NCBI GenBank assembly: GCA_020632395.1
Contig: JACKFQ010000001.1
Coordinates: 226,009-290,008 of the forward strand
Direction of reading: 5' to 3'
Source: Candidatus Nomurabacteria bacterium
Lineage (GTDB): Bacteria; Patescibacteriota; Dojkabacteria; SC72; JAHDCA01
DNA length: 64,000 bases
Made by a program: the position numbers and the translations under genes. Under the pieces are notes generated by a model, which worked only from the letters and a program-made list of their open reading frames with translations, made no database searches and was not told the DNA's origin. Shown here piece after piece: positions 1 through 64,000 of the stretch (positions within the stretch are counted from its first letter, which is position 1; every line of letters begins with the position of its first letter).

Positions 1-436
1 TCTTAATGACCCTCAATTCCTAAGATTAGTAGACCAGCACAGGCCTATAATTGATGCACTCCGCGAATTATTTAATCAGTTATATTCGGAGAAAAAACAA
101 GAAAATACCTAATATCAATTGTAATTGTTAAGCTTACAGAGAACAATTCACATACAAGGTTGTGGATGAAGCATTTTCAGGATTCATCCTGAAAAGTGGT
201 GACCCCATTACACAACAGCAAAGAATGACAGGGGATAAAGAGAGATGGCCATCCAAATACACTCTCCAAGATACTTCTTCAAGGATGTCGCTTTGCTAGA
301 ACTTTGCACGAAGTACAAACAATTATCCTGTGATTTGATACGTTGAATATTTTTCCAATAATCTTCTAATTCTAAATATTTCCCAAAACTGGGTGTAATT
401 TACAGATCAACAATGCTGATGTCATAATTTGGATCA

Positions 437-1627
437 TCAAGAATCCTCTTGTAAAACTCTAGACATATTTATACTAACAGGAACACCGATTAACAAACCA
501 AAAATCCCAACCAAGCCAAGAGTATTCTCAACTCCTAATTTATCTATCGAATTTCCTACTAGAAGACCTAGCGGAACAAGTACCAAATTCACGAGAAGAC
601 TTACTGCAGAAAGAGATGTTGCTCGATACTTTGATTCTATATGCTCATTCTGCATGTTATTAATTATCGGCAACCGATAGCCATCCACAAACTTCCGTAA
701 ATATACTGAGGAAACAGCACCAAACCCACCTCTGACAAATGAGAATAACGAACCAACGCTCATACTGAGGATTAAAGCGATCGAAGAATACTTTGACCTG
801 AAGATCCTTTCAAACCTATCAACAAATCGAGTACCTATTGCCCGCATCAGATATGTTCCACCTATCAACCATGCGATCAGAGTGGGGTCGTCAAAAGGTT
901 TAGTGATCCGAGGCTCATATAGATACCACACCGAAACATAAGTAATGATCATAGTGATAATGGAGAACAACGAAACCCAACGGACCTTACTATTTCTGAA
1001 AATGTGCCGTACTCCATCGATATTTTGCTTCAGATAATCTTTAATGTGGTATTTCTCCGAATCAATTTTCGGTTCAATATAGAAAAGGCTCGCCAGAAGA
1101 CCGATAAATGTTATGGGAATCATCACTCCAAAAGGTAAAAACGGATCTATTTTGTATAGATATCCACTTGATATACTCGCTATTGCCATCCCCAATGTAC
1201 AAAACAAAAATGTATCAGCTTCTATTTTTTTATAAAGCTTTTTCTCTAACCCCTCTTCTTTTAGCGAATCATATAACAAAGCCGATTGAGCTCCAGAAGT
1301 AAATGAGTTGTCTACATAATAGAGTAACTGGAATACTATTACTCCAAGGAAATTATGTTGTATATAGAAAAACAGATAAGCACAAAAGAGTGCTATACGC
1401 CCAATAACAACTGTTCTTTTCCTGCCAATAATATCCGCTAATGCACCTGATGGAAGCTCCAAGATAACACTCAAGAGCAACCCTGCAGCAATTGCACTGT
1501 TTATTTGGGCGAAATCAAGCTTAAGATCGGTATTCCAGATAAGAACGTATGTCCCAATTGGAAGAAAGAACCAATTGAACACAGAATCGATCTTATAAGT
1601 AAGGATATTTCTTTGTAGATTGCTCAT
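437..1627 (-). CDS. MFS-type transporter. The ORF track extends to 1846 but the N-terminal ~73 aa probably read through toward the IS200 end; likely start at MSNLQR, ~1627
   Basis: Multi-TM hydrophobic protein with the MFS loop motif G-R-K-R (IIGRKRTVVIGR). The upstream extension overlaps the IS200 terminal hairpin region. Confidence 0.6.
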   Translation of the reverse strand: MSNLQRNILTYKIDSVFNWFFLPIGTYVLIWNTDLKLDFAQINSAIAAGLLLSVILELPSGALADIIGRKRTVVIGRIALFCAYLFFYIQHNFLGVIVFQLLYYVDNSFTSGAQSALLYDSLKEEGLEKKLYKKIEADTFLFCTLGMAIASISSGYLYKIDPFLPFGVMIPITFIGLLASLFYIEPKIDSEKYHIKDYLKQNIDGVRHIFRNSKVRWVSLFSIITMIITYVSVWYLYEPRITKPFDDPTLIAWLIGGTYLMRAIGTRFVDRFERIFRSKYSSIALILSMSVGSLFSFVRGGFGAVSSVYLRKFVDGYRLPIINNMQNEHIESKYRATSLSAVSLLVNLVLVPLGLLVGNSIDKLGVENTLGLVGIFGLLIGVPVSINMSRVLQEDS

Positions 1628-1789
1628 AAAGTGAAATAAGTCAGCAATATATAGGGAATTATATTTTATTGAATGTTTCTTAACAATGATACATATGAGA
1701 TAACCAGGTAGAGTATTTGGGTAGAGGCATAACTTTGGAGGTGTAATTGTTGAGGGGTCTTCCGCTGGAAACGCGTTGAGAGGGATGAC

Positions 1790-2310
1790 GTTAATTGAGC
1801 CGACTCCCTCGGCATGAATGCCGGGGATTCCGGCTAGGGGTGTCATTTTAGGATTGTGAAGAAATGTACCTTTTTACCACCCCCTCTTCTATCTCACCTA
1901 CTGTTACTGCAAAATAGCCGTCACACCAAAAGCTATCCCCCCATAGAAACTCATCTAGGTCTGGATACTCTTGTTTTAATAATCGACTACTCACACCTTT
2001 AATCTTATGCATTACCGATGATAAACTCTCTCGTGGTTTAATTTGGATTAACATATGAACATGATCAGTCTTGATTGCTAATTCCTCTATCCACCATTTA
2101 TTTAGTTTACAACCTTCATACAATATCTCTGTTATGCGTGTTGATATATCCTTACGAAGGATGTTCTTTCTCCTTTTGGGTATCCAGACTACATGATACC
2201 GAAGTCTGTGTTTTGTGTGAGCTCCGCTCCAATATTTCTTCACATCCTAATTATGACACTTCGCTCAGACGCCCACAACAATGCTACGCCTTGTTGTGGA
2301 TCAGTTCGCT
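1790..2310 (-). mobile_element. IS200-like minimal insertion sequence (tnpA only) with subterminal hairpins; ends approximate
   Basis: Perfect palindromes flank tnpA: ggcat-ga-atgcc (~1812-1823) and ccacaacaa-N9-ttgttgtgg (~2270-2296). No tnpB is present. Confidence 0.55.
1848..2243 (-). CDS. tnpA: IS200/IS605-family Y1 (HUH) transposase TnpA
   Basis: ~131 aa. HVHML HxH motif, YHVVWIPKRR N-terminus, and a C-terminal catalytic Tyr region typical of IS200 TnpA. Confidence 0.85.
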   Translation of the reverse strand: MKKYWSGAHTKHRLRYHVVWIPKRRKNILRKDISTRITEILYEGCKLNKWWIEELAIKTDHVHMLIQIKPRESLSSVMHKIKGVSSRLLKQEYPDLDEFLWGDSFWCDGYFAVTVGEIEEGVVKRYISSQS

Positions 2311-2595
2311 TCATCCCCATTCTTAAAAGACTTGGGGTATTCGCGTCGACTCAATAAATTTGGATTTTGTGGGATAGTGTCTAAACACCCTCTATACGGA
2401 TAAATACTACCAAGAGAGGATAATTCGAGACTTGGGGTAGGTAGTAAAACCGTAATTGAACAAATCTTCAAGTATATCGATGATTTTAAAACCACTTGGA
2501 ATTGGTTGTCTAATCCAACGATGAGGTTTGAGGGATTAGATTAGAAGAGCAATTCCTGTAAATTAGGATTCGCACTACTATATTGTGGACTAGTA

Positions 2596-3780
2596 GTGTA
2601 TAATCAAAACATGAATATAAAAAGAGACATCGAAAGTCAAATAAAAAAAGCTTCTAAAAAGATTGGTGTGATTACAATAGTAGGGCCAAGACAGTCCGGT
2701 AAAACAACAATTGCTAAGGAATTATTTCCAGACCATAAGTACTATAATTTGGAAGACATTCGACTACGAGATAGAATATCACAAGATCCAAAACAATTTC
2801 TAGATAACCATGAATCGGGTATTATCCTTGATGAGGTACAAAAATATCCTGGTTTATTATCATATATTCAGATAAAAATTGATGAAGACTTCATGCCTGC
2901 TCGTTTTATTCTAACAGGATCTGAAAACCTACTTCTCTCAGAGAAAATATCCCAGAGTCTTGCTGGAAGGACATCCATCTTTCAATTACTACCATTAAGT
3001 ATAAATGAATTAATAAACTCAAATTACCTTAAAGAGAATTATCTTGAACAAATTCTTTTTGGATTTTATCCTCGTATTTATTCTCAGAATCTTCAGCCAA
3101 GTGATTTATATCCAGATTATGTGACAACATATATTGAGCGTGACGTAAGGCAAGTCAAAAATATTGGTGACCTAACAAACTTCCAAAGATTCCTTCAACT
3201 ATTAGCCGGAAGGACAGGGCAACTATTAAATCTATCAAGCCTTGCAAGTGATGTAGGGGTTACATACAAAACTATTGAGTCATGGATTTCACTTTTAGAA
3301 GCAACATATATTGCATTCCGATTGCAACCATACTATAAGAACTTTGGAAAAAGGATTATTAAGTCTCCAAAGGTTTACTTTTATGATACTGGGTTACTTT
3401 GCTATTTATTGGGGATTGATAGTGTGAAAGAGTTAAGCACTCATTCAGCTATTGGTGCAATTTATGAGAACTTAATAGTTACAGATTTCAAAAAACAGCT
3501 TTTCAATACACGCTCTAGTTCAAAACTATATTTTTGGAGAGATAGTGAAAAAAACGAAATAGATTTATTGATCAAAAATGCAGATATATTATATCCAATT
3601 GAGATAAAAGCTGGGAGCTCATTTAACAGCGACTACCTCAAGGGGATAAAGGTATGGGATAGTTTACACCAAGAAAAGAGTTTAAGTCATATCGTTTACA
3701 ATGGTGAGAATGATAAGATTTCTAATACAAAACTCATTAATTGGGTTGAGATTAATGAATTTACTGATCTAATTTCCTAA
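2596..3780 (+). CDS. AAA+ ATPase with C-terminal DUF4143 domain (COG1373-like)
   Basis: Walker A GPRQSGKTT near the N-terminus; the C-terminal region has the YFYDTGLL motif typical of DUF4143. Confidence 0.7.
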   Translation: MYNQNMNIKRDIESQIKKASKKIGVITIVGPRQSGKTTIAKELFPDHKYYNLEDIRLRDRISQDPKQFLDNHESGIILDEVQKYPGLLSYIQIKIDEDFMPARFILTGSENLLLSEKISQSLAGRTSIFQLLPLSINELINSNYLKENYLEQILFGFYPRIYSQNLQPSDLYPDYVTTYIERDVRQVKNIGDLTNFQRFLQLLAGRTGQLLNLSSLASDVGVTYKTIESWISLLEATYIAFRLQPYYKNFGKRIIKSPKVYFYDTGLLCYLLGIDSVKELSTHSAIGAIYENLIVTDFKKQLFNTRSSSKLYFWRDSEKNEIDLLIKNADILYPIEIKAGSSFNSDYLKGIKVWDSLHQEKSLSHIVYNGENDKISNTKLINWVEINEFTDLIS

Positions 3781-4002
3781 GGATTTAGATAGTATATGAG
3801 CGATTGCTCTATAGGAAAATCCAAGTTGGGGTGGAAGATTTCAAACTTCTCCAATTTGTTGAAGAGATACTAATACCGCTATTCCAGCAAGTTAAAAAGG
3901 TTCAGGAAGAGATGAATTTGATCATAGCTGAAAATAAGTCCAAGCCTTATGTAAAGCTCGATTATAAGCTCTAACACTTAGAAGGAAGAGAGGACTCCAA
4001 CT

Positions 4003-4317
4003 TTATACAGATCTTCTCTTTGAGCCCGACATATTTTTAACTGTTCCGTGAACTTCTTTTTTACGCATGGCTGCGGCTGCTAATCCCATATCCGACTGAG
4101 GAACTTGCAAGACCTTCTGACTTGAGCGTCTATCTCCTAATCTCTGAGCCGCTTTCTCAAGAAGTTTTGGATTTCCACTTCTCTCAATTTCTGTTGCTCG
4201 AGATCCAGACTTTGTAACAGCATCTAGTCGTCTATTTCGAGATAAGGAGACCTCCTGTTTTCCCTCTTTACCTGCAGCCTTAGACTGGGCTCTTATGTGT
4301 GATTGTGTTTTAGACAT
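4003..4317 (-). CDS. small basic hypothetical protein
   Basis: 104-aa ORF, K/R/S-rich, no recognisable domain. Confidence 0.3.
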   Translation of the reverse strand: MSKTQSHIRAQSKAAGKEGKQEVSLSRNRRLDAVTKSGSRATEIERSGNPKLLEKAAQRLGDRRSSQKVLQVPQSDMGLAAAAMRKKEVHGTVKNMSGSKRRSV

Positions 4318-4456
4318 AAATGTAAATTGAAAAGTTATTAATTATTTTAGCAAACCTCAAATAGGAGTGCTAGTCCCGTTTAGAGTCAGTAGTATTTCTG
4401 TTCAAATACAGCCATTTCTGATATCCTTATAAAAGTAATTTTAGCGAGGAATTACA

Positions 4457-6133
4457 ATGCGAGACCTAGAGACTCCGTCAAAAGACAATCTTAGTAAAAT
4501 ACTAACTGCAATTGATTCTGGATTTTATGTAATTCCAGACTTTCAAAGAGAATTTGAATGGGGACCTTGGGATATACAAGCATTGTTACAATCAATATTT
4601 GCTGATTATTACATTGGTACACTACTTCTTTGGCGATCAACTCCCGAAAACTTCAACAAACTGAATTGTGAGTCTATATACGGATTTAACAAGATCAATA
4701 AAGAGAAACTAATGTATACAGCTCAACACATTGTTTTAGACGGACAACAGAGACTTAGTGCTCTACATTATGCGTTTTTTCCTCCGACAGAGCCATTTCC
4801 AAAAAGAAAAACTCGTTTCTATTTCTTTGTTAAACTTAACAGTATTTTAGAAGACGACTGGGATGAATCAATTGAATACAGAAATGACAATACTTCACGA
4901 CAAAGAACCGCAGAAGAGTTTGTAGGACCCTTAGAAAAGCAATTCGAAGAAGGGTTATTTCCACTATACCTGCTTGGTCAGGGTTTTGAATGGTATAAGT
5001 GGGTTGTACAGTATGGGAATTGGCTAGAGAAACAAGGAGATACCGAAAAAGAAGAGAAAGTACAAAAACTTGAGAAGTTCTTCCAATCATTGCTAAATAG
5101 TTATGATATTAGCTATATCGAACTATCAAAGGACATAGATGTTGCTAAGGTATGCGATATATTTACAAAGATCAACTCATCTGGATTGAAACTTACGATC
5201 TTTGACCTTCTCAACGCATTGTTGAAGCCTCACGACATTGAGCTTAAGAAAAACTGGAGAATTGCTTCTGAGAACTATAACCACAAAGAGCTGGAAAAGA
5301 TGAACATCTACCTTCTTCAGTATATGTCGATCAGACTACAAGGATACTGTTCGCCCAGATATCTTTACTACTTAGTTCCTAATACACAAAGAACAATTAG
5401 AAAAGAAGATGGATCAAAAGAGAAACGAGTAATTATGACAAGCCCAGAAGAATTTACACAATACTGGGAGGAAGCCTTGCGATATACTCAAAAGGCTTTA
5501 GCAAAAATTGAGAATCCTAGGGATTTTGGATCGCTTCAACCAAAGTTTATTCCATATCCAACTATGACGCCTATTCTCGCTGTTTTACTGAAAGAGAAAG
5601 AGTCGCTAGATTCCACAAGACAACAAGCATTTGATAAGAAAATTACACAATGGTATTGGGCTTCTGTACTATCCAACAGTTATTCAAGCAGTGTTGAATC
5701 AACAATGACGAAAGACTACTTAGATCTCAAAAAATGGATAGAAGACGATTCAATGACACCAAATGTGGTTCAAAGAGCCGTTAATACTATTGAAAATCTT
5801 GATCTGGTTAGAGAGAATCGACAGAATACCGCTATTTATAACGCAATATTCAGTCTGTTTGCTAGAAACGAAGCAAGAGACTTCTACACAAATAATCTTC
5901 CAGAGTATTCAGTATTAGAAGATCACCATATTGTTCCAGCGTCTTGGGGTAAGAAAAACGGGATAAAAGACATAAATACGATATTAAACAAAGCACCTAT
6001 TTCAAATGATACAAACAAGAAGATTAGCGACAGACTTCCAAGTGATTACCTCAATGAAATAAAGCGAAATATCGGAAATGACGAGCAATTTTATGATCTG
6101 ATGCGAACACACCTCATCGAGCATCTCATCTAG
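4457..6133 (+). CDS. GmrSD-family type IV restriction endonuclease (N-terminal DUF262 + C-terminal DUF1524 His-Me finger)
   Basis: DUF262 signature FQREFEW plus DGQQR (IVLDGQQRLSAL). The C-terminus has DHHIVPASWGKKNG...N...N, resembling the DUF1524 HNH-like motif. Confidence 0.8.
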   Translation: MRDLETPSKDNLSKILTAIDSGFYVIPDFQREFEWGPWDIQALLQSIFADYYIGTLLLWRSTPENFNKLNCESIYGFNKINKEKLMYTAQHIVLDGQQRLSALHYAFFPPTEPFPKRKTRFYFFVKLNSILEDDWDESIEYRNDNTSRQRTAEEFVGPLEKQFEEGLFPLYLLGQGFEWYKWVVQYGNWLEKQGDTEKEEKVQKLEKFFQSLLNSYDISYIELSKDIDVAKVCDIFTKINSSGLKLTIFDLLNALLKPHDIELKKNWRIASENYNHKELEKMNIYLLQYMSIRLQGYCSPRYLYYLVPNTQRTIRKEDGSKEKRVIMTSPEEFTQYWEEALRYTQKALAKIENPRDFGSLQPKFIPYPTMTPILAVLLKEKESLDSTRQQAFDKKITQWYWASVLSNSYSSSVESTMTKDYLDLKKWIEDDSMTPNVVQRAVNTIENLDLVRENRQNTAIYNAIFSLFARNEARDFYTNNLPEYSVLEDHHIVPASWGKKNGIKDINTILNKAPISNDTNKKISDRLPSDYLNEIKRNIGNDEQFYDLMRTHLIEHLI

Positions 6134-6387
6134 ATTCGGAAAAGCAAGTTTGTATCCTTGATTTATATGATAACCATTTTCTGGAATATCAAACTCTAAT
6201 CTATATTTTTTTAATAAGCTCCCTAAATGTTAGGTGATATGTAATTGCAGTAATCGCGTATTAATAGCCACGATCAACATTCGAGAGCTCTTCTAGCGTA
6301 TTTTTTATTGAGGTATATCTATTAGTACTCCCAAATCGCCTTGATAAATAAATTAGGTTCATTACTTCTTAATTTAAAACTTACTTA

Positions 6388-6768
6388 TTAACTTTCTACA
6401 TCATCCGTTTTATCAATTATTTCTAATATAAATTTGTCAGGAGTAATTTGCATCTCTTGTTCATTCTCTGGCTTGGGCTTTCCAAGTAGTCGATCTACCC
6501 AGTCTATAAGTAATTTGCTTGAACTAGACATTTTTGAGATGTATGTAAAGGCCAGCTTATCATTGATGGTAAATTGATCTTTGTGATGTTCCATATTCTC
6601 TTTAACTTCTTCAAATTCTGAAATGGTCATTCCCATATAATCAGTAATCCTATCCATAAATATTTGACTTTGCCTTTTTCTTTCCCATCCCTTTGATTTT
6701 TGATCGGGAGATGGTTGTTGCTTTGAACTGAATTGTGTTGCTTTACCGTTTTTTACGCCGTTTTGCAT
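6388..6768 (-). CDS. hypothetical protein
   Basis: 126-aa ORF with no recognisable motif. Confidence 0.35.
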   Translation of the reverse strand: MQNGVKNGKATQFSSKQQPSPDQKSKGWERKRQSQIFMDRITDYMGMTISEFEEVKENMEHHKDQFTINDKLAFTYISKMSSSSKLLIDWVDRLLGKPKPENEQEMQITPDKFILEIIDKTDDVES

Positions 6769-6829
6769 ATCATAATTATATTAGATTGAAATTTAGTTAT
6801 CGCGTAGCAATAATGTTACTTGCTATAAT

Positions 6830-7954
6830 ATGGGTATGAGAAACAAAAAACTAATTGACGATATTAACTATCTATTTAAAACACTCCCCAGAAAACATAA
6901 GGATTTGTATGCACTAATCTCAAAGGATGAGTTTATTATGATGACAGATAGAGTTGTAGCTCTTGTTGATAATAAGGACTTCAAACAAAAGGATTTTCCA
7001 ATCGTTTTGCAAATGATTTTCGCAAAGATTCGGGATGCTCATTCGATGGTTGATCGATATCAAGATCCTAAAACTCCTTTCTATTTCGAACATATCAACG
7101 GTACCTATGCCCCAGTCGTAGTAAGTAAGGAGACTAAAAAGCTACTACTTACAAAGCTTAAGTCAATAAATGGTTATAGTATAGAAGAATTTTCTAGACT
7201 AATCGACAAGTATATTATTTATGATAATCCTGAAGCTCAGAAATTGCAGATATCTCGATCGTTAAGTGATTGGAAGCTGATTAATTATGTAACCTCAAAT
7301 AAAAATAAATACATAACTTATGTTTTTGCAGATGGTACGAAGGTAAAGTCCAAGAAACGACTTAAGTCTACTATGCAAACAAGCATCTATTGGACAGAAG
7401 GACTAGAGTTTTTACGAGAAAGACCTAGCTATTTCCTATTATCAAAGGGAAATGCTTTGTATATTAAGTACTCAAGATGTAGGGAAGATCAGGATTATCC
7501 ACTTAAGCAATTCACAAGAGAGATTAGGGCTGCTATAAAAAAGAATACTCCAAGCAAAATAGTTGTCGATTTTAGAAATAATCACGGTGGTAACTCCTCT
7601 CTGTTTGACCAGATCGCTGATGTACTAAAAAGCTATATCGATAAAAACAAACCCAAAGTCTATTGTTTAATCAATAGAAAAGTATTCTCTTCTGGGACTC
7701 TTAATACATATGATGTGAAATACAAGCTTGGTGCTACGGTTGTTGGACAACCTGCTTCTCAGGGGATAAACCATTTCGGTTATACTCACTTTTTTGAGTT
7801 ACCGAATTCGAAAGTTGAAATACGTTACTCCTCTGAGTATTGGAAATTTATTGATGGAAATGATCCTGTAATTAAACCCGATGTGTACATCGAACCTACA
7901 ATTGCTGACTATAAAAACGGTAACGATCCTGTACTCCAGTACTGCCTAGACTAA
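6830..7954 (+). CDS. S41-family (C-terminal processing / tail-specific) peptidase-like protein
   Basis: DFRNNHGGNS (cf. the S41 D-x-R-x-N-x-G-G motif) and a downstream FSSGT serine region. Confidence 0.5.
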   Translation: MGMRNKKLIDDINYLFKTLPRKHKDLYALISKDEFIMMTDRVVALVDNKDFKQKDFPIVLQMIFAKIRDAHSMVDRYQDPKTPFYFEHINGTYAPVVVSKETKKLLLTKLKSINGYSIEEFSRLIDKYIIYDNPEAQKLQISRSLSDWKLINYVTSNKNKYITYVFADGTKVKSKKRLKSTMQTSIYWTEGLEFLRERPSYFLLSKGNALYIKYSRCREDQDYPLKQFTREIRAAIKKNTPSKIVVDFRNNHGGNSSLFDQIADVLKSYIDKNKPKVYCLINRKVFSSGTLNTYDVKYKLGATVVGQPASQGINHFGYTHFFELPNSKVEIRYSSEYWKFIDGNDPVIKPDVYIEPTIADYKNGNDPVLQYCLD

Positions 7955-8442
7955 AGGATTTTAAGACTATCAATCTCATCAATGTTGTGAATTTCAAGCC
8001 CGTACTTCATGCACTCTGTTTTGTAGTATTCGTTGTACATAATCACCCATTCAACCTCTATGTCCTTTATCCAATCAGGGTATTTATCACCGTCATCATA
8101 AAGCCCTCTCGTATTTATCCTGTTTCGAATTCTTTGTGCGTCTTCATCAATTAAGAAAAGATATCTAATATCATGCTTATCAGAATTCCGGAGCTTACTC
8201 ACATATTCTGGTGTAATTGCGATTCCTTCAAGAGCAATATTTTGAAACCCAAACCCTATCTCCAGAAAGGTGTCGAGGCCTCTTTGAGTTGCGATTGCTT
8301 GTTTAGTTTCGTGCTCAAATACTGTCTTTGCATCTTTATTTTTATGGTAAAATTCTACAGCATCAAGTCCGTGACCATAGAATAAATCAGGATTATCTTC
8401 AGGCTTAAGAACTTCTAGCCTTTCATTACAGAGCAAACTCAA
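7951..8442 (-). CDS. hypothetical protein (possibly a truncated kinase-like fragment)
   Basis: 163-aa ORF; resembles the lid/C-terminal half of a P-loop kinase but no P-loop is present. Confidence 0.3.
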   Translation of the reverse strand: MSLLCNERLEVLKPEDNPDLFYGHGLDAVEFYHKNKDAKTVFEHETKQAIATQRGLDTFLEIGFGFQNIALEGIAITPEYVSKLRNSDKHDIRYLFLIDEDAQRIRNRINTRGLYDDGDKYPDWIKDIEVEWVIMYNEYYKTECMKYGLEIHNIDEIDSLKIL

Positions 8443-8481
8443 CTAAGTATCAAAGACATTCTACTCTTTTGATATAATCAT

Positions 8482-9105
8482 TTGATTAAGCTGACATCAT
8501 TACTTATGAAGAGTATTATTTTCGACCTTAATGGAGTATTCATCAAGGGTGAGTATCTTACATCAAGGCTTGAGAAAAAGTACAAGGTTTCCACAGAAGA
8601 ATCCCTTACTGCACTGAAATCTATCATGGATATTGTAAGACAACCAAATGCACCTTCGATATATTCTCTTTGTGAATCATATTTCGAAGAGTGGGGTGTA
8701 GAACTTGATGAAACTGAATTCTTGGATTGGTATTTCTCGGGAGAATCACTAGATGAAGAAATGTATGAGTTTGCACTTTCATTGAAACAACAAGGTTATA
8801 ACATTTATTTTCTCTCAAACAATTTCAGAGAAAGAACAGATTACTACAGAAATAATCTCCCTAAACTGTTTCAGCTACCTAAGAAATCATATTTCAGCTG
8901 GGAAACTGGTTTGGTTAAACCTAATGTCGAAGTGTATAAACATATCTTAAATGAGAATTCACTAGATCCCACTTCAACATACTACATAGATGACTCGGAA
9001 AAGAACCTAGAAGTAGCTGGATCACTTGGTGTGAATACTTTCTTAATGAAAAATGAAACAACTGTTGATGATTTAAGAGAGTTTATAGCTAGTGCTAGCG
9101 TCTAA
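8482..9105 (+). CDS. HAD-superfamily hydrolase-like protein
   Basis: N-terminal IIFDLNGV (HAD motif I variant), YFLSNN motif II region, C-terminal IDDS motif. Confidence 0.45.
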   Translation: MIKLTSLLMKSIIFDLNGVFIKGEYLTSRLEKKYKVSTEESLTALKSIMDIVRQPNAPSIYSLCESYFEEWGVELDETEFLDWYFSGESLDEEMYEFALSLKQQGYNIYFLSNNFRERTDYYRNNLPKLFQLPKKSYFSWETGLVKPNVEVYKHILNENSLDPTSTYYIDDSEKNLEVAGSLGVNTFLMKNETTVDDLREFIASASV

Positions 9106-9232
9106 TCTCCCTCTGAGCTCATAAACACTAACAATAAAGGTAAATTAGGATTCTGGGGTCGCTATGCCTCTATCATACTAAACAGCTTATATGACAAGTT
9201 GGTTGAAGCAAAGAGTATGGTAAAGCCTGAGT

Positions 9233-9979
9233 TTAGTTACTCTTGAGGGAATTTTGATAGATCTCGACCAAAGGCTCTTCCCAATCAAAACAAGATGATA
9301 TTCCAACTAACGACTTGAAAGCTTTTATACTTTTTTCATCAAGTTTGGCATACTCTTGTAAAACACCAACACATTCTGCAATAAATCCGCCTACAGTACC
9401 ATTTGAATCATCAACACCCCCAGAAACAAGCTTCTTATCGAGTCTAATTATTAATTTTACCAGTAAGTCAGCAGTTTGATAGCTTACTGGCAATTTTGAA
9501 ACAATTGTAGATAATCTATTTGTGCCTTCTCGAAGTGAATCTTGATATGCAAACCAGATCCTTGAAGGTCCAGAATATGCTTTAATCAGTCTTACAGCAT
9601 TTGAGATCACTTTTTTGGTTTCCGCAAGTTCTTCTGTAGACAATTCTCCTAGATTCTTACTGCAAGTTGGGTGAGAAATAGTTGTCTTATCTTCTGTTGG
9701 AATTTTCTTGCCTCTCAGGATTGCATAAATAGCCACAGCAACCATATGCTTGCACAGTATGTCCTGTTCACCTAGATAACAATTGCAACGACCTCGATCA
9801 TAAGACTTGGAATGAACTACAACTTTATATGGGTGAGTACCTTGTACTGTAGCAGTATAGGTAATTCCATTGTCGTCAAATTCTTTGATCTTGCCTGATT
9901 CATATAAACCAATTGCTCGTTTATATGTTGGTTCGTCAGTTGCGTATTTAATTTTTTCTAGTGTGTATGCTGGTTTCAT
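9233..9979 (-). CDS. SWIM zinc-finger domain protein
   Basis: CxC-x(n)-CxH arrangement (RCNCYLGEQDILCKHMVAV). Confidence 0.5.
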   Translation of the reverse strand: MKPAYTLEKIKYATDEPTYKRAIGLYESGKIKEFDDNGITYTATVQGTHPYKVVVHSKSYDRGRCNCYLGEQDILCKHMVAVAIYAILRGKKIPTEDKTTISHPTCSKNLGELSTEELAETKKVISNAVRLIKAYSGPSRIWFAYQDSLREGTNRLSTIVSKLPVSYQTADLLVKLIIRLDKKLVSGGVDDSNGTVGGFIAECVGVLQEYAKLDEKSIKAFKSLVGISSCFDWEEPLVEIYQNSLKSN

Positions 9980-9984
9980 TTTGT

Positions 9985-10135
9985 TTCAGTTTTGGAACTA
10001 GAATACCTACTTAGTTCCAAGTTGGAACTAATTTTCTTTCTTAGTCCCAATTTGAGACTAAGGTTGTAACACTGGTGTTACAAAGTGCGACCCTTGTAAC
10101 AAAACGCTCTCTTTTTGTTACATATATGACTTCGT
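9985..10135. promoter_or_regulatory. cluster of palindromes (candidate operators) between the Fic and SWIM genes
   Basis: ggaacta-N10-tagttcc at ~10003-10030. Perfect 8-2-8 palindrome ttgtaacac-tg-gtgttacaa at ~10063-10082. ttgtaacaa and ttgttacat half-site repeats follow. Confidence 0.35.
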
Positions 10136-10147
10136 GAAACAAGACTG

Positions 10148-11227
10148 TTACTCCAGAATTTTAACTAATTTATTGAATCTATATGAGTTTACCTTCGTAG
10201 TATCACTTTTAGATAAAACTTTAACTTCTTCAAGATATTTCAAAATCCTTAAAGCAGTCATACGTTGGATTCCTGTTTCTTTTGTCATATCTGGTGAATT
10301 AAAAATAGGCATTGAGAATAGAAAATCCAAAACCTTGATTGCATTTTTCGGAGTAGGAATAGTTACAATTTCTTCTTTTAATGAATTATAAAGATTAAGC
10401 ACCTCCTCAACTTTCAAGATGTTCTTTTCAGACTGTTTAATTACTGCAACCAAGAAAAATAAGATCCAACTCTCCCAATCATTATCCTTGGTTATTGCTT
10501 TTAATCTTTGGTAATACTCATCACGATTGGTCTCAAAGTATTCACTAAGATAAAGCATAGGTTGTTTTAGAACCTTTTTATAATATAAAAATAATGGCAT
10601 TAATATCCTACCTGTACGACCATTACCGTCCCAGAATGGATGAATGATTTCAAACTGAGCGTGGATTATAGCAAGTTGTACAAGGTAATCCTTCTCATCA
10701 TAATGAATATATCTCTCAAAATCGGCAAAGAGATCTTCTATTTCATTCGCTTCTGGCGGAACATGACTTGCATGATCTAGTCCCAAAGCAGGGTTGCCAA
10801 TATATACTGGACCAGTTCTAAATTCACCTGGAGTTTTGTCACTACCACGGGCATCTTGCATCAGGACTTTATGATTCTCTTTGATGAGTCTAGCTGAGAG
10901 CGGTAACTCATCAAGTTTATCAATCGCCATGTTCATAGCTTTGCGGTAGTTTAAGACTTCTTGAATATCCTCATACTTATCAGTCTTTTTATTGGGGCTT
11001 GCTTCATACTTCAAAACATCTTCAAGAGAGGCTTGTGTCCCCTCAATCTTTGAAGACAATACAGCTTCTTTTGTGGTAAGAGGGGATAGAAGAATCCTTG
11101 CTTTTGGTATGCTTTGCATATAACCATCAAACTTTGCCACAGCTCTATTAGCCTCACCAATATGCTCAAGGAATTTATCCCAATCTAAATCTTTTATTGG
11201 TAATTTGTGTGGTTTGAATGGTTTCAT
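10148..11227 (-). CDS. fic: Fic/Doc-family protein (AMPylator-type) with internal inhibitory motif and C-terminal wHTH
   Basis: Canonical Fic motif HPFWDGNGRTGR; upstream SSKIEGT matches the (S/T)xxxE(G/N) inhibitory helix. Confidence 0.85.
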   Translation of the reverse strand: MKPFKPHKLPIKDLDWDKFLEHIGEANRAVAKFDGYMQSIPKARILLSPLTTKEAVLSSKIEGTQASLEDVLKYEASPNKKTDKYEDIQEVLNYRKAMNMAIDKLDELPLSARLIKENHKVLMQDARGSDKTPGEFRTGPVYIGNPALGLDHASHVPPEANEIEDLFADFERYIHYDEKDYLVQLAIIHAQFEIIHPFWDGNGRTGRILMPLFLYYKKVLKQPMLYLSEYFETNRDEYYQRLKAITKDNDWESWILFFLVAVIKQSEKNILKVEEVLNLYNSLKEEIVTIPTPKNAIKVLDFLFSMPIFNSPDMTKETGIQRMTALRILKYLEEVKVLSKSDTTKVNSYRFNKLVKILE

Positions 11228-11232
11228 TGTTG

Positions 11233-11754
11233 TTAATTCTTAAATAAATTATCTATATCGTTTTTAGTAGAGACTTTTGTTAGCTTCATCCTAGAATTCT
11301 CTATAAAAACTCTCAGTTTGCTAAGATTGAAGTTGTTTGTAACCAATACTTTGCGTTTAAGTGGTTTAATAAACTCAGGATTTTGCTTTAATAAAATCTC
11401 AAATCTAACAAACAAATTTTCATAGGTCGTATATAGAGTTACAAGATATAGAAATGGCAGAAAAAGTAAACTAAGCAAAATTGGCGTCAGTAGAGATAGG
11501 AAGTTATTAATCGTAAACAATGATTCATAATCCGCTATTAAATTTTTACTGACAAAGTAGATCAATAGTAAACCTATGACTCCAACTATGAATGAAAATA
11601 GCTTACGAACTGGTTCATACTCAGATTTCGTTTTCGAGAATGCCTCCATCATGAAAACAAAAGTAATTACTGGAACAAATACTATATCTACCCAAAAGCT
11701 AAAAGTATAAAAACTAAGTATGAATTCAATAAAAATAGAAACTTTTACTGACAC
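11233..11754 (-). CDS. hypothetical membrane protein
   Basis: 173 aa with several hydrophobic TM segments. Confidence 0.4.
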   Translation of the reverse strand: MSVKVSIFIEFILSFYTFSFWVDIVFVPVITFVFMMEAFSKTKSEYEPVRKLFSFIVGVIGLLLIYFVSKNLIADYESLFTINNFLSLLTPILLSLLFLPFLYLVTLYTTYENLFVRFEILLKQNPEFIKPLKRKVLVTNNFNLSKLRVFIENSRMKLTKVSTKNDIDNLFKN

Positions 11755-11755
11755 T

Positions 11756-12278
11756 CTATGGACTCCACTTCGTTACGCCCATAGGTTCTACTCCAACACA
11801 AACTTCGTTTGCCCCTTGTCTTGCTTTTCTTGATACTGTACATATTGTCTAATCTTCTTCTCATCCAACCCCACACTGCTTACAAAGTATCCTATGCTCC
11901 ATGTTGCAGGATTCCTCCTTATATACTCAAACTTTTTTCTTATTTCCTTTGAACTATTCGCCTTTATATCTCCCACAACTTTTGCTATTGCATATTTTGG
12001 AGGAATCACTGCTACCATGTGCACGTGGTCTTTCATTATTTTTATTTCTTCTATACTCACGTCTGGATACCTCTCCGCTATGTATGTTCTTATTACCTCT
12101 TCACAATATTTCTTAACTCCTGTCACCATGATTTTTTGTCTAAATTTCGGTATCCAGACTATATGGTACATCAGACGGTAAGCAGCGTGGGCTTGTGTTC
12201 GTATTTCCATTTCTTAATTCTACCTCAAGACAAGGGATATCTCCATCTACGGACTCCGCTTCGCTCCGCCCGTAGATT
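11756..12278 (-). mobile_element. IS200-like element with matching subterminal hairpins
   Basis: ctatggactccacttcgttacgcccatag (11756-11785) and ctacggactccgcttcgctccgcccgtag (12247-12275) are near-identical, same-orientation hairpins flanking tnpA. Confidence 0.6.
11788..12210 (-). CDS. tnpA: IS200/IS605-family Y1 transposase TnpA (second, divergent copy)
   Basis: YHIVWIPKFR, HVHMV HxH motif, C-terminal Tyr region. Confidence 0.85.
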   Translation of the reverse strand: MEIRTQAHAAYRLMYHIVWIPKFRQKIMVTGVKKYCEEVIRTYIAERYPDVSIEEIKIMKDHVHMVAVIPPKYAIAKVVGDIKANSSKEIRKKFEYIRRNPATWSIGYFVSSVGLDEKKIRQYVQYQEKQDKGQTKFVLE

Positions 12279-12896
12279 TTTGATCGGAAATATTAAATGC
12301 TCTGTATGCGGTTATACTTTAAGTCCAGAAGAACAAAGAGGCAAGAACTACTACAGATGTACACAATACGGAGGAAAGCATGGAGCTCAATATGTAAGTG
12401 AGGAAATTCTTAAGAACCAATTTGCCAAAGCTTTTAAGAATATCCAACTTGATAAAAAGACAGCTGAGAAAGTCCTCAAAGACCTAAGGGATTTAAATGA
12501 AACGAGTTATGGTATCTCAAAAGACCTAATAAAACATCTGATTTCTGAAAGAGAATCAATTAATAATAGAATGCTAAAACTACTCGATGATAAATATGAT
12601 GAAAGTATTACTAATGAATTGTATGAAAAAAAGAACAAACAGTATCAATCTCAATTAGACGAAATAGAAAGAAAATTAACAAATGTACAGAAGGTTGATA
12701 GAGCCTTCTATGTGACCGCAAACCTTATTGTAGAGCTAGCTAAGCATAGTGCAGAGTTGTTTAAACGTTCGGAACCTCATGAAGCTCAACTCTTAATCAA
12801 AACTGTACTTCAGAACGTAACATGGGATGGTAAAAAACTGCACTACGACTACTTAGAACCGTTCAATCTACTCGTAAATTTGGAAGATAGTACAGT
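12279..12896 (+). pseudogene. C-terminal fragment of a large serine recombinase (zinc-ribbon + coiled-coil region); N-terminal catalytic domains absent
   Basis: CSVCGYTLSPEEQRGKNYYRCTQY zinc beta-ribbon followed by a long coiled-coil. The ORF N-terminus is IS200 terminal sequence and the 3' end runs into tRNA-His. Confidence 0.55.
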
Positions 12897-12897
12897 A

Positions 12898-12975
12898 TGG
12901 GGTGGCAGATGGGACTCGAACCCACAACCCTCGGTACCACAAACCGATGCTCTAACCAATTGAGCTACAGCCACC
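12898..12975 (-). tRNA. tRNA-His (anticodon GTG) with encoded G-1 and CCA
   Basis: Cloverleaf folded by hand; anticodon loop TTGTGGT; T-loop GGTTCGAGTCC; extra 5' G pairs with discriminator C. Confidence 0.8.
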
Positions 12976-13311
12976 ATGACTGCATATTATATACTACCCG
13001 GATGTGTTTTCAAACGATTACTTGCAAGATCCTTATGTTCCGTCAAACAGTTGTCCGACTGATCTTATCTTCACTAAGAGAATTCTATTACGCCCCACTT
13101 GCCCTTTTACTCCATAAAAATTCATCCTCTTTCTGCCAGATCCTTATCACAGCAAAACTTGTCACCTAACACAACTGCCAACCTCATACCATTTGCATCA
13201 GTTCAGGAGGTCAACAATGGGTTCGTGCCTAGACCATCTTCACAACAAAACTTCTAGGATGGTTATCCTATAGGAGGCCATCAAATACATGCACCATGCT
13301 CTGATCTATAT

Positions 13312-14361
13312 TTATGGATAATATTCAAAGTCGATCGATAGGGTAGGTTTATCCTCTGATCCACTAAAATCTCCTGAAGTTACCGATATACCTGACCATG
13401 CATCCGATCCGTCATTTCCAACCCAGATCAAAATATCACTACCCGGAGTCCATGTAGGATCATCTATATGAGATTGGATCAAGGCAGAAATATCTGGTGA
13501 TGATATGGGAGTACCCCATCCTCCACTTGGTACAGAGTTCCAGTCGACAACAATTTCATCTAGACCAGATTCTAGCGAATTAAACGATGTAGAATTGGTC
13601 GGCGGAGAGGTGTCATGGTCCGGATATGTCATCAGATCCACATTTACGTTAGAACCACTGACAGTAGTGACCACAAGGTCAAGCGTAGCATTGGTGATCG
13701 TCGCTCCTTGTGGGATATCTAGATTTTGGAAATTTAGGAATAAATGAATTGAATTATTAAATGATGTTCCTAATGTCAATGTAGTATCGGTGCTATTGAA
13801 TGCAGTACCACCGAGTAGGGAAGTGTCGTTAGTTCCGCTACCTACAACTACTGCAATAGTGTCACTGATCAACTCAGGTGGAGTCTCTGTTGGAATTGTG
13901 ATGACCTCTTCTAACTCTGAGTCAGGCGCAGAGATCAATATCCGTTTACTTTGCTGGCCAAACAGGCAAATCCGATATCCCGTATCACCCCCAGAAGTCG
14001 CTGATGGATCACGAGGTATCTCTACGATATACGCCTGATCAGAACCCACCAATACAGCATCGAGATCTATTTGACCATCAAGGATCGTCGGAACATCCGT
14101 TATCACAGTCGTTCCATCTACACAATTCGCAATAGGTGACCCATCTCCTTCTAAGAGTGTATCGATATCATTTCCATCTATCAACCACTGTTCGATACCA
14201 CTATGGATAGCACGAACACCATTCCATCTTGAAGCATTACGAGATTTTGAGAACGCCACACTAGGATTGATCGCGAGTATAGTTGCAGCCGCAAGTATAC
14301 TGATCAGACCCACCGTCACAAGGATCTCGATCAGTGTAAAAGCATCGTATGATCTTTTCAT
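13312..14361 (-). CDS. type IV pilin-like protein (prepilin-type N-terminal cleavage/methylation helix) with large S/T/G/D-rich globular domain
   Basis: N-terminus MKRSYDAFTLIEILVTVGLISILAAATILAI matches class III signal / N-methylation helix. Confidence 0.6.
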   Translation of the reverse strand: MKRSYDAFTLIEILVTVGLISILAAATILAINPSVAFSKSRNASRWNGVRAIHSGIEQWLIDGNDIDTLLEGDGSPIANCVDGTTVITDVPTILDGQIDLDAVLVGSDQAYIVEIPRDPSATSGGDTGYRICLFGQQSKRILISAPDSELEEVITIPTETPPELISDTIAVVVGSGTNDTSLLGGTAFNSTDTTLTLGTSFNNSIHLFLNFQNLDIPQGATITNATLDLVVTTVSGSNVNVDLMTYPDHDTSPPTNSTSFNSLESGLDEIVVDWNSVPSGGWGTPISSPDISALIQSHIDDPTWTPGSDILIWVGNDGSDAWSGISVTSGDFSGSEDKPTLSIDFEYYP

Positions 14362-14930
14362 GGTTCATTATAACTAAATCGTAAAAGAATCCAACCTCGC
14401 ATTGTTTGACATATATTCTATTTAGGGTTCCGCAAAGCGAGACTGAAACCCATAAGAGTTCTCAAATAACAAAGATACCCTGACCTTATAGTCGAAGGAC
14501 TTTTTGACCGTAAGAGCCAAAAACTTATATTTTCGTATATAATCATCATCAAGGTATAGAAAAGAAAATCACATTGAACATAATGACTCTTTTTTCAAAT
14601 TAAGATATCAACATAAACCTTATCAATCATATTAATAGAGGTACCCCAGGCCTTGACAGTCCAGAAACTGAACCAGAAGGAGGTGATGTCCTCCAAGCTA
14701 TCACTCAGATTCTCTATCCTGAATCAACTTTAACTATCGAGACTTATACTCCCCAGGACATTATCGAATTACTTTACACATTTCTGGCAAAGAATAACTC
14801 ATTAGTAGAACCACCAATATCACCCTCTCATGATGCAATTATACTTGCTCAGGTAGTAGCAAAGGAGATTAGAATATATACAGAAACACATGAAAATAAC
14901 GAGGATGATCTAGATGATTCACTTGAAGAG

Positions 14931-15494
14931 ATGATCTCTGAAGCTCTTTTCTTTTGTATTATCATGGAAAGAAATATGTATGGGGGTGAAAGATCAGCTC
15001 TTAATTTCGTTGAACTGTTCCTGAGACACTCAAGCTCGTTTTTAGACATTCATAAGCTGATCAACAGTGCAATGGATCATGACATTTCACTTGGTTGGTG
15101 GATCATGAGCCTGCTTTACAGTACAGAACAAATATTCTCTGTGGGAACTAGCACTTTAAAAAGAAGACCACAAAGTGATTATCATTATCGAAACAAAAAA
15201 AACCTCATAGATCCAATTGTAGAAAATCATATACTGAGAATTTACTATTTTCACACGGTTCCTATACATTGGTTAGATCATCTTCTAGGTGTCCGATTAT
15301 GTGCCTTTACTGATATTGAAGATTTCCATGTTTATAGATTAAGTAACCATCAGACTCTCGATAAACTCAAAAAGCGAATAATCGAGTATGTGACGTTTCT
15401 GACGAGCAATCAACATGAACGAACACTGGAGAGGACAAAAAGTATCTTGAAAATATTAGAGATGTTGCAAGAACACCTTCCCGCTAACTTATAG
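14931..15494 (+). CDS. hypothetical protein. The frame is open for several hundred nt upstream without an ATG, so there may be a non-ATG start or an N-terminal extension
   Basis: ORF only; no motif recognised. Confidence 0.3.
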   Translation: MISEALFFCIIMERNMYGGERSALNFVELFLRHSSSFLDIHKLINSAMDHDISLGWWIMSLLYSTEQIFSVGTSTLKRRPQSDYHYRNKKNLIDPIVENHILRIYYFHTVPIHWLDHLLGVRLCAFTDIEDFHVYRLSNHQTLDKLKKRIIEYVTFLTSNQHERTLERTKSILKILEMLQEHLPANL

Positions 15495-15508
15495 CACTTA
15501 CATATAAG

Positions 15509-16858
15509 TTAGCTGAGTGGGCCATTGGGCATATAAACATCCATGATTGGAATCATACTATATCGTGTACCTTCAAGAATTTTTAGAAAATGATCAACTA
15601 CAAATTTATAAAATGTAATTTTTTCTTCAGGGAATTTTTGGGTTGGGAGAGGACAATTTTTAAGATGTGCTTGTAATGAAGATAGGAATGATACTAAGAA
15701 CTCCTTCGATGGATTGAATGGCACTAAAGAAGTAGTAGGCTCGTTACCTGGGGTTTGTGTGTTTGCTGAGAACCGCAGATCTGCGGTGTTGATACTGGTG
15801 CTATAAGCATTCACAAATACATAAAGTGATTTTATGAGTTTGTCTAGATAACGGATATCGCCAAAGAGAAACATAGAATATATAAGAAATGATTCTCGGG
15901 CTTTTGTCATACGATGGCGATATACTAAAGCATCAATTATATGTCCATCAATTTCAGATAAGAAATATTCACCATCAGTGAAATTTTCCTGCAGGGGTGG
16001 AATTATAGCGACATCTAAATCAAAACGCATTGCATTTTCGATGAGTTCAGTTTTTTGCATATCGTTCAACCTATCATTGTTTGTAACCAGGAATGTTCCC
16101 AAAAATCTGTTCTGTAACGAAATCATAAGATCCATACTTAACGGTATGGAGCTTAATTGATATAACTGAAATCCATCTACTGGCTTGATACATTCCAGTG
16201 AATTCATCCATACATTCCAATAGCTACCATTTTTCTGACCATCAGGGGTAAACATGCGACTAAATGCTTCCATACCCTCTGTTTCTACTGCATATAGATA
16301 ACCAACAGCAGGATCTATCTTTACCAACTCATCAAACAGAATTAAACTAACAGGATATCCCAAGCCCTCCATATTTGCTTGAAAACTCTTCATTAAAGTA
16401 AATAAGCAAGAAGGAGTTTCATCTGTTGATGTGTATCTACTCACAGCCGCTTCTAGAATATTGCATATTATGAAATTTGTTAGCGTAATGCTCTGTACGA
16501 TAAGTTCATGAGCAGTGTATGGCCAAACAGATTCATTACTTCTTGCTAATCGGTGTGCAAGATTCATGATTTCTTGAATAGACAATTCTTCCTGTGTTAC
16601 CTCATAGACTTTTTCTTTGGGAATGCGAAAATTATCACTATCAGAATTCCAGATAGCTGTTTCTAGAGGTGTCTTTTCAGTGACTTCAGAGAACCTATCA
16701 ATATCCAGAACAGCTGCCAAGATATGTTCTGGGATCAGTACTGAGAACCCCATATTTGGGGATTGTGCTAATTCTGCTGCTCTAGCTTTCCCAAGGAGTG
16801 TTTTCTGGTTCACACGGATCTCGTGACTGTCATATCCCACACCTACCTGATTATGCAT
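15509..16858 (-). CDS. hypothetical protein (449 aa, no recognisable domain)
   Basis: Long uninterrupted ORF whose codon usage looks consistent with its neighbours. Confidence 0.45.
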   Translation of the reverse strand: MHNQVGVGYDSHEIRVNQKTLLGKARAAELAQSPNMGFSVLIPEHILAAVLDIDRFSEVTEKTPLETAIWNSDSDNFRIPKEKVYEVTQEELSIQEIMNLAHRLARSNESVWPYTAHELIVQSITLTNFIICNILEAAVSRYTSTDETPSCLFTLMKSFQANMEGLGYPVSLILFDELVKIDPAVGYLYAVETEGMEAFSRMFTPDGQKNGSYWNVWMNSLECIKPVDGFQLYQLSSIPLSMDLMISLQNRFLGTFLVTNNDRLNDMQKTELIENAMRFDLDVAIIPPLQENFTDGEYFLSEIDGHIIDALVYRHRMTKARESFLIYSMFLFGDIRYLDKLIKSLYVFVNAYSTSINTADLRFSANTQTPGNEPTTSLVPFNPSKEFLVSFLSSLQAHLKNCPLPTQKFPEEKITFYKFVVDHFLKILEGTRYSMIPIMDVYMPNGPLS

Positions 16859-16958
16859 AACCTATAGTATTTTAATTTTAGACTCAATTTTCTATACTAC
16901 TACTAGACCCAAACTTTTATCTAATATACAATTCATAACGATATAATGATCATTCTCT

Positions 16959-17471
16959 ATGATGGATATTAATGAATTGATTACTAGAACAGAATATACT
17001 GTCCTCACATTACCAGAATTCGAAGACACACTTCGGAGTGTATCTTCTGATATCCCACATGATCTGCTTGGGAGCATGAAAATAAAGACTTTTGCCCAGA
17101 ATCTATATCAATCTATGATGAAGGTCGAGATCGAACCAGGTTGGATGCATACAGGTGTAGCTGCGATCCAAGTCGGAGTTCCATTAAACATCTTTTTAGC
17201 CTATGACGGAAATCGTGATGAGTATATCCCCTATATCAATCCTGAAGTTGAACTACTGGGAGGAAGAACTGATGATAAGGATGAGGCGTGCCTTAGTATT
17301 CCAAATATAGTAGGCAAGGTAAGACGTACCAAAAGAGTTCGTATCAAATATTTCGATCTTGATGGCGAACTTCAAAGGAAAAAGTTGAGTGGCTGGAATG
17401 CAAGAGTTGTACAACATGAGTTCGATCATTTGCGAGGAATACTCTTCACGGATAAACTGATCGAAGATTGA
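16959..17471 (+). CDS. def: peptide deformylase
   Basis: GVAAIQVG, EACLSIP (EGCLS motif) and QHEFDHLRG (HExxH metal site). Confidence 0.85.
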   Translation: MMDINELITRTEYTVLTLPEFEDTLRSVSSDIPHDLLGSMKIKTFAQNLYQSMMKVEIEPGWMHTGVAAIQVGVPLNIFLAYDGNRDEYIPYINPEVELLGGRTDDKDEACLSIPNIVGKVRRTKRVRIKYFDLDGELQRKKLSGWNARVVQHEFDHLRGILFTDKLIED

Positions 17472-17481
17472 AAGATAACGT

Positions 17482-19176
17482 ATGGGAAATGAAAGTTTCG
17501 GAGAGATCCGTAAGAAACAGGTTCGAAAGATCATTGCTCAATTCATTTTTGGACTAACTATCCTATTTGCTGTCGGGAGTTTTGCTTATAGAGCTACGCA
17601 AGATACACAATCGACCACTTCGACTACAGATACCTCCCAGAAAGATCCTGAACCCTCAGATGATAGTTTTGACTTAGTTTCTTCACAGGTATGCCTAGGA
17701 GAACTTCCTCCCGATCTGACAGATCTCCTTGAGAGGGAATTAAGCAATACACAACAACTCACTTCTGACGATAATTCTTGTACACTTATATTATCGTCAG
17801 GGATCGTGGATAGTAATCGATACAATTCCTTGTATCACAGGGTATACACTCTAGTATCCAGGGCTGACCAACCCATCCTGAACGTGACATGGGCTGACCT
17901 CAAGGATGGATTGAATAGAGGTAGCATAGACAAGTACAAGATCTATCTCACGGATGAAGCTTCATTTTTCATAGATGCAATGTATGGTACATCTACACGA
18001 GGTCTATCTAAAAATGTAACTGAACTGATAGACACAGTGCTCAATGATCCCAATACCTTGGCGATCTTGCCCATCGAGGAGCTACTACCCAAAGTCAAGA
18101 GTGTAGCTATCGATGGTATTACGCCATTTTCAGATGACCTATATGTATTCACATACCCTCTTTCTGGAACTATCTGGTCAACGATCCCAGATCAAGAACA
18201 ACAGGATCTATATATCAAAGTAGAGGGTTTAGTCGAAGAATACTTTGGCTCTAACTCATATGATCAGGAGAATGTTCGGAGTATCCTCCTTACGGGTAGG
18301 TCAGCTATTGGCAGTAGATCGTTATTTTCTAGTGAAAATTCGACTACTGATAATCTCTTCTCTAACATCACCACTATGATAAAGGATGCGGATATTTCTA
18401 TCCTAAACAATGAGAGTTCTTTCATTGAGAATTGCTCACAGTCACCTGAAACAAGGATCCTTTGTAGCCTACCTATAGAGCAATCACTTATCTCTGATAT
18501 TGGCTTTGATATAGTGGGCGTGTCTGGACAGAGTGTACTTGATGTCGGTAGACCTGCATTTGAAAGCACTCTTTCGGGGTATCTAGAACAAGACTTAGGC
18601 TACTACGGTGGAGGTATGGATCGTGAAGAAGCAAAAATAGGTGTCACAATAGAACAAGATAAGCTGAAAATGTTCCTCACAGGTTTTTCATTAGTAACCC
18701 CTACAAGATATCTTTCAACAGATAGATCATCAGGAACCTTAGCACCAGACAAGGTAGCAGGGGATGGGTACTATCTATCCGAAACTCTGTTAGATCGTCC
18801 ACAAGATGAGATCCAGATAGTGGATATGCAATGGGGATCAGATATTTCAAGCACGATCTCTGAGCAGGAGAAAAATTATGCTTTAAGACTTGTCGGTGCT
18901 GGTGCTGATCTGGTTTTTGGAACTAACTCAATTATTGTAAAACCTATGGAGTACATCGACAGTGTACCGGTATTTTATGGTTTAGGAGATTTTGCTTACC
19001 CACCGGACAAAGGGGTAGAGGGGAGATCTATCATGGTCAGATTATACCTATACAATGGGCAATTTCTAACTTACGAACTTATCCCCACTACTATTGATGA
19101 CTCAGGTATCATAGATATTGATATGGACAGCTACGGCGAAATATTGAATACTGTATATGAGAATACCAACTTCTAG
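17482..19176 (+). CDS. membrane-anchored CapA/PgsA-like (metallophosphatase-fold) protein
   Basis: N-terminal TM anchor. C-terminal ...GADLVFGTNSIIVKPMEYIDSVPVFYGLGDF resembles the CapA H-x-H...Y.SLGNF signature but with the His pair replaced. Confidence 0.45.
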   Translation: MGNESFGEIRKKQVRKIIAQFIFGLTILFAVGSFAYRATQDTQSTTSTTDTSQKDPEPSDDSFDLVSSQVCLGELPPDLTDLLERELSNTQQLTSDDNSCTLILSSGIVDSNRYNSLYHRVYTLVSRADQPILNVTWADLKDGLNRGSIDKYKIYLTDEASFFIDAMYGTSTRGLSKNVTELIDTVLNDPNTLAILPIEELLPKVKSVAIDGITPFSDDLYVFTYPLSGTIWSTIPDQEQQDLYIKVEGLVEEYFGSNSYDQENVRSILLTGRSAIGSRSLFSSENSTTDNLFSNITTMIKDADISILNNESSFIENCSQSPETRILCSLPIEQSLISDIGFDIVGVSGQSVLDVGRPAFESTLSGYLEQDLGYYGGGMDREEAKIGVTIEQDKLKMFLTGFSLVTPTRYLSTDRSSGTLAPDKVAGDGYYLSETLLDRPQDEIQIVDMQWGSDISSTISEQEKNYALRLVGAGADLVFGTNSIIVKPMEYIDSVPVFYGLGDFAYPPDKGVEGRSIMVRLYLYNGQFLTYELIPTTIDDSGIIDIDMDSYGEILNTVYENTNF

Positions 19177-19195
19177 ATCAAGTTATTAAAAAACA

Positions 19196-21682
19196 ATGAG
19201 GAAATTAACCGTACTTTTTTTCACAATCATTCTGTTATCGAGCTTTTCTTCACCTATCTTTTCACAAAATGATGAGGATAGTGCAGGATTACAAGAATTA
19301 CTACTACTACTGATCCCTGAAGAAACAGATAATCCCAACTATGCACTTACTTTCACAGATCCCACTGATAAGGGTGTTTTCTTGAGTATAGATGGTGCAG
19401 AGGAGAAGGAGATCAGATCACCATACGAATTACCTTCGCTTGGTATAGGAGATCATACGCTCAGAGTTCGTTTCACCGATGATACAGATACAGAAAGAAC
19501 CTATGAGGATACTATAGTGATCCTCCCTCGACCGCCTCAGATCGACACACCAACGGTTGAGGACAATGCTCTGATCGTCACTGGTACCGGTTTACCTGCT
19601 TCGAAATTAAATCTATTTGTATCAGGTGCAGACAGATCTTTTAGAGAATCAGTAAAGGTAACTGATCAAGGAGATTGGGAAGCAACGATAGAGGGAGATT
19701 TCTCAACAGGCATCTACAATGCAGTCGGTTATGTTTCCAAAAATGGTTACGGTAGCGACCTGTCCGAACCGGTTACCTTTTCATTGGAAACATCTATCAC
19801 AGAAGAAAAAGTCGATGAGCCAACCACACCGATCTTCTTTAGTTTTTCGTCGATCACAACGAGCAATATCAAGGATGTTCTTTTGGAGAACCGAGATCTG
19901 ATGATAGTAGGTGGGGGGATCTTTCTGATCGCACTTATCCTAGGAGTACTTCTATCTCGAATTATCTTCTTTAGAAGTGAGAGGAAGATAGAGAGTACAT
20001 TTAAAGCCGTCCTACAAGGAAAGAAGAGGGAGCCTATCAAAGATATCTTAAAGCTCGACAAAGAACACAAAGAAGACTCTGATAATGAAAAAGCAGAAGC
20101 GACTGCACAACAAGCCCCAGATCAACAATCAGACGAAGAAGCAGATGTAGATACTTCCGAAACGAAAGCCTCAGACGATGGAGATCAGGGATCCGACGAT
20201 AATGACGACACATCAGACAATGATCCAGACAAAGACGAGACATCAGATGCATCCACAGATGGATCCTCAGAAGACAGATCTAGCGGATCTGACACAACCA
20301 CAGCAGATGAGGCCATATCAGACGAAGATGATACAACCGACCAAACTGTAGACAAACCGTCTGAAACGGCAGAGGACACTCTCTCAGATCCATCATCTAC
20401 AGATGATGGGACAGATGAAAACTCAACACAGGATGGCTCATCTGAGGACCCTACACTTACAAATTCGGAGGCTTCAAACCCAGACCCTGCTACAGCTTCA
20501 ACTACCCCAGCAAGCAATGAAAAAGAGGAAGAGGGACAGAAAGAGGCAGATAAAAAGCCCTCTTTCCTTGATAAATTAAAAAGTATGACCTTAATAGGTA
20601 AGAAGAAAACCAATAATGCAAATGATCCACAAGTAATACCGGTACCATCAGAAACAACACGAGAAGGAGAGGAGGGCGGATTAGGGGATATCTCAGAACC
20701 TGATGACCCTGGAGGGATCACAGGATTACCTGAAGACTTACAAGAACCTGCTAGTAGTAAACCTACAGTAAAGGTATCCAAAAGTGCCGGACTGGATCCA
20801 TATGAAGATGTAGAACCCGCAGGAGATGAGATCCCTGTCTATGAAACAGAAGTCGAGACTCAAGCTTCTGAAGCCTCCGGTGATGGGTCTGAAGACACTT
20901 CTGAGGTAAATGAAACAGAAAGCGACCAGAATGATACCAATGATGAGCCTGTATCAGCTGATAGTGATGCTGAGATCGACTCGGATACAGATCCAAGCAC
21001 AGAAAACGATAGCCCGGATACAGTAAAAGAGGTTTCTGCTGAAGAATTCCTTGAGAAATTCAAAACCGCAGACCCAGATCCCGATGGTCTTGACCAAGTG
21101 GTTCCAGCAGATGAAACTTCCGGATCAGATAATGTACAGATGTCTCCAACTGAAGGTGAGGGCTCAGAAGATGAGGATACTCAACTATCTACTGGTGATG
21201 GATCAGAAGATCACGGAAACGATGAAACAGCTGCACAAACTCAAGAAGCTAGACCTAGTATGACAGAGAAGTTAGGTGCAGTAGGGATATATACTCCTGA
21301 AGAGGAAACTGAAAAGAAGCCTAAAAAGCAAGTGATCAAAGAGGAGGAGGAAGAAGATGTACCAAGAAAAACCGGTACAAAGAAAAAAGCCAAAAAGAAA
21401 ACATCCTCCAGATCAAAAACCTCCACAAAAAAAAGTAGATCTACCAAGAAGAGTAAGACCACTCGTTCAACGGCAAAAAAAAACGAAAAAAGTGAAGTAA
21501 AAGAATACGAGAGTAAGAATAGGTTCCAAGAGGTCAAAGATCTGAAAACAAAGCCACTTGGTAGGATAAAGCGTATCACTCCGACAACACCAACCAAAAA
21601 GAAAACTTCTAAAGGGAGCGCCACCCCTAAGACCAAGAAGAAGAGAAACATTACGATCAGCCTAACGAGCAAGAAAAAATAA
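19196..21682 (+). CDS. large secreted/membrane-anchored low-complexity protein: signal peptide, one internal TM, long D/E/S/T-rich acidic region, K/T/S-rich basic C-terminal tail
   Basis: Signal-like N-terminus MRKLTVLFFTIILLSSFSSPIFS. TM region LMIVGGGIFLIALILGVLL. Extreme compositional bias thereafter. Confidence 0.6.
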   Translation: MRKLTVLFFTIILLSSFSSPIFSQNDEDSAGLQELLLLLIPEETDNPNYALTFTDPTDKGVFLSIDGAEEKEIRSPYELPSLGIGDHTLRVRFTDDTDTERTYEDTIVILPRPPQIDTPTVEDNALIVTGTGLPASKLNLFVSGADRSFRESVKVTDQGDWEATIEGDFSTGIYNAVGYVSKNGYGSDLSEPVTFSLETSITEEKVDEPTTPIFFSFSSITTSNIKDVLLENRDLMIVGGGIFLIALILGVLLSRIIFFRSERKIESTFKAVLQGKKREPIKDILKLDKEHKEDSDNEKAEATAQQAPDQQSDEEADVDTSETKASDDGDQGSDDNDDTSDNDPDKDETSDASTDGSSEDRSSGSDTTTADEAISDEDDTTDQTVDKPSETAEDTLSDPSSTDDGTDENSTQDGSSEDPTLTNSEASNPDPATASTTPASNEKEEEGQKEADKKPSFLDKLKSMTLIGKKKTNNANDPQVIPVPSETTREGEEGGLGDISEPDDPGGITGLPEDLQEPASSKPTVKVSKSAGLDPYEDVEPAGDEIPVYETEVETQASEASGDGSEDTSEVNETESDQNDTNDEPVSADSDAEIDSDTDPSTENDSPDTVKEVSAEEFLEKFKTADPDPDGLDQVVPADETSGSDNVQMSPTEGEGSEDEDTQLSTGDGSEDHGNDETAAQTQEARPSMTEKLGAVGIYTPEEETEKKPKKQVIKEEEEEDVPRKTGTKKKAKKKTSSRSKTSTKKSRSTKKSKTTRSTAKKNEKSEVKEYESKNRFQEVKDLKTKPLGRIKRITPTTPTKKKTSKGSATPKTKKKRNITISLTSKKK

Positions 21683-21842
21683 GCTTCTTTTCTGTTCCTA
21701 TAAAATATTTTTCCTATTATCAGTATTGTTCTTGCGTATCTAGGATCTGTGATGAAGCCGCTCTCGCGACCTTACGGTCGGGAATTTATGTCCGAGGAGT
21801 AAAATTTCTGGAACTTGTGGGATCTGCTTCGTGGAAAAGGTT

Positions 21843-23525
21843 CTACTCAGAGAATTTCCATTCAACTATGTTTGCATAACGCTTATAAGGGAAGTCTGCA
21901 TCATTCAGATCGACGCCAGTTACGCGCTGATGGATAATATATGTGTATGAGGGTTCATAAAGCACTAATGCCGGTATTTCATTTGTAATAAATCTGTATA
22001 TCTGTCGATAATCCTCACTCCTAACAGCTCGATCGCTTTCTAATCGAGCCCTTTCCAGTAATACATCTACACGATTGTACTCATATCCGGCAATATTGAG
22101 ATCAGGATAGTTCTTCTTTGTAGAATGCCACAAGTTATATTGATCGGGATCAGCAGTTATTTCGAGTTCGATCAGGAGCAACTCAAAATTTCGTGTAGCT
22201 AATACTTCATTTATCAGGGAATCATACCCAACCCCAGTACTTATTATTGTCACTCCAACCTTCTTTAACATTTCCGTTATCATTTCTGCGATCATGCGAT
22301 TTGTATCATTATCCAGATACACAATACTTAGTGTCAGAGGTTCACCGTCTGAATTTTGATACAAACCTGTTTCTTCATCCAACACATATCCTCCTGCAAC
22401 AAGTTGTTCTGCAGATTTTTCAGTAGAATAAGGGTAAGGATTCTCAGTAGATTTATAGGCCCATGAATCCTCACTCAATGGAGTATCTGAGACCTTATAC
22501 GCTTCTGGGATATTCTCAACGATCTGCTCCCTATCTATCGCCTCCACAATCGCTGTACGCAATTCCAAACTTTGTAATTTACTATTTCTTAGATTGAAAT
22601 ATAGCATCTTCTTGCGTTGATCAATGGGTATAGTATTTATTTTGAATTTTGGATACTGTCCTCCTAATGATGAGCGAAAATCATCTACATTCGATACTGC
22701 ATCAAGCAGATTGTTTTTAAACGCTGTCAAAAGAGACTTTTCATCTGTAAAGTAGATCAACCTTAGATCCTTGATATTTGGTTTCAAAGGATACATTTCC
22801 CAACTACTGAGATCTATCGTGTCTGAATGCAATGATCGGATAAAATACGGTCCAGATCCGATCGGCAATGTGGCTCTCCCAAGATCATACATATCACGAT
22901 CATTCACATTACTTATGATATGTTCAGGAAGTATGAACACGGATAAAGACTCATACACAGAACTGACTATCTCCTCAAAGTGTATGACTATCGAATGATC
23001 GCTTTCAGAGGTGACATCTACACCTGATAGACCGAAACCAAACGTGTCCTGACCTTGATCAGATAGTTTTATCGCTTTTTTAATGGTATATTCAACATCC
23101 TGAGCTGTCACTTCCTCACCATCATGCCAATACATATCTTCACGAAGCAAGAACCGTATACCCCTACCATCTTCTGTAAGATCCCACTCATAGGCTAATG
23201 CTGGCAAGGGTTCTCCTTGGTCATCTATCTCGATCAAACGGGTATAAACGAGTTCGAAGAGAGCTCTATCTATATCGCTACCAGTTACAAACATAGGGTT
23301 GAAAGTAGAGATAGACCCAACCATACCCTCGGTGAATACATCTGATCGCTGTTTACTCATCACTGAAAAGAAAAATGGGCTTGAGAATTGAGAAACCAAG
23401 AGGATAGAGATCAGACCAGACAAAATGATAAATCCCAAGGGTCTAGTCTTGATATGTAATAACCTAAGTTTGTCCGGATATGACCAGAAGAACTCTCGTA
23501 AAGTTGAAAATATTTGAGACTTCAT
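21843..23525 (-). CDS. ABC transporter substrate-binding protein, family 5 (oligopeptide/nickel type)
   Basis: N-terminal TM/signal anchor; size and motifs resemble SBP_bac_5 (region DGRGIRFLLREDMYWHDGEEVTAQDV). Confidence 0.7.
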   Translation of the reverse strand: MKSQIFSTLREFFWSYPDKLRLLHIKTRPLGFIILSGLISILLVSQFSSPFFFSVMSKQRSDVFTEGMVGSISTFNPMFVTGSDIDRALFELVYTRLIEIDDQGEPLPALAYEWDLTEDGRGIRFLLREDMYWHDGEEVTAQDVEYTIKKAIKLSDQGQDTFGFGLSGVDVTSESDHSIVIHFEEIVSSVYESLSVFILPEHIISNVNDRDMYDLGRATLPIGSGPYFIRSLHSDTIDLSSWEMYPLKPNIKDLRLIYFTDEKSLLTAFKNNLLDAVSNVDDFRSSLGGQYPKFKINTIPIDQRKKMLYFNLRNSKLQSLELRTAIVEAIDREQIVENIPEAYKVSDTPLSEDSWAYKSTENPYPYSTEKSAEQLVAGGYVLDEETGLYQNSDGEPLTLSIVYLDNDTNRMIAEMITEMLKKVGVTIISTGVGYDSLINEVLATRNFELLLIELEITADPDQYNLWHSTKKNYPDLNIAGYEYNRVDVLLERARLESDRAVRSEDYRQIYRFITNEIPALVLYEPSYTYIIHQRVTGVDLNDADFPYKRYANIVEWKFSE

Positions 23526-23540
23526 TATTTGAGTAATGAA

Positions 23541-23786
23541 TTATTGACCAAATTTTACTATGAGGAATGATAGAACAGCAAAAACAACGCCTAATATAAT
23601 GGTTGTGTAGTACATGAATCTCTCCAATCCACGCTTAGTTCTAAAGGTTTCTCCACCTCCACCTCCGAACATTCCACTTAAACCTTCATCTCCACTCTGA
23701 AGAAGTATACTGATAACAAGTCCTATAACAACAATAACCTCAGAGATCATTAAAACTTGTGATACTGTATCCATTTTTGGAACCAA
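23541..23786 (-). CDS. secG: preprotein translocase subunit SecG
   Basis: 81 aa, two TM helices, LLQSGDEGLSGMFGGGGG...RG..E..L pattern. Confidence 0.75.
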   Translation of the reverse strand: MVPKMDTVSQVLMISEVIVVIGLVISILLQSGDEGLSGMFGGGGGETFRTKRGLERFMYYTTIILGVVFAVLSFLIVKFGQ

Positions 23787-23794
23787 TATTTATA

Positions 23795-24202
23795 TTAATC
23801 TTTCAGCTTAAGGAACAGCATATACATAAGCGCACTCAAAGCTGAGAACGTGCCGATTGTAGCATATTTTGACATTCCAATGGGGTTGATCGTAATAACT
23901 GTAAGATCTACCTCAGAAAAGTTCAACTCCTTTATCGAAAACCCTGGTAAACTAAGCTCCATTAGATATAAAAACCCCGCAGAAAGTAAACACATCACAA
24001 CAACCCTTGGAAGAAATGCCTTATCTATAGCAAAAAAGGTCAGGATATTCTCATGAAGTATCAATGCGATCGCATGACCGATAATTAGGGCTGAAAGATA
24101 CAATTTATCACTTGGTATCGACATACCACCAAAAAACATAAAGATCACCGGTAAAAAGGTCGCTGAGATAAGGAGTTTGTAGAGTGTTTTCTTAAGATCC
24201 AT
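23795..24202 (-). CDS. hypothetical small membrane protein
   Basis: 135 aa, 4 predicted TM segments. Confidence 0.4.
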   Translation of the reverse strand: MDLKKTLYKLLISATFLPVIFMFFGGMSIPSDKLYLSALIIGHAIALILHENILTFFAIDKAFLPRVVVMCLLSAGFLYLMELSLPGFSIKELNFSEVDLTVITINPIGMSKYATIGTFSALSALMYMLFLKLKD

Positions 24203-24274
24203 TAAATGTACTGCTAATTCCCTGATATAGTGTTAACTTGCGAATATCACCTAGTTAAAATATACTAAATAGAA

Positions 24275-25717
24275 TTGGATATATCAATTCTATCAACACT
24301 GCCCATGACAAAACATCCATTAACAAAGATAATTGCAACGATAGGTCCAGCTTCATGGGATGATGAAGTGTTGCTTGATATGATACGAGAAGGATTGGTA
24401 GTTGCAAGGATAAATGCATCTTTTGCTGATTTTGAGGAGTTAGATCGTGTTTCCACCCAATTACGTCGACTCTCTCCTAGAACTGCTATCATGCTGGATA
24501 CCAAGGGTCATAAGATCCGTGTCACAGGCTTTGAAAAAGAGATCACTCTAGAAACCGGCCAACAGATCTCTCTGATACCCTCCGAATCCCGCACAAGAAA
24601 AGATTATATTAAGATCACATATCAATCATTACATAAAGATATTGTCAGAGGTACAAAGATACTGATCGACGATGGTAACATAGTACTCATAGCTAGGGAC
24701 ATAGATGGAGATAAGGTCGTATGTGAGATCCTTGCTGGAGGGATACTAAAAACTAGAAAGACTGTTAATGTACCCGGAGTCCACCTGAATTTCCCCAAAT
24801 TGAGCCAGAAAGATCAAGACGATATAAGATTTGCAGTCGAAAACAAATTCGATCTAATTTCTGCATCATTTATTCGCAATACTGAAGATGTCCAGTTGGT
24901 AAGAGAGATAATGAAAGATTCGGATGCAAAACTCATAGCCAAGATCGAAGATGTCGAAGGTGTCGAGAATTTCGATTCCATCCTGGAGGTGGTTGATGCG
25001 ATCATGGTGGCCCGTGGTGACTTGGGGGTAGAATTACCTCCTGAAAAGATACCAATCTTACAGAAGCAATTCATCTACAAGTGTAGGATGAAAGGTAAAC
25101 CTGTCATAGTTGCAACACAAATGCTCGAATCAATGAGAGAGAATCTTCGTCCGACCAGAGCAGAGGTTAGTGATGTCGCAAATGCAATAATGGATGGAAC
25201 TGATGCTATCATGCTATCTGCTGAATCCTCTACGGGCAAACATCCAGTAGAATCTGTAAAAATGATGGCTACAATAGCTACTGAAGTAGAGCAGTATATG
25301 TCTCCCCAAGTTGTGACAGGTCAAACAGCCGCATCAGTAGAGACAGATACTCTCTGTAGACATGTAGATCAACTATCAAATGAATTGAAGATCGCAGGTG
25401 TGATAGTTATATCTCAAACAGGAAAGACTATCTCCTCACTTACGCGACATCGACTTAACATCCCGATCTGGAGTATTAGTAGCAATCCGATCCTCATACG
25501 ACAGCAACAATTATATCGTGGTGTGACAGGTTATTACATTCAAGATTTTAAAAAGAACAGGGATGACTTGATCCAACAAGCCATCGATATCGTTTTTGGA
25601 AATGGGCATCTTGAGTTAACAGATAAGGTGATCGTAATAAGTGGAAGCACAGTGGGGCGAAAGAAAACCAATACCATCCTTGAGATAGTGTCAGTTTCCG
25701 ATATTCTTGACCTCTAG
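24275..25717 (+). CDS. pyk: pyruvate kinase (true start probably at MTKHPL, ~24305)
   Basis: TKIIATIGPAS, MLDTKGHKIR, MVARGDLGVE signatures. Confidence 0.9.
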   Translation: MDISILSTLPMTKHPLTKIIATIGPASWDDEVLLDMIREGLVVARINASFADFEELDRVSTQLRRLSPRTAIMLDTKGHKIRVTGFEKEITLETGQQISLIPSESRTRKDYIKITYQSLHKDIVRGTKILIDDGNIVLIARDIDGDKVVCEILAGGILKTRKTVNVPGVHLNFPKLSQKDQDDIRFAVENKFDLISASFIRNTEDVQLVREIMKDSDAKLIAKIEDVEGVENFDSILEVVDAIMVARGDLGVELPPEKIPILQKQFIYKCRMKGKPVIVATQMLESMRENLRPTRAEVSDVANAIMDGTDAIMLSAESSTGKHPVESVKMMATIATEVEQYMSPQVVTGQTAASVETDTLCRHVDQLSNELKIAGVIVISQTGKTISSLTRHRLNIPIWSISSNPILIRQQQLYRGVTGYYIQDFKKNRDDLIQQAIDIVFGNGHLELTDKVIVISGSTVGRKKTNTILEIVSVSDILDL

Positions 25718-25753
25718 AACTATATTGATAATTTCATTATAATAGCCCGAAAG

Positions 25754-25830
25754 GGTGATGTAGCCAAGCTGGTTAAGGCAGGAGTCTGCAAAACTCCCAT
25801 GCGCGGGTTCGAATCCCGCCATCACCTCCA
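25754..25830 (+). tRNA. tRNA-Cys (GCA), CCA encoded, U73 discriminator
   Basis: Hand-folded cloverleaf: acceptor GGTGATG/CATCACC, anticodon loop CTGCAAA, T-loop GGTTCGAATCC. Confidence 0.85.
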
Positions 25831-25917
25831 ATATACTCTTTAGATCAGATCATTCTTACACGGAATTCCAAGAATTATTTGAATACTGGGTAAGTAATAG
25901 TAGAATGTAATGAATAT

Positions 25918-26001
25918 GCCGGGGTGGTGGAATAGGCAGACACGCGGGACTTAAAATCCCGTGCCAGCAATGGCGTGCGGGTTCAATTCCCGCCCTCGGC
26001 A
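25918..26001 (+). tRNA. tRNA-Leu (TAA), class II with long variable arm, CCA not encoded
   Basis: Acceptor GCCGGGG/CCTCGGC, anticodon loop CTTAAAA, variable arm TGCCAGCAATGGCGT, T-loop GGTTCAATTCC. Confidence 0.85.
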
Positions 26002-26055
26002 CATGATCTACACTCTCTGATAAACATTTACTCTGAAAACCGGCTTTTTGAGCCT

Positions 26056-26769
26056 TTAGGTTAAAGCATCAATGCACTCCCTATAATCACTTACCGTAAT
26101 ATCTGCCATATCCCATACAAAAGAATCATTCCAGCCAGGGTTATGTATCCCTACAGTGTAAAGACCCGCCGACTTAGCAGATCTAATGCCATTCTTCGAA
26201 TCCTCAAAAGCAATGATCTCATCTACCGGTAAGTGAAAATGGCTTATAACTGTATTGTATGGAAGTGGACTTGGCTTTGACTCCGGAACATCCCTAGCAG
26301 CAATTATGAACTCAAAATTATCGTACAATTTATAGTATTTCATCAGCTTCTCCATAAATTCCCTGGTTGATGCTGAAGCTATCGCCAAATGATAGCTTCT
26401 CTTCTTAAGGATCTGAAGGAAATCTTGAGCTCCTGGTACAACCCTGGAAAATGTCTCCGGAGGTTCTTGTAATGCTTGGCGTTTGTATTTGTGATATTCA
26501 GTACGCAATGTATCAAAATCAAATTCATCAACTCGGTCAGGAACAAGATGGCTCAATACATTTCGAAATCCCTCTCTTGCCTCTCTTCCTGCCATAGATT
26601 GACGATAGAATTCCAGATCAGGCTTCTTATGTACAAATTTCATAGTAACCTTACAGATACAGTAGAAATTCAATGACTCCAGGTTTACTAAGGTTCCATC
26701 AAAATCAAAAATACACAGTTTTGAACCGGATAATTTTTGCGTAAGTGGGTAGAGATGATCAGGGATCAT
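26056..26769 (-). CDS. HAD-superfamily hydrolase (beta-phosphoglucomutase/phosphatase-like)
   Basis: LCIFDFDGTLVN (DxDGT motif I) and a later FEDSKNG motif. Confidence 0.7.
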   Translation of the reverse strand: MIPDHLYPLTQKLSGSKLCIFDFDGTLVNLESLNFYCICKVTMKFVHKKPDLEFYRQSMAGREAREGFRNVLSHLVPDRVDEFDFDTLRTEYHKYKRQALQEPPETFSRVVPGAQDFLQILKKRSYHLAIASASTREFMEKLMKYYKLYDNFEFIIAARDVPESKPSPLPYNTVISHFHLPVDEIIAFEDSKNGIRSAKSAGLYTVGIHNPGWNDSFVWDMADITVSDYRECIDALT

Positions 26770-26774
26770 AGCGA

Positions 26775-27692
26775 TCAGTATGGATCATCAAAGTTATCAG
26801 GGTCATCATTTCCACAACGAGGACATTTTGTTAGTGGCTTTTGACCTTCATAAACATATTCGCATTTTAGACATTTCCATGAGTTCCACTTTACATCCAG
26901 ATCCTCGGGATACAATTTATCTGTGAGAATGTCGTCTGATATTGGATCCATAACCGAGGCGGATCGCTTATCTGTTGGTGTGGGTGGTGTGGAAGGTGTT
27001 GTACCTGGTGGTGTGGAGGATGTTGTATCTGGTGGTGTGGAGGGTGTTGTACCTGGTGGTGTGGAGGGTGTGGGAGCGTTTATTGTAGCTGTTGTAGGAT
27101 CTGTTATTGTAGTTGTCGTTGTAGGCACCGGAATTGAAGGATCAACGCTATATGTGGTTGTTGGATTTTGCTGATCGCTCAAGGGGATCTTAACTTGAGG
27201 TGCCGATCGTTCTACAAATGAGTTTGGCACTGCGGATGGTGATACTACGCCGGATCCCAAAGTAGTTGGTGTTTGATCTGTTTGACCTGGTACTTGACCA
27301 GTTACCTGTCCGACCGTTTGTCCGACCGTTTGTCCGTCCGCTTGTCCGAATAGTTGGGCTGATGGAGGTGTTTGAGTAGGGTTTGATGATTGAGAGGTTG
27401 GATCAGGCGTTGGGGTTGAGGTCAGAGTTGCAGGATTGATTGTAGTTGGTGAATTGTTAACATTTTGTAGACTCTGTAGGTTTTGTTGGTCAGTTGGTAT
27501 TTGTGCAGTATTCTGTGGTGGTTGTTGTGGAGTCTGGATAGCTGGATTGATATGGGGATCCTGAGTTGTTAGAGTCGGATCAGATGTCGTAGATGATGGA
27601 TCTGATGCCCCTACTGGGAGATCTTGACCTGGTGTTGATGGAGAGGTTGAATTCTGATCCGAATTTTGATTCATATCATTATTTGGGATCAA
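26775..27692 (-). CDS. proline/threonine-rich low-complexity protein with C-terminal zinc-ribbon (CxxC...CxxC)
   Basis: Tandem PPGTTPSTPP repeats from ~27-bp DNA repeats. C-terminal CLKCEYVYEGQKPLTKCPRCGN. Confidence 0.5.
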   Translation of the reverse strand: MIPNNDMNQNSDQNSTSPSTPGQDLPVGASDPSSTTSDPTLTTQDPHINPAIQTPQQPPQNTAQIPTDQQNLQSLQNVNNSPTTINPATLTSTPTPDPTSQSSNPTQTPPSAQLFGQADGQTVGQTVGQVTGQVPGQTDQTPTTLGSGVVSPSAVPNSFVERSAPQVKIPLSDQQNPTTTYSVDPSIPVPTTTTTITDPTTATINAPTPSTPPGTTPSTPPDTTSSTPPGTTPSTPPTPTDKRSASVMDPISDDILTDKLYPEDLDVKWNSWKCLKCEYVYEGQKPLTKCPRCGNDDPDNFDDPY

Positions 27693-28317
27693 GATAACCT
27701 CCTTTCTTGATCATAGATAAAAGTAGTTCCATTGTCTGCCCCTCATTTAGAGGAGAAGTATCAATGACAATATCATTATACTTTTCTGGCTTACTATAAT
27801 CAATTCCATATAGATCCTTATATCTGCTCTTATCTAAAAAATATCGGTCTCTCAACGATATCTCTGTATTTTTGTATATATTTGAGTATTTTGGTAAACG
27901 CATAGAAAGATCTATTCGCCCTTGTTTATGCAATGTTCTACGAACCCGAGTATGCAATGAAGCATTTAACCAGATCCTAACTGTACACGGGATCTGCATA
28001 TTTGTTGCTACAGCGGCAAATACCTTGCTATCTATAAGAACGTCATGCCATGAACTAGCTCTCAGCAATTTTGAATCTACTGCCTGGTCGATAACCTCTC
28101 TATTCTCCTGAAACTCCTTCGATATCAAAAAATCTCTTATATCAGTATACCCGTAATCCTCGGCATATTTTCGCAAAAAACTCCCTCCATACACATAATG
28201 CAACCCATAGTTCCTCGCTAGCATTTTCGCGATAGTCGATGACCCTGATCCACCTGGTCCTCCAACCACTATCAATAGACCCATGTCTCGTGGTCGCCTT
28301 AGTTGCAGTGCTGTCAT
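27679..28317 (-). CDS. P-loop nucleotide kinase, cytidylate kinase (Cmk)-like
   Basis: LIVVGGPGGSGSSTIAKMLARNYGLHYVYGGSFLR resembles the (d)CMP kinase P-loop and NMP-binding region. Confidence 0.55.
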   Translation of the reverse strand: MTALQLRRPRDMGLLIVVGGPGGSGSSTIAKMLARNYGLHYVYGGSFLRKYAEDYGYTDIRDFLISKEFQENREVIDQAVDSKLLRASSWHDVLIDSKVFAAVATNMQIPCTVRIWLNASLHTRVRRTLHKQGRIDLSMRLPKYSNIYKNTEISLRDRYFLDKSRYKDLYGIDYSKPEKYNDIVIDTSPLNEGQTMELLLSMIKKGGYLDPK

Positions 28318-28406
28318 TTAAAGAGTTATAGTAAGAAATGAATGTTAATTCAGTATGCCTGATATATACATAGTAACCTAATTAGCAACTTCAGTCGAAC
28401 TGTACA

Positions 28407-29603
28407 ATGCCCAAAACAATAAAGAAAAAAAATCAGAAAGCTAAAGCCCATTCCCCAAATCGCACACTAGTAACCTTCTTTTTCTTGATGCTTATTTTTG
28501 GAGCTATCATGATCTTTGATGCAAGTGTATATCAAGCTGATCAGCCACCATTCAATGACCCGTACCATTTTCTCAAACTTCATCTGTTCTTTCTAATTGT
28601 GGCAAGTCTACCAGCTACATTTATCTATTTGGTTGATTACAGAAAATTAACAAAATTTATCGTTCCTGTGTTTCTTCTCTCAATTTTCTTGTTATTTGTT
28701 GTTCTTTTTGCCCAGGACGTCAATGGCTCAAAGCGCTGGTTAAGATTAGGCTCAGATTATTTAGTGATCCAACCAGCTGAGATTATGAAACCTGTTTTCA
28801 TAATGTATCTTTCTACATGGTTGATAAAGGAACGAAAGAAATTCGACACCTTTTCCGAGGCTTTAAGAGTTGGGTTTGTTCAGAAATTGATAGGTTTTAT
28901 CGCAACTCTTAGTTTAGTGCTATTTCTGATCTTATTAGAACCAGATCTTGGAACTACACTGATCATTGGCTTCACAGCATTAGCGATCTTTCTTGCATCG
29001 GGTACTGATGTCGCTCATCTGGTAGGTTCTGCTGGTATCGCGGCAGTCATGGGTTTGATCGCGATCATCGCTGCCGTGATAGCACCATACCGCCTCAGCA
29101 GGGTACAAACATACCTCAAACTACTATTCTCAGGCGAAGTGATCGACCCACAAGGTGCTGGTTATCAGATACAGCAGATATTAATAGGTATCGGATCAGC
29201 CGGATTTTGGGGGAAAGGCTTTGGACAATCACGTCAACGTTTTGGTTACTTAGTTGAGAATACCGCGTTTACAGATTCAATATTTGCTGTCATATTAGAA
29301 GAACTGGGAATGTTTGGAGGGATCTTGTTCGTTGTGGCATGGATGATATTTCTGACAGCAGGATTACGAGTCGCACGGCAAGCACCTGATAGAGTAGGGA
29401 GGCTTATGGCAACAGGTCTAACTGTATGGCTATCAGCACAAGCTTTCTTTAATATGGGCGCAAATGTCGGATTGATACCTCTAACTGGTATACCACTACC
29501 ATTCTTTACATATGGAGGATCAAGTACAATAGCTGCCATATGCGGATTCGCTCTATTGCTTAATATCAGTAGATTTACAATCATTGAACAGAAAAAGACT
29601 TAA
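28407..29603 (+). CDS. ftsW: SEDS-family peptidoglycan glycosyltransferase FtsW/RodA
   Basis: ~10 TM protein; GSKRWLRLG and QPAE motifs; adjacent to murG. Confidence 0.85.
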   Translation: MPKTIKKKNQKAKAHSPNRTLVTFFFLMLIFGAIMIFDASVYQADQPPFNDPYHFLKLHLFFLIVASLPATFIYLVDYRKLTKFIVPVFLLSIFLLFVVLFAQDVNGSKRWLRLGSDYLVIQPAEIMKPVFIMYLSTWLIKERKKFDTFSEALRVGFVQKLIGFIATLSLVLFLILLEPDLGTTLIIGFTALAIFLASGTDVAHLVGSAGIAAVMGLIAIIAAVIAPYRLSRVQTYLKLLFSGEVIDPQGAGYQIQQILIGIGSAGFWGKGFGQSRQRFGYLVENTAFTDSIFAVILEELGMFGGILFVVAWMIFLTAGLRVARQAPDRVGRLMATGLTVWLSAQAFFNMGANVGLIPLTGIPLPFFTYGGSSTIAAICGFALLLNISRFTIIEQKKT

Positions 29604-30792
29604 AGAAAAGATCTTGTTCACAGGAGGAGGATCTGGGGGACATGTTTCTGCTGCTACAGCCATCATTAGTGGTATACGATCACAGTATGAAATGAACTTA
29701 GACCAGATCCTATATATCGGCAGTGATCTCACAATGGAGGGTGAAAGTGATGGTAAAACCAAAGGTAAAAGCCACGAAGAGAAGATTCTGTCGACAACAG
29801 ATATCCCATATAGATCTATAAGGGCAGGAAAACTACAAAGATATCTGTCTTTTCGCTCATTCAAACTACTTTTCGGTATATTGGGCGGTTTTATTGACTC
29901 ATGGAAAGTAATTTCGGAATTTCAACCAGATAGGGTGGTCTCCACGGGAGGTTATGTGACTGTTCCTATATGTATAGTCGCAAAGATCCGTGGCATACCT
30001 GTATATATACATGAACAAACCGCTGTGGTTGGTTTGACCAATAAGATCGTTGGGAAATTTGCAAAAAGAATATACATTTCATTTATCTCATCTGCATCAT
30101 TTTTCCCAAGAGAGAGAACTCTACATACAGGTAATGCTGTTAGACCAGAGATATTCAACACAACGGGAGAGGGTCCTGCACAGCAAGCGATCAGAAAAAT
30201 GTTACCTAACTCCAAAAAATACCCAATAGTTCTAATAGCAGGTGGTGGACAGGGTTCTCATCTGCTAAATATCACTGTCAGACAGATGCTTACCTATTTA
30301 ACTGAGGAATTTCAAGTAGTTCTCCAAACAGGAGACAACCAGGTTCATAAAGATCATGAGATCCTTTGGAAAGATCGCTTAAAGTTACCTGCTGATAAAC
30401 AGGATCGGTTTTTTCCAGTTAAGTTCATTACTGCTGAAGAAATTGGTAATGTGTTTTCGAATACAAATATATTTGTAGGTAGGAGTGGCGCAAATTTCAC
30501 CTACGAAATGGGTGTCCTCCAAATTCCCTCCATATTGATACCAATTCCTTGGGTGACACACAACGAACAGATGAGGAACGCACAAGCACTTGAAGAAACA
30601 GGTCTTGCAAGGATCATTCCCGAGGGCGAATTAACAGCTGAAAGGTTGTTCAATGAGCTACGAAGGCTCAGTTCTATCATAAACAAAGGCACACTAAAGA
30701 TCGATGAAGAAAAATTACACACCTCATTTCCTATAAATGCTGTATCAACGATCATAAATGACCTTACCCTGAATTCAGAACCAGTTTTATGA
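29584..30792 (+). CDS. murG: UDP-GlcNAc:lipid I GlcNAc transferase MurG
   Basis: N-terminal FTGGGSGGHVSAA (G-loop) and the C-terminal GT28 domain. Confidence 0.85.
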   Translation: MNRKRLKEKILFTGGGSGGHVSAATAIISGIRSQYEMNLDQILYIGSDLTMEGESDGKTKGKSHEEKILSTTDIPYRSIRAGKLQRYLSFRSFKLLFGILGGFIDSWKVISEFQPDRVVSTGGYVTVPICIVAKIRGIPVYIHEQTAVVGLTNKIVGKFAKRIYISFISSASFFPRERTLHTGNAVRPEIFNTTGEGPAQQAIRKMLPNSKKYPIVLIAGGGQGSHLLNITVRQMLTYLTEEFQVVLQTGDNQVHKDHEILWKDRLKLPADKQDRFFPVKFITAEEIGNVFSNTNIFVGRSGANFTYEMGVLQIPSILIPIPWVTHNEQMRNAQALEETGLARIIPEGELTAERLFNELRRLSSIINKGTLKIDEEKLHTSFPINAVSTIINDLTLNSEPVL

Positions 30793-30870
30793 ACACCGCT
30801 TAGCACTCTTGACACACCTCTGCTAATCAGTGTACCATCAAATGCTTATTTATCTTAATTTCAATGCACT

Positions 30871-33468
30871 ATGGTTTGTCAAAACTGTGGCTTAAGACCG
30901 GCAACAACTCAAATAACAACATCTCGTAATGGACAGGAGCAAACTATCCAATTGTGCTCTGCTTGTGCTTCGCAACTCCAGAGGGGTGGGATGTACGAGG
31001 GTTTCTTTGGGGACGGATCCTCTCCTGACAGATCTACAGGTGAACAGGTTGATATAACGCAATTCTTCTCCGAACGTGCAAAAGATGCAATACAATTAGC
31101 AGCAAATGAGGCTATCGAAAATGGGAATCGAAATATTGATACTGAGCATCTACTTCTAGCGATAATCCAGAGTGATGAGGTTGTAGGAAGGATCCTAAAG
31201 GAATTGAAGGTGGACAAAGGAATGCTCATGGACCAACTGAGATCACAATTTTCTATGGGTGAAGGCTCAACAACACCAGGACTCTCACCACGTGCAAAAC
31301 AAGCCCTTCAATATGCTTTTTCAGAAGCAATGGAATTAGGACATAACTATGTTGGTGGAGAACATATCTTTCTAGGTTTACTGAAAGAGGGTGAAGGTTT
31401 AGCTGCACAGATACTTACCAAATCAGGTATCGAGCATGTGACAGCCAGACAAGCAGTGCTCAAGATCGTTGGAGAAGGTGACGTGGAGGGGAAGAAAGCA
31501 GCTGAAAAGAGTGAAACTCCGACTTTGGATAAATTCAGTCGAGATCTTACACAATTGGCTAGGATCGGAAAGATCGATCCGGTGATCGGTCGCAGTGATG
31601 AGATCACAAGAGTAATTCAGATCCTTTCTCGCAGAAAAAAGAACAATCCAGTACTTATCGGAGAGCCGGGTGTAGGAAAAACTGCAATTGCAGAAGGTCT
31701 TGCCTATCGCATCTCAAAAGGCAATGTGCCAGAGATCCTTAAAGATCGTACTATCAAGGAATTGGATGTAGCATCTCTTGTAGCTGGTTCAAAATTCAGA
31801 GGAGAATTTGAAGAAAGAGCCAAAAAAATAATTGAAGAATTAAATGCCTCCGCCAGATCCATAATCTTATTCATAGATGAATTGCATACTATCGTAGGAT
31901 CAGGGGCACAAGAAGGTCAGATGGATCTATCAAACATGCTCAAACCCGCGTTGGCCCGTGGAGAGTTGCAGGTCATAGGAGCAACTACTTTAAATGAGTA
32001 CAAGAAATATATCGAAAAAGATGCTGCCCTAGAAAGACGTTTCCAACCAGTCCTCGTAAACGAACCAAGTATCGAACAAACAATTGAGATACTTAGGGGA
32101 TTGAGAGATAAGTATGAAGCGCATCACAAAGTAAAGATCGAACCCGAAGCTTTGGATTCTGCCGCAAACCTTTCATCCAGATACATCAAAGATCGTTTTC
32201 TTCCTGACAAAGCGATCGATCTGGTAGATGAAGCTGCAAGCAAGGTTAGACTCACAACATCAACAGAGCCTGAGGAACTTCGCGAGCTGAAAGACGAGAT
32301 AGAAAAAATGGAGAAGGAGCGTGAGTCTTTAAGTCGAGCTAATAAACATGAGGAAAGTGCGAAAGTAAAGATGCAGATCGAACAGGTCAGATCAGATAAA
32401 CTACAACCTCTTCTAGAAGAGTGGAATAAAGTAAAAGGCACGGGTACACCAAATGTCACTTCAGATGACATAATTACAGTAGTAGCTGCAATGACAGGAA
32501 TACCGCTTAATCAACTCCAAGAAGAGGAGAGAGATCGACTGATAAATCTAGAAGATGTACTTCACAAACGAGTTGTCGGCCAAGAAGATGCAGTCAAAGC
32601 TGTATCAGAAGCTGTCCGCAGAGCTAGGGTGGGTCTGAAAGATCCAAATAAACCCATAGCTACTTTTCTATTCCTAGGACCAACTGGGGTCGGAAAGACG
32701 CTACTGGCAAAAACCCTCGCAGAACAGATATTCGGCGATGAAGATGCGATAGTCCGTATAGATATGAGTGAATATATGGAAAAACATGCAGTTTCGAGAA
32801 TGATCGGTTCGCCTCCAGGATATGTCGGTTATGAAGAGGGTGGGCAGTTGACAGAAGCCGTTAGGAGAAAGCCTTTTTCTGTAATACTCCTTGATGAGAT
32901 AGAGAAAGCTCATCCTGATATCTTCAACACACTACTTCAACTTTTTGATGAAGGAAGGCTTACAGATTCTAAAGGTAGGACTGTAGATTTCAAGAATACA
33001 ATTATCATAGCAACTAGCAATCTAGGATCGGAAAAGATCATGGCATATATGGAATTACAAACAAAAGAGAAAAGCTGGGAATCACTCAAAGAACAGCTTA
33101 TGGAGGATCTTAAGAAAGCTTTCAAACCAGAATTCTTGAACAGACTAGACGACATCATACTATTCAAGAGTCTCGAACGAACACAACTGATAAATATAGT
33201 TAAGATCCTTTTAGAAGAGACAAAACAATTGATGAATGCACAAGATGTGGATATAGAGTTCGATGATACTATAGTGGATCATATCATCGAGCTAGGATAC
33301 GAGCCTGAGTTTGGTGCAAGACCACTAAAGAGAGTGATACAAAAGGAGATAGAAAATACCCTTGCCAACAAACTCTTAAATGGAGATCTTTCACCAGGTG
33401 AAAAGTATATCTTGAAGTACCGAGACACGAAGATCGTGATCACACAAAAGAAAAGCCAAAAGAAATGA
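30871..33468 (+). CDS. clpC: ClpC-type Clp/Hsp100 ATPase (two AAA+ modules, Clp_N repeats) with an extra N-terminal C4 zinc ribbon
   Basis: Two Walker A motifs ([18 protein letters not shown]), Clp_N repeats, short middle domain. N-terminal CQNCG...CSAC. Confidence 0.9.
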
Positions 33469-33563
33469 CCTCATCATTCAGCAACATAAAGTAAGTGAAA
33501 ACCTGAAAAAGCAGGTTACTTTGCAACTCCTTGATCGGAGAGAGATGTTGTTAGGTTGATTTA

Positions 33564-33740
33564 CTATTTCTCGGCAATGACGAGATTGACCTCAATGCCC
33601 TCATCACTTATGCGAGATATCTCTAATTCACTTCCACAAAAAGGACATTCGATGATATCTCCTACCTGATATTCCCTTGTTGTATCAAGGTCTATATCAT
33701 TCATACATTCTGGGCACGTTACTGTCTTTTTACCATCCAT
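33564..33740 (-). CDS. LysW/ArgW-like zinc-ribbon mini-protein (amino-group carrier protein family) lacking the canonical C-terminal EDWGE tail
   Basis: 58 aa, translated manually: MDGKKTVTCPECMNDIDLDTTREYQVGDIIECPFCGSELEISRISDEGIEVNLVIAEK. TCPEC...hh.ECPxCGxELEI mirrors LysW. Confidence 0.5.
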   Translation of the reverse strand: MDGKKTVTCPECMNDIDLDTTREYQVGDIIECPFCGSELEISRISDEGIEVNLVIAEK

Positions 33741-33818
33741 TCTGTAATCCTACTAATTTATGTAGAATAGTAATGTATTATATCATGTAGAAGGACTTGA
33801 ACTCATATTTTTTTAGAG

Positions 33819-34730
33819 ATGGGAGATATTATGAAAACCTACACTCCAATTACACGAATATTCATCGACGAGTTACCAGTAGTTATCAAACGTGAGGATC
33901 TTAATGAAACTGGATCACAAAAAGATCGTGGAGTACCAGTGCAGATCGATCATCACATCAAAGATGGCAAAACCCGATTTGTTATATCAAGTTCAGGAAA
34001 TTCTGCTATCAGTGCGATCAACAGATTAATAAATACAGAGTATCACCTCACAGTCTTCTTGAGTAAAAATATCAGCACATCTAAACTACTGCGGATCTCC
34101 TTAATATTAAAGAAAAACATTACACAAGAAGATACTACTATCCAAAATATCGAACTGAAGTTCACTGAAAGACCCGTATCTGATGCATTCAAATATGCTA
34201 ATTCATCTGAGAGCGTTTTACTTAGAGGCTCTATAGATCCTTATGCAACGATAGGGTACCAAGCGATCACACATGAACTAGCAGAACAAAGTCCCGGATC
34301 AACAGATATATTCATACCCACTTCTAGTGGTACAACTTTGGTAGGAATATTCAACGGTTATGAAGACTTAAAGGATAAAGACCCAAATATTTTGATCCCG
34401 AGATTTCATGTGTGCCAAACAACAGCCGTCAACACGATTGCCAGAGATTTTGATACCTCATTTCAACCTACCAAAAATTCAATTGCAGAAAGCATTGTCG
34501 ATAGGGTGGCTAAACGATATCACCAAGTCAGTGATATAATAAAGAGTACTACAGGTTCTGGATGGGTCTTAACAGATGCTGAGATCAGGAAAGCTGTGCA
34601 ACTCCAAAAAGATCTTGGTTTAGAATTATCTAATGAATCAGCACTAGCACTTGCAGGGATGTTAAGAGCAATGCGAAGCTCAAAATATAATATGGATCAA
34701 CCAATAGTATTATCAACAGGAGTGAAATGA
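33819..34730 (+). CDS. fold-type II PLP-dependent enzyme (Trp-synthase beta / threonine synthase / cysteine synthase superfamily)
   Basis: KREDLNETGSQKDRG matches the PLP-lysine motif (..NPTGSFKDRG) of this superfamily. The stop overlaps the next gene's start (ATGA). Confidence 0.65.
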   Translation: MGDIMKTYTPITRIFIDELPVVIKREDLNETGSQKDRGVPVQIDHHIKDGKTRFVISSSGNSAISAINRLINTEYHLTVFLSKNISTSKLLRISLILKKNITQEDTTIQNIELKFTERPVSDAFKYANSSESVLLRGSIDPYATIGYQAITHELAEQSPGSTDIFIPTSSGTTLVGIFNGYEDLKDKDPNILIPRFHVCQTTAVNTIARDFDTSFQPTKNSIAESIVDRVAKRYHQVSDIIKSTTGSGWVLTDAEIRKAVQLQKDLGLELSNESALALAGMLRAMRSSKYNMDQPIVLSTGVK

Positions 34731-36145
34731 GTTTATACGACCCAATCTTTTATATAACTAATGATAGCGAACGAGCCATCGGACTCGAGGAGATTGTAGA
34801 TCTTCATATACTGGCCATAGACGACAGTTGGCTTGCACGTCAGATACACAACAAGACCCACAAGGTATTTATCCTTGAGCGAGAGATAGGTATTCTTAAT
34901 CCTATTTTCCGAAATTCCAATAAACTACTTCAAGAACCACTCACACAAGAGTATATTGATCATCATTCGCAAGATATCCGTCAAGGAATGGTGTTTAAGA
35001 TCGCTCCTAATATTGAAAGAACTGCACAAGCGCTAGGTATACAACTCCTCAATACAACCTCACAACAGAATCAACGTTTCGAAAACAAGATCCCACAACT
35101 AGAATTCCTCAAAGAATTAGACAATATCCCACTACCCAAAAGTGAGATCTATCTCTTGGGAGATACTGATCACCAGAAGCTAATTTCTGAATTCTCGGAT
35201 CCTTACGTCATACAGTTCGATCGAGGACATACAGGGACAGGAACATTATTTATCAGATCTGAAGATGAGCTTGAAGACCTGAAGAGTGCGTTCCCCAAGC
35301 GACCAGTAAGGATATCCCAATACATAGAAGGCGAAGCCTGGACACTCAATGCTGTTTCTACAAGATGGGGGACTCATTACGGTGGTTTATCGTATCAGAT
35401 AACAGGGGTCGAGCCACTCACAAGAGTCTCAGGGGCAACTGTCGGAAACGATTGGAGTAGAGCGCATTCTCTTCCAGATAATACGATCTCCCAGATTGCA
35501 ATGATCACTAAAAAGGTTGGTGACGGGTTATTTGAAGAAGGGTTTAGAGGTTTATTCGGATTGGACCTGATAGTTGACGACAAAGGGAAAGCATTTCTGA
35601 TAGAGATAAATGCACGACAGCCAGCCTCTACAGGGATGCACACCAAACTTATGTTAAAAAACCAACAGATACCGTTGCAACTATTACATATCGCTGAATT
35701 CTTAGGTTTGACCGATAGTGAGCTGATTCAGTATATGACCGATCGATCAAGACCAGCTCATAGCCTAACCAAACTACAAGACCAGCTAAGCGAGCAGGAC
35801 CGATCACTTGGTAGGGATATAAATGCGTCACAGTGTATATTGAGAAATAGTGCAAGTGGAAATATTACTATAGCAGGAGATCTAGGCTCAGGGATCTACG
35901 ATCGAACAGATAGAGATTTATCTGAACAGGCAATTGATGATCGATATAGTATCGATCACTTGGATGAAGACGAGTTCCTCCTCATAACTGCTACTGAAGG
36001 AAGGATCGTCACACCTGGTACCGAGTACGCTCGGATCCAAACGTATGGAAGTGTCCTAGATAACAGTGGTAAACTCTTACCAGTACTAGTAGATATTATC
36101 AATAAGTTAAAAGGGAGTACCCATGAGGAGGCTACAACTACCTGA
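34727..36145 (+). CDS. ATP-grasp superfamily ligase
   Basis: Central ATP-grasp core with LFGLDLIVDDKGKAFLIEINARQPAS (E-x-N metal site) and a glycine-rich loop FDRGHTGTGTLF. Overlaps both neighbours. Confidence 0.6.
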   Translation: MSLYDPIFYITNDSERAIGLEEIVDLHILAIDDSWLARQIHNKTHKVFILEREIGILNPIFRNSNKLLQEPLTQEYIDHHSQDIRQGMVFKIAPNIERTAQALGIQLLNTTSQQNQRFENKIPQLEFLKELDNIPLPKSEIYLLGDTDHQKLISEFSDPYVIQFDRGHTGTGTLFIRSEDELEDLKSAFPKRPVRISQYIEGEAWTLNAVSTRWGTHYGGLSYQITGVEPLTRVSGATVGNDWSRAHSLPDNTISQIAMITKKVGDGLFEEGFRGLFGLDLIVDDKGKAFLIEINARQPASTGMHTKLMLKNQQIPLQLLHIAEFLGLTDSELIQYMTDRSRPAHSLTKLQDQLSEQDRSLGRDINASQCILRNSASGNITIAGDLGSGIYDRTDRDLSEQAIDDRYSIDHLDEDEFLLITATEGRIVTPGTEYARIQTYGSVLDNSGKLLPVLVDIINKLKGSTHEEATTT

Positions 36146-36902
36146 ACCGGCTTGGAAAGTCGTACAAGGTTATATGAAGCTAAAATTTAACGGTACAGTT
36201 GTTCGAACTCCTTACTATCGAAATGTCGAGAGGGTACGTGCAGAACTTCGCTCACTTATTGGTAAAGGTACTCCTGAAGAGATTGTCGAAGATGTCCTTA
36301 TCTTTTCAAAATTGAGGGGCTTCAATCTCCGTCGAGCAACACCTGACGAGATACGACGCTTCATGGAGAAAGAAGGTATCGGTATAGATTGTTCGGGATT
36401 TGTAGCACATGTGTATGACGGATGGCTTAGGGCTGTAAATAAAGGAAGTATAAGATCAAATCTTCTCTGGCCAAAACGCACTCTTTACAGAAAGGTTATA
36501 ACCATCCTAAGACCTATCGAGAACATCAGCTCAGAACTTCTCACAGGAGAATTGAATTGTACCACTATCGAGATCGAAGACACCCTCCCTGGCGATCTGA
36601 TAAGATTGAAGGGTGCTAAACAGGGTGATCATGTTGTACTGATAAGTACGGTCACACTTGAGGAAGACGGTACTCCCAGAGAGATCGATTATGTACACTC
36701 ATCACCACACTATGGTAATGATAATGGTGTAAAGAAAGGAAAGATCAGGATCACAAATCCCGATAGGGGATTAGAGTATCAGGAATGGTTGGAAAAAGAC
36801 CCCAATGGCCGCTGCATCACAAAAGACGGTTATCTAAGGGAACTTAGCGATAATAGGTTGGTTCGGCCTAATTTTATGGAAAAGATCAAATGGGGACAGT
36901 AA
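36123..36902 (+). CDS. cytoplasmic NlpC/P60 (CHAP-like papain-fold) cysteine amidase/peptidase
   Basis: GIDCSGFVAHVY (catalytic Cys), downstream GDHVVLI and HSSPH (His pair); no signal peptide. Confidence 0.55.
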   Translation: MRRLQLPEPAWKVVQGYMKLKFNGTVVRTPYYRNVERVRAELRSLIGKGTPEEIVEDVLIFSKLRGFNLRRATPDEIRRFMEKEGIGIDCSGFVAHVYDGWLRAVNKGSIRSNLLWPKRTLYRKVITILRPIENISSELLTGELNCTTIEIEDTLPGDLIRLKGAKQGDHVVLISTVTLEEDGTPREIDYVHSSPHYGNDNGVKKGKIRITNPDRGLEYQEWLEKDPNGRCITKDGYLRELSDNRLVRPNFMEKIKWGQ

Positions 36903-37981
36903 CCGGATGGATCTTACTATCTTTCTTGCTCACATTCGGATTAGCACCGATCATCATACATATCCTCTATCGATACAGGATCGTACGAAAAACTGATACT
37001 GATTTCTCGGCGATAGTAGGAGAACGATATCTTAAAGCAGGTACACCGATCATGGGAGGTCTGATGATGATCATCAGCATCTTGTTACTTACTATCATAT
37101 TCAATTGGCATGGGAGCACAGTAGTACCGATAGTTGTACTAATAATTTCAGCATTGTTAGGTGGATTTGATGATGTGATGAATATCTACGGTAGGAAGAG
37201 AGTTATCAGAACTGTAGATAAGCAGATCAAATTAGCGAAAGTACACAAACATCTTTCCAAAAGGATCTTTTATTGGATCACACTGCCTTGGGCTGCATAT
37301 AAGAATATCTGGTTTGCACTAGGGTCATACCCAGGAAATGGTATACACGCTGGTGAAAAGATCCTTATACAATTATTTGTGGGTTGCTTAGTTGCTTGGT
37401 GGATATTTTTCAGATTAGGATGGAGCGTTCTTTGGATCCCTGTCATTGGAGAATTTGATATAGGCATACTAATGCCTTTGGTAGTAATCGGTCTCGTGAT
37501 GATCATGACAAATGCAGTCAATATCTCCGATGGTATGGATGGCTTAGCCAGTGGAATGTTGGTACCTAGTTTTATAGCCTATCTCCTCATCGCAATACAG
37601 CAGGAACAGCACGAGATAGCGATCCTTTGCGCAATTACGATAGGAGCCTTACTCGCCTATATATACTTCAACATCAAACCAGCACGAGTTGAGATGGGCG
37701 ATGTCGGAACTCTAGCTTTAGGAGCTTTGCTTGCAACGGTAGCTCTTGCCCTTAGACGAGAATTCTTACTTCCGATAATTGGTGGGCTGTTCTTCATAGA
37801 GATCGGCTCCTCATTATTGCAGGGAGTGTATCGCAAGATCGTCGGAAGAAGGCTTTTAAAGATGGCACCACTGCACTTACACTTGCAGGTACGAGGATGG
37901 TCAGAAGAAAAGACTGTGATGAGATTTTGGTTGTTCTCAGTGATATTTGCGATTTTAGGTCTCTGGATCTCACAATTCTAA
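36890..37981 (+). CDS. MraY/WecA-family polyprenyl-phosphate sugar-1-phosphate transferase (paralog; degenerate HHH motif)
   Basis: 10-11 TM protein; NAVNISDGMDGLASG (DDxxD-type motif), C-terminal MAPLHLHLQVRGW. Confidence 0.7.
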   Translation: MGTVTGWILLSFLLTFGLAPIIIHILYRYRIVRKTDTDFSAIVGERYLKAGTPIMGGLMMIISILLLTIIFNWHGSTVVPIVVLIISALLGGFDDVMNIYGRKRVIRTVDKQIKLAKVHKHLSKRIFYWITLPWAAYKNIWFALGSYPGNGIHAGEKILIQLFVGCLVAWWIFFRLGWSVLWIPVIGEFDIGILMPLVVIGLVMIMTNAVNISDGMDGLASGMLVPSFIAYLLIAIQQEQHEIAILCAITIGALLAYIYFNIKPARVEMGDVGTLALGALLATVALALRREFLLPIIGGLFFIEIGSSLLQGVYRKIVGRRLLKMAPLHLHLQVRGWSEEKTVMRFWLFSVIFAILGLWISQF

Positions 37982-38061
37982 ATGACTCACACTGCTTACT
38001 AGTCGAACTAAGCCAACAAAGTTCTGTCTGTTATAAGAGCTATCTTATCAGAGATTTTTGA

Positions 38062-39081
38062 TCAATAACCGTTCTTCTTGCACTCCAGATACTCATACGC
38101 TCGAGTTGCATAAGCAAGTGGACTCAGAATTAGATCATGTGCGTGGATCATTTTTGTTTCTATCCCACCAAAACCTCTTTTAAATAGTGAGAGGCCATAC
38201 CAAGGATGATCAACATCCTCAGGATCTACAACTCCCCAGAGATTGAGCTCTTTGAATCCGAGTGCTCGTGAATTTCTTATAGCCTCCCAGATCAATAGGT
38301 ATGTTGATGGGATATTGCGAAATTCTGTCAATGATCCACTATGATGATAAAAAGATTTTTCATTATAATGTGTAAAGATAGCGGCTGATATATATCGATC
38401 TTGGTACTTGCTTAAATACATTGTTGCCATATCGTTCTTTGCAAATACTTCGAATTCCCTGCGCACATATTCTTTCTTGTATGCTATCCATTTATTTCTC
38501 TCTACCGCATCAAGAAAGATCTTCCAAAACTCCTCAAATTTGCTCATATCTGTAAATTTTTCAACAGTTATCCCCATCTTCTGAGCCTTCTTTATATAGT
38601 ATCTAGTGTTCTTCCTCATCTGCTTCAATATTTCGTCTTCCGATGGAAACAGATCTATTGAAAGAGTATGCTCAGCATCAGTCTCATGCGAAGTAGAACG
38701 CACTAGTCCTAATTTTTTCATTCGTCCAAGCTCGCGTGAGGAATTTTCAACCAAAGGACTCATTCTTACAAACCATGATTTCTCCTTCTTCCCAATTTCT
38801 CGCAACGATCGCATCAAGAAATTAACCAGATCATCATCCTCCCAATCACATAAAGGAGAATGTCGTAGATGAAGATACTTACCTCGGACAGCCTTGATCA
38901 TGGATATAGGTAACCCCGCCACTAATACACCATCCCGATAGATCCCATAATATCTAAAATCGTTACCGATCTCATTCTGGAACTCTCCCCACAACCAAGA
39001 ATCAATAAAGGTAACCTTAGGGAAGCCTCGGGCGAATTTATCCCATTTCTTTGAGTCTGTGATTGTTCTTAATTCATACAT
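38062..39081 (-). CDS. FemAB-family (aminoacyl-tRNA-dependent peptidoglycan interpeptide) transferase-like protein
   Basis: Size and tandem GNAT-like pattern of FemX/FemAB; W/F/Y-rich C-terminal region. Confidence 0.5.
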   Translation of the reverse strand: MYELRTITDSKKWDKFARGFPKVTFIDSWLWGEFQNEIGNDFRYYGIYRDGVLVAGLPISMIKAVRGKYLHLRHSPLCDWEDDDLVNFLMRSLREIGKKEKSWFVRMSPLVENSSRELGRMKKLGLVRSTSHETDAEHTLSIDLFPSEDEILKQMRKNTRYYIKKAQKMGITVEKFTDMSKFEEFWKIFLDAVERNKWIAYKKEYVRREFEVFAKNDMATMYLSKYQDRYISAAIFTHYNEKSFYHHSGSLTEFRNIPSTYLLIWEAIRNSRALGFKELNLWGVVDPEDVDHPWYGLSLFKRGFGGIETKMIHAHDLILSPLAYATRAYEYLECKKNGY

Positions 39082-40312
39082 GCGAATTATAGTAATTAGT
39101 TAATTCTAAAATGATCCTATCGGCATCTGAGGGTGAGATATTAGCATGCAAGGGTAGGTTGATAATATCCCTACACAGATCCTCAGCATTCGGACACGAC
39201 CCTTCATCATACATCGTGATATATGGAGAGAAAGTTGCAGGAGCTACCGGATTCCAATACCAATCCCCAAGAAGAATATTTTGTTCTTTCATATACTTCA
39301 TCAAACCCGTTCTATCTTTGACACGAAGAGCCATTCGCAAAGGTACCACATCTGGATTTTCTTCAACAATAGTGATATTTCGGTCTTCACCCAATGCTTT
39401 GATGAACTTCTGAAACAGCAAAGCTCGATATGACTGTATCTCTGAGATATCTTCTAGTTGACCCATTGCGATCTCGGCTAGAGCCCCTGGAAGTTTTGTT
39501 GGTATATGCTTCGGTCTCTCACCCTGTTTCTCTTCTTTAGTCGTTGCCCTCGAGATCAACCCACTTTTTGTATAGATCAGATGAAGAACTTTTCCAAAGC
39601 CAGAAACATACGTTGATTTTATAGTTCTCCATAGTATCGGGAAAAGTATCCTCTTGAACACCCAGCTAGAACCAGGGTAGTGAAGTGAAAGATATCTTGT
39701 ATTTAGTGTTGATGCAACATCCAGTTCAGGATCAAATACCATCACACCCCCGTCAACACCAGAAACTACTTTATCTCTTCCGAGGCTATATATGATCACA
39801 TCAGTTTCTGGTAATACCTCACTATTTGATGTGGGTATAAAATGGGTCGAATCTAGGATAAGTAGTATGCCTCTCTGCTTGCAGATCTCCCTCACTTTCT
39901 CATAGCTAGGTACACTCCCAAGAGTCACCTGGACTACAACAGCTACTGTTTGTGGGTCGATCCCAGCGATGATAGTATCCTCAGCTGGGACCAATTTACC
40001 TTTTTGGATATCTATATATCTGGGTGTCAATCCTGCCCATACGGCAGGTAATGACGCTGCAGCACAAGTAAATCCTTGATATACGACATTTCCATTTGGT
40101 TTACTTATGCTACTGAGTAGTTCGAATAAAGCTGATCTAGCATGACTATATGTCAAAACTGTCTTTCCAGGATGTAATTTCAAGAAGTGATCATTGACAC
40201 GAGATATCGATCCAGTATCAAACCATCGTCTAGGGGATAGTAGTAGACGATAGTTCAAGTTTAGATCTTTCGGACGGGTATTTGGAGAATATGAGCTATA
40301 TATCAATTTCAT
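39074..40312 (-). CDS. DegT/DnrJ/EryC1/StrS-family PLP aminotransferase-like protein
   Basis: Fold pattern of sugar aminotransferases (..VIIYSLGRDKVVSGVDGGVMVF..) with a Lys in the expected Schiff-base region. Confidence 0.45.
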   Translation of the reverse strand: MKLIYSSYSPNTRPKDLNLNYRLLLSPRRWFDTGSISRVNDHFLKLHPGKTVLTYSHARSALFELLSSISKPNGNVVYQGFTCAAASLPAVWAGLTPRYIDIQKGKLVPAEDTIIAGIDPQTVAVVVQVTLGSVPSYEKVREICKQRGILLILDSTHFIPTSNSEVLPETDVIIYSLGRDKVVSGVDGGVMVFDPELDVASTLNTRYLSLHYPGSSWVFKRILFPILWRTIKSTYVSGFGKVLHLIYTKSGLISRATTKEEKQGERPKHIPTKLPGALAEIAMGQLEDISEIQSYRALLFQKFIKALGEDRNITIVEENPDVVPLRMALRVKDRTGLMKYMKEQNILLGDWYWNPVAPATFSPYITMYDEGSCPNAEDLCRDIINLPLHANISPSDADRIILELTNYYNSHV

Positions 40313-41733
40313 TTTCTACAATGATGAGATAAATCCTGCATAACTTTGGGTGAGAAACGACCTTCCAACAAGAAAACATCTTTTTCTGTACCACTACAGA
40401 TCTTTTCGTGTACACTTTTTTCATCTACAAGTTCTGAGATCTCATCCCCTGCGATTTTGTGAAGTACAGGATCAGTTGTGATCAGATGAATATTTAATTC
40501 TCGTAGAACACTTACTATACGTTCATACGATGTTTCCAAAGTATCACCTAATTCTAACAATCCCCTTGTAATTGCGGTTCTATTCGTCTGGGAGAATTCA
40601 GAGATATAATGCAAGGCCGCAATAAATCCTTCCACGCTAGAATTATAGCTGTCATCTATCAGGATCGAACCATTATCCAATTCTCTACGAGAAAGCTTCT
40701 GTGATATTGGCTTTAGATGTTTTAATGCTTCTACTATCTGCTTCTCATCCAAGCCCAGATCGATCGCACATGCTAAAGCACCTGTTAGATTAAGAATACT
40801 ATGGTTTCCGGGAAGAACTGTGTTCAAGGATAGATTTAGATTCTTGTATGCAAAGTGGAATGAACCGTTTCCTGTCGGTTGTGAATAAGCATCTGCCTTG
40901 GGATTTGTGATCGAATAAGTGATAACAGTACAGTGAGCAGCTTTGGTCATGACCTCGTAACCGTCGCAATCCATGTTCAAATACAGTTTTCCATCCTTTG
41001 GTAGAGCAGAAGGGAGTTCAGATTTAGCTTTCAATAATGCCTCACGAGATCCAAAAATATCTACATGCTGATTTCCGAGACCAGTGACAAATCCTATCCT
41101 TGGTGGAGTGATGTTTGCTGATCGCGTGATCGTTCCAACGGTATATGCTGCCATCTCACTTATAAAATACTGTGTGTCTGGACGGATCTCGTTGAGAAAT
41201 GACATAGCTACACCAACTTCCGAGTTGTAATTCTTTTTGGTCGATGCCACCTTATATTTTTCTGACAGTAGCCGGTGAAGGATGACCTTCATAGAGCTTT
41301 TCCCATATGAACCAGTAACTCCTATCACAACGGCGTCAGAATCTTTTGCCATCTGCTCGGCTCGTTTGATGATCCTACCTCTTTTATATAGTGCAAGAGG
41401 CTCTGTCAGCAACACACCCAAAAACACCACAACCTTAGATGCCAGAAAACCTAAACCCCAAAATAGTGTATAAGAAAGATCTATCTCCTGAAATCTCAAA
41501 GCCGTCCACCCAAAATAAGCAACCATGATCAAAAAAACAAATCCTGTTATCAGAATATTACGCAAAGATCTTGCAGGCATTTTGAGCGGGATCCAAAACC
41601 CTCGATTATCTTTAATTCCGCTCAGTATTCTAGGTAAAAAATACTCCTTGATCTGAAATTGATAGAGAGTGGGTAGAGAAAAGAATGTAGACACGATCAA
41701 ACCTATTAGTGAGAAGAAGATTGTCATGATCAA
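40309..41733 (-). CDS. murF: Mur ligase, MurF-like, with N-terminal multi-TM membrane anchor
   Basis: VIGVTGSYGKSS P-loop and Mur ligase middle/C domains, preceded by ~110 aa containing 3-4 TM helices. Confidence 0.7.
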   Translation of the reverse strand: MIMTIFFSLIGLIVSTFFSLPTLYQFQIKEYFLPRILSGIKDNRGFWIPLKMPARSLRNILITGFVFLIMVAYFGWTALRFQEIDLSYTLFWGLGFLASKVVVFLGVLLTEPLALYKRGRIIKRAEQMAKDSDAVVIGVTGSYGKSSMKVILHRLLSEKYKVASTKKNYNSEVGVAMSFLNEIRPDTQYFISEMAAYTVGTITRSANITPPRIGFVTGLGNQHVDIFGSREALLKAKSELPSALPKDGKLYLNMDCDGYEVMTKAAHCTVITYSITNPKADAYSQPTGNGSFHFAYKNLNLSLNTVLPGNHSILNLTGALACAIDLGLDEKQIVEALKHLKPISQKLSRRELDNGSILIDDSYNSSVEGFIAALHYISEFSQTNRTAITRGLLELGDTLETSYERIVSVLRELNIHLITTDPVLHKIAGDEISELVDEKSVHEKICSGTEKDVFLLEGRFSPKVMQDLSHHCRK

Positions 41734-42485
41734 CTTTCCTTCAAAAAGTGAATTATATCGTTTGCCACCTCAACTGGTTCTGCTATCGGGAGATTATGTG
41801 TCATATTCTCATAAATTTTCATCTTGGAGTCTGTGATCTTCTCATTTAGATATTTCCCTTCTGCAATAGGAGTTGATAGATCATGCCTCCCCCACAATAT
41901 CAATGTCGGCAAGTGTACAGAACGTAAGATCGGCCTGAGATCCTTCTTAAGGATCTTTCTGTAGATCGATTCTAGATGGAGATATTTCAATGAATCCGAT
42001 CGTCTGTGAAAAAGTTTGTAATATAGTCTTCTCACAGGGAGGAGATAATCTCTCAGGTGATCATAGAAAGGCACGAACTTCGTGAGCTTTCCCAATCCTG
42101 AAACTTTCGGTTCCCGATAATAAGAAGCTGCTATAAGCACAAGCTTCTCAAATAGAGCAGGGTGGTTGGCAGCCAAATATATACCGATCCCCCCTCCAAA
42201 AGAGTGACCTATATAAACAAGTTTATTCAGCTTCAACTGCCTAATGAACTGCAATACCGTTTCAGGATACTGTTCTGCTTCCCAATTCATGGGGGGGTTC
42301 TGACTTTCTCCAAACCCAGGGAGATCTAATAAATAGACTTTCCGTGTTTTTGCTAATTCTCTGGCTAAAGCATCCAGACTTTGTTTGTTTCCACCCCATC
42401 CATGTACAAGTATGGTCGGGTCTCCACTCCCATAGGTCACATACGAGATCTTCAGTTCGTTTACTTTAATATTCATTGATATCAA
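41730..42485 (-). CDS. alpha/beta-hydrolase fold protein
   Basis: GHSFGG nucleophile elbow (GxSxG), LVHGWGG oxyanion region, C-terminal His. Confidence 0.7.
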   Translation of the reverse strand: MISMNIKVNELKISYVTYGSGDPTILVHGWGGNKQSLDALARELAKTRKVYLLDLPGFGESQNPPMNWEAEQYPETVLQFIRQLKLNKLVYIGHSFGGGIGIYLAANHPALFEKLVLIAASYYREPKVSGLGKLTKFVPFYDHLRDYLLPVRRLYYKLFHRRSDSLKYLHLESIYRKILKKDLRPILRSVHLPTLILWGRHDLSTPIAEGKYLNEKITDSKMKIYENMTHNLPIAEPVEVANDIIHFLKES

Positions 42486-42579
42486 TTCTATCAGATAATT
42501 TGTACTGCTTCATATACGATATGATTTGCATAAGTGCATATAGCCTTATATCATATATCAATACAATAATACGTTAAAT

Positions 42580-43875
42580 TTGAACTATAACAACGTGAAC
42601 AGAATCAAACAGATGATCCCTCAGAACATTAAGAATTATTACCATAAGGTCATGATAAGGCTTTACAACATCTACTATGATGACCCATCATCCAAACTCG
42701 CAGTGATCGGTGTTACCGGAACTGATGGTAAAACGACGACTTGTACATTGATCTACGAGATCCTAAAAGGAGCTGGATACAAAGTAGGTTTGATCACAAC
42801 CATCAGCGCTAGGATCGGTGAAGAATCAATACCCACCGGCTTTCATGTGACCACTCCAGATCCCCAAGTACTTCTCAACCTCATGAAAAGGATGATAGAT
42901 GCTGGAATGGAGTATGTAGTCCTAGAAACCACATCACATGGACTTGATCAAAATCGTGTTAGTACGATCAAGTTTCATGCAGGGATCTTCACTAACGTAA
43001 CACATGAACATCTAGACTATCACAAAACATATGAGGCTTACCTCAATACGAAAGCCACACTTATTCATCTGATCAAACCGGGTGGATTCGTGGTGATCAA
43101 TCTGGATGACAAATCAAGCGAGGTCTTATGTAAGAAAGCTTCTGATCATAAATTAAAAACCTATACATACGGCTTCACTGAAAAAGCAGATCTGTTCGCA
43201 ACTGATTATGAAGATACCACCACAACTACAAAATTTAATGTTCATAATGGGGATCAAACGTTTCCTGTCGAAATGCATCTACCCGGAGAATACAATGTCT
43301 ACAATGCTCTTGGTGCTATACAGGTTGGTCTTGAACTCGGTATATCCCAAGATGTTGTTGCAAGAGCACTGTCAGATGTTAAGACTCTAGAGGGGAGATG
43401 GGAAGTATTGCAAAAGGAGCCATACAAAGTGGTTGTAGACTTCGCACATACACCAAATGCCTTAGAAAAGATGTTAGAGTACGCACGACAGGATAATCCC
43501 ACAGGAAGATTAATTGTTGTTTTTGGTACTGCAGGTAAGCGTGATATTGAGAAGAGACCTCAGATGGGAAGGATCGCAGGGAATCTAGCCGATCTCGTGA
43601 TCCTAACCGCAGAGGACCCAAGAGGAGAAAATATTATCAATATAAACAGACAGATCGCTGTTGGTCTTGCAGAAGTAGGTAAGATAGAGGAGAAAGATTA
43701 TTTCAGCATAACTGATAGACGTAAAGCAATTGCTCGAGCTATGAAACTTGCTAAACCCGGTGACACAGTAGTGATCACAGGAAAAGGACACGAGAAGAGT
43801 ATGAATATCGATGGTGTTAACGAGATCCCTTGGAGTGACCAGATGGTTGTAAAAGAATTAATTACAAACGGATGA
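42580..43875 (+). CDS. murE: Mur ligase, MurE-like (UDP-MurNAc-L-Ala-D-Glu:diamino acid ligase)
   Basis: VIGVTGTDGKTTT P-loop. C-terminal domain has EDPRGE in place of the DAP-specific DNPR motif. Confidence 0.7.
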   Translation: MNYNNVNRIKQMIPQNIKNYYHKVMIRLYNIYYDDPSSKLAVIGVTGTDGKTTTCTLIYEILKGAGYKVGLITTISARIGEESIPTGFHVTTPDPQVLLNLMKRMIDAGMEYVVLETTSHGLDQNRVSTIKFHAGIFTNVTHEHLDYHKTYEAYLNTKATLIHLIKPGGFVVINLDDKSSEVLCKKASDHKLKTYTYGFTEKADLFATDYEDTTTTTKFNVHNGDQTFPVEMHLPGEYNVYNALGAIQVGLELGISQDVVARALSDVKTLEGRWEVLQKEPYKVVVDFAHTPNALEKMLEYARQDNPTGRLIVVFGTAGKRDIEKRPQMGRIAGNLADLVILTAEDPRGENIININRQIAVGLAEVGKIEEKDYFSITDRRKAIARAMKLAKPGDTVVITGKGHEKSMNIDGVNEIPWSDQMVVKELITNG

Positions 43876-43881
43876 GAACAA

Positions 43882-44640
43882 ATGAAGTACATATTTTCAG
43901 AATTCACCGCTACTTATAGCCAATACGAATTTCCTTATCAGATCTATGTATTTAGAGAGGAAAGTGACAAATTAGAGGATATATATTCAAAAGGAGCACT
44001 TCCTACGCGTATTGACGCCAGGTTGTTCTATGTAGCCCGAGGTGTACGAGTAGATCTTACAAAATTCTCCCCAAATAGTGAAAATCGCAGAATTGCCAGA
44101 AAGACATCCAACTTGCAACTCAAGATTGTTCCTCTCGATATGTTCGATTATCAACCACATATCGGTAAGTTAGCAAAAGACTTTTACGATACAAAATTCG
44201 GAAAAGGTACTCTCTCCGCTCAAAAGGTAAAATGGCTCTTTCGATCTGGTGCATACTCCCATGTGATAGTCTATAAGGATATCCAACAGAACAGTATCAT
44301 TGGGTACTGTATAGTAAATCTCACGGATAACATAATGCATTATGCATATCCTTTCTATCGATTAGAACTTATCAATACAAATACAGGCATAGGTATGATG
44401 ACAAGTGCCATTATGAATGCTTCAGGAAGTGATCTTGATCTTGTATATCTTGGGACATGCTATGACCAGAGAGCTAAATATAAACTACAGTTCAAAGGTA
44501 TAGAATACTTTAATGGGTGGGAGTGGTCTGAGGATATCGATGCTTTAAAGTCATTACTAAATTCCAAACATGATTCTCATCTATTATCGACACCAGGTAA
44601 ACGTACCAATTTAATTGAACATCTGACAGGAACGCCATGA
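43882..44640 (+). CDS. Bpt/ATE_C-like (arginyl/leucyl-tRNA-protein transferase C-domain, GNAT-fold) protein
   Basis: ...SIIGYCIVNLTDNIMHYAYPFY...VYLGTCYDQRAKYKLQFKGIEYFNGWEW resembles the ATE_C signature YLGYwI...M.YK..F.P.E.l..W. Confidence 0.4.
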   Translation: MKYIFSEFTATYSQYEFPYQIYVFREESDKLEDIYSKGALPTRIDARLFYVARGVRVDLTKFSPNSENRRIARKTSNLQLKIVPLDMFDYQPHIGKLAKDFYDTKFGKGTLSAQKVKWLFRSGAYSHVIVYKDIQQNSIIGYCIVNLTDNIMHYAYPFYRLELINTNTGIGMMTSAIMNASGSDLDLVYLGTCYDQRAKYKLQFKGIEYFNGWEWSEDIDALKSLLNSKHDSHLLSTPGKRTNLIEHLTGTP

Positions 44641-46061
44641 AAAAAGTACATTTTATCGGCATTGTAGCTTCTGCTATAGCTCCTATCGCAATTATGATGA
44701 AGGAGAAAGGCTGGGATGTGACTGGTTCAGACGAAGGTGTCTTCGAACCGGCTCTATCTCTACTCAATAATGCAGGAGTGAAGTGGTATGAAGGATACTC
44801 AGCAGAAAGGGTACATGGATGCGACCTGGTGATAATTGGAGGAGGACCATTGATGAAAGACCCTAATAATCCAGAATATCTTGAAGCCCTCCGATTAGGC
44901 TTGCCTACGAAAGGGTACTACTACGCCCTACAGGAATACGTTATCAAAGACAGATCGATTGTCATCGCTGGAAGCTACGGTAAAACAACAACATCTGGAA
45001 TGGTCAATTGGATACTTGAATGTGCTGGGATGAACCCTTCTTTCATGATAGGTGGCAAACCAGGAAATTTCACAACAGGAGTACGCAGTACAGATTCTGA
45101 TATCTCATGTTTAGAGGGTGACGAGTTTGTCTCGGTATTCAACATGGATATGGAACCAAGATTTATCTATTACAAACCCAAATATACCTTGGTTAGTGCA
45201 TCAAAGTGGGATCATATGAATGTGTACCCTACGGAAAAGTCATACACAGATGCATTTCTCAAGTTGGTCAAGCTGACTAAGCAGAACGATGGAGTACTAT
45301 ATCTTTGTGGCTCAGGTACGAATAACGATCTGCTAGAGAGATCTGCAAGTGTGATAGACCTTAGAGTTGTGACATATATGATAGACGGAAAAGAAGCTTT
45401 ACTCGAACAAGACCCTGAATACAGGGCAAAAATATCAGATGTTAGTATTAAAGGAACTACGTTTGAGGTATATCATAAGGCATTATCACTTGGGGAATTC
45501 ACAACAACACAGATTGGCACACACAATGTCGAGAACTCTCTTGGGGCAATAACAGTTTGTCATGATCTAGGGGTACCACTAGAAAAGATCAAAGAGGGTA
45601 TCAAGAGTTTTAAGGGAATTAAGCGAAGATTGGAGATTATTGGTAATAATTCAAAAGGTGCATTAGTAATAGATGATTTTGCTCACTCAGCTATGAAAGC
45701 TGAGGCGTCGCTTAGTGCATTACGTCAAAGTTATCCTGATTCGAAGATAGTCACAGTATACTTCCCTAGGCAATCTGCTAGAGAGAACAGAGAAGAACTA
45801 GATTTTTATCCTGGTGCTTTTGATGCAGCCGATCTTGTGATCATCCCACGCATACAAGTGAAACGTTCAACACCTAAAGAGCAACGGATATATGGGAAGG
45901 ACATTATCGAGGCGATCGCTCATACGCAACCAAATGTCGAGTACATTCCAGTAGAGGAAGATCTTGTTAGTAGATTGGTCAACGAATCCTCCGATAACAC
46001 AGTAATTGTATTCATGTCGGCTAGTGGGTGGGGTAGGGTGATTGATGAGGTGTTGAGGTAA
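44637..46061 (+). CDS. murC: Mur ligase, MurC/Mpl-like (UDP-MurNAc:L-Ala ligase)
   Basis: N-terminal HFIGIVASAIAPIAIMMKEKGWDVTGSD Rossmann region and GSYGKTTTSGMV P-loop. Confidence 0.7.
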   Translation: MKKVHFIGIVASAIAPIAIMMKEKGWDVTGSDEGVFEPALSLLNNAGVKWYEGYSAERVHGCDLVIIGGGPLMKDPNNPEYLEALRLGLPTKGYYYALQEYVIKDRSIVIAGSYGKTTTSGMVNWILECAGMNPSFMIGGKPGNFTTGVRSTDSDISCLEGDEFVSVFNMDMEPRFIYYKPKYTLVSASKWDHMNVYPTEKSYTDAFLKLVKLTKQNDGVLYLCGSGTNNDLLERSASVIDLRVVTYMIDGKEALLEQDPEYRAKISDVSIKGTTFEVYHKALSLGEFTTTQIGTHNVENSLGAITVCHDLGVPLEKIKEGIKSFKGIKRRLEIIGNNSKGALVIDDFAHSAMKAEASLSALRQSYPDSKIVTVYFPRQSARENREELDFYPGAFDAADLVIIPRIQVKRSTPKEQRIYGKDIIEAIAHTQPNVEYIPVEEDLVSRLVNESSDNTVIVFMSASGWGRVIDEVLR

Positions 46062-46275
46062 TACTCCATATTAGTAGAAACACAATACACCCTTTCCATA
46101 CTATAAGTCTAATGGTATAATGAATAATTATGCAACACAGATTCGAGCAACAAAATAAAAGAAAACTCTCACACACCGAAACATGGGTGAAACCTTGTTA
46201 TATGATCGGTGTCATCAATTACCCTATCTTGGAGAGCTTTTCAGTAATGTAATTTTTATAAATGTTGAAACAGAA

Positions 46276-46299
46276 GGCCTCCAAACGGAGGCCTTTTTC
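46276..46299 (+). terminator. rho-independent terminator
   Basis: GGCCTCC-AAAC-GGAGGCC stem-loop followed by TTTTTC. Confidence 0.6.
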
Positions 46300-46411
46300 A
46301 TTTTCACCAAATATATAAGTCCAATGTTTGGAAGCGATCTGTCTCAATAGAGGTTTAACCTACCGGAAGTATTGGGAAAGTTCGTTAATAAACTGAACAA
46401 GGAGAATTGTC

Positions 46412-47596
46412 ATGAAAAAAATTAGTAAACTTTTCATCATCGCAAAGTTCATCGAAAGAATACCTGCTGCATTCTTTGGACCAATCTATTCGGTCTATCT
46501 ACTGCAGAACGGCTTGTCACTCTTTCAGGTGAGCTTAGTGAATTTTACATATATGATCACCTTAGCTTTGATAGATCCTTCAACAGGACGGTTAGGTGAT
46601 AAATATGGTCATACTCGTATATACATCTTAGGTACAGCAATTTTTGGTTTGGCTGACCTAATATATGGATCGGGTTCTATGATCATGATATTCATCATTG
46701 CAGAGATCACTGCTTCAATTGGAAAAGCACTGATGTCAGAAGCTTTAGAAGCAAAGCTAAAGAATTCCGTACGAGATGATTCAGAAGTTCATAAAGCGAA
46801 AGCAGACGCTAAGCTACTCAGTCAGATAGGAAAGTTAAGCCTATCAGCTGTGTCTACTTTAGTACTAGCAAGATTTGATAATCTATCAATTGGCTGGTAC
46901 ATAGCCGCTGCGATTAGCTTAGGTGGATCTGGAATTCTACTCTTCCTTCTACGACATGAGGTTGTAGAAGAGAAGGAGATACGTCGGAATGGCACCGCAA
47001 CGAGATCAGAGATGAGCTACAAACAGGCTTTTCGGATCATCCGTCATAACCCGAAATTGTCGTTCATAGCGATGCTCACTTTCATCTCATATCTAGCGTT
47101 CCAACCACTAAACATGTATTGGAGTCCTCTGTTAGAACAGAAGACTGGTGGAATAGAATTGCTAGGAAGTTTCTGGGTTGCTGTTTCACTAACTATAGTC
47201 GTGGGTCAGCTACTTGCAAGACGGATAAAAGTAGCAAAGATCGATAGACAAATGAACCTCATCATGTTGGCTGTTACAGCAGTAATGATACTGCTCGCAA
47301 CCATCTCAAGTAATGTCGTGCTGATTGCCTTAGCTTTTCTGTTACATGAGATCCCCAGAAGTATGCAACAAACTGTTTTGCATACAATGACTAACCGCTC
47401 AGATGATGAGGATGAGATCCCAGATGAAGATAGGGCTTTCATTAACTCGATCTTCGGGTCATTGACCACACTGGGATCAGCGATAGGATTGCTTGGACTT
47501 GGCGCTCTGACCGAGTTCTTGACCATTCAACAGGTTTGGAGTGTTTCAGGGGGTATCCTTCTGATCACAACACTCCTGTTATGGCGAAAAAAGTAA
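46412..47596 (+). CDS. MFS-like multi-TM transporter
   Basis: ~12 hydrophobic helices; loop motif GRLGDKYGHTR. Confidence 0.5.
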   Translation: MKKISKLFIIAKFIERIPAAFFGPIYSVYLLQNGLSLFQVSLVNFTYMITLALIDPSTGRLGDKYGHTRIYILGTAIFGLADLIYGSGSMIMIFIIAEITASIGKALMSEALEAKLKNSVRDDSEVHKAKADAKLLSQIGKLSLSAVSTLVLARFDNLSIGWYIAAAISLGGSGILLFLLRHEVVEEKEIRRNGTATRSEMSYKQAFRIIRHNPKLSFIAMLTFISYLAFQPLNMYWSPLLEQKTGGIELLGSFWVAVSLTIVVGQLLARRIKVAKIDRQMNLIMLAVTAVMILLATISSNVVLIALAFLLHEIPRSMQQTVLHTMTNRSDDEDEIPDEDRAFINSIFGSLTTLGSAIGLLGLGALTEFLTIQQVWSVSGGILLITTLLLWRKK

Positions 47597-47598
47597 AT

Positions 47599-47650
47599 AA
47601 ACACCTCGGAGGTTCATTCCGGTGAGCCTCTGGGGTGTTTACTTTTTCTC
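47599..47650. terminator. bidirectional intrinsic terminator between convergent MFS gene and murB
   Basis: AAACACCTCGGAGG...CCTCTGGGGTGTTT imperfect hairpin with T-runs on both strands. Confidence 0.5.
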
Positions 47651-48788
47651 AGACGATCACAACCTCACTCTTTAGATCGATCCCATAGGCATCTTTTACG
47701 TTCTTCTTCATTGCTTCTGTGTATTCAAAGACCTCTTTACCAGTTGCTTTCTTATTTGTTATGACACAAAGTGCATGGCGATCGAATGTACCGACATTCC
47801 CATCCCACTTACCTTTCCAACCAAGCTCATCAAGTAAACGACCAGCAGGGATCTTTACGATCTCTTGATCACCAGTATCCTCCCAAGAAGTATTGTGATA
47901 ATCCATCTTGTTGACCGGATACTGTTGTAATTCGTCGATCTTGGTCGCTAACTCTTTAAACTGATCAACTGTCAAAAACGGATTCGTAAAGAAGCTTCCA
48001 CAGGTACCATACTCATCCATCCAAGGAAGCTTATATTTTCGTAATTCGGTGACAGCACGAACCACATCAATTGGTTTATAAGGGGGAGTAGCTATCTTCT
48101 TTAACCACTCTTCTAAACTCTCGTTCTTATATCGGGAATGATAAGAGGTGTCAAACTCAGCATGCTTAGACAACCGCAATGTGACTGAAACTATAGCGTA
48201 ATGCTCAAAACCTTTCTCCTTGAAGATACTGTGACGATATTTGAAATTCATATCATCATGTTTGAAAACTTTCAGTTCACCGTTATATAGATCTACAGCC
48301 TCAAGCTCTACGAAAACATCTTCAGTCACTTGACCGTAAGCGGCAATGTTACCCACAGGTGCAGCACCAACTGTACCAGGTATGTAGGCAAGATTTTCTA
48401 CACCACTGTATTCCTGCTCTGCCAACCAGACAACTACATCCCTCCATATCTCACCAGCACCAAATTTAAAGTCTGTATAGTCCCCATTCGTATGGAGTTT
48501 TTCCCTTCCTCTAATTTCCATCTTTATCAACAGACCCGTAAGATCCTTTGTAAATAAAGTGTTACTTCCTTCTCCTAAGATAAAAAACACCTTCTCTTTG
48601 AAAGGGTATTGTTTCGTAAGTTCGATCAGATCATCTTTAGAAGAAATAGCTATAAATTGGTCAGCAAATGCTTCGATAAACAATGTGTTCAATGACTTCA
48701 GACTTTTATCCTTTGTTATTTTCATTATCCGTTCCTTACAGTTTATCTGTTTACATATTACCCTCACTCGCACTGATAATAAAGACAT
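47649..48788 (-). CDS. murB: UDP-N-acetylenolpyruvoylglucosamine reductase MurB (probable true start MKITKD, ~48725)
   Basis: FAD-binding region IPGTVGAAPVGNIAAYG and C-terminal CGSFFTNP motif. Confidence 0.8.
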   Translation of the reverse strand: MSLLSVRVRVICKQINCKERIMKITKDKSLKSLNTLFIEAFADQFIAISSKDDLIELTKQYPFKEKVFFILGEGSNTLFTKDLTGLLIKMEIRGREKLHTNGDYTDFKFGAGEIWRDVVVWLAEQEYSGVENLAYIPGTVGAAPVGNIAAYGQVTEDVFVELEAVDLYNGELKVFKHDDMNFKYRHSIFKEKGFEHYAIVSVTLRLSKHAEFDTSYHSRYKNESLEEWLKKIATPPYKPIDVVRAVTELRKYKLPWMDEYGTCGSFFTNPFLTVDQFKELATKIDELQQYPVNKMDYHNTSWEDTGDQEIVKIPAGRLLDELGWKGKWDGNVGTFDRHALCVITNKKATGKEVFEYTEAMKKNVKDAYGIDLKSEVVIV

Positions 48789-48855
48789 TTATCGGATAAC
48801 TAATATTTGTAGCAATACTGATCGTACAACGTGGGTGTACTTTCAAAAAGTAGGG

Positions 48856-49003
48856 CTTCACAGACCGAGCTTCACAGACCGAGCTTCACAGACCGAGCTT
48901 CACAGACCGAGCTTCACAGACCGAGCTTCACAGACCGAGCTTCACAGACCGAGCTTCACAGACCGAGCTTCTCAGACCGAGCTTCTCAGACCGAGCTTCT
49001 CAT
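48856..49003. repeat. 14-bp tandem repeat array, ~10.5 copies (8x cttcacagaccgag, 2x cttctcagaccgag, 1 partial)
   Basis: Read directly; lies in the divergent murB/murA intergenic region; no unique spacers. Confidence 0.9.
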
Positions 49004-49211
49004 ATTGGTTCCCATACACTCAACCCTTTGAGTTCTCCCGATCTGGTCAGAGAGCTTCAACTTTTTTGCAGGATCCACAAGTATAAAAATTGTCAGGAAA
49101 TCTTAAGTATTTTTAATGATCAAAAATGTTACCTTTTTCAAATATTTCGGTATAATGAAAGTATAGGCTTATAGCCGACCTAGTCATTAAATTGTCACTA
49201 GAAATAACAAA

Positions 49212-50507
49212 ATGGCAAATTTGGTAGTACATGGAGGTATACCTCTATCTGGTGAAATTACACCATCAGGGTATAAGAATTCGATAGTAGTCATCATCGC
49301 CGCATCATTACTTACCGACCATCCTGTCATGATCAGCAATGTCCCTGATATTACTGATGTTCAGCGTTTGACGGATTACTTGATAAGTCTAGGCTCAAAG
49401 ATCGAATGGAACAAGGATGCTGAAACTTTAAGGATCGATAATTCCGGAATCCCTGAAACAGTTCTTTTAGGTGACTTCCCATCCACAATGGGAGCCTCTA
49501 ATCTACTTTTTCCCCCTTTGATACAAAGACTCAAGGATGTCACCTTTCCCCGTCGTATGAAAGGTTGCTCACTTGGTATCCGCGAACTTGATGATAGGCT
49601 GGATGTACTACAAGTTCTTGGAGCAAAATTAGATGCGACCGATGAGGATCTCAGGATCAGTATCGATGGCAGATTTAGAGGAGGCGATGTATGGCTCGAT
49701 TATCAAGGGGTAGGGGCAACCGAGAATTTCGTAATGGCAGCTGTCTTAGCAGATGGCGTCTCGACTTGTATCAACTCTGCTTCAGAACCTCAGGTAGAAG
49801 ATCTGTGTAAATTCCTTGTAACCCTCGGTGCACAGATCGAAGGTATTGGTACGAATAAGTTAAAGATCACAGGTGTTGGAGAATTAAGAGGAGGAGAATA
49901 CAGGATAACAGATGATTACTACGAAGTAGCTACCTTCCTAGCCTTAGGTGCGATGACAAATGGAGATATAAAAGTATATACAAAGAACAAGGAGTATTTT
50001 GGAATAATTAAAAAGAACTTCAAGAGATTAGGGGTAGAATTGGAAGACAAGGATAATTATTACAGGGTCACGCCTGGGCAAAGTATGGAAATACTACAAC
50101 CATTTACCACCAACTTCACTCCAAAGATCGAAGCTGCACCGTGGCCATATTTCCCTGTGGATCTAACACCTGTATTTGTTGCTTTATCAACAAGATCAAA
50201 AGGTACAACATTGCATTGGAATAAAGTTCACGAAGGACAACACCTATGGATAACCGAACTTATGAAGTTTGGTGCTCATGCGCTACTGGCCGATCCTCAT
50301 AGAATGCTGGTATTTGGTGATAAACCCACAAAACCCGCAGTTGTAGTCGCTCCAAACATTATCCGAGTTGCTGTTGCTCTTTATATGATGGCAGCAAGTA
50401 TTGAAGGTCAAAGTACAGTAAGGGATGCAGATACTATCAAACGTGCACATCCTCTCTTTGTACCAAACTTACAAAAATTAGGTGCAATAGTGGATTGGGA
50501 GATCTAA
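49212..50507 (+). CDS. murA: UDP-N-acetylglucosamine 1-carboxyvinyltransferase MurA
   Basis: N-terminal LVVHGGIPLSGEITPSGYKNS and EPSP-synthase-fold repeats. Confidence 0.9.
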   Translation: MANLVVHGGIPLSGEITPSGYKNSIVVIIAASLLTDHPVMISNVPDITDVQRLTDYLISLGSKIEWNKDAETLRIDNSGIPETVLLGDFPSTMGASNLLFPPLIQRLKDVTFPRRMKGCSLGIRELDDRLDVLQVLGAKLDATDEDLRISIDGRFRGGDVWLDYQGVGATENFVMAAVLADGVSTCINSASEPQVEDLCKFLVTLGAQIEGIGTNKLKITGVGELRGGEYRITDDYYEVATFLALGAMTNGDIKVYTKNKEYFGIIKKNFKRLGVELEDKDNYYRVTPGQSMEILQPFTTNFTPKIEAAPWPYFPVDLTPVFVALSTRSKGTTLHWNKVHEGQHLWITELMKFGAHALLADPHRMLVFGDKPTKPAVVVAPNIIRVAVALYMMAASIEGQSTVRDADTIKRAHPLFVPNLQKLGAIVDWEI

Positions 50508-50562
50508 CTAGCTTTGGTATGATACACTTCATTAAAAACTTGTAATTTTTCATTATGTACAT

Positions 50563-51591
50563 ATGAACGATGCTCTCATACAAACATTTCATTCACTTTT
50601 TATTGCATTTGTAATTTCTATACTTTTTGCACCTTTAATGATCCGCTACCTTTACAGATTCAACCAGGTAGCCGCACATAAAAAAACTAAGCTTGGTGGT
50701 GGTATTGAGGAAGACAACACTCTCTACCTTCGGATAATGAATGTATCTGGTAAGAATGGGATACCTAACATGGGAGGGATCATGGTCTGGGTAGTAGTTC
50801 CATTTACGATCCTCCTCACATTAGACTTGACTCCTCTTATTGTTGTATTGATCTGGTCTTTTGTTCTCTTTGGTGCATGGGGATTCCTTGATGTATTGTT
50901 CACGAATATGATCAAGAACAATCCCGACCTTAAGACTATTCAAGAACGATTTGGTGTGCGTTTATTACGCTTCTCTATAGCAGTCCTTATCAATATTGTG
51001 ATCACATATATGCTATGGAATAGTGGTGTACTCAAAGATCTATCACTAGGTATGATCTCAATATCATTCTCCCTGGTGATGGTGCCTGTACTGGCTATCC
51101 TAGGTCAATTCGCAATATATGCATCTGAACTGACCGATGGACTAGATGGATTGATGATCGGGATATTCGGGATAATCTATACAGCATTAGGATCAATGTT
51201 GCTGATCCAGGGGAAATATGAGCTTCTTCCCGTAATTGGGATCATCATTGGAGTGATACTTGTCGACCTATATTTCAATATCAACCCTGCAAGATTTTAC
51301 AACGGTGGCCCTAGCGCTATGCCTCTAGGTCTAGTTGCTTTTCTGATAGGATTAGCAACAAACAATCTAATACCGTATTTTGTTGCTTCTTCTATAACAT
51401 GGGTAATACTGGCATCTAGCATGATACAGATAATCAGTATGAGATTCTTTAAGCGGAGAGTTTTCAAAATGGCACCGTTACATCACCATTTCCAAACCAT
51501 CGGTTGGCCAGAGACAAAGGTCACTATGCGATTCTGGTTGGTAACGATGGTTTTTTCTGTTATCGGGATATATCTATCGATAGTACTATAA
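50563..51591 (+). CDS. mraY: phospho-N-acetylmuramoyl-pentapeptide transferase MraY
   Basis: ASELTDGLDGLMIG and intact C-terminal MAPLHHHFQTIGW motif. Confidence 0.8.
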   Translation: MNDALIQTFHSLFIAFVISILFAPLMIRYLYRFNQVAAHKKTKLGGGIEEDNTLYLRIMNVSGKNGIPNMGGIMVWVVVPFTILLTLDLTPLIVVLIWSFVLFGAWGFLDVLFTNMIKNNPDLKTIQERFGVRLLRFSIAVLINIVITYMLWNSGVLKDLSLGMISISFSLVMVPVLAILGQFAIYASELTDGLDGLMIGIFGIIYTALGSMLLIQGKYELLPVIGIIIGVILVDLYFNINPARFYNGGPSAMPLGLVAFLIGLATNNLIPYFVASSITWVILASSMIQIISMRFFKRRVFKMAPLHHHFQTIGWPETKVTMRFWLVTMVFSVIGIYLSIVL

Positions 51592-51825
51592 ACAGAGCGG
51601 TCTTTTTCTCAATCCACTTAGGAGACTTTGATATAAGCATTCGATCTGGCTTTCACGTTGACTATAGGGTCACTATATCTAATAGTAAAGCTCGTAAAGA
51701 GGATAAAACCCTGAAAATTCACACTACAAGACAATCACTATTTTGACATAGATTTAACTTGCGTGCTACTTTGTTAGTGGTGATTGGTGGCACTGAGTGG
51801 TGATTTCTGATATGCTCATTGTAAT

Positions 51826-52263
51826 ATGCTAATCGGAGAATATACAAGTAGGGTAGGAGAGAAGAAAAGAGTTGCCATTCCCAAAAAATTGCGTGGACAG
51901 CTTGGCGACGGGCTGATCCTGACCAGAGGATACGAACACTCACTTGTCTTGGTCGATCAGACAAGATGGGAGATCATCGCAAAAGAGGTGATCGACGGCT
52001 CATTTATAAACAAAGATATCCGTGACACCACGAGATTTCTAGTCGGAAGTGCCGTAGAAATATCTCCAGACCCCCAAGGAAGGGTGGTGATACCCGATAA
52101 TCTTTTTAGATATGCTCAGATCGAATCTGAGATCGTATTTATCGGATTGGTTAATTGGGTAGAGATCTGGGATAGATCAAAATGGGAGGAACGATTAGTA
52201 TATTTGGATCAACACAGTTCGGAGATAGCAGATAGTTTAGGGCGGAAAGGTAAAGATGAGTGA
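51826..52263 (+). CDS. mraZ: transcriptional regulator MraZ
   Basis: Duplicated MraZ half-domains (YTSRVGEKKRVAIPKKLR ...). Confidence 0.85.
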   Translation: MLIGEYTSRVGEKKRVAIPKKLRGQLGDGLILTRGYEHSLVLVDQTRWEIIAKEVIDGSFINKDIRDTTRFLVGSAVEISPDPQGRVVIPDNLFRYAQIESEIVFIGLVNWVEIWDRSKWEERLVYLDQHSSEIADSLGRKGKDE

Positions 52264-53128
52264 AAATTATCATATTCCTGTACTACTTTCCGAATCCATC
52301 GAGTTTTTGATCACCGATATTGATGGTGTATATGTCGATTGTACACTCGGTGAAGGTGGACATAGCAAAGCAATACTAGAAAAGTTATCCCCAAACGGAC
52401 GACTGATAAGTTTGGATCAAGATCCTGAGGCTATAGAGTTTGTTAACAGACACATCAATATCCCAAAAGATCCCAGATGGAAGATAGTCAACAAGAACTT
52501 CGAAAAAATATCAGAAGAGGTTGCCGATGGATCGGCTACAGGAATTCTGATGGATATAGGATTCTCATCACGACAGATCGATATTCCAGGGAGAGGGTTC
52601 AGTTTTCATAATGGATCAGACCCTTTGGATATGCGAATGAGTGATAAGACAGGTGTCACAGCGAGTGATCTATTAAACGCATTAGACAAGAAACAACTAG
52701 CCAGGCTGTTCTTCATGTATGGAGAGGAAAGGCGCTCGAATCGGATAGCTGAGGAGATCAAACGATCTATACCAATAAATACTGTTGAGGAATTAAACCA
52801 AGCAGTGAACAGAGCGTTGCCGGCAGCAACCGCCAAAGAAGCTATCCGTAGAGTGTATCAAGCATTGAGGATCGCAGTAAACGATGAACTTCATGTGCTT
52901 GAGGACTCCATTGGACCCGCATTTTCATGCCTACGGTCGAACGGCAGGTTAGTTATCATCACATTTCATTCGCTAGAGGATAGGATCGTGAAAAGATCCT
53001 TCAGATCACTTGTTCAGAGTGGCAAAGGCATATTACTTACAAAAAAGCCAATGACACCTTCTGACAGAGAGTTGGAAACCAATCCAAGATCTCATAGTGC
53101 AAAAATGAGGGTGATAGAAAAGATCTAG
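52256..53128 (+). CDS. rsmH: 16S rRNA (cytosine1402-N4)-methyltransferase RsmH/MraW
   Basis: HIPVLL...DCTLGEGGHS SAM-binding motif. Confidence 0.9.
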   Translation: MSENYHIPVLLSESIEFLITDIDGVYVDCTLGEGGHSKAILEKLSPNGRLISLDQDPEAIEFVNRHINIPKDPRWKIVNKNFEKISEEVADGSATGILMDIGFSSRQIDIPGRGFSFHNGSDPLDMRMSDKTGVTASDLLNALDKKQLARLFFMYGEERRSNRIAEEIKRSIPINTVEELNQAVNRALPAATAKEAIRRVYQALRIAVNDELHVLEDSIGPAFSCLRSNGRLVIITFHSLEDRIVKRSFRSLVQSGKGILLTKKPMTPSDRELETNPRSHSAKMRVIEKI

Positions 53129-53150
53129 TTCGAATCCCATTATTATCCAA

Positions 53151-53585
53151 ATGAGAATAGAAGCGAGTAAGTTGATTGATACCTTCCCGATCAACTTACC
53201 CACTTCTGCTTTTATTGGACAATTGATAGAAATGAACAAATATAAACGATTGATACGAAATTTAATAAACAAGAATCAACCTTCGAGTAAGCTTCCTGAC
53301 CTTGAAGCGATCGTACGGATCGTATTTCTACTAAGCTTCTTGTTTTTCCTGGTATCACAGCTCTATACAAACGCAAAGTTAAGTCCTCTCGGTAGGGATC
53401 TACAGACACTAAACACAGAAAAGGATCTTTTAATTGAAGATAACAGATTGCTTGAACAGGAGATCGCAAAAGATAATTCGTTGATCATCATTAGAGAATA
53501 TTCAGAGAAGCAGTTCAATATCAGCTCTAAGGCTGATTATGATACGCTCTTTGTGACCGACGCGTCGATACAGGCATTAAGATGA
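53151..53585 (+). CDS. ftsL: FtsL-like small bitopic division protein
   Basis: Single TM followed by a coiled-coil; located between rsmH and ftsI. Confidence 0.45.
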   Translation: MRIEASKLIDTFPINLPTSAFIGQLIEMNKYKRLIRNLINKNQPSSKLPDLEAIVRIVFLLSFLFFLVSQLYTNAKLSPLGRDLQTLNTEKDLLIEDNRLLEQEIAKDNSLIIIREYSEKQFNISSKADYDTLFVTDASIQALR

Positions 53586-53603
53586 CCCATATCCACTGCC
53601 AAT

Positions 53604-55424
53604 ATGACTTTTAAAGCTGACCGAAAACGCCAGAAACCTCAGGAAAATGGTGAAAAGCTATTCACTATCTCAACCGCGATCATTTATGCTGGTTTGACGA
53701 TATTTGCGATTGGGATAATCTTACAAATGAGCCGATGGCAGATCATAAATGGTGAATATTTCAAAGCCCTAGCTCAATCCCAATACATTGATTCTGATCG
53801 CCAAGCCTCTGCAAGAGGTATGATATATGCGTCAGATGATACGATACTAGCAACTGACCAACCATCGTGGGACATCTATATATCCTTAAGCACTATCGAA
53901 AACGAACGAACCGAATTCTTTGCAGAAAAGGATAAATTTGTTGCCGCCGTCGCAGGGATCTTACAATTAGACAAAGAAAGTGTTTCAGAGAAGATAACAG
54001 ATGATATAAGATTTGTCCCTATCGCTAAGGATGTAGATACACAAACAAAAAAAGCCCTTGAGGAAACTCAAATATTTACGAAAAAGTCTCCGGGATTCGG
54101 CTTATATTTTATACAAGGAGAAAAGCGTGTATACCCAAATGGAACTCTAGCCTCACATATACTAGGCTTCATGGGACAAGACGAAAACGGAGAGGAAAAG
54201 GGTGTTTATGGCATCGAGGGATACTATTATGGAGATCTGATCGGAGCTGAAGGATTTACCTACGAAGAGAAAGATGCTTTGGGCAATGTGATTCTCACAT
54301 CAGAATATGAGCCTGTACTACCTCGCAGGGGTAAAGATATCAAACTGACGATAGTACCTTCGATCCAGACCAAAGTCGAAGAGGTGCTAAAGGAGGGCGT
54401 GACAAAATATCAGGCGAAAAGTGGTAGCACGATCGTGATGGATCCAACAACAGGTGCCATCCTTGCTATTGCAAATTACCCAAATTACAACCCAAATGAG
54501 TATTGGAGAACACAAGAGCCGTGGATATTCAGCAACAAGGCTGTCTCTGATGTATACGAACCCGGTTCGATCTTCAAACCGATCACAGTAGCGATCGGAC
54601 TGGAGACAGGATCGATAACACCAGAGACTGTCTGTGATGATCTGACTGGTTATTTCACAATGTATGAAGGTAGAACAGATGAGGTGAAGATCCGTACTTG
54701 GGATGGTATGCCAGACGGTTCGATAACACCAGAACAATATCTACAGTATTCCAACAATCCATGCATTGCACAAACAGCCTTGAAAGTAGGATTAGAGAAG
54801 TATTATCCGTTAATGACACAATTTGGAATAGGTGAATATATTGGACTTGGACTACAAGAAGAAAGTAACAGCTATCTCAAACCACAAAAGGATTGGATCG
54901 AACTCGATCTAGCAGTGACATCATTTGGTCAATCTGTTGCTTCATCACCTATGCAAATGATCTCAGCCCTAAGTACCATAGCGAATCATGGAGTTAGAAT
55001 GAAACCGTATCTCGTCTCATCAGTGATCGATGAGGATGAGACAATTGAGTTCGAACCACAACAAATAGCAAATCCCATAAGTGCTGAAACTGCCGATACT
55101 GTAGCAGCGATGCTTCGATCTGTAGTAAGGAAGGGGGATGGATCAGCTATCTTTGCACAATATCTCCCGGATTATGATGTCGCTGGTAAAACCGGAACAG
55201 CACAGATCCCTTATAAAGATCGAGCCGGATATTATGATGACAGGATAAACACAACATTTGTTGGCTTCGCACCAGTCGATGATCCACATATGATCATGCT
55301 AATTAGGCTCGAAGAACCCGGTTTGGGACAGTATGCTGCAACAACAGTAGTACCTGTCTGGATAGATACTTTCAACAAGATCGCAGGCGATCTACAGATC
55401 CCAAAGCAGATAGTTCCAAATTAG
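53604..55424 (+). CDS. ftsI: class B penicillin-binding protein / FtsI transpeptidase
   Basis: SxxK (GSIFKPIT), SxN (YSNN) and KTGT (AGKTGTAQ) motifs; N-terminal TM anchor. Confidence 0.85.
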   Translation: MTFKADRKRQKPQENGEKLFTISTAIIYAGLTIFAIGIILQMSRWQIINGEYFKALAQSQYIDSDRQASARGMIYASDDTILATDQPSWDIYISLSTIENERTEFFAEKDKFVAAVAGILQLDKESVSEKITDDIRFVPIAKDVDTQTKKALEETQIFTKKSPGFGLYFIQGEKRVYPNGTLASHILGFMGQDENGEEKGVYGIEGYYYGDLIGAEGFTYEEKDALGNVILTSEYEPVLPRRGKDIKLTIVPSIQTKVEEVLKEGVTKYQAKSGSTIVMDPTTGAILAIANYPNYNPNEYWRTQEPWIFSNKAVSDVYEPGSIFKPITVAIGLETGSITPETVCDDLTGYFTMYEGRTDEVKIRTWDGMPDGSITPEQYLQYSNNPCIAQTALKVGLEKYYPLMTQFGIGEYIGLGLQEESNSYLKPQKDWIELDLAVTSFGQSVASSPMQMISALSTIANHGVRMKPYLVSSVIDEDETIEFEPQQIANPISAETADTVAAMLRSVVRKGDGSAIFAQYLPDYDVAGKTGTAQIPYKDRAGYYDDRINTTFVGFAPVDDPHMIMLIRLEEPGLGQYAATTVVPVWIDTFNKIAGDLQIPKQIVPN

Positions 55425-56140
55425 GGGTATTTACTCAGTTTGATGTATTGAAAAGTACGACCGATTTCTTCCCACTTCTTGTAGTAGTGCGTTTCGATCA
55501 GATTGAGCAGTTTGGGACTATAAACTCCCTTTTCAATTTTACAATCTACCCTGTACGTAGCAAATTTGCTTACCTCCGCATCTACAAAACCATAGTACTC
55601 ATCCCAATCAGTGACAAAGAGTATTTCGCCTCCTTCTTGTAAAACCGACCAGATAGAATACAACCATCTACTCGTGATCGGTCTTCGTTTATGATGTCTT
55701 TTCTTGTGCCACGGGTCGGGAAACAAAATATAGATCTTGGACACAGTGTTTTTGTCGAACAATTTTGATATAAACGGATACGCATCTGCTTTATAGACCA
55801 ATGCGTTAGACTGATCTTTGATCTTCTTCTCAGTCCTACGAGTATATTCACTCGATATCTCAAAACCAATAGATACAGCATCTTCATTGACAGTGGCAAG
55901 ATGATGTAAAAGCTCACCATGACCAGAACCAATCTCGACCAATATCCTTTTGGTATCAAAATACCTATCCCACCTTACTGGATAGGGTAGACGATCTACA
56001 CCAAACGAGCCTACTATCCGAGGATCTATCTGCCAAAATATCGATCTTACTTTTTTGATGAAGATAGAGATACTTTTAGTAAGAATCTTGTATGATAGAT
56101 AACTATACTTCTTTATTTGATGTTGCATTACCTGTAACAT
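55421..56140 (-). CDS. trmB: tRNA (guanine46-N7)-methyltransferase TrmB
   Basis: EIGSGHGELL SAM motif and FPDPWHKKRHHKRR. Confidence 0.8.
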   Translation of the reverse strand: MLQVMQHQIKKYSYLSYKILTKSISIFIKKVRSIFWQIDPRIVGSFGVDRLPYPVRWDRYFDTKRILVEIGSGHGELLHHLATVNEDAVSIGFEISSEYTRRTEKKIKDQSNALVYKADAYPFISKLFDKNTVSKIYILFPDPWHKKRHHKRRPITSRWLYSIWSVLQEGGEILFVTDWDEYYGFVDAEVSKFATYRVDCKIEKGVYSPKLLNLIETHYYKKWEEIGRTFQYIKLSKYP

Positions 56141-57387
56141 TCTACAAATTGAAAACTCGCAATCTTACCACAATTATATTATTGATCCTCGCACTACTCA
56201 CTGTCGTGGGCATATTTTACTATGATTACACTATCAGAACCAATTCATCAACGGAAATTAAAGAAGACGACATAGAAAGTATCAAGCAACTATATACCAA
56301 CGACCAAAGAGAAGAACAACCCATACAATCACCAGACGAGAGTGATCAAGCATCTGATCGATCACCCGATAAATTACCCCAAGTAGAGCCGAAACCAGAT
56401 ACAAACATATCACAACCTGAGCCAATACAGAGCGGAGATCAACTCAAGTATACTGCCTGGATACCTTCATGGGGTCACACTGCCGGAGTTGCATCATTAC
56501 AGAAACAGCCAGAGATATTCGGATCCATATCTCCAGTTTGGTATTCTCCGACACCTGACGGCTCACTTGATATCAAATTCCCCAGTGGGTACAAAACATT
56601 CCTACAGTTCTGTAAAGACAATGATATACGCGTCATACCCTCCATCGCTATGTTCGATGCGGAAGTATTAACCCAGATCCTGAATAGCAATACAAACTTC
56701 TCAAGACATATCAACCAGATCATCGACCAGGTCGCTATTAATGATTTTGACGGGATAGACATCGATTATGAGATGATCTATCTATCCGACAAAGATCGAT
56801 TTCTCACTTTTGTAGACGAGCTTAGTACTCGCTTGCAAAAAGACAACAAGATCCTATCAATAACTATCCTGGCACAATGGGGAGACAATGTGATATACCC
56901 TTCATTGAAAGAAACACGTGCAGTTCAAGAACTCGAACTGATAGGCAAGCTTGCTGATGAGGTTAGGATCATGACATACGATTACACACCGAACAGTTCA
57001 CGCGAACCAGGACCTATTGCCCCGATCGATTGGATGGAAAATGTACTGAAATACACCGTGACAAAGATCCCGTCAGAAAAGATATGGCTTGGCACACACC
57101 TATATGGATACGAATGGATCTCAACAGGTGGGGTAAGTGCGACAACATTTTCTGATCTATCACAATTACGATCGATAGAGGACTTCCAAGTCACCCATAA
57201 CTATACATACAATGAGGGTGTTGCAAATTATACTTGTGCGACAGACCTCAAATGTACATTATTCTTTCAAGACCAGAAAGGTATCGAAGCCAGAAGATCA
57301 CTAGCAGAGAAGTATCAAATTGCTGGATTGGCATTTTGGAGATTGGGAGATGAAGCGGATCTCTTGACACCACTACTTTCCGATTGA
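56092..57387 (+). CDS. membrane-anchored glycoside hydrolase family 18 (chitinase-like / YaaH-type) protein
   Basis: N-terminal TM; FDGIDIDYE catalytic DxxDxDxE motif. Confidence 0.6.
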   Translation: MIDNYTSLFDVALPVTFYKLKTRNLTTIILLILALLTVVGIFYYDYTIRTNSSTEIKEDDIESIKQLYTNDQREEQPIQSPDESDQASDRSPDKLPQVEPKPDTNISQPEPIQSGDQLKYTAWIPSWGHTAGVASLQKQPEIFGSISPVWYSPTPDGSLDIKFPSGYKTFLQFCKDNDIRVIPSIAMFDAEVLTQILNSNTNFSRHINQIIDQVAINDFDGIDIDYEMIYLSDKDRFLTFVDELSTRLQKDNKILSITILAQWGDNVIYPSLKETRAVQELELIGKLADEVRIMTYDYTPNSSREPGPIAPIDWMENVLKYTVTKIPSEKIWLGTHLYGYEWISTGGVSATTFSDLSQLRSIEDFQVTHNYTYNEGVANYTCATDLKCTLFFQDQKGIEARRSLAEKYQIAGLAFWRLGDEADLLTPLLSD

Positions 57388-57633
57388 GGCATTTATGAAT
57401 TCCAATAGGGGCGCGATCACAGGGATATCACCTATCTGTCGTATCAATCTATCGATCAAGATGATCATTATCGCAAAGATCAGTGTTGCTCCGACAGCAG
57501 AACCTAATCCAGAATACACACCTTTGATAAACTGATATCTAAGCGATGTAAGCTTCTCCAACGATCTATTCAGAGTATTTATCTGATCTTGCAGTTGATC
57601 TTTCTTATCGATCTTCTGATCTGGTTCTTTCAT
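57373..57633 (-). CDS. small hypothetical membrane protein
   Basis: 86-aa ORF with a C-terminal TM helix. Confidence 0.3.
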   Translation of the reverse strand: MKEPDQKIDKKDQLQDQINTLNRSLEKLTSLRYQFIKGVYSGLGSAVGATLIFAIMIILIDRLIRQIGDIPVIAPLLEFINASIGK

Positions 57634-57647
57634 GATCTCACAGAGAT

Positions 57648-58574
57648 TTGATGTTTAAGTTAAGATATAATAACAGAAATATTAGTTTGGGAAATAGTAT
57701 GTACGATTCACACACACACATATCCTCAGAGGAATTGGTAAGTGACATTGATAGATTAGTCAGAAGATTTATAGAAGTAGGAGGGAAGGGGATCCTCAAT
57801 GTAGGCTATGACCCCGAAACATCATTCGAGTCTGTAGAATACACCCGAAAGAATCTGACTCGAAAAGATATCCTAATACGATCCGCAGTTGGATTACACC
57901 CTACATTGATAGGTGAGCATTCTCCATACTCCAAACCCCTGAAAAGTCTTACATCTGCAACTCATATGTTCAAGATGATAAATTCGCTTCTAGAAAGAAA
58001 TAGAAGATATATTATTGCAATAGGTGAAACTGGTCTTGATTACTTTCACCTAGATACTACAGATCAATATTCGCTTGTTGAAAAAAGCGAGATCAAACAG
58101 CTTCAAAAACAGTTATTCAGAGACCATGTCCACCTTGCTTTGGAACATGATCTCCCGATCACGATCCACACAAGAGATGTTGCAGAGTCGACTGAATGTA
58201 TCACTGATGCTCTTGAGATATGTGCTGAGGTGGGGATGGGTAATCTGACCGGATCATTTCACAGTTATACTGGAAATAAGGAGTTTTCATCAGATATCAC
58301 CAACTTAGGCTTTGCTATTGGTGTAAATGCGATAATCACATACAGATCTGGTGAAAGCGTAAGAGATATGATCCATAGCCTGCCGATCGAAAACATCCTA
58401 TTAGAAACTGATGCTCCATATCTCCCGATACGAGGTAAAAAACCAAGGAGCGTTTATGGAGAACCTGCTGATCTGACTGAGATAGCGAAAGCTGTCAGTG
58501 AAGTTACCAAAACACCTTTAGATAAAGTCATCCTTCAGACCTCAGAGAATTTTGAGAAGATCTTTAGGATATAA
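57648..58574 (+). CDS. tatD: TatD-family metal-dependent hydrolase (true start probably MYDSHTH, ~57699)
   Basis: DSHTHI and GETGLDYFH motifs. Confidence 0.8.
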   Translation: MMFKLRYNNRNISLGNSMYDSHTHISSEELVSDIDRLVRRFIEVGGKGILNVGYDPETSFESVEYTRKNLTRKDILIRSAVGLHPTLIGEHSPYSKPLKSLTSATHMFKMINSLLERNRRYIIAIGETGLDYFHLDTTDQYSLVEKSEIKQLQKQLFRDHVHLALEHDLPITIHTRDVAESTECITDALEICAEVGMGNLTGSFHSYTGNKEFSSDITNLGFAIGVNAIITYRSGESVRDMIHSLPIENILLETDAPYLPIRGKKPRSVYGEPADLTEIAKAVSEVTKTPLDKVILQTSENFEKIFRI

Positions 58575-58723
58575 CGATACATCAAGATCATACCGAAAGA
58601 TCATACCGATAACTCCGGAACTGATCATTTCATAAGTTCATGTAATAGCAACAGAATTTGAAGTGGATCACAGTGGTATGAACCAACTTTTACATGGAGT
58701 AAATATTGATCTCTATCGAGTAA

Positions 58724-59407
58724 TTATGTATTGAACCCAGCTTTTGCAATGCAGACAACGTATTCACCTTTGAGATCTTTTTCTTTTAGGGATTCATATA
58801 GCTCGTTTGCGGTACCAAACATTACTTTTTCGTGAAGCTTGGTTAGATCTTTACATATCACCACTATACGTTCCTGATCTATGGTCACTATCTCCTGAAG
58901 CAACTTTATCACACGATAGGGTGATTCGAACAAGACTACTGTAGCTTCATGTTCCATATGATCGGTCAACATCCGGATACGTGCAGAAGGTTTTTTTGGA
59001 AGAAATCCTAGGAAGAAGAATCTATCTGTTGGAATTCCCGAAATTGAAAGTGCCGCAATAACTGAACTCGCCCCAGGTATCGCAACAACATCAATACCAT
59101 CATGACGAAAGGCTCTTATCAGTTTGAAACCGGGATCACTGATCAAAGGTGTTCCGGCATCAGACACTAATGCGATATTCGATCCTGACTTTACAGAATG
59201 TAGTATATCTGAGTAAACACGATCATGATTCTGATCTCGATAGGATAGTAAAGGTACATTTATCGAATAATGATCTAACAATTTCTTGGTATGACGAGTA
59301 TCTTCAGCAAGTATGATATCGACCTCCTTCAGAGTTTCTATAGCTCGTACAGTTAGATCACCCAAATTCCCTATAGGAGTCGCTACTACATAACATTTTC
59401 CTTCCAT
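58724..59407 (-). CDS. rsmI: 16S rRNA 2'-O-ribose C1402 methyltransferase RsmI
   Basis: YVVATPIGNLGDLTVRAIETLKEVDIILAEDTR (tetrapyrrole-methylase fold). Confidence 0.85.
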   Translation of the reverse strand: MEGKCYVVATPIGNLGDLTVRAIETLKEVDIILAEDTRHTKKLLDHYSINVPLLSYRDQNHDRVYSDILHSVKSGSNIALVSDAGTPLISDPGFKLIRAFRHDGIDVVAIPGASSVIAALSISGIPTDRFFFLGFLPKKPSARIRMLTDHMEHEATVVLFESPYRVIKLLQEIVTIDQERIVVICKDLTKLHEKVMFGTANELYESLKEKDLKGEYVVCIAKAGFNT

Positions 59408-60084
59408 GTAGGTGTCGGTAATAATTTATCTGCCAATTCTATTCTATCTAATAATTTTGAAGGTACGGCATCAGTCACAGCATAGTCACCTATGAAAGTT
59501 CTTCTCAGTGCTGTTGTAGTCGCATAGGACCCTAAAGCCCGTCCTATGTCAGATGCTAGACTTCTGATATATGTTCCACTTGATACTGTCGCTTCAAATG
59601 TGTGTTGTGATCCTTCTCCAGAAATGTGTTCTAATTTATAGATATTGACCTTTATTGGCTCTAAGACCGGCGTTCCTCCTTTTCGTGCTATATCATATGC
59701 TCGTTTACCCTTTACTTTCTTTGCAGAATATATCGGAGGGATTTGGGTTTGCTCACCTCTAAAACTAAGTAAAACACTTTTGATCTCAGTCGGAGTGAAG
59801 TTATGCTGATCAGTATCAATAAAGATCTTTTCCCCAGTAGGATCAAGCGTGTCTGTTTCATACCCAAACTCGACTGTGAAACTATATCCTTTTCTCATTT
59901 TGTGAAACATATCCATCGTTTTCGTTGCCCTACCCAAAAGTATCACAAGAAGCCCTGACGCAAACGGGTCCAAAGTCCCTGCATGTCCTATCTTTAATTT
60001 TTCAACAGAATGATGTTTGATCCTGCGGATAACATCAAAAGAGCTGATTCCCGGCTCTTTATCTATAAGCAAAATTCCATTCAT
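59386..60084 (-). CDS. truB: tRNA pseudouridine55 synthase TruB
   Basis: GILLIDKEPGISSFDV...GHAGTLDPFASGLL. Confidence 0.85.
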   Translation of the reverse strand: MNGILLIDKEPGISSFDVIRRIKHHSVEKLKIGHAGTLDPFASGLLVILLGRATKTMDMFHKMRKGYSFTVEFGYETDTLDPTGEKIFIDTDQHNFTPTEIKSVLLSFRGEQTQIPPIYSAKKVKGKRAYDIARKGGTPVLEPIKVNIYKLEHISGEGSQHTFEATVSSGTYIRSLASDIGRALGSYATTTALRRTFIGDYAVTDAVPSKLLDRIELADKLLPTPTWKENVM

Positions 60085-60129
60085 AAGATTTGGTTTGAGA
60101 TTCGAATATCTTTGCTATAATAACACATC

Positions 60130-60648
60130 ATGACAAAAGGATTATTTTTATCATTTGCAATTCTTGGTGGACTTTCAATCAGCACCATCATTTTAAGTTT
60201 GCTTATCAGGACAAGGTATTCGAAAGACCCTGACACACCAACCGAGTTGATACCAAAGATCATTAAGTTGATGGATCTTCAGCCCTCTGATAAGTTCATA
60301 GATCTAGGGGCTGGGGATTTTAGAATGGTGAACACAGCAGCAAAGTACTGCCAAAGCTACGGAGTCGAATTATCCCCTGTACACCTTGTCACAGCACAGC
60401 TATTACGACTTCTCAATAGACGAAGATCACATATACTTACAGAAAACTTACTAAAGACCGATCTAACAAAGTACAATAAGATCTATCTCAACCTTGATAG
60501 TAAGATCATCCGTGCACTCGCAACCAAATTACCCACAAAAGCAGGAGTTATCATTTACAGCTTGAACGACAAATTAGAAAATATTGAAGCCACAAAGGTA
60601 CACGAACTAAATAATAGTTACACACTATTCGAATATCAATTTAAGTAG
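60130..60648 (+). CDS. small class I SAM-dependent methyltransferase-like protein
   Basis: N-terminal TM; FIDLGAGDFRMV (motif I). Confidence 0.4.
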   Translation: MTKGLFLSFAILGGLSISTIILSLLIRTRYSKDPDTPTELIPKIIKLMDLQPSDKFIDLGAGDFRMVNTAAKYCQSYGVELSPVHLVTAQLLRLLNRRRSHILTENLLKTDLTKYNKIYLNLDSKIIRALATKLPTKAGVIIYSLNDKLENIEATKVHELNNSYTLFEYQFK

Positions 60649-60654
60649 TAGCCG

Positions 60655-60903
60655 ATGGACGAACCATTAGCATCTAAGTATCGCCCACTGACCCTATCTG
60701 ACATGATCGGTCAAGAACACTTGATAGGGGATCAAGGACCAATACGAAAACTTATGGAGAGCAACAAGCTTCCTTCTATGATCTTTTGGGGACCTCCCGG
60801 TACAGGCAAAACAACTCTAGCATACGTGATATCACAAGATCTAAGGTACGACTTTTACAAACTGCAAGCGGTATCGAGTGGAAAGAAAAAGCTCATGGTA
60901 AGG
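60655..60903 (+). pseudogene. rarA: rarA/mgsA (recombination-associated AAA+ ATPase) N-terminal fragment, interrupted by IS3-family element
   Basis: YRPLTLSDMIGQEHL...GPPGTGKTTLA Walker A; ORF terminates 2 codons into the IS. Confidence 0.8.
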
Positions 60904-60967
60904 TGAACCCCATTCTTTGGACACGATTTGCCCAAAGTTAAGGTGGATTAACCTCCTTTCCCTTGAT

Positions 60968-61795
60968 TTAATAATTAAAGTATACATCAGCAGGAGTTCT
61001 CTTCTCAAGTGAGCTATGTCTCCTCTGATGGTTGTAGAACAAAAAGTACTTCTCTAGTCGATCTCGAGCTTCGTTTCCGTCAGCATAATCATACAGGTAC
61101 ACTTCCTCATATTTCACAGTTCTCCACAACCTCTCGATGAAGATATTGTCAAATGCCCGACCCCTCCCATCCATGCTGATCTTTACACTGTAAATTTTCA
61201 GAAGATCCGTGTACTCCTGACTGGTATACTGGCTTCCCTGATCTGTATTCGAAATCTGTGGCCGGCCTTGGTTTAAAGCCTCCTGTAGAACACTGACACA
61301 ACCTGACTTATGCATTGTATTTGTCAATTTCCAGCTGATTACATATCTTGAATACCAATCCATTTCGGCTATCAGATACAAGAATCCATGTCGCATTCTG
61401 ATGTACGTAATGTCACTGCACCAGACCTGATTTGGTTTCGTTATCTCAAGATCTTTGAGCAAGTACGGATATTTCTGGTCAACCTCATTGAATTTGCTGA
61501 GATTCTTTTTGGGCACTACTGCCGATATGCCCAACAGATTCATCAGTCGTAGAACCTTCTTGTGATTCACATCGTCTCCTGTGGTATTAAGTTCGTCCGT
61601 AATTGGTCTATACCCGTAAAAGGGTCTTTTTGTGTAGATCTCATCGATTCGATTAAGTAGGTATTGGTCATATTCACTGACTTCTACTGGTTTGTAGTAG
61701 TAAGTACTTTTGTTCAACTGTAAAAGAGCTATTTGATCCTTTTTCGTCAGTACACTATTTTTTTCTACAAGTCGTCGTTTCTCCTCATTCGTCAA
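60968..61795 (-). CDS. IS3-family transposase OrfB (DDE integrase core, rve domain)
   Basis: WCSDITYI...D...HSDQGSQYTS...E catalytic DDE spacing typical of IS3. Confidence 0.85.
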   Translation of the reverse strand: MTNEEKRRLVEKNSVLTKKDQIALLQLNKSTYYYKPVEVSEYDQYLLNRIDEIYTKRPFYGYRPITDELNTTGDDVNHKKVLRLMNLLGISAVVPKKNLSKFNEVDQKYPYLLKDLEITKPNQVWCSDITYIRMRHGFLYLIAEMDWYSRYVISWKLTNTMHKSGCVSVLQEALNQGRPQISNTDQGSQYTSQEYTDLLKIYSVKISMDGRGRAFDNIFIERLWRTVKYEEVYLYDYADGNEARDRLEKYFLFYNHQRRHSSLEKRTPADVYFNY

Positions 61796-62078
61796 TTCCC
61801 ATCTTTTTTTTTAGCCAGTCCAAACTATACTCCAGTTTGCCTATCTTTCTATACAGGTCTTCAATGAGCCTCTCTTTTTCCTTCAGTTCTAAGCTCAGGT
61901 CTTTTTTGTCAAATCCGGCTTTCAGAATCTCCTCTGCCTGGGTTTTCCATTTTGCGATTTGATTTGGGTGTATCCCAAACTTTGACCCTAGTTCAGCCAT
62001 TGTTTCATTTTCTGCCATTGCTGTCTTTGCAACCGTGGCCTTAAATGCCGCTGAGTGTTTTCTTCTTATTTTTCCCAT
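61785..62078 (-). CDS. IS3-family transposase OrfA (HTH); -1 frameshift site A9G at the orfA/orfB overlap
   Basis: HTH N-terminus plus leucine-zipper-like C-terminus; T9 run at 61804-61812 on + strand. Confidence 0.8.
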   Translation of the reverse strand: MGKIRRKHSAAFKATVAKTAMAENETMAELGSKFGIHPNQIAKWKTQAEEILKAGFDKKDLSLELKEKERLIEDLYRKIGKLEYSLDWLKKKMGIDE

Positions 62079-62126
62079 ACCTCATTTTACACCTTAACCT
62101 CGTGTCCAGTTTTTGGGGTTCACCTC

Positions 62127-63095
62127 ATGGAAATAACCAAGATCGCATACCAAAACTATCAATTCAACAAAAGGACCATCGTGTTCTTAGACGAGATCCA
62201 TCGATGGAACAAAGCCCAACAAGACACACTACTTCCGTATGTAGAGAAGGGGATCATCACACTTATCGGAGCAACGACAGAAAACCCCTCGTTCACTATC
62301 AACAATGCACTTCTATCTCGGACCAGGGTATTCACTTTTAAAGCATTGGATGCAAGATCTATAGCACAGAAACTCGAACAGGTATTGAAACTAGAGTATT
62401 CGGATATCACATATAAGAAAACAACTCTCCTCAAACTTTCCAAACTAGCCGGGGGAGACATGAGAAGTGCCTACAATATAGTTGAGATCGCAATATCAAT
62501 TCTTCTATCAGAGATCTCCGATAAGAAAAAGAAGAAGGTCTTGAAGCTCGAACATATCTTATCAGCAAGTCAGAGACCTTTAATGTATGATCGCAACGGT
62601 GAAGAGCATTTTAACCTGATATCAGCAGTGCACAAATCTCTTCGATCCTCAGATGCAGATGCCGGAGCATACTGGGTTGCTAGAATGTTAGCCGGAGGCG
62701 AAGACCCTTTGTATATTGCTAGACGCTTAGTTCGCTTCGCTTCTGAGGATATAGGAAATGCAGATCCTAACGCACTGATACTTGCTAATGCAGTTTTTGA
62801 TACTTGCCAGAGGATAGGGATGCCCGAATGTGAAGTGGCACTGATCCAATTATCACAATATCTAGCTGATGCGCCGAAAAATAATTCCGCATACACAGCC
62901 TCAAACAACATCAAAGACGATATACGCAAATATGGAGAACTTGACGTCCCTTTACATATCCGCAATGCACCAACAAAACTTATGAAAGAGCTAGGATATA
63001 GTAAAGGGTATATTTACGATCACGACCTGCCTAATAAAAGATCTGGACAACAATGTCTGCCTGATGTTTTGAAAAAAAGGAAGTATTTCAAGTGA
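62127..63095 (+). pseudogene. rarA: rarA/mgsA C-terminal portion (continues the reading frame interrupted by the IS)
   Basis: LMEITKIA...FLDEIHRWNKAQQDTLLPYVEKGIITLIGATTENPSF (Walker B/sensor) and the MgsA C-terminal helical domain. Confidence 0.8.
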
Positions 63096-63096
63096 A

Positions 63097-63633
63097 CTAG
63101 ATCTTATCCTGCTTGAGACCCAGATAGTATCCGATGATCGTAGCCAGAGGATGCATCAGACCATATATCAAAACGATCCAAAGATATACCAACAGACCGA
63201 CATCAGTGAAAAGCAATACCACAATGCAACCACCTATCAAGAAATCGATCTGGTCGAAGGGAACCCAAGAAGAACCAGGTTGCACACCAACCTGACGCTT
63301 GAAAAAACTTTCAATGGAATCACCCAATAAAGCTCCAAATCCAAGAACTGCTCCAAACAAAAAAGCTGACCCAGAATATCCACTATCTATGAGTTGTGGA
63401 AACCCAGCAACATCAAAGAGAAGGTATGATGTCGAGGCACCAGCGACAATTCCAACTAGATAACCCCTAAAAGTTTTATGATCACCGAAGATCCTCTTTC
63501 CTCGAACAGTAAGCCTAAGATCGATCGGAATATCTAGAAAGCGAAAGATTTTTAGTTTCGAGGCAACGATCGGAGAAGAGTTTGAGATAGCAGCCGGAAA
63601 GAAGATTGCGAGAGCTATTAGAAAACTTTCCAT
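63097..63633 (-). CDS. CarS/DUF46-like (CDP-archaeol synthase family) small membrane protein; start taken at MESFLIAL
   Basis: PIDLRLTVRGKRIFGDHKTFRG resembles the CarS cytidylyltransferase loop; 4-5 TM helices. Confidence 0.45.
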   Translation of the reverse strand: MESFLIALAIFFPAAISNSSPIVASKLKIFRFLDIPIDLRLTVRGKRIFGDHKTFRGYLVGIVAGASTSYLLFDVAGFPQLIDSGYSGSAFLFGAVLGFGALLGDSIESFFKRQVGVQPGSSWVPFDQIDFLIGGCIVVLLFTDVGLLVYLWIVLIYGLMHPLATIIGYYLGLKQDKI

Positions 63634-63643
63634 TGGTTTCTGA

Positions 63644-63979
63644 TCATCCGACAATTTTATGTATAAAGCGTTTTGCAGATTCGATCGTGATCTCAGGTAT
63701 AAATAAACCCCTTTGTACAAAATTACCCTTCAGATCCCACAACCATCTTGTATCCACAAAAAATACCTCTGTATCATTGACGATCACATTATCTGTTAAA
63801 CCAAACCAATCTCTAGATTCACCCATCATATAGCGAGGTCTCATATCCGGAACCTTATCTTCCAACATTGCCATGACCAGAACTAACACTGCAACCAGAA
63901 GCAACTTCGCCTGAACGATATCCGGTGCTTCGAGCTCATCGGCATCATGGAATAGCTCACCTCTGACATATTCCTGCAC
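63644..63979 (-). CDS. C-terminal part of a hypothetical protein continuing beyond the window end
   Basis: ORF open to the window edge on the minus strand. Confidence 0.3.
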   Translation of the reverse strand: MQEYVRGELFHDADELEAPDIVQAKLLLVAVLVLVMAMLEDKVPDMRPRYMMGESRDWFGLTDNVIVNDTEVFFVDTRWLWDLKGNFVQRGLFIPEITIESAKRFIHKIVG

Positions 63980-64000
63980 AATGTAGTAGGTGTCATTCCC

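Follow-up and report, generated by a model that had tools for sequence, protein, structure and literature searches.

Insertion at the 3′ end of a tRNA gene is the typical choice of tyrosine integrases. At their distal border, the islands that these enzymes leave at tRNA genes carry a second copy of the tRNA 3′ end in direct orientation, which usually measures 15-50 bp or more. The CIME and accretion-mobilisation arrays of the ICESt1 type in Streptococcus thermophilus likewise depend on tyrosine integrases and have long direct repeats. The archaeal integrases of the SSV1 type are encoded by genes in which attP lies within int, and integration splits the tyrosine integrase gene in two. Among mycobacterial elements, the reported attB sites that overlap tRNA or tmRNA genes belong to tyrosine-integrase systems (16/23), and the serine-integrase PICI presented there integrates elsewhere than at a tRNA gene (PMC10654092).

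The window analyzed here is a stretch of 64,000 nucleotides from a tiny uncultured bacterium, Candidatus Dojkabacteria. Positions 2433-12903 are, with a probability of roughly 80%, the immobilised leftovers of one or more integrative elements that integrated into the tRNA-His 3′ end by means of large serine recombinases (LSRs). The object itself is of a known kind, and it is the pairing of a serine recombinase with a tRNA-end target that is unusual. Intact relatives of the recombinase show the three-domain organization (Resolvase, Recombinase, and zinc ribbon/coiled coil) of the large serine integrase elements phiC31, Bxb1, A118/LI, SPbeta, and SCCmec Ccr, and the locus shares with these a very short common core and the lack of long repeats. 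Unlike in these elements, the target is a tRNA gene 3′ end, the core lies inside the recombinase open reading frame (ORF), and the window copy has lost the catalytic half of the protein. Identity to phage LSRs does not exceed 31%, and sequence searches returned no match in the PDB.

The locus resembles the tRNA-linked genomic and defence islands of tyrosine integrases in its strain-variable defence cargo beside a tRNA 3′ end, its low GC, and its decay through insertion sequences (IS), but it has no tyrosine integrase and no 25-nt tRNA repeat, even with three mismatches allowed. As in CIME arrays, a recombinase-less, att-flanked element and a complete one occupy the same target in tandem in a sister genome, and newcomers enter the regenerated site; here, in contrast, serine recombinases and a 6-bp core are involved, and mobilisation in cis is only a possibility. 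The attachment core lies in the integrase coding sequence and the gene is altered by integration, as in SSV1-type systems, except that the serine recombinase exchanges only its last ∼20 codons and the gene remains whole.

Recombinase remnant at tRNA-His

The target, tRNA-His(GTG), was called at 12898-12974 on the minus strand (ARAGORN; Rfam tRNA, 64.9 bits) and extends to 12975 once G-1 is counted; the sequence reads G-1 at 12975 and an encoded CCA at 12898-12900. An ORF on the plus strand (12292-12963) runs directly into the antisense of this gene and ends in ...STVWGGRWDSNPQPSVPQTDALTN*. It corresponds to residues 282-504 of a 504-aa recombinase, LSR1, whose intact form at locus L014 of a different Dojkabacteria genome contains the Resolvase (E=9e-22), Recombinase, and Zn-ribbon domains. 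Over 12292-12903, the remnant is 98% identical in protein sequence to residues 282-484 of this intact form, and its nucleotide identity to a second copy, L001, is 92%. A preliminary description had placed the zinc-ribbon/coiled-coil C-terminal part of an LSR against tRNA-His. This is borne out by a Zn_ribbon_recom match (Pfam E=1.2e-6), by a coiled-coil-like stretch in the translation and a retained C-terminal region, and by the reading of the ORF into tRNA antisense.

The remnant lacks the Recombinase domain, which spans residues 177-262 in L014. The resolvase catalytic domain with its serine nucleophile is absent from the window, and no trace of it lies left of the adjoining IS in any frame. 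Since this domain is lost here yet kept in a protein of 98% identity, the window copy is, as judged by its sequence, a pseudogene fragment and not a functional LSR. The present island is without self-mobility.

Crossover core and use of the site

A three-way comparison of attB (in the window) with attL and attR (in the JACKFP genome) places the crossover region at TGGGGT, 12898-12903 on the plus strand, the only sequence that the three sites have in common. This hexamer is complementary to bases 71-76 of tRNA-His (ACCCCA) and supplies the codons for W483-G484 of LSR1, after which the 20 C-terminal residues (485-504) are read entirely from tRNA-His antisense. In the same-species 1.09-Mb genome JACKFP010000001.1, an insertion of ∼40 kb separates the tRNA from the LSR1 remnant precisely at TGGGGT. 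The flanks of this insertion match the window at 99.97% identity for 11.5 kb towards the tRNA and at 99.99% for 10.6 kb towards the island. For this element the window thus represents the empty site, and both the occupied and the empty state are observed; the six-base spot is still in use. The insert opens with an intact recombinase of 508 aa that differs from LSR1 (LSR2) and ends with BrxL and PglZ genes (BREX). Homology to the window stops at 12903 in five other loci of the LSR1 family (L003, L005, L010, L011, and L030). LSR1 was not recovered in a free (attP) form.

The anatomy suggests that the LSR gene would lie at the tRNA-proximal end of its own element, with the last ∼25 bp of the gene forming the P arm of attP and strand exchange taking place within the hexamer. 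The element would bring the last few tRNA bases with it, so that the tRNA stays intact after integration while its antisense comes to encode the C-terminal tail of the recombinase. Because the core lies within the recombinase ORF, each integration would swap this tail. A regenerated tRNA would leave the site reusable, and newcomers would insert beside the tRNA and displace older elements outwards in tandem accretion.

Probable left border

The preliminary description had set the border of the block at 1790, a position that is now replaced. The likeliest left junction (attL) is a TGGGGT on the plus strand at 2433-2438, which has the same sequence and orientation as the core at 12898-12903 and is adjoined by an attP-type (P′) arm. 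The P′ half-site and ∼110 nt (2439-2545, plus strand) align locally with the tRNA-distal end of the 40-kb LSR2 element, scoring 39 where the null gives 18.9 ± 2.5; this homology amounts to ∼65% identity and to one other element only. With 2433 as its probable left border, the island would span 2433-12903 (∼10.5 kb).

The motif YYGAAY stands at +18 past the core in four P′-type arms (the JACKFP attL, L003, L004, and window 2433), whereas all tRNA arms have it at +13, which puts the distal motif 5 bp further out in attP-type than in attB-type half-sites. A shift of the recognition motif by the same 5 bp between attP and attB was modelled for LI integrase (PMC3783163). Left-hand arms carry no equally clear YYGAAY motif, and in the host-side (left) arm of the 2433 junction the hexamer is not at attB-type spacing. 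Given att-like sites on both flanks, movement of the island in cis by a related recombinase, such as the LSR2 of the sister genome, would be possible in principle. A second GACTTGGGGTA is present at 2328-2339, 100 bp left of the junction, and was counted against the left border.

The preliminary description had proposed searching for a directly repeated tRNA 3′ end (attR). No second match to the 25-nt tRNA-His 3′ end was found with up to three mismatches allowed, a test that suits tyrosine integrases; no long repeat is expected of serine recombinases, which leave only a short core, here TGGGGT. A 13-nt copy of the tRNA-His 3′ end (TGGGGTGGAAGAT) was found as a repeat at 3827-3839 on the plus strand, with one mismatch to the window tRNA and full identity to the tRNA-His 3′ end of L002 and L006. 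Its orientation is correct and its estimated chance expectation is ∼0.015, which would fit an island of the tyrosine-integrase type spanning 3827-12897, with the copy as distal repeat. Such an island is very improbable, given that no ORF between 1 and 17 kb matches a tyrosine or phage-integrase family, that the sole recombinase is of the serine type, and that the repeat is short, imperfect, and followed by no YYGAAY hexamer at an att-type position. An inverted-repeat test at 3827 also gave a value at chance level (27% of random positions scored as high). The 13-nt copy could conceivably be what remains of an internal junction.

Gene content, composition, and conservation

The genes of the island were assigned by comparison with Pfam, PADLOC, and NCBIfam profiles. 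At the left lies an AAA_14/DUF4143 ATPase of the candidate defence family PDC-S01 (2596-3780, also delimited as 2611-3780, plus strand; Pfam DUF4143 E=7e-51, AAA_14 E=4e-27; PADLOC E=1.3e-98), followed by a 104-aa basic protein (4003-4317, minus) with no match in Pfam or PADLOC. A candidate type IV restriction enzyme of the GmrSD type, with a DUF262 N-terminal domain, is encoded at 4457-6133 (plus; Pfam GmrSD_N E=1.5e-30; PADLOC HEC-05 E=1.8e-24), and its translation contains an ...EDHHIVP... motif near the C-terminus. A 126-aa protein (6388-6768, minus; no Pfam match) precedes an S41-like peptidase (6830-7954, plus; Pfam Peptidase_S41 E=1.8e-9), a 163-aa protein (7951-8442, minus; no Pfam or NCBIfam match), and a HAD-IA family hydrolase (8482-9105, plus; Pfam Hydrolase/HAD_2; NCBIfam TIGR01509, 41.6 bits, above cut-off). 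Further right are a SWIM zinc-finger protein (9233-9979, minus; Pfam SWIM E=5.5e-4) with a partial match over residues 6-92 to PADLOC PDC-S62 (E=6.7e-16), and a Fic protein of the SoFic type (10148-11227, minus; Pfam Fic_N and Fic) that covers the whole PADLOC SoFic profile (E=3.4e-118) and scores 196 bits with the NCBIfam SoFic model, below its cut-off of 550. The last gene is a 173-aa membrane-like ORF (11233-11754, minus) without a Pfam or PADLOC match; its start adjoins an IS end and may be truncated. The gene list of the preliminary description stands for the AAA/DUF4143, GmrSD, S41, SWIM, and Fic proteins; the HAD hydrolase is single and not several. Assignment of ORF 7951-8442 as a HAD hydrolase was rejected, as it has no family match. 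No recombination directionality factor was identified among the island ORFs, such factors being small, diverse, and without a universal profile.

Four of the ten island proteins match defence families in PADLOC, in support of the earlier view of a defence- or toxin-like cargo. On family matches only, the block is thus classed as an anti-phage defence island, that is, a cluster of known or candidate defence-family genes. A contrast in composition, which the preliminary description had proposed to look for, is also present: the GC content is 34.6% in 2439-11754 and 40.4% in 12976-64000 (Mann-Whitney p=1.2e-6, 1-kb windows), a deficit of 5.8 points relative to the remainder of the window, of which gene content could be part of the cause.

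The AAA gene was detected in 23 same-species contigs with identical neighbours in 23/23, so the island is present in all of them and appears to be fixed in the species, as far as the contigs found allow one to judge. No same-species genome without the island occurs among these 23, and its own insertion is not directly seen; an empty counterpart, as is available for the 40-kb element, was not found. The preliminary description had named the same genes at the same locus, with no tRNA repeat, as the observation that would tell against it. Same-species genomes do show this pattern, yet it does not discriminate, since it demonstrates only fixation within the species. The presence of the block in every same-species contig recovered and the lack of a long tRNA repeat at its edges would also be expected if foreign origin were limited to the recombinase remnant and the IS, and the genes from AAA to Fic, ordinary chromosomal genes of the species, were, downstream of tRNA-His by chance. 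That explanation is improbable in view of the GC deficit, the defence-family matches, and the att-like junction with its P′-type arm at 2433. Nor was any homologue of the island proteins found beside tRNA-His in representatives of 26 other species.

Insertion sequences and proposed order of events

Two tnpA-only elements flank the block. IS200a, of the IS200/IS605 family, lies at ∼1780-2330 on the minus strand (ends approximate) with tnpA at 1848-2243 (Pfam Y1_Tnp E=2e-39) and hairpins near 2274-2300, and the probable border at 2433 places it just outside the island. Many metagenome contigs break off at ∼2329, which is usual for a repeated element. The IS200-like IS200b (11755-12291, minus) has its tnpA at 11788-12210 (Y1_Tnp E=2.4e-29) and, by sequence reading, subterminal hairpins at ∼11757-11785 and 12245-12280. 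Both combine a Y1 (HUH) transposase with subterminal hairpins, as expected of IS200/IS605 elements, which lack terminal inverted repeats. Their transposases are only 31% identical, which agrees with the two unrelated tnpA copies described before. Two Y1_Tnp genes of like orientation around nearly the whole block might suggest a composite transposon that moved as a unit, an origin that deserves hardly any credence. At 31% transposase identity the IS ends are not cognate, and the right IS lies within the recombinase gene that runs into the tRNA at its 3′ end. IS200/IS605 transposition is single-stranded with asymmetric hairpin ends, and no composite transposons are known to be built from these elements.

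LSR1 homology begins at 12292, immediately past the IS200b hairpin, and the break therefore coincides exactly with an IS200-type end. The preliminary description had ascribed the truncation of the integrase to IS activity, and the cut at the IS end agrees with this; insertion alone is insufficient. Codons 1-281 of LSR1 were not found beyond the IS in any frame, so an IS-associated deletion is needed.

The same earlier view treated the block as a single element. A now-immobile integrated element is retained here, but two or more insertions in succession have probably built up the block, because intact LSR1 elements carry other cargo and the left arm is similar to an LSR2-type element end. One alternative, which is possible but doubtful, is a single 10.5-kb LSR1 element with all genes of 2439-12903 as its cargo and an integrase later cut by the IS; what its far end has in common with the LSR2 element would then reflect only shared att-site needs and a mosaic backbone. 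One clear left (2433) and one clear right (12898) junction are consistent with this, as is the uniformly low GC through the block. The P arms of LSR1 and LSR2 also share AGTACA..TGGGGT beside the core, so their sites could be similar. Yet the LSR2-end homology of ∼110 nt is far longer than a half-site of ∼25 bp, and no trace of LSR1 codons 1-281 is left of the IS; sequence has thus been lost, and the IS-adjacent block need not be that of LSR1. The intact LSR1 elements L014 and L001 carry a 316-aa protein and type III restriction-modification genes (Mod/Res) in place of the island genes, and the island cargo is therefore not attributable to LSR1 itself.

For a composite block, the most economical history that we infer has four steps. 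First, an element whose distal end was of the LSR2 type would have inserted to create the left junction at 2433, and an LSR1 element would have followed at the tRNA. IS200b would then have entered the LSR1 gene, and an IS-associated deletion, most simply by recombination between two IS copies, would have removed LSR1 codons 1-281 with the intervening sequence. The outcome would be a recombinase-less island with SoFic, GmrSD, the PDC-S01 ATPase, and the SWIM protein.

tRNA-His as a possible landing pad

Dojkabacteria genomes contain five full-length LSRs, from at least three divergent lineages, that directly adjoin tRNA-His, as well as several remnants in this position. A broader and quite speculative proposal, taken as a whole, is that the tRNA-His 3′ end of Dojkabacteria, and perhaps of other ultra-small CPR bacteria, serves as a dedicated, reusable landing pad for LSRs. 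Several unrelated LSR lineages would use this pad, each with the attachment core inside its own coding sequence, and integration would exchange a P′-encoded C-terminal tail for a peptide encoded by tRNA antisense. If so, the tail swap could bias the reaction towards integration over excision, and older units without a recombinase may travel along in cis. Repeated use of the pad would likewise stack SoFic, GmrSD, BREX, and type III restriction-modification into an array, which takes up ∼4-5% of the chromosome in one 1.09-Mb genome.

A recombinase remnant reading into tRNA-His

The tRNA-His(GTG) gene lies on the minus strand at 12898-12974 (ARAGORN, Rfam), and the sequence shows that both G-1 (12975) and CCA (12898-12900) are encoded in the DNA. 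Adjoining it is a plus-strand ORF ending at 12963, in which Pfam detects a recombinase zinc-ribbon domain (E=1.2e-6) and whose frame runs straight into tRNA-His antisense (...NLEDSTVWGGRWDSNPQPSVPQTDALTN*). A protein search with this fragment of a large serine recombinase (LSR), here termed LSR1, returned short relatives only, several of which likewise enter the tRNA antisense. Intact versions were found from the contigs of these relatives and from a scan of species-representative genomes for the tRNA-His-type pattern, and the host lineage was identified as Candidatus Dojkabacteria (CPR/Patescibacteria). One intact version, at locus L014 (JAFGMG010000001.1), is a 504-aa protein with Resolvase, Recombinase, and Zn-ribbon domains that shares 98% identity with the window fragment and has the same ending in tRNA-His antisense. 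No relatives of LSR1 were found in the IMG/VR scan or the JGI metagenome scan, and the tRNA-His pattern had no match among viral contigs.

The window retains LSR1 residues 282-504. At the DNA level the match to the intact gene begins at 12292, directly after the left-end hairpin of the right-hand IS200 copy (IS200b, 11755-12291), and no trace of residues 1-281 was detected to its left in six-frame translation, which argues that the gene was not simply interrupted and that sequence beside IS200b was deleted. In the preliminary description the integrase was truncated by IS activity; the break is at the IS200b end, but insertion is insufficient and a deletion is needed. Recombination between two IS copies would be the simplest route.

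At four other loci (L006-L009, ∼2216-2776), an unrelated 186-aa membrane-like protein, P0016, ends in ...RESATWGGRWDLNP. Its last few codons ahead of the tRNA look like the P arm (attP half-site) of the LSR1 family; most likely a recombinase gene was lost and a minimal remnant of it is fused to another ORF.

A 40-kb element at the same site

Same-species assemblies were reached via the pilin-like protein just right of tRNA-His. One of them, JACKFP010000001.1 (1.09 Mb; hereafter JACKFP), is 99.97% identical to the window between 24361 and the tRNA, beyond which the two sequences part. It also contains the island in full (99.99% identity over window 2280-12903), and beyond the island a gene for a HATPase_c-domain protein along with BrxL, PglZ, and RhuM-family genes. 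By cluster membership, the LSR1 fragment and an MFS gene are likewise present, 13 protein accessions apart; a look-up of the MFS protein as its 395-aa form gave no match because the databases hold calls of 396, 469, and 476 aa. The flank matches and the divergence at the tRNA indicate that JACKFP corresponds to the window plus ∼40 kb between tRNA-His and the LSR1 remnant. The insert spans about 704.6-744.9 kb of JACKFP010000001.1 (seen at L039 11407-21050 and L048 10625-20699) and falls exactly at window 12898-12903. It opens with an intact 508-aa recombinase, LSR2, that also reads into the tRNA antisense and shares ∼28% identity with LSR1 in the N-terminal part. Gene content was read from both ends, the middle 20 kb lying outside the sequence covered; the BrxL, PglZ, RhuM-family, and HATPase_c-domain genes of the far end would form a BREX-type system. 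The element also encodes an ImmA-like peptidase with an HTH repressor, a 1078-aa surface protein, and possibly a pilin-like small protein.

Alignment of the three junctions resolves the crossover site. The window carries attB, ...AGTACAGTA-TGGGGT-GGCAGATGGG..., and JACKFP carries attL, ...AGTACAGTA-TGGGGT-AGGAGAAGAAACCC..., and attR, ...AAGTACATC-TGGGGT-GGCAGATGGG.... The hexamer TGGGGT (12898-12903), the complement of tRNA bases 71-76, is the sole stretch common to all three, and at five other LSR1-family loci homology to the window likewise stops at 12903. Such a tiny core without a long repeat is the signature of a serine recombinase, and for that reason the direct repeat of the tRNA-His 3' end anticipated in the preliminary description was not found.

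The left border of the island

All 23 same-species contexts of the AAA gene are alike and none lacks the island, so its left border had to be inferred. Of the plus-strand TGGGGT hexamers, the one at 2433 stands out, since the next ∼110 nt align with the distal (P') end of the 40-kb insert as homologous sequence (local score 39 against a null of 18.9 +/- 2.5). The hexamer YYGAAY stands at +18 from the core in this arm, in the JACKFP attL P' arm, and in two attP-like contigs (L003, L004), whereas in all tRNA arms it stands at +13 (T-loop TCGAAC/TTGAAC). This spacing is exactly the shift described for the Listeria LI integrase, in which the motif of the zinc-ribbon domain lies 5 bp further out in attP than in attB (PMC3783163). 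Arm homology and hexamer spacing together place the probable left junction at 2433-2438, giving an island of 10.5 kb (2433-12903) with the left-hand IS200 copy, IS200a, just outside; the left border first proposed moves from 1790 to 2433. The empty ancestral site, if this model is true, would read ...TTCGAGACT-TGGGGT-GGCAGATGGG. A search of the window for an inverted-repeat partner of the LSR1 P arm, by which attL might be located, gave chance-level matches only.

Two smaller features lie nearby. An 11-nt direct repeat, GACTTGGGGTA, occurs beside the left end of IS200a at 2328-2339 and 2428-2439, 100 bp apart; both copies contain the att core hexamer, and the repeat may stem from an even older junction or have to do with the IS insertion. 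A 13-nt tRNA-like string at 3827-3839 could be the relic of an internal junction but failed the symmetry and att-position tests. The symmetry at 3833 is not significant: 27% of random positions score as high.

Cargo, foreign character, and a probable composite history

The tRNA gene, the recombinase C-terminal fragment, and the leftward accessory genes were all recovered (ARAGORN, Rfam, Pfam). Pfam identifies an AAA_14/DUF4143 ATPase (2596-3780), a GmrSD_N protein (4457-6133), an S41-like peptidase (6830-7954), a HAD hydrolase (8482-9105), a SWIM protein (9233-9979), and a Fic_N+Fic protein (10148-11227); HAD hydrolases had been listed in the plural, and there is a single one. In PADLOC, the Fic protein covers the SoFic profile over its full length (E=3.4e-118), the ATPase matches PDC-S01 (1.3e-98), the GmrSD protein matches HEC-05 (1.8e-24), and the SWIM protein partially matches PDC-S62 (6.7e-16). 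For the GmrSD gene, the calls in some sludge metagenome contigs (L053 and L054, 2129-3733, matching window 4457-6133) are 534 rather than 558 aa long, which suggests a shortened allele in part of the population. The two IS200-type Y1 transposase genes (1848-2243 and 11788-12210) belong, as described, to one family and different elements; a composite transposon moved by both copies is rejected because the transposases are 31% identical.

The comparison of base composition called for at the outset shows a GC content of 34.6% in the island and 40.4% in the other 51 kb (p=1.2e-6). None of the 12 island ORFs (1848-12210) ends in TGA (nine TAA, three TAG), compared with 16 of 40 elsewhere in the window (Fisher p=0.006). 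Lower GC may explain part of this absence; alternatively, past hosts or elements of these genes may have avoided TGA. Across 26 other species representatives, the tRNA-His loci showed no homologue of the island proteins, and the island DNA had zero matches in phage and plasmid collections.

Genetic code 25 was considered for the host since a copy of the LSR1 gene in a Logan contig (SRR17187268, L001), 92% identical and in one frame bar a single in-frame TGA (2504-2506), has this codon where the window and L014 have GGA (Gly). The use of TGA as a stop outside the island, together with overlapping ATGA junctions, points to code 11 for the host of the window. A nonsense mutation or an error in the assembly accounts for the TGA in L001; it is not evidence for an alternative code in this host. 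Reading another locus, L002, with TGA as sense yielded no continuous LSR frame, the gene remaining split across frames.

Where LSR1 elements are intact, their cargo is a type III restriction-modification system and not that of the island, which argues against assigning this cargo to LSR1. Taken with the LSR2-like left arm, the difference favours a composite origin with internal deletion. The reading of the locus as a degraded integrative island at tRNA-His, its integrase destroyed in connection with an IS, is essentially correct; what had to be amended were the recombinase type and its predictions, the border, and the history, which requires a deletion and is likely composite.

Serine recombinases at tRNA-His across Dojkabacteria

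In species representatives, tRNA-His genes of this sequence type are abutted by full-length LSRs at five loci; these LSRs represent at least three divergent lineages and read the core in different frames. Several further loci bear C-terminal LSR remnants and ∼10 bear none. This distribution suggests that tRNA-His is a lineage-wide landing site for serine recombinases. In the literature consulted, tyrosine integrases are the usual integrators at tRNA genes and serine integrases use other sites (PMC10654092). No paper on serine-recombinase elements in Patescibacteria was found, and tRNA-targeting LSRs may be described elsewhere. Serine-recombinase islands at tRNAs would be missed by island finders that rely on direct repeats of the tRNA end.

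CRISPR is rare in the tiny genomes of CPR/Patescibacteria (PMC6509639), which raises the question of how this group acquires and exchanges phage defence. The locus offers a concrete route, in which serine-recombinase elements keep targeting one tRNA end and build a defence array. As an object the island is an ordinary decayed one; above the ordinary are the pairing of recombinase and target, the att core within the recombinase ORF, the base-pair-resolved demonstration of a site still in use, and the way defence systems are stacked in a CPR genome of 1 Mb. Large serine recombinases are raw material for genome-engineering tools. For the uncharacterised LSR2 (508 aa), attB, attL, and attR are resolved to the base pair and attP follows from these; for LSR1, the intact 98%-identical relative is available and attP was not recovered.

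Locus L030 (JAGPKI010000068.1) holds a partial second copy of the tRNA-His 3' end (28 nt; ∼7743-7772) 7.6 kb from the real tRNA (57-127), and an LSR1-family C-terminal fragment 1.4 kb from the tRNA; the arrangement resembles a further tandem array whose distal arm is long and tRNA-like. Taxon labels clash between assemblies that are 99.97-99.99% identical across >10 kb: one record names Candidatus Dojkabacteria and two name Candidatus Nomurabacteria (L038/L050 vs L039/L048/L049), and at least one label is wrong. The tRNA-His genes of the window, L002, and L006 share a U6-U67 acceptor-stem mismatch, beside which pair 5:68 covaries (C-G in the window, A-U in L002/L006); the mismatch may be a conserved trait of the lineage, the remaining loci (L012-L037) having been picked by a 3'-end pattern that fixes U67. 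On the other side of the tRNA, the deformylase gene is ∼4 kb away (12976-16958), the interval encoding a type IV pilin-like protein of 349 aa and two unknown ORFs; in two other genomes of the group (L029, L037) only ∼0.5-0.7 kb lies between tRNA-His and def, and so the upstream side may have gained genes as well.

Follow-up and report, generated by a model that had tools for sequence, protein, structure and literature searches.

A widely conserved LysW-like zinc ribbon, PLP enzyme, ATP-grasp ligase and NlpC/P60 amidase module adjoining mraY in a Candidatus Nomurabacteria genome

The closest described systems to the locus analysed here are the LysW/ArgW amino-group carrier protein (AmCP) systems (LysW-LysX-LysZ-LysY-LysJ-LysK; Vzb22 in Streptomyces). 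Like our locus, these encode a small, very acidic zinc ribbon (PF21344) with a short acidic C-terminal tail beside an ATP-grasp ligase and a hydrolase. The AmCP ligase is of the LysX/RimK type and the release enzyme is the M20 metallopeptidase LysK. The attachment residue is the C-terminal Glu of an EDWGE-type tail, whose γ-carboxylate carries the substrate (PMC9303977). A second precedent for carrier logic is the pearlin scaffolds (TglA-TglB, 3-thiaglutamate), where an amino acid is added to the C-terminus of a small peptide of ribosomal origin, undergoes modification in that position and is then cut off by a protease (PMC9303977). Pearlin loading is tRNA-dependent (PEARL enzymes), takes place on the α-carboxylate and leads to secondary metabolites.

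Other known systems resemble single parts of the locus. In GspSA and trypanothione synthetase, an ATP-dependent amide ligase is fused to a papain-like cysteine amidase and the same amide is both made and broken. PylC of pyrrolysine synthesis and the D-aspartate ligase Asl_fm of Enterococcus faecium are close to the ligase, whilst threonine synthase, the fold-type II racemases and SbnA have the fold, PLP lysine and SxGN loop of the PLP enzyme.

Much of bacterial diversity falls within the CPR (Candidate Phyla Radiation)/Patescibacteria, which build a cell wall with unusual building blocks in spite of a minimal metabolism. The four-protein module described here, joined to mraY/mur genes, is a testable candidate for a missing cell-wall step.

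Gene layout and recurrence

The DNA analysed (the window, 64 kb) comes from a Candidatus Nomurabacteria bacterium (GCA_020632395.1, contig JACKFQ010000001.1, forward strand, 226,009-290,008), an ultra-small member of the CPR. An initial annotation, made from the sequence, had proposed four genes overlapping start to stop with a 58-aa gene diverging upstream of the first. All of these open reading frames were found (Table 1): the overlaps are 4 nt (PLP/ligase, ATGA), 23 nt (ligase/amidase) and 13 nt (amidase/mraY), and the divergent spacer was measured at 78 bp. mraY is predicted to be translationally coupled to the amidase gene. A sigma-70 consensus scan of the spacer gave no match, and in a promoter/terminator consensus scan of 33400-38200, promoters were not above shuffled expectation.

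Table 1. Coordinates of the features discussed, in window positions
Feature	Position	Strand	Size	Basis or remark
Oligopeptide-binding protein gene	21843-23525			
Zinc-ribbon mini-protein gene	33564-33740	-	58 aa	ORF list
Codon of invariant C-terminal Lys58	33567-33569	-		Proposed attachment residue, from alignments
Divergent intergenic spacer, mini-protein gene/PLP gene	33741-33818		78 bp	
PLP enzyme gene	33819-34730	+	303 aa	ORF list
Codon of PLP Lys35	33921-33923			
ATP-grasp ligase gene	34727-36145	+	472 aa	ORF list
NlpC/P60 amidase gene	36123-36902	+	259 aa	ORF list
Codon of amidase Cys90	36390-36392			
Codon of amidase His170	36630-36632			
mraY	36890-37981	+	363 aa	ORF list
ATE_C-like (aminoacyl-transferase-like) gene overlapping MurC/Mpl-like ligase paralog murC-prime	43882-46061	+		
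Second, degenerate mraY copy	50563-51591			

Dozens of distantly related loci have the same module (mini-protein, PLP enzyme, ligase and amidase), with protein identities of 30-60%, which places the gene set far beyond chance. At least 381 species-level genomes contain it. It is kept in many CPR lineages, where its genes come in at least six different orders, and is surrounded in all related loci by mur/mraY/ftsW genes. The initial annotation had allowed that the neighbourhood might not be conserved; among the related loci it is strongly so, and the divergent arrangement of the lysW-like and PLP genes is kept in nearly all of them. A search for recurrent neighbours over these loci returned, as other families, housekeeping genes only. 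We found no description of the module in the searchable literature; the gene set is undescribed and widely conserved.

Co-occurrence was recorded in 33 loci anchored on the ATP-grasp gene with at least 8 kb on each side. The amidase gene was present in every one (33/33). Of these loci 28 had the PLP gene, and the same 28 had the gene for the Lys-tailed mini-protein; in five loci the ligase and amidase genes had neither partner within 10 kb. In loci anchored on the mini-protein instead, its immediate neighbour in divergent orientation is the PLP gene, and the ATP-grasp gene comes next wherever the contig allows. Several lineages have the module between mraY and ftsW, the usual position of murD, with or without a true MurD adjoining the mini-protein gene. 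The idea that the ATP-grasp enzyme simply replaces MurD is weakened by two lineages (L087, L094) with a true MurD beside the module.

The operon MraY matches Glycos_transf_4 at 94.3 bits and scores 169.8 bits against TIGR00445 mraY (cut-off 192), compared with 116 bits for the second copy in the window. It keeps DD94-95, DGMDG214 and GDVG270 but has HLH329 where HHH, kept by the second copy, is usual, and it is the orthologue that adjoins the module in other lineages. A MraY/WecA-family transferase had been correctly recognised in the operon, but its designation as a paralog did not stand: this copy appears to be the canonical, conserved phospho-MurNAc-pentapeptide transferase, and the degenerate one lies elsewhere (Table 1).

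Identity of the module proteins

As had been proposed, the mini-protein has the zinc-ribbon fold of LysW. It matches PF21344 (Zn_ribbon_LysW) at 39.2 bits against a threshold of 27, as do 12/12 close homologues, and its best PDB sequence matches are the LysW chains 5k2m_E and 3wwl_A. The NCBIfam LysW models were not reached (NF041070, 31.8 vs 75 bits; TIGR01206, 24.3 vs 53.2). The claimed likeness to the LysW/ArgW layout stood for the zinc-ribbon motif, with its two CxxC pairs (TCPEC...ECPFCGSELEI), but not for the tail. The window protein ends in ...LVIAEK, EDWGE is absent, and all 44 of the complete sequences from related loci share a tail of the form [ED]E[EG]K-COOH. Amongst the top 150 representatives of an exhaustive profile search the dominant tails were EEEK (38), DEGK (17) and close variants (about 20), with classical DWGE tails among the weaker matches only. 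With a net charge of -9.5 (family median -8.5), a role as a DNA-binding regulator is unlikely.

An invariant terminal residue is as predicted for an attachment site, and we propose that the mini-protein is a covalent carrier with Lys58 as that site. Since the AmCP tail ends in Glu and this one in Lys, the attachment chemistry must differ, and the module carrier probably supplies an amine rather than a carboxylate.

The fold-type II assignment of the PLP enzyme was upheld by a PALP match of 101.6 bits and by the presence of Lys35, the PLP lysine, within KREDLNETGSQKDRG. Both Lys35 (GSQKDRG) and the SSSGN loop are invariant in the family. When compared with the PDB, the family profile found threonine synthase (9e-26), Ser dehydratase (2e-16), Asp/Ser racemases (2e-15/5e-15) and SbnA (4e-10). 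Threonine synthase is thus the nearest solved relative, but the protein falls far below all threonine synthase equivalog cut-offs (best model, 88 bits vs 358) and has lost the phosphate-binding Arg motif: the general NPxRxEGQKT (NPyRieGQKT in Aquifex threonine synthase) aligns with DPYATIGYQA. The enzyme is also about 50 aa shorter than the threonine synthase of the same genome, and its family, unlike the acidic mini-protein, is basic, with a median pI of 8.8. By sequence, it is a threonine-synthase-like fold-type II enzyme that is not threonine synthase.

The ligase matches ATP-grasp_3 at 32.4 bits and retains an intact glycine-rich loop (DRGHTGTGT) and the Mg ligands Glu293 and Asn295, consistent with the earlier assignment; it is an active-looking ATP-grasp enzyme of the PylC/PurK/L-amino-acid-ligase type. 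It lies outside the LysX/ArgX (RimK) type, in another ATP-grasp branch. It does not match the Ddl sequence models, nor is Ddl its closest structural class, and a check for orthology to this housekeeping enzyme found none.

The amidase has a papain-like NlpC/P60 fold (C40), with Cys90 (GIDCSGFV) and His170 invariant in 50 family sequences; it has no signal peptide and is cytoplasmic, in agreement with the initial annotation. Its score against PF00877 (19.2 bits) is below the gathering score of 23, and 27/50 family members match that model at E ≤ 0.01. Membership of CHAP/Gsp was rejected in favour of NlpC/P60. The nearest known type is the γ-D-Glu-diamino-acid endopeptidases. The cytoplasmic and periplasmic members YkfC, MepS, CwlO and LytE share the fold and the Cys-His dyad at 20-22% identity, but the module enzyme differs from them in its lack of a signal peptide, its family-specific N-terminal extension of about 85 aa (PYYxN...GKGxPEEI), its fusion or coupling to a ligase and its sub-threshold Pfam score. 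This family is likewise basic, with a median pI of 9.1. In L094/L095, the amidase position is taken by a non-orthologous canonical NlpC/P60 protein.

Natural fusions of ligase and amidase occur in at least eight genomes and suggest that the two are functionally coupled. They also bear out the make-and-break logic, likened to that of GspS, that had been suggested for the pair, although the architecture of GspSA (N-terminal CHAP amidase, C-terminal Gsp synthetase) is not that of the module.

A proposed carrier cycle

The overall view of the initial annotation, an undescribed carrier or ligase/amidase route to a cell-envelope precursor, is still the best hypothesis. We tentatively propose, with less than even confidence, that the module runs a carrier cycle of inverted polarity that feeds the synthesis of peptidoglycan precursors, with loading on the Lys tail, PLP chemistry and release by the amidase. 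The basis is the identities and folds of the parts, their intact catalytic residues, the acidic Lys tail, the fusions, the co-presence of PLP enzyme and mini-protein, and the mur/mraY/ftsW context; from these we infer covalent loading of the mini-protein, the loading site, the PLP reaction and the cargo.

In this cycle, the ligase would activate the carboxylate of a small amino acid as an acyl phosphate and join it to the N-ε amine of the carrier's terminal Lys, with chemistry as in PylC and Asl_fm; in a less likely variant it would extend the terminal α-carboxylate of the carrier. The α-amino group of the tethered cargo would be left free, so that the PLP enzyme could act on it by racemisation or β/γ-replacement. 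Cutting of the isopeptide bond by the amidase would free the product and regenerate the carrier, and the product would pass to the adjacent Mur ligase/MraY steps. If one cargo had to be named, we would choose glutamate, giving γ-linked D-Glu, but it could equally be another stem-peptide residue.

A logic of loading, modification on the carrier and release is likely to be common to the module and the AmCP systems. The module differs from the latter in having a fold-type II PLP enzyme for modification, an NlpC/P60 cysteine amidase in place of LysK and a context of CPR cell-wall genes, and from the pearlins in its ATP-grasp ligase and its link to primary cell-wall synthesis. We know of no fold-type II PLP enzyme that acts on a protein-tethered substrate. 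Racemisation of a free amino acid has no evident need for a carrier, a point against the cycle.

Were the cycle to operate, it would take the carrier-protein principle of the LysW AmCPs and pearlin scaffolds into primary cell-wall metabolism and add to it a new attachment chemistry and PLP reactions on a protein tail; NlpC/P60 enzymes would gain an intracellular biosynthetic role. It is conceivable, though we think it unlikely, that this reflects a distinct kind of protein-tethered amino-acid metabolism, in which the Lys side-chain amine of a LysW-type carrier of inverted polarity holds the cargo and protects a carboxyl rather than an amino group, whilst PLP and NlpC/P60 enzymes make an essential peptidoglycan block in much of the CPR. 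As one possible example, L-Glu would be turned into D-Glu by a stereo-gated reaction driven by ATP, which would stand in for MurI. Where the dcw (division and cell wall) cluster is without murD, the module would fill the position of that gene. Because the parts are small, soluble and easily expressed, they can be tested in vitro without cultivation.

Alternative readings of the module

The closest tie of the mini-protein gene is with the PLP gene, from which it diverges, and it stands outside the ligase operon; five of the 33 loci have neither gene within 10 kb. The two pairs may thus have separate functions. This opens a rather improbable alternative of two sub-modules with no covalent carrier. 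Here the ligase would add a (D-)amino acid to a UDP-MurNAc-peptide (as Asl_fm does) or make a dipeptide for a Mur ligase, and the fused amidase would edit or reverse the amide, as in Gsp synthetase/amidase. The PLP enzyme would be a racemase or β-replacement enzyme supplying the amino acid, and the zinc ribbon its non-covalent subunit, its chaperone or its substrate-mimicking regulator. Ligase, amidase and MraY do form a tight, translationally coupled unit, and the mini-protein gene, paired with the PLP gene, can be several kb from the ligase gene (the Magasanik/Taylor order). Stem peptides are, moreover, normal NlpC/P60 substrates, and the Glu-Lys end of the tail may resemble their D-Glu-L-Lys. 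However, one would not expect a mere subunit or regulator to retain the same terminal Lys on its acidic tail over phylum-level distances, the mini-protein is far too acidic for DNA binding, and in L021, L026 and L031 its gene immediately precedes the ligase gene in the same orientation. To our knowledge, all other described proteins of the LysW fold are covalent carriers.

The 64-kb window has no gene for Ddl, Alr, MurI or MurD, although it does have murA, B, C', E, F, G, mraY, ftsW and ftsI. The module could in principle replace Alr and Ddl, the PLP enzyme racemising alanine (or serine), the ligase making D-Ala-D-X for MurF and the amidase serving as a VanX-like dipeptidase or proof-reader. 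Ddl is itself an ATP-grasp enzyme and the relatives of the PLP enzyme include fold-type II racemases, yet we give this replacement little credence.

Scavenging or recycling of host muropeptides seems just as improbable. A YkfC-like amidase would cut imported stem peptides, the ligase and the MurC/Mpl-like ligase would re-use the pieces, and the PLP enzyme would convert one residue. CPR bacteria are host-dependent, the cytoplasmic amidase is closest to γ-D-Glu-diamino-acid endopeptidases, the canonical-type NlpC/P60 protein at the amidase position in L094 has an extra N-terminal region, and the window holds an oligopeptide-binding protein gene. The ATE_C-like gene and the murC-prime paralog accompany the module as a pair in most lineages. 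The Lys-tailed mini-protein would nevertheless be left without a role, it would be odd to fuse a ligase with the amidase that would supply its substrates, and no transporter gene is conserved in the module neighbourhood among the related loci.

The PF21344 match and the nearby ATP-grasp gene might suggest that lysine or arginine/ornithine is made by a classical amino-group carrier pathway of the LysW/ArgW kind. This reading is refuted by the terminal Lys in place of the EDWGE Glu and by the absence of LysZ, LysY, LysJ and LysK, none of which is in the window (as first reported) or recurs in related loci, and it sits poorly with the failed NCBIfam LysW models, a ligase outside the LysX/RimK type and a context of peptidoglycan genes, leaving it scarcely tenable. 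As for the cell-wall genes around the module, in L049 the murC-prime paralog is found in addition to a canonical MurC.

Organisation and conservation of the module

An ORF scan reproduced exactly the positions of the five ORFs claimed by the initial annotation, and the motifs quoted there were found in the translated ORFs. The minus-strand mini-protein ORF is separated by a 78-bp spacer from the first plus-strand ORF, and the four plus-strand ORFs overlap by 4, 23 and 13 nt, in order. The source is a Candidate Phyla Radiation bacterium. Identical copies of the window's proteins lie on a 1.09-Mb contig (JACKFP010000001.1) of the assembly GCA_020632435.1, which carries the label 'Candidatus Nomurabacteria', and most of the nearest relatives are labelled Dojkabacteria (WS6). 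A further CPR genome with the module is CP129475.1.

Features of the window discussed in the text
Feature	Position	Strand	Remark
IS200/Y1 transposase	1848-2243
AAA_14/DUF4143 ATPase	2596-3780
GmrSD-type restriction enzyme N-domain protein	4457-6133
Fic protein	10148-11227
PGA_cap (CapA-like) protein	17482-19176
828-aa ORF	19196-21682	plus
58-aa mini-protein	33564-33740	minus	ORF scan
PLP enzyme	33819-34730	plus	ORF scan
ATP-grasp ligase	34727-36145	plus	ORF scan
NlpC/P60 amidase	36123-36902	plus	ORF scan
Operon MraY	36890-37981	plus	ORF scan
FemX-like to hydrolase stretch	38062-42485	minus
MurF-like ligase	40309-41733	minus
ATE_C-like (arginyl/aminoacyl-tRNA-protein-transferase-like)	43882-44640	plus	overlaps start of next gene
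MurC/Mpl-like ligase	44637-46061	plus	start overlapped by ATE_C-like gene
Second MraY-family gene	50563-51591	plus	between murA and mraZ

One genome per species was scanned for relatives of the ATP-grasp protein, and 381 genomes were positive. The best 80 loci came from Dojkabacteria, Magasanikbacteria, Uhrbacteria, Taylorbacteria, Paceibacterota and generically labelled MAGs. We mapped the window proteins on six-frame ORFs of these ligase-side loci and repeated the mapping for loci found from the mini-protein side. The conservation check proposed in the initial annotation was borne out, since the same gene set recurs across lineages in at least six orders; in a few further loci the arrangement is PLP(-) / lysW(+) grasp nlpc.

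Gene orders carrying the module (lysW, mini-protein; grasp, ATP-grasp ligase; nlpc, amidase; ateL, ATE_C-like gene; murC', MurC/Mpl-like ligase; (-), minus strand)
Order	Genes
1 (window)	ftsW murG clpC / lysW(-) / PLP grasp nlpc mraY
2	murB(-) / grasp nlpc mraY ateL murC' / lysW(-) / PLP
3	ateL murC' / lysW(-) / PLP grasp nlpc mraY ftsW murG murC
4	murE ateL murC' murA mraY nlpc / lysW / PLP grasp ftsW murG
5	mraY paaX nlpc murD / lysW / PLP grasp ftsW murG ... ftsA
6	mraY, non-orthologous canonical NlpC/P60, murD / lysW / PLP grasp

In the 33 loci where the ligase gene is flanked by 8 kb or more on both sides, the amidase was always present, and the PLP and mini-protein genes were present in an identical 28. 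Orders 4 and 5 place the module between mraY and ftsW, the place of murD in the standard division and cell wall (dcw) cluster. True MurD is encoded next to the mini-protein gene in orders 5 (260.7 bits) and 6 (202.9 bits), and the order-4 loci yielded no murD-like ORF.

The mini-protein and the neighbouring enzymes

The mini-protein had been described as LysW-like. This held in so far as it scored 39.2 bits against PF21344 (Zn_ribbon_LysW; threshold 27), and LysW chains were its best PDB sequence matches; it did not extend to the two curated NCBIfam LysW models, of which it fell short, or to the tail, which ends in Lys. Its net charge is -9.5 (family median -8.5). The C-terminus reads [IVL][IVL][ED]E[EG]K in 44/44 complete sequences from related loci, and the window tail, IAEK, departs only slightly from this pattern. 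A profile search run exhaustively over 1.84 billion representatives gave 344 matches. Tails in the top 150 included 38 EEEK, 17 DEGK and ~20 near variants with a terminal Lys, and classical LysW tails (DWGE and similar) occurred only lower in the match list than these. LysW takes the substrate amine on the side-chain carboxylate of its terminal Glu (PMC9303977). With Lys at this position, the family therefore shares the fold and acidic tail of LysW but not its defining attachment residue.

In some assemblies, gene callers begin the mini-protein at Met13 (46 aa), as in three loci of the same species as the window (L004-L006) and in P0241, so that the first of the CxxC pairs is lost; alignment of the homologues favours the 58-aa start. 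In two other loci (L092/L093:9001-9312), a 103-aa protein divergent from the PLP gene consists of two tandem LysW-like zinc ribbons with an EEEK end. The downstream ATP-grasp region there gave a weak BLAST match (27%) with no gene called, which could reflect a pseudogene or a faulty assembly.

The PLP enzyme is of fold-type II (PALP, 101.6 bits), with its PLP lysine in GSQKDRG and an SSSGN loop that is invariant in the family. The nearest solved relative of the family profile is threonine synthase (9e-26), followed by serine dehydratase, aspartate and serine racemases, and SbnA. Threonine synthase itself can be ruled out, because all of its equivalog cut-offs were missed (88 bits versus 358) and its NPxRxEGQKT motif is replaced by DPYATIGYQA. 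Fold-type II racemases and CysK likewise have a Ser immediately preceding Gly-Asn; the loop is thus compatible with racemase chemistry without being diagnostic of it.

For the ATP-grasp ligase, the comparison figures were 21.9 for PurK, 21-21.8 for ATP-grasp peptide ligases and L-amino-acid ligases and 19.7 for LdmS, with lower values for Ddl (18.1), LysX/ArgX (17.2 and 16.3) and RimK (16.0). The ligase is an orthologue of neither Ddl nor LysX; comparison by sequence profile gives a weak pointer to the L-amino-acid ligases LdmS and BesA. Ligase and amidase form a single polypeptide in four homologous proteins (P0007, P0013, P0016 and P0022) and at 4 further loci. In one distant lineage (L094:3913-4791, L095:3972-4850), the amidase position is held by a canonical NlpC/P60 protein (Pfam match; MepS-like, 61.9 bits) with no BLAST similarity to the window amidase, which looks like a non-orthologous displacement.

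A possible carrier cycle and its alternatives

Four proteins that look catalytically intact are inherited along with a LysW-fold protein whose terminal Lys is invariant; some of them occur as fusions, and the set always lies amid peptidoglycan-precursor genes. The most faithful neighbour of the mini-protein is the PLP gene. Where a carrier fold has a flexible acidic tail, an invariant residue at its end would most simply be an attachment site. By analogy with LysW, the terminal Lys would accept a substrate carboxylate on its side-chain amine, a reaction carried out by ATP-grasp enzymes such as PylC and Asl_fm. This tether would leave the alpha-amino group of the cargo free, so that the PLP enzyme could act on it, and release of the product would fall to the NlpC/P60 amidase, which is related to enzymes that cut gamma-D-Glu-diamino-acid amides. 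Fusion of the first and last enzymes would be natural because both would bind the same tail, and the PLP and amidase families are basic, which agrees, as weak evidence, with docking of an acidic carrier. We favour this general cycle of loading, PLP chemistry and release tentatively, at somewhat less than an even chance. As to the cargo, glutamate converted to D-Glu is at most a doubtful best guess, suggested by the relatives of the amidase, by the position next to MurD or in its slot, and by a PLP active site compatible with racemase chemistry.

Two independent functions would also fit the looser association of the two pairs (5/33 loci). On this view, ligase and amidase act directly on UDP-MurNAc-peptides or dipeptides and the PLP enzyme is a racemase with the mini-protein as subunit or regulator; this is rather unlikely in our view and leaves the invariant Lys tail unexplained. 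Replacement of Alr and Ddl fits parts of the data, as does muropeptide scavenging, but neither gives the mini-protein a role and we consider both quite improbable. The classical LysW pathway is effectively excluded.

The searched paper library, which covers literature other than subscription papers, yielded no account of the module's genes as a set, nor of LysW homologues with a Lys tail. Read as a carrier cycle, the module would represent carrier-protein-mediated amino-acid metabolism; it falls outside the LysW/ArgW amino-group carrier protein family as currently defined.

Surrounding genes

Approximately 30 kb around the module form a dispersed cell-wall/division cluster, with ftsW, murG and clpC upstream and femX-like, degT-like, murF, alpha/beta hydrolase, murE, ATE_C-like, MurC/Mpl-like ligase, murB, murA, second mraY, mraZ, rsmH and ftsI genes downstream. 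Searches of the 64-kb window found none of the genes for Ddl, MurD, Alr and MurI.

The operon MraY had been labelled an MraY paralog. This label is reversed, because the operon copy fits the mraY model better (169.8 versus 116 bits, TIGR00445), retains the DD, DGxDG and GDxG motifs and is nearer to every MraY adjoining the module in other lineages; it is the canonical copy. By inspection, the second MraY has lost two of three catalytic Asp motifs (GFLDVLF for DD; NGGPS for GDxGS) and still has DGLDG and PLHHH, which suggests a paralog that has degenerated or been re-tasked.

The ATE_C-like and MurC/Mpl-like pair adjoins the module in Dojka-, Magasanik-, Taylor- and Uhrbacteria. Because the uhrbacterial locus L049 carries a canonical MurC as well, the MurC/Mpl-like ligase is a paralog. 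The pair was not seen in the stretches examined of loci L087 and L094, which carry true MurD by the mini-protein.

FemX-like transferase, DegT-type aminotransferase and alpha/beta hydrolase genes alternate with murF and murE, in an order kept in the closest relatives (L007, L009, L012 and L014); this interleaving may reflect tailoring of the stem peptide or of a side chain. The MurF-like ligase scored 200 bits against TIGR01143 (cut-off 288), and its first ~120 residues are hydrophobic, with ~3-4 membrane helices predicted by eye replacing the normal N-terminal domain. The 828-aa ORF, just after the CapA-like gene, has no match in Pfam or NCBIfam and lies in the stretch with the highest AT skew of the window (0.325). 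At the left end, the transposase, ATPase, GmrSD-type and Fic genes appear to form a small mobile or defence-like island.

Follow-up and report, generated by a model that had tools for sequence, protein, structure and literature searches.

A LysW-like zinc-ribbon protein with a C-terminal lysine and its enzyme partners in a patescibacterial cell-wall gene cluster

A gene on the minus strand at positions 33564..33740 of the window (the whole stretch of 64,000 nucleotides that was analysed) encodes a Cys4 zinc-ribbon protein of the LysW fold that ends in lysine, a trait that it shares with its relatives encoded next to the same type of PLP enzyme. Together with the genes for this PLP enzyme, an ATP-grasp ligase and an NlpC/P60-fold enzyme it forms a module that is probably an undescribed carrier-protein pathway feeding cell-wall synthesis in Patescibacteria. 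The protein is quite likely a carrier or scaffold that serves these enzymes in cell-wall precursor metabolism, with the terminal lysine as its reactive handle.

The ribbon protein and its terminal lysine

The product of the ribbon gene (MDGKKTVTCPECMNDIDLDTTREYQVGDIIECPFCGSELEISRISDEGIEVNLVIAEK) has 58 amino acids, a pI of 4.05 and the C-terminus ...VIAEK. It matches the Pfam family Zn_ribbon_LysW (PF21344) with 39.2 bits at a gathering threshold of 27 (E 5.6e-10), and the solved structures that are matched best by the profile of its family are LysW proteins (5k2m_E, E 3e-8; 3wwl_A; 3vpb_E). When the family was aligned by hhalign to LysW sequences with the classical EDWGE tail (probability 99.3%, E 8e-21, 52 columns), the lysine-ended tail proved to be shorter than that of LysW by about 4-5 residues. 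The four cysteines (C9, C12, C32 and C35) are unchanged in all 64 relatives that were compared. The preliminary description of this DNA had recognized a LysW-family ribbon without the EDWGE tail, and the Pfam match above threshold, the alignment with the LysW families and the differing C-terminus bear this out. Its further point, that such a protein, if it is a carrier, must work by a chemistry different from that of LysW/ArgW, also holds.

Scores with the curated LysW models are below the cut-offs (24.3 versus 53.2 for TIGR01206 lysW, and 31.8 versus 75 for NF041070 LysW/ArgW). The protein is outside the LysW/ArgW group, as the EDWGE tail, the equivalog models, the LysX-type ligase and the genes of the lysine pathway all fail; genes of the LysZ, LysY, LysJ and LysK types were found neither among the open reading frames of the window in a Pfam/NCBIfam scan nor in the gene tables of the related loci. 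Some lysine-ended relatives bear the name "lysine biosynthesis protein LysW" at NCBI and JGI, and other homologues are unnamed or have generic names. For lysine-ended ribbons, this database name is a systematic mis-annotation.

The open reading frame is closed by the tandem stop codons TAG TAA, an EDWGE-like extension was sought in all three frames downstream of the stop and was not present, and the last 46 residues of the protein are identical on 24 independent contigs (P0001). The ending ...VIAEK is thus not a sequencing artefact, given the tandem stops and the common C-terminus on 24 contigs, and the possibility raised earlier, that an error at the stop conceals an unannotated in-frame extension, can be dismissed. 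A second lineage (L062) has the tail ...LEAEK, which resembles that of the window.

The terminal lysine is conserved far beyond these two sequences. All 12 close homologues, with lengths of 51-61 amino acids, end in ...(I/V)EEEK. When 1.84 billion representatives were searched with a profile, 344 matched, and among the best 150 of these, which include about 145 short proteins, 96 of the short proteins have a terminal lysine; the lysine-ended tails in this set comprise 49 EEEK and 17 DEGK, and others including TTYK, IKGK and SLDK. The classical DWGE/DWGQ tails rank lower in the list of profile matches than the lysine-ended ones. Every complete ribbon gene that adjoins a gene for the PLP enzyme (a member of the Pfam family PALP) encodes a C-terminal lysine (37 of 37). 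The endings found in the family are EEEK, DEGK, EEYK, LEAEK, TTYK, IKGK, SLDK and VVDK, and the residue before the lysine can be E, G, Y, D, S or H, among others. The penultimate glutamate is variable. The terminal lysine is invariant and is thus the feature under selection. Fusions of the ribbon with the PLP enzyme were sought among the long profile matches and none was found; these long matches are multi-ribbon repeat proteins.

The gene string, its enzymes and their linkage

The ribbon gene is separated by a divergent intergenic region of 78 bp (33741..33818) from a string of genes on the plus strand that overlap throughout. The string consists of the genes for the PLP enzyme of fold-type II (33819..34730, 303 aa), the ATP-grasp ligase (34727..36145, 472 aa), the NlpC/P60-fold cysteine amidase/peptidase (36123..36902, 259 aa) and, as its last member, the phospho-MurNAc-pentapeptide transferase MraY (36890..37981), which places the module in a peptidoglycan context. 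The start of the ATP-grasp gene overlaps the stop of the PLP-enzyme gene by 4 nt; the NlpC/P60 gene shares 23 nt with the ATP-grasp gene and 13 nt with mraY. Direct reading of the intergenic sequence reveals, for the minus-strand ribbon gene, a Shine-Dalgarno-like AGGA at 33748-33751 ahead of the ATG and an extended -10 element, TGATATAAT, at 33777-33785; a simple sigma-70 scan did not return a site with two hexamers.

Genes for FtsW, MurG and ClpC lie upstream of the string, and FemAB, DegT, a divergent MurF-like ligase, MurE, MurC, MurB, MurA, a second MraY-family protein, MraW and a PBP are also encoded around it. The region is the cell-wall (dcw) cluster of a patescibacterium. Its MurE carries the DAP-type motif ...EDPR..., which implies a residue with a distal carboxylate at position 3 of the peptide. 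A murD gene was not found among the open reading frames of the window. Replacement of MurD by the module, which had been suggested by this result and by the position of the module between mraY and ftsW in one related locus (L023), was weakened by a MurD-like gene near the module in another (L037).

The PLP enzyme matches Pfam PALP with 101.6 bits, and its family has kept both the Schiff-base lysine K35 (in GSQKDR) and the SSSGN loop. It is closest to threonine synthases and remains below their equivalog cut-offs (best score 88 versus 358). When the family profile was compared with solved structures, threonine synthase came first (E 3e-26), followed by serine dehydratases and, at E values of 1e-17 to 1e-11, by serine/aspartate racemases, SbnA (E 1.6e-14) and cysteine synthases. 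The phosphate site of threonine synthase has been remodelled: in an alignment to 2zsj that was read by eye, N-S-x-N-P-x-R is replaced by L-R-G-S-x-D-x-x-A, so that the phosphate-site Asn has become Gly and the Arg has become Ala, and a new, family-specific conserved Arg (in the LRGS motif) is found two residues upstream.

The ligase matches Pfam ATP-grasp_3 (32.4 versus 23.2), and the invariant residues E293, N295 and R297 form its E-x-N-x-R Mg/ATP motif. An AF2 model (pLDDT 92.9) has as its Foldseek neighbours PurD, L-amino-acid ligases (3vot, BacD) and biotin carboxylase (E 1e-17 to 1e-14), and also PurK and PurT. In the LysW/ArgW systems, the terminal glutamate of EDWGE is the attachment site, and EDWGE is recognized by the GSWGR motif of LysX/ArgX (PMC10433800). 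A GSWGR-like motif was looked for in the ATP-grasp enzyme of the window and is absent, and the score with the rimK_fam model is 25.8 versus a cut-off of 143.4; the enzyme is not of the RimK/LysX group. Its identification as Ddl was also considered and was abandoned, as no Ddl-family match was obtained at E<1.

The NlpC/P60 enzyme (pI 9.25) is cytoplasmic and has no signal peptide. It has a papain-like NlpC/P60 fold with a Cys-His pair, of which C90 and H170 are invariant, and its relatives are gamma-D-Glu-diamino-acid endopeptidases. The NLPC_P60 score of 19.2 bits is below the gathering threshold of 23, and the enzyme is thus placed with the fold, as one of its divergent members, and not with the Pfam family; a few of its homologues carry PF00877 or PF12671. 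Four natural proteins of 718-739 aa are fusions of the ATP-grasp and NlpC/P60 enzymes.

Related loci were gathered by homologue look-ups, by scanning genomes (Saccharibacteria, Dojkabacteria, Shapirobacteria and others) and by searching metagenomes with the PLP enzyme, and were annotated locally. The ribbon gene is the immediate, divergent neighbour of the PLP-enzyme gene in 39 of 44 non-redundant PALP loci, mostly at a distance of less than 250 bp, and the five loci without a ribbon gene have a flank of <260 bp. An NlpC/P60-like gene is present in every related locus with a long enough contig. The ATP-grasp gene was found in every locus with an acidic tail and enough flank, sometimes 4-5 kb away within the same Mur/MraY cluster (L019, L037, L050-52, L059). 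The gene order differs in L017, which argues that the linkage is functional and not merely inherited. In Saccharibacteria loci, a small gene for a TM protein and a methyltransferase was examined as a possible lysine methyltransferase and was rejected, because its matches were to generic class-I enzymes and Methyltransf_16 was below threshold.

A three-gene form of the module, composed of the ribbon, PALP and NlpC/P60 genes, adjoins rpoB and L25 (L039/L043, L040, L041 and L042). The ribbon tails in this form are IKGK, TTYK, SLDK and VVDK; none of the four contains Glu, and they are called non-acidic. No ATP-grasp gene lies within 8-10 kb of these loci, and a ligase could be encoded elsewhere in the genomes. 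The ATP-grasp enzyme goes together with tails that contain Glu and with dcw/Mur clusters; the correlation between tail and ligase is not phylogenetically independent, because the four ligase-free loci, all beside rpoB, represent one syntenic lineage. The preliminary description had named the ATP-grasp enzyme as the partner of the ribbon; this has to be revised, as the partner encoded next to the ribbon throughout is the PLP enzyme, and the ATP-grasp enzyme is missing from four loci.

A proposed mechanism and its rivals

Taking as established the homology, the invariant lysine, the linkage, the enzyme folds, the catalytic residues and the fusion, we infer a covalent chemistry at Lys58, the directions of the reactions and the identity of the product. 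A PLP enzyme can activate a molecule only if the alpha-amino group of that molecule is free. The end of the ribbon offers two groups, the epsilon-amine and the alpha-carboxylate of the lysine; the peptide bond of the carrier would protect the alpha-amine and leave the epsilon-amine as the free amine. The protection would follow the logic of LysW-gamma-Lys, with the difference that the lysine would be genome-encoded and the carrier "pre-loaded". From serine, or from an activated ester of serine or homoserine, the PLP enzyme would make an intermediate of the aminoacrylate or aminocrotonate type, and attack of the lysine epsilon-amine on the PLP-bound intermediate would generate a carrier-bound diamino-dicarboxylic amino acid. 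Precedents for this step are SbnA, in which the nucleophile is an amine, and CysM/CysO/Mec+, in which a carrier protein is the nucleophile and a peptidase releases the product. The NlpC/P60 enzyme would then clip the modified C-terminal residue off the carrier; its relatives cut X-|-diamino-acid bonds, that is, before a C-terminal diamino acid. The released product would enter peptidoglycan precursor synthesis. The occurrence of the three-gene form without a nearby ligase favours this simplest scheme, in which the encoded lysine is itself the substrate and loading does not depend on a ligase.

The ATP-grasp enzyme might then act like TTL/RimK and put a fresh lysine onto the acidic tail uncovered by the clipping, which would make the carrier catalytic. 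Such reloading would be of use where the flux must be high, for example in a cell-wall cluster, and would make an "exchange" enzyme of the ligase-hydrolase fusion. The full cycle of alkylation of the encoded lysine by the PLP enzyme, clipping by the peptidase and reloading by the ATP-grasp enzyme is put forward tentatively, with somewhat less than an even chance of being correct. Its most specific version, in which the PLP enzyme builds a lysinoalanine-type diaminopimelate surrogate on the lysine, the NlpC/P60 enzyme frees it for MurE and the ATP-grasp enzyme reloads the carrier, is rather unlikely; if true, the ribbon would be the first amino-group carrier protein found to be "pre-loaded", and patescibacterial peptidoglycan would contain a building block not known before. 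We know of no report of a lysinoalanine-type residue in peptidoglycan.

Two observations on the enzymes touch on single steps of the cycle. The RimK/LysX/TTL type, the members of which activate the C-terminus of a protein, is not the one to which the fold of the ATP-grasp enzyme comes closest, and this counts against reloading. The closest relative of the PLP enzyme, threonine synthase, normally uses water as the nucleophile, and racemases and dehydratases also resemble the enzyme, which counts against alkylation.

The carrier might also operate in the inverse sense and carry a carboxyl group: the ATP-grasp enzyme would ligate the carboxylate of an amino acid, most likely that of a Glu or Asp side chain, to the epsilon-amine of Lys58, the PLP enzyme would edit the free head, for example by L-to-D epimerization, and the NlpC/P60 enzyme would hydrolyse the isopeptide, which would yield D-Glu, D-Asp or another edited amino acid for peptidoglycan and regenerate the carrier. 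The ligase step favours this alternative, because the ATP-grasp fold is nearest to activators of small acids (PurD, PurT, biotin carboxylase and L-amino-acid ligases), which pass the activated acid to an amine on a larger partner, and acylation of a lysine epsilon-amine by ATP-grasp enzymes has precedents in PylC and the D-aspartate ligase Aslfm. A tether through the carboxyl group would leave the alpha-amine free, as the PLP enzyme needs, the solved relatives of that enzyme include serine and aspartate racemases, the peptidase is related to gamma-D-Glu-diamino-acid endopeptidases, and the ligase-amidase fusion and the cell-wall context both fit. However, loading would be unexplained in the three-gene loci, the tightest and universal linkage is that of the carrier with the PLP enzyme and not with the ligase, and it is not evident why a single editing step should need a carrier; we regard an inverse carrier as unlikely. 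Less probable still is a non-covalent role, in which the ribbon docks on the PLP enzyme with its C-terminal residue in the active site and acts as an activator, inhibitor or assembly adaptor. The immediate, divergent pairing of the two genes and the strict conservation of a C-terminal residue with a free carboxylate, which could be bound by the conserved Arg in the remodelled anion site of the PLP enzyme, would be in line with docking, and serine acetyltransferase (CysE) inserts its C-terminal Ile into CysK in the cysteine synthase complex. Docking would leave unexplained why an intact NlpC/P60 hydrolase is always present, why ligase and hydrolase are fused and why the ATP-grasp enzyme correlates with acidic tails, and in the family to which the ribbon is homologous, covalent carriage is the one role known.

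That the protein is an ordinary LysW/ArgW carrier for lysine or arginine biosynthesis, loaded at the gamma-carboxyl of the penultimate or a nearby glutamate, is very improbable, although the LysW-like Pfam match, the database names and the glutamates in most tails could be read in this way. The NCBIfam scores far below the cut-offs, the lack of EDWGE and of a terminal glutamate, the ATP-grasp enzyme without GSWGR and with its low rimK_fam score, and the absence of LysZ/LysY/LysJ/LysK-type genes from the open reading frames of the window all argue against it; in addition, the tails of four relatives are devoid of Glu, and an N-acylated amino acid could not be used by the PLP enzyme. An artefact, that is, a LysW gene truncated by a sequencing error or a premature stop, or a chance open reading frame, could be suspected in view of the mere 58 codons in a low-GC genome, but its probability is negligible given the tandem stops, the lack of an alternative frame with a LysW tail, the identical sequence on 24 contigs, the dozens of homologues of the same length that end in lysine, the invariant Cys4 and the ...LEAEK tail of the second lineage. 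A covalent handle at the encoded lysine is the reading that we prefer.

Comparison with known systems

The systems most similar to the module are those of LysW/ArgW with LysX/ArgX. They have in common with it a small acidic protein with a Cys4 zinc-ribbon fold and a functional C-terminus, an ATP-grasp ligase and a releasing hydrolase encoded alongside, and the protection of an alpha-amino group on a protein. In contrast to LysW/ArgW, the ribbon of the module ends in Lys and not in the Glu of EDWGE, on a shorter tail, and its ligase is PurD/Lal/BC-like and devoid of GSWGR, whereas that of LysW/ArgW is RimK/LysX-like. Its partners are a threonine-synthase-like PLP enzyme and an NlpC/P60 enzyme, without the kinase, reductase and aminotransferase of LysW/ArgW, and its context is peptidoglycan synthesis instead of Lys/Arg synthesis.

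In the CysO-CysM-Mec+ system, which makes protein-bound cysteine in Mycobacterium, and in related ThiS-like systems, the C-terminus of a small carrier serves as the nucleophile for a PLP enzyme of fold-type II, as proposed here; a dedicated peptidase sets the new amino acid free, and preparation of the carrier falls to an enzyme that uses ATP. The components differ: the carrier is a zinc ribbon in the module and a beta-grasp protein in the case of CysO, the nucleophile a lysine amine (as proposed) versus a thiocarboxylate, the peptidase NlpC/P60 versus JAMM, and the activator an ATP-grasp enzyme versus an E1-like adenylase. SbnA, the N-(2-amino-2-carboxyethyl)-glutamate synthase, is likewise a fold-type II enzyme and adds an amine nucleophile to an aminoacrylate derived from O-phosphoserine, but it uses free glutamate, whereas the PLP enzyme of the module would use protein-bound lysine and is closer to threonine synthases.

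The ATP-grasp-NlpC/P60 fusion resembles glutathionylspermidine synthetase/amidase, in which an ATP-grasp-like ligase and an amidase of the NlpC/P60 clan (CHAP) act on one amide, and TTL and RimK attach an amino acid to the acidic C-terminal end of a protein, as the ligase of the module is proposed to do; domain order and families differ from those of the module in these cases. Its peptidase has about 20% identity over about 120 residues with YkfC, a cytoplasmic gamma-D-Glu-L-Lys endopeptidase, and unlike YkfC it begins with an additional domain of about 85 residues, and its substrate is presumably a protein tail and not a muropeptide.

In the literature searched, which was mostly outside subscription journals, no description of lysine-ended LysW homologues, of the four-gene module or of CPR wall chemistry was found. 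Most of amino-acid biosynthesis is missing from Patescibacteria/CPR, and the chemistry of their walls is essentially uncharacterized; the module thus offers a testable handle on the way in which they obtain a building block of the wall. A demonstration of lysine-based attachment, or of a new amino acid in the wall, would bring the discovery close to a categorically new one. To our knowledge, every amino-group carrier protein described so far ends in glutamate and belongs to lysine or arginine biosynthesis or to one of a few pathways of secondary metabolism, and a widespread lysine-ended sister family with a different set of enzymes would carry the carrier-protein principle to a new chemistry.

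Variants of the module and its neighbours

Directly downstream of the gene for the Lys-ended, LysW-fold zinc ribbon, and on the opposite strand, lies ClpC (30871-33468, plus strand), which carries a zinc-finger-like N-terminal CxxC...CxxC motif (MVCQNCG...CSAC), and this neighbourhood is kept in the related loci L001, L002, L006 and L007. The PLP enzyme of the window (33819-34730, plus strand) has an N-terminus that is about 20-25 residues shorter than in its homologues, which start with MGIW.Y...EGNTP; the longer form has no room in the window because the intergenic space is 78 bp.

In several homologous proteins (P0167, P0173, P0176 and P0182; 718-739 aa), encoded by Dojkabacteria and relatives, the ATP-grasp ligase and the NlpC/P60-like hydrolase are naturally joined in a single polypeptide. 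In Saccharibacteria loci (L012, L014, L015, L018, L021 and L022), the PLP enzyme is separated from the ATP-grasp by a gene of about 175 aa (for example, L015:8443-8982, minus strand), the product of which combines an N-terminal transmembrane helix with a class-I SAM methyltransferase; it gave generic methyltransferase matches only, with the lysine-methyltransferase family remaining below threshold.

There is also a form of the module that consists of three genes, that is, the Lys-ended ribbon, the PLP enzyme and the NlpC/P60-like gene (L039/L043, L040, L041 and L042; for example, L040:938-2954). In these loci, the ribbon tails are non-acidic (IKGK, TTYK, SLDK and VVDK), the module adjoins rpoB/rpoC and the gene for ribosomal protein L25 rather than lying in a cell-wall cluster, and no ATP-grasp was found within 8-10 kb.

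Cell-wall genes of the window

Two MraY-family (Glycos_transf_4) genes are present in the window, at 36890-37981 and 50563-51591. The second scores 116 bits on the mraY model against a cut-off of 192, and therefore it may be a WecA-like paralogue. A divergent MurF-like ligase (40309-41733, minus strand) reaches 200 bits versus a cut-off of 288.6, and in its relatives the central Mur-ligase domain alone is recognised. Its gene shares a 4-nt overlap with an alpha/beta-hydrolase gene (41730-42485, minus strand), and the pair is kept in L001, L004 and L007.

MurE (42580-43875, plus strand) is short, at 431 aa, and lacks the usual N-terminal domain, given that its match to the models begins only at about position 60-95. 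It contains the DAP-type Arg motif (...TAEDPRGE...), and diaminopimelate synthesis is not expected of this organism. Between MurE and MurC lies the gene for a 252-aa protein (43882-44640, plus strand), which occupies the same place in L018, L019, L021-L023 and L037. The protein weakly resembles arginyl-tRNA-protein transferase (ATE_C) or Fem-like transferases, and it may act on the stem peptide as a tRNA-dependent transferase.

Elsewhere, this bacterial window holds both a CarS-like gene of the CDP-archaeol synthase family (63097-63720, minus strand) and a PGA_cap gene (poly-gamma-glutamate capsule, CapA-like; 17482-19176, plus strand; 564 aa), as well as mobile or defence-type genes (2596-6133, 10148-11227 and 60968-61795), namely, a DUF4143 AAA ATPase, a GmrSD-like restriction enzyme, a Fic/DOC protein and an rve-family integrase.

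Long forms and database names of the ribbon family

In the homologues P0029, P0075 and P0044 (103-113 aa), the ribbon domain is tandemly duplicated or N-terminally extended, and the C-terminus of these long forms is still EEEK or QEGK. Other Lys-ended members (P0405, P0035, P0115 and P0134) are labelled 'lysine biosynthesis protein LysW' by NCBI and JGI, which is likely to be a systematic mis-annotation.

Follow-up and report, generated by a model that had tools for sequence, protein, structure and literature searches.

The window, the 64,000-nt stretch of Dojkabacteria (candidate phyla radiation) DNA analysed here, contains only two PNPT-family ORFs, which are called copy A (36890-37981) and copy B (50563-51591) throughout. 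Judged from sequence comparisons and structure models, copy A is probably a genuine, catalytically competent lipid I synthase, and copy B an anomalous paralog of uncertain activity. The initial annotation had reported two PNPT-family genes with the motifs MAPLHLHLQ (copy A) and MAPLHHHFQ (copy B), and these sequence facts all hold; both proteins match PF00953. Its interpretation is partly supported, in that the paralogs do appear functionally non-equivalent, with differing active-site residues, while the roles it gave to the canonical and the divergent copy are largely reversed.

Copy A is the last gene of an overlapping PALP/ATP-grasp/NlpC-P60-like/mraY operon, which lies within a large supercluster of peptidoglycan genes. 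Upstream of this block, on the plus strand, lie ftsW (28407-29603; PF01098, 5.6e-81) and murG (29584-30792; PF03033 and PF04101). A 58-aa LysW-like zinc-ribbon protein, whose orthologs match PF21344 (Zn_ribbon_LysW), is encoded on the minus strand (33564..33740), divergently from the PALP gene. The latter (33819..34730, plus strand; PF00291, 6.5e-29) specifies a fold-type-II PLP enzyme that is distantly threonine-synthase-like, and is followed on the same strand by genes for a 472-aa ATP-grasp ligase of an uncharacterised family (34727..36145; PF02655, 1.2e-7), a 259-aa NlpC/P60-like cysteine hydrolase (36123..36902; weak PF00877 match) and the 363-aa copy A, which has an ATG start (36890..37981; TIGR00445 and PF00953). 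The overlaps are 4 nt for PALP/ATP-grasp, 23 nt for ATP-grasp/NlpC-like and 13 nt for NlpC-like/copy A (ATGGGGACAGTAA), and they bear out the earlier proposal that copy A is co-operonic with PLP, ATP-grasp and NlpC-like genes. In a consensus scan of 33400-38200, promoter-like and terminator-like sites were in no excess over shuffled sequence, and an internal transcription signal is unsupported.

Convergent with copy A, on the minus strand, are genes for a FemAB-family aminoacyl-tRNA-dependent peptidoglycan transferase (38062..39081; PF02388, 1e-33), a DegT/DnrJ/EryC1-family aminotransferase (39074..40312; PF01041, 2.9e-26) and a MurF-like Mur ligase (40309..41733; TIGR01143, 200 bits over residues 124-421), the translation of which begins with a hydrophobic extension of about 120 aa. 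The plus strand then carries murE (42580..43875; NF001126, 415 bits, above cutoff), a gene for an ATE_C-like (aminoacyl-transferase-like) protein (43882..44640; weak PF04377 match) and a MurC-type Mur ligase gene (44637..46061; Mur_ligase N, M and C domains). Assignments by Pfam matches at orthologous positions place murB (MurB) at 47649-48788 on the minus strand and murA (EPSP_synthase) at 49212-50507 on the plus strand. The 342-aa copy B (50563..51591, plus strand) lies between murA and a plus-strand mraZ, rsmH, ftsL-like, ftsI (class-B PBP) set (51826..55424; MraZ, Methyltransf_5, PBP_dimer and Transpeptidase Pfam matches in orthologous loci), and its MAPLHHHFQ motif is at 51469-51495 on the same strand; the position beside mraZ-rsmH-ftsL-ftsI is as originally described. 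GC content is uniform across the region, and for this reason recent horizontal acquisition of the copy-A block was rejected.

Because MraY models and structures rank copy A above copy B, and far above WecA or GPT, copy A is taken to be an MraY. The MraY model TIGR00445 gave 169.8 bits (E 1e-49) for copy A versus 116 bits for copy B; the copy A score is below the trusted/equivalog cutoff of 192, in part because a large insertion splits the match. The scores of copies A and B were 123 and 66 bits against E. coli MraY and 94.3 and 30.7 bits against PF00953 (Glycos_transf_4), and the E. coli MraY structure 8tlu matched copy A with an E of 1.6e-34. The AF2 model of copy A (pLDDT 90.3) has the ten-TM MraY fold, and all of its best Foldseek matches were MraY (E 1e-15, TM 0.76/0.84), with GPT nine orders weaker at E 1e-6. 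Against the WecA model TIGR02380, for which the cutoff is 326, copies A and B scored 33.9 and 26 bits, and E. coli WecA matched copy A at 24 bits. Neither copy reached an equivalog match to the archaeal pseudomurein MraY-like model NF053644 (124 bits for A and 63.5 for B; cutoff 450).

The residues described as essential for MraY are D117, D118, D265 and H324 of the Aquifex enzyme, D265 being a Mg2+ ligand (PMC11117252, PMC6606608). Copy A residues D94, D95, N208, N211, D214, D217, D271, H329 and H331 align with E. coli D115, D116, N189, N192, D195, D198, D267, H325 and H327, and each of this catalytic set is kept in 118 to 120 of 120 orthologs and in all 88 insertion-bearing genes. The DDD motif is complete (D94, D95 and D271, 120/120 in orthologs), as is the NxxNxxDGxDG motif, NAVNISDGMDGL, at residues 208-219.

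What is altered in copy A is loop E, aligned at residues 325-333 (37862..37888, plus strand), in which Leu330 replaces the middle His (E. coli H326, Aquifex H325) and the first (H329) and third (H331) His are kept. Aquifex H325, in the helix of loop E, touches the peptide side of nucleoside inhibitors, with contacts to muraymycin and tunicamycin, and is absent from the essential list (PMC11117252, PMC6606608). Among the 120 closest copy-A homolog clusters the middle position is L in 63, H in 49, Y in 7 and F in 1, and the first His is present in 120/120; with Leu in over half of these clusters, the change is no sequencing quirk. In the window's subclade both the middle His and the next Glu are changed, HHHxE becoming HLHxQ, a double change that would fit an altered recognition of the substrate peptide. 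It had been proposed that the degenerate motif signals a new, cassette-tied specificity, and the first six loci suggested as much, HLH genes being cassette-linked and HHH genes solitary near uvrC. The 80-locus metagenome sample refuted the tie, since most cassette-adjacent A genes there are HHH. Further, ordinary-type CPR MraYs that have no insertion and lie in dcw-type clusters also read HLY or HLF. The H-to-L change is best read as a substitution particular to a single Dojkabacteria subclade, and not as the marker of a new reaction.

A-type genes form a distinct MraY subfamily with an insertion of about 50 aa, found in 88/88 A-type ORFs; the loop-E triads of these 88 include 70 HHH, 10 HYH and 7 HLH. 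In copy A the insertion follows the DD motif in cytoplasmic loop B (37181..37339, plus strand, from the alignment gap versus E. coli MraY) and is confidently modelled by AF2 as a pair of helices (109-118 and 122-143). Besides Dojkabacteria, at least one lineage further away has members of this subfamily, and that lineage presumably belongs to the Patescibacteria as well. We found no published description of an insertion-bearing MraY subfamily in the literature.

Linkage of copy A to the PLP, ATP-grasp and NlpC-like genes is ancient, being conserved across about 50 independent loci. An array of ATP-grasp, NlpC/P60-like, MraY-A, ATE-like, MurC, LysW-like and PALP genes is present in most of 80 independently sampled metagenome loci, in most of which the ATP-grasp gene is immediately upstream of NlpC-like/MraY-A. 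The array accompanies both HHH and HLH loops, with at least 39 cassette-adjacent genes having an intact HHH. In at least 40 loci the order is MraY-A, ATE-like, MurC; the ATE-like ortholog is immediately 3' of MraY-A in most other A-type loci, its counterpart in the window being 43882..44640. Nearly all neighbours in the 80 loci are peptidoglycan genes (murB, murC, murE, murF, femAB, ftsW, murG and PBP). In the window's clade the copy-A block directly follows ftsW-murG, and elsewhere the A-type gene sits after PBP-MurF (L086 and L098) or after MurF (L063), which is the classical mraY slot.

Copy B passes for MraY by its HHH motif and location, and on these grounds the initial annotation named it the bona fide MraY. 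The active site speaks against that choice: V stands at Aquifex D118 and G at the Mg2+-binding D265, and it is copy A that keeps the essential residues and scores higher. In the alignment to 5jnq, 4j72 and E. coli MraY, copy B retains D110 of the DDD motif and has V111 for E. coli D116 and G249 for D267, reading GFLDV versus MraY GFxDD and YNGGPSA versus FMGDxGS. The NxxN motif reads YASELTDGLDGL, with Y186 and E189 for the two Asn and DGxDG kept; Aquifex T75 is also lost. The landmarks of the site are D110-V111, Y186/E189, N247-G248-G249-P250 and H307-H309, and D195, D198, N257, the aromatic at 264, HHH and K133 (E. coli numbering) are kept. That two catalytic aspartates are gone had been missed in the initial annotation. 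The PF00953 score of 30.7 bits is barely over the threshold of 27, and the AF2 model (pLDDT 85.9) matches MraY in Foldseek with TM 0.78 and E 2e-12.

These substitutions recur in the best 120 orthologs, V in 119/120 and Y, E and G in 120/120 each. From this invariance in sequence, the copy B site is best read as rewired rather than decayed. Copy B also has invariant polar residues of its own (N69, T114, N115, Q127, E128, E189 and N247) and is under strong purifying selection in a genome that also has copy A. In the wider clade, all nine members without D267 have Y189 together with E or D at 192 (E. coli numbering). A copy B-type gene directly follows ftsI in two related Dojkabacteria loci (L022 and L023).

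Copies A and B are 33% identical over 153 aa and were sisters in 0/200 bootstraps of an NJ tree, which excludes recent duplication. In the WecA-rooted NJ tree copy A is inside the MraY radiation and copy B nests among ordinary CPR MraYs. By these sequence measures the two are ancient, non-sister MraY copies, and the part of the initial annotation that held them to be non-equivalent, and not recent duplicates, stands. At least six assemblies co-retain A and B, with pairing shown by NCBI accession proximity in two. All the A+B pairs found belong to the window's clade (contigs of 174002, 123156, 20443 and 184183 bp), in an A-type catalogue with large gaps: of 79 metagenome A-types, 68 are less than 70% identical to any listed cluster. 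Because the catalogue is incomplete, A/B non-matches outside the window's clade prove nothing. A MurE-centred scan of GTDB genomes gave only 14 loci, one close relative among them. For the complete genome CP129478.1, whose A protein is 64% identical to copy A, no B-type cluster could be assigned among the best 120 B matches. A literature search for Dojkabacteria or Patescibacteria with two MraY genes found no report.

In the reading we favour, copy A would act as UDP-MurNAc-peptide:polyprenyl-phosphate phospho-MurNAc-peptide transferase, with lipid I as product. Its neighbours, i.e., the PLP enzyme, ATP-grasp ligase, cysteine hydrolase, Fem-like and ATE-like transferases and LysW-like protein, may build or modify an unusual amino-acid part of the UDP-MurNAc-peptide, and copy A would then transfer this unusual precursor onto the lipid carrier. 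Copy B would derive from an ordinary CPR-type MraY of the dcw cluster in which two Asp of DDD became V and G and the Asn of NxxN became Y and E. A role for copy A as a WecA/TagO/WbpL-type transferase, priming a non-peptidoglycan glycoconjugate with another sugar phosphate, would account for the altered HHH loop, the unusual neighbours and the weak WecA matches (33.9 and 24 bits). It is very improbable, given the large margin by which MraY-specific models and structures win, the intact MraY-type motifs, the peptidoglycan genes that make up nearly all neighbours across 80 loci, and the place of copy A within the MraY radiation; the WecA/TagO-like assignment of the initial annotation falls with it.

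The standing of copy B is the harder question. Its retention, and the post-ftsI slot in relatives, might point to a housekeeping role for B, with A as the specialist. The two genes might divide the labour, B being the active divisome lipid I synthase, with the Glu at E. coli N192 taking over Mg2+ from the lost Asp267, and A a second translocase for a UDP-MurNAc-peptide differently built or modified by its operon partners. We regard this as possible though doubtful. It fits the location of copy B beside mraZ-rsmH-ftsL-ftsI, and after ftsI in L022 and L023, its nesting within the ordinary CPR MraYs of the NJ tree, the retained uridine pocket, HHH and K133, the co-retention of A and B in at least six assemblies, and invariant polar residues that are atypical of a dead enzyme. 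Loss of D267 always comes with Y189 and E/D192 (9/9), and work on Aquifex MraY has N190 and D265 touching one and the same inhibitor amino group, so that these positions are adjacent in space. The coupled change is, however, a single evolutionary event and no statistical evidence of compensation; in a distant lineage the PBP-MurF-MraY slot is taken by A, and cassette linkage is independent of the HLH change. We know of no MraY lacking the D116/D267 equivalents that has been shown to work, and the literature describes these residues as critical for activity. Alternatively, copy B may be non-catalytic, serving as a substrate- or lipid-binding scaffold, a regulator, or an A/B heterodimer partner through which lipid I synthesis is tied to the divisome, with A supplying all catalysis. 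Each MraY protomer holds a complete active site (structure 4J72), which makes complementary loss across a dimer unexpected. This second alternative is rather unlikely. Copy B has lost two of three DDD residues, both NxxN Asn and T75 (Aquifex), and keeps the MraY fold despite a Pfam score of 30.7 against 27; the absence of a B-type cluster for CP129478.1 among the best 120 B matches hints, weakly, that cells can do without B. MraY works as a dimer, and the assembly of this dimer is coupled to carrier-lipid binding (PMC9046198). The invariant replacements and new invariant polar residues facing the active site argue instead for a specific chemical role, and if the L022 and L023 genomes are without an A-type gene, B must be active.

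Taken to its limit, an active copy B leads to a tentative proposal, for which we would give less than even chances. B and its relatives with Y189, E192 and no Asp267 would be active lipid I synthases in which the Mg2+ carboxylate moved from the TM8 Asp to the NxxN Glu and the second Asp of DD became dispensable. Dojkabacteria would then have two mechanistically different MraYs running in parallel, B with the divisome genes and A with a LysW-like/ATP-grasp/NlpC-P60/PLP module for making an unusual part of the stem peptide.

To our knowledge, the DDD and HHH motifs of MraY are treated as universal. An intact HHH and a dcw position are an unsafe criterion for a real MraY, since copy B, which has both, is without two of the catalytic aspartates. 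If copy B is active, it has an alternative metal-site arrangement; activity by a relocated carboxylate would be a natural rewiring of a supposedly invariant DDD motif in an essential antibiotic target. Should it prove inactive, the division genes would be linked to a conserved pseudoenzyme of the MraY family. The A-type genes are a large, insertion-bearing MraY subfamily hard-wired to an uncharacterised ATP-grasp/NlpC-P60/ATE-like/LysW-like/PLP set, and this set offers a concrete starting point for finding undescribed chemistry of peptidoglycan precursors in the candidate phyla radiation. Current annotation leaves both genes undistinguished, as 'phospho-N-acetylmuramoyl-pentapeptide-transferase' or 'hypothetical protein'.

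Compared with known MraYs (E. coli b0087, Aquifex aeolicus 4J72 and C. bolteae 5JNQ), copy A has in common the fold, the DDD, NxxNxxDGxDG and MGDxGS motifs, the first and third His of HHH, Lys133 and the uridine-pocket residues, and the mur/fts gene setting. It differs in the two-helix insertion of about 50 aa, in Leu for the middle His and Gln for the Glu of HHHxE, and in Ile where Aquifex has T75 (Thr). Copy B is like MraY in fold, uridine pocket and HHH, and unlike it in D116V, D267G, N189Y, N192E, M265N, V268P and T73N (E. coli numbering). WecA, TagO, WbpL and the eukaryotic GPT (DPAGT1) belong to the same superfamily as both copies and have the DD and DGxDG motifs in common with them, but score far lower than the MraY models; the copy A neighbourhood has no genes for polysaccharide, teichoic acid or O-antigen.

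The cassette enzymes could not be named from solved structures, as single-sequence and profile searches gave marginal matches only. In the NlpC/P60-like protein C90 (in GIDCSGF), H170 and H192 are invariant among 18 orthologs, and the Cys motif has weak profile matches to LytE/Spr/MepS; an N-terminal hydrophobic segment was not evident by eye. The ATP-grasp ligase is PRK06524-like (NCBIfam, 97.6 bits), with weak LdmS and RimK matches and 7r8p (3e-4) as its sole PDB match. For the PALP enzyme, threonine synthase models gave 88 bits, far below cutoff, and a PDB threonine synthase 1e-7. The LysW-like proteins end in (V/I)(D/E)E(G/E)K and are Lys-terminal in 47/47.

Three known systems resemble this set. 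In Enterococcus faecium, the ATP-grasp D-Asp ligase Aslfm and the racemase Racfm decorate UDP-MurNAc-pentapeptide, an established route by which a cytoplasmic ATP-grasp ligase and its partner enzyme attach a side-chain amino acid to the precursor before the MraY step (PMC2655667; PMC3249071). The cassette likewise pairs an amino-acid-converting enzyme with an ATP-grasp ligase, both beside mraY, but has no detectable specific sequence relationship to Aslfm/Racfm, its PLP enzyme being fold-type-II and threonine-synthase-like rather than an Asp racemase, and it adds an NlpC/P60-like hydrolase and a LysW-like protein. LysX, the alpha-aminoadipate-LysW ligase, is of the ATP-grasp superfamily (PMC3249071). 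As in the LysW/LysX and RimK systems, a small LysW-type zinc-ribbon gene lies beside an ATP-grasp ligase gene. The C-terminal tail of LysW is EDWGE, whereas the cassette protein has the Lys-terminal (D/E)E(G/E)K tail, in a peptidoglycan setting and not that of lysine/arginine synthesis; no LysY, LysZ, LysJ or LysK homologs are present with the cassette. GspS unites an ATP-grasp-type ligase and a papain-like (CHAP/NlpC-P60 superfamily) amidase in one system. This glutathionylspermidine synthetase/amidase belongs to the ATP-grasp group (PMC3249071). Although its domain order is reversed, and detectable sequence similarity is lacking, ligase and amidase are paired in the cassette as well, as adjacent genes in the window and as a 739-aa fusion of the ATP-grasp and NlpC/P60-like proteins in CP129478.1.

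The window holds exactly two ORFs of the PNPT/MraY family. Copy A (36890-37981, + strand, 363 aa) carries MAPLHLHLQ in loop E (nt 37862-37888), and copy B (50563-51591, + strand, 342 aa), placed between murA and mraZ-rsmH-ftsL-ftsI, carries MAPLHHHFQ (nt 51469-51495). When the ORFs, motif coordinates and junctions were rechecked, the initial annotation proved accurate in its description of both genes, their motifs and their neighbours. It also called copy A co-operonic with a cassette of ATP-grasp ligase, PLP enzyme (PALP) and NlpC/P60-like hydrolase genes, and this is borne out by the overlapping junctions: copy A and the NlpC/P60-like ORF before it overlap by 13 nt at the stop of the latter, and the two junctions upstream of that one overlap by 4 nt and 23 nt. 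In a consensus scan of the interval from the cassette to copy A, promoter-like and terminator-like sites were no commoner than in shuffled sequence, so the scan gave no support for an internal signal.

Copy B had been taken for the bona fide MraY and copy A for the deviant, but the model scores run the opposite way. With the NCBIfam MraY equivalog model, copy A scored 169.8 bits, in a match split by an insertion, and copy B 116 bits, both below the 192-bit cutoff; the corresponding scores were 94.3 and 30.7 bits with Pfam PF00953, and 123 and 66 bits in comparison with E. coli MraY. The NCBIfam WecA model gave 33.9 bits for A and 26.5 bits for B, while E. coli WecA matched A at 24 bits and B not at all at E ≤ 1. 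A WecA/TagO-like role for copy A was abandoned given 169.8 versus 33.9 bits with the models and 123 versus 24 bits with the E. coli proteins, MraY models and structures matching far better. Both copies were then aligned to E. coli MraY taken from NC_000913. Copy A has the motifs GFDDV, NAVNISDGMDGL and MGDVGT and keeps D115, D116, N189, N192, D195, D198 and D267 (E. coli numbering throughout, unless stated). Copy B reads GFLDV, YASELTDGLDGL and YNGGPSA, with the substitutions D116V, N189Y, N192E and D267G. In Aquifex MraY the aspartates D117, D118 and D265 are critical, D265 being a Mg2+ ligand; the essential catalytic residues are listed as these three and H324, and H325, in loop E, makes contact with nucleoside inhibitors (PMC6606608, PMC11117252). 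The H325 position is Leu in copy A.

By the names of the best matches, the organism belongs to Candidatus Dojkabacteria (WS6, Patescibacteria). Conservation was counted in the best 120 clusters for each copy's family. Among the relatives of copy A (family A), each catalytic position is kept in 118-120 of 120, and the middle His position is L in 63, H in 49, Y in 7 and F in 1. Given this variation at a position not among the listed essential residues, the "degenerate" HHH is probably a poor sign of different chemistry. Two CPR-like MraYs without the insertion read H-L-F (L013) and H-L-Y (L014) with the catalytic set complete. In the AlphaFold2 (AF2) model of copy A (pLDDT 90.3, pTM 0.88; copy B 85.9 and 0.86, both confident), the insertion, at about residues 98-150 after the DD motif, forms two helices. 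The models matched MraY structures at E 1e-15 (A) and 2e-12 (B), with TM about 0.76-0.85, and human GPT much more weakly (about 1e-6 and 1e-5). We conclude that copy A is probably a functional MraY and represents a distinct subfamily, marked by an insertion of about 50 aa. Its altered HHH would be a tolerated, lineage-specific change that spares the residues listed as essential. No published description of a MraY subfamily with such an insertion was found in the literature.

Around copy A the gene order in the window's clade is ftsW-murG-(clpC)-LysW-like(−)-PALP-ATP-grasp-NlpC-like-MraY-A, followed by femAB(−), degT(−), murF(−), α/β-hydrolase(−), murE, ATE-like and murC, with degT or murF absent from some loci. 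In L019 the neighbourhood is rearranged, but the core of PALP, ATP-grasp, NlpC-like and MraY-A persists, as does the series murE, ATE-like, murC. A metagenome scan with the family A alignment returned 80 loci. Judged by housekeeping genes, most of them come from a lineage far removed from the window's clade, their FtsW sharing 34-40% and their MurA about 30% identity with the proteins of the Dojkabacteria locus L022. Their commonest order is murB(−), ATP-grasp, NlpC-like, MraY-A, ATE-like, murC, LysW-like(−), PALP, and most loci with this order read HHH in loop E. In L086 and L098 the genes for a class-B PBP and then a MurF-like ligase precede the A-type gene, and in L063 the MurF-like ligase gene does. 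Over all loci analysed, the catalytic set is complete in 88 of 88 genes with the insertion. The H-to-L change, with E-to-Q/L/S/N three residues on, characterises the window's subclade only. Since a distant lineage shares the cassette-MraY order, mostly with HHH, these comparisons argue that the linkage is ancient and independent of the H-to-L change.

It is copy B, with its rewired catalytic motif, that deserves attention. In family B, V116 is found in 119 of 120 clusters and Y189, E192, G267, N265, P268 and N73 each in 120/120; D115, D195, D198 and N257 show no exception in 120 clusters, each His of the HHH is retained in 118-120 of them, and position 133 is K or R in 120/120. Family-specific invariant polar residues include T114, N115, Q127 and E128 (window numbering). 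Because the substitutions are near-invariant and accompanied by invariant polar residues of the family's own, the alignments indicate that the active site of copy B is remodelled under purifying selection, not decaying. When representatives of the whole protein universe at 50% identity were compared, copy B fell in a small wider clade. All of its members without Asp267 have Y189 plus E or D at 192, and the DD pair survives in some members. An active enzyme with a relocated carboxylate, to which the acidic residue at 192 might be related, is a tentative reading of these residues; a non-catalytic partner or regulator, with the loss of D116 and D267 on its side and the invariant polar residues to be accounted for, is another, only slightly less likely.

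Recent MraY duplicates with identical residues were not seen. In a neighbour-joining tree of 158 sequences over 316 trimmed columns, with E. coli WecA as the root, A and B were sisters in 0/200 bootstraps, their 33% identity is confined to the C-terminal 153 residues, and their sites differ. Copy A grouped with other insertion-bearing sequences; B was monophyletic in 189/200. The wider Y189/E192 clade, monophyletic in 149/200, nested beside CPR MraYs of the ordinary kind, for example the Cerribacteria gene of L014. B sits between murA and mraZ in the window's clade and directly after ftsI in other Dojkabacteria (L022, L023; ftsW-murG-(murB-murA)-mraZ-rsmH-ftsL-ftsI-B). A wider-clade B-type gene (P0250, L107 6010-7011) keeps DD and Y189/E192 with Ala at 267, and lies directly after an adk-map-infA-rpsM-rpsK-rpsD-rpoA-rplQ-rplM-rpsI-rpmH cluster, not in a cell-wall cluster. 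Among the matches listed, A and B occur together, on one contig or in one assembly, at least six times: in the window, a JGI 174 kb contig, a 123 kb contig, a 20 kb GTDB contig, the 184 kb H6764 contig (accessions 11 apart) and assembly MCA9374xxx. A third MraY-like group (P0257, P0258, P0270, P0280, P0281, P0302, P0309) has E68, R73, F/Y189, G192 and Glu replacing Asp at 267, by alignment another natural variant of the Mg2+-site residue.

Other features were also recorded. The MurF-like ligase (40309-41733, − strand) matches the MurF model at residues 124-421 only; where the N-terminal Mur-ligase domain would normally be, it has about 120 hydrophobic residues with several putative membrane helices, and the protein may be a MurF anchored in the membrane. 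Between the divergent genes murB and murA lies a near-perfect tandem repeat (48855-48999; 14 nt x 10.4 copies, unit GCTTCACAGACCGA, 99% matches). Two adjacent murB paralogs lie downstream of murC in the complete Dojkabacteria genome CP129478.1 (L026, 17783-19917). Upstream of the window's cell-wall cluster are defence- or mobile-type genes (2596-6133 and 10148-11227), namely an AAA_14/DUF4143 ATPase (2596-3780), a GmrSD-type restriction endonuclease (4457-6133) and a Fic/DOC protein (10148-11227, − strand). A PGA_cap (poly-gamma-glutamate capsule synthesis-like) gene (17482-19176) precedes an 828-aa ORF without a Pfam match (19196-21682).

Among the cassette enzymes, the PALP protein is only distantly threonine-synthase-like, and model and structure-database sequence searches found no close characterised relative of the ATP-grasp protein. 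In the NlpC-like protein one Cys (in GIDCSGF) and two His are invariant, and these make up the catalytic triad of its family. CP129478.1 encodes the ATP-grasp and NlpC/P60-like parts as a single fusion of 739 aa (L026, 7782-10001), a Rosetta-stone argument that both would act on the same substrate. ATP-grasp ligases are known that attach D-Asp or D-Glu to peptidoglycan precursors as side chains, and LysX joins a substrate to LysW (PMC2655667, PMC3249071). The cassette would make or edit an amino-acid component of the UDP-MurNAc-peptide. The ATE_C-like (arginyl/leucyl-tRNA-protein-transferase-like) gene between murE and murC (43882-44640, + strand), whose ortholog is directly downstream of MraY-A in most other A-type loci, may encode an aminoacyl-tRNA-dependent transferase with the peptidoglycan precursor as its target, besides the FemAB-family gene at 38062-39081. 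A LysW-like zinc-ribbon gene (33564-33740, − strand, 58 aa), divergent from the PALP gene, accompanies it in the window and 47 other loci. The orthologs in those 47 loci end in (V/I)(D/E)E(G/E)K throughout and the window's own protein in AEK, which hints at a step of the carrier-protein or C-terminal-tagging type, tied to the neighbouring ATP-grasp ligase. True LysW has the tail EDWGE, whereas the LysW-like proteins of the cassette end in Lys.
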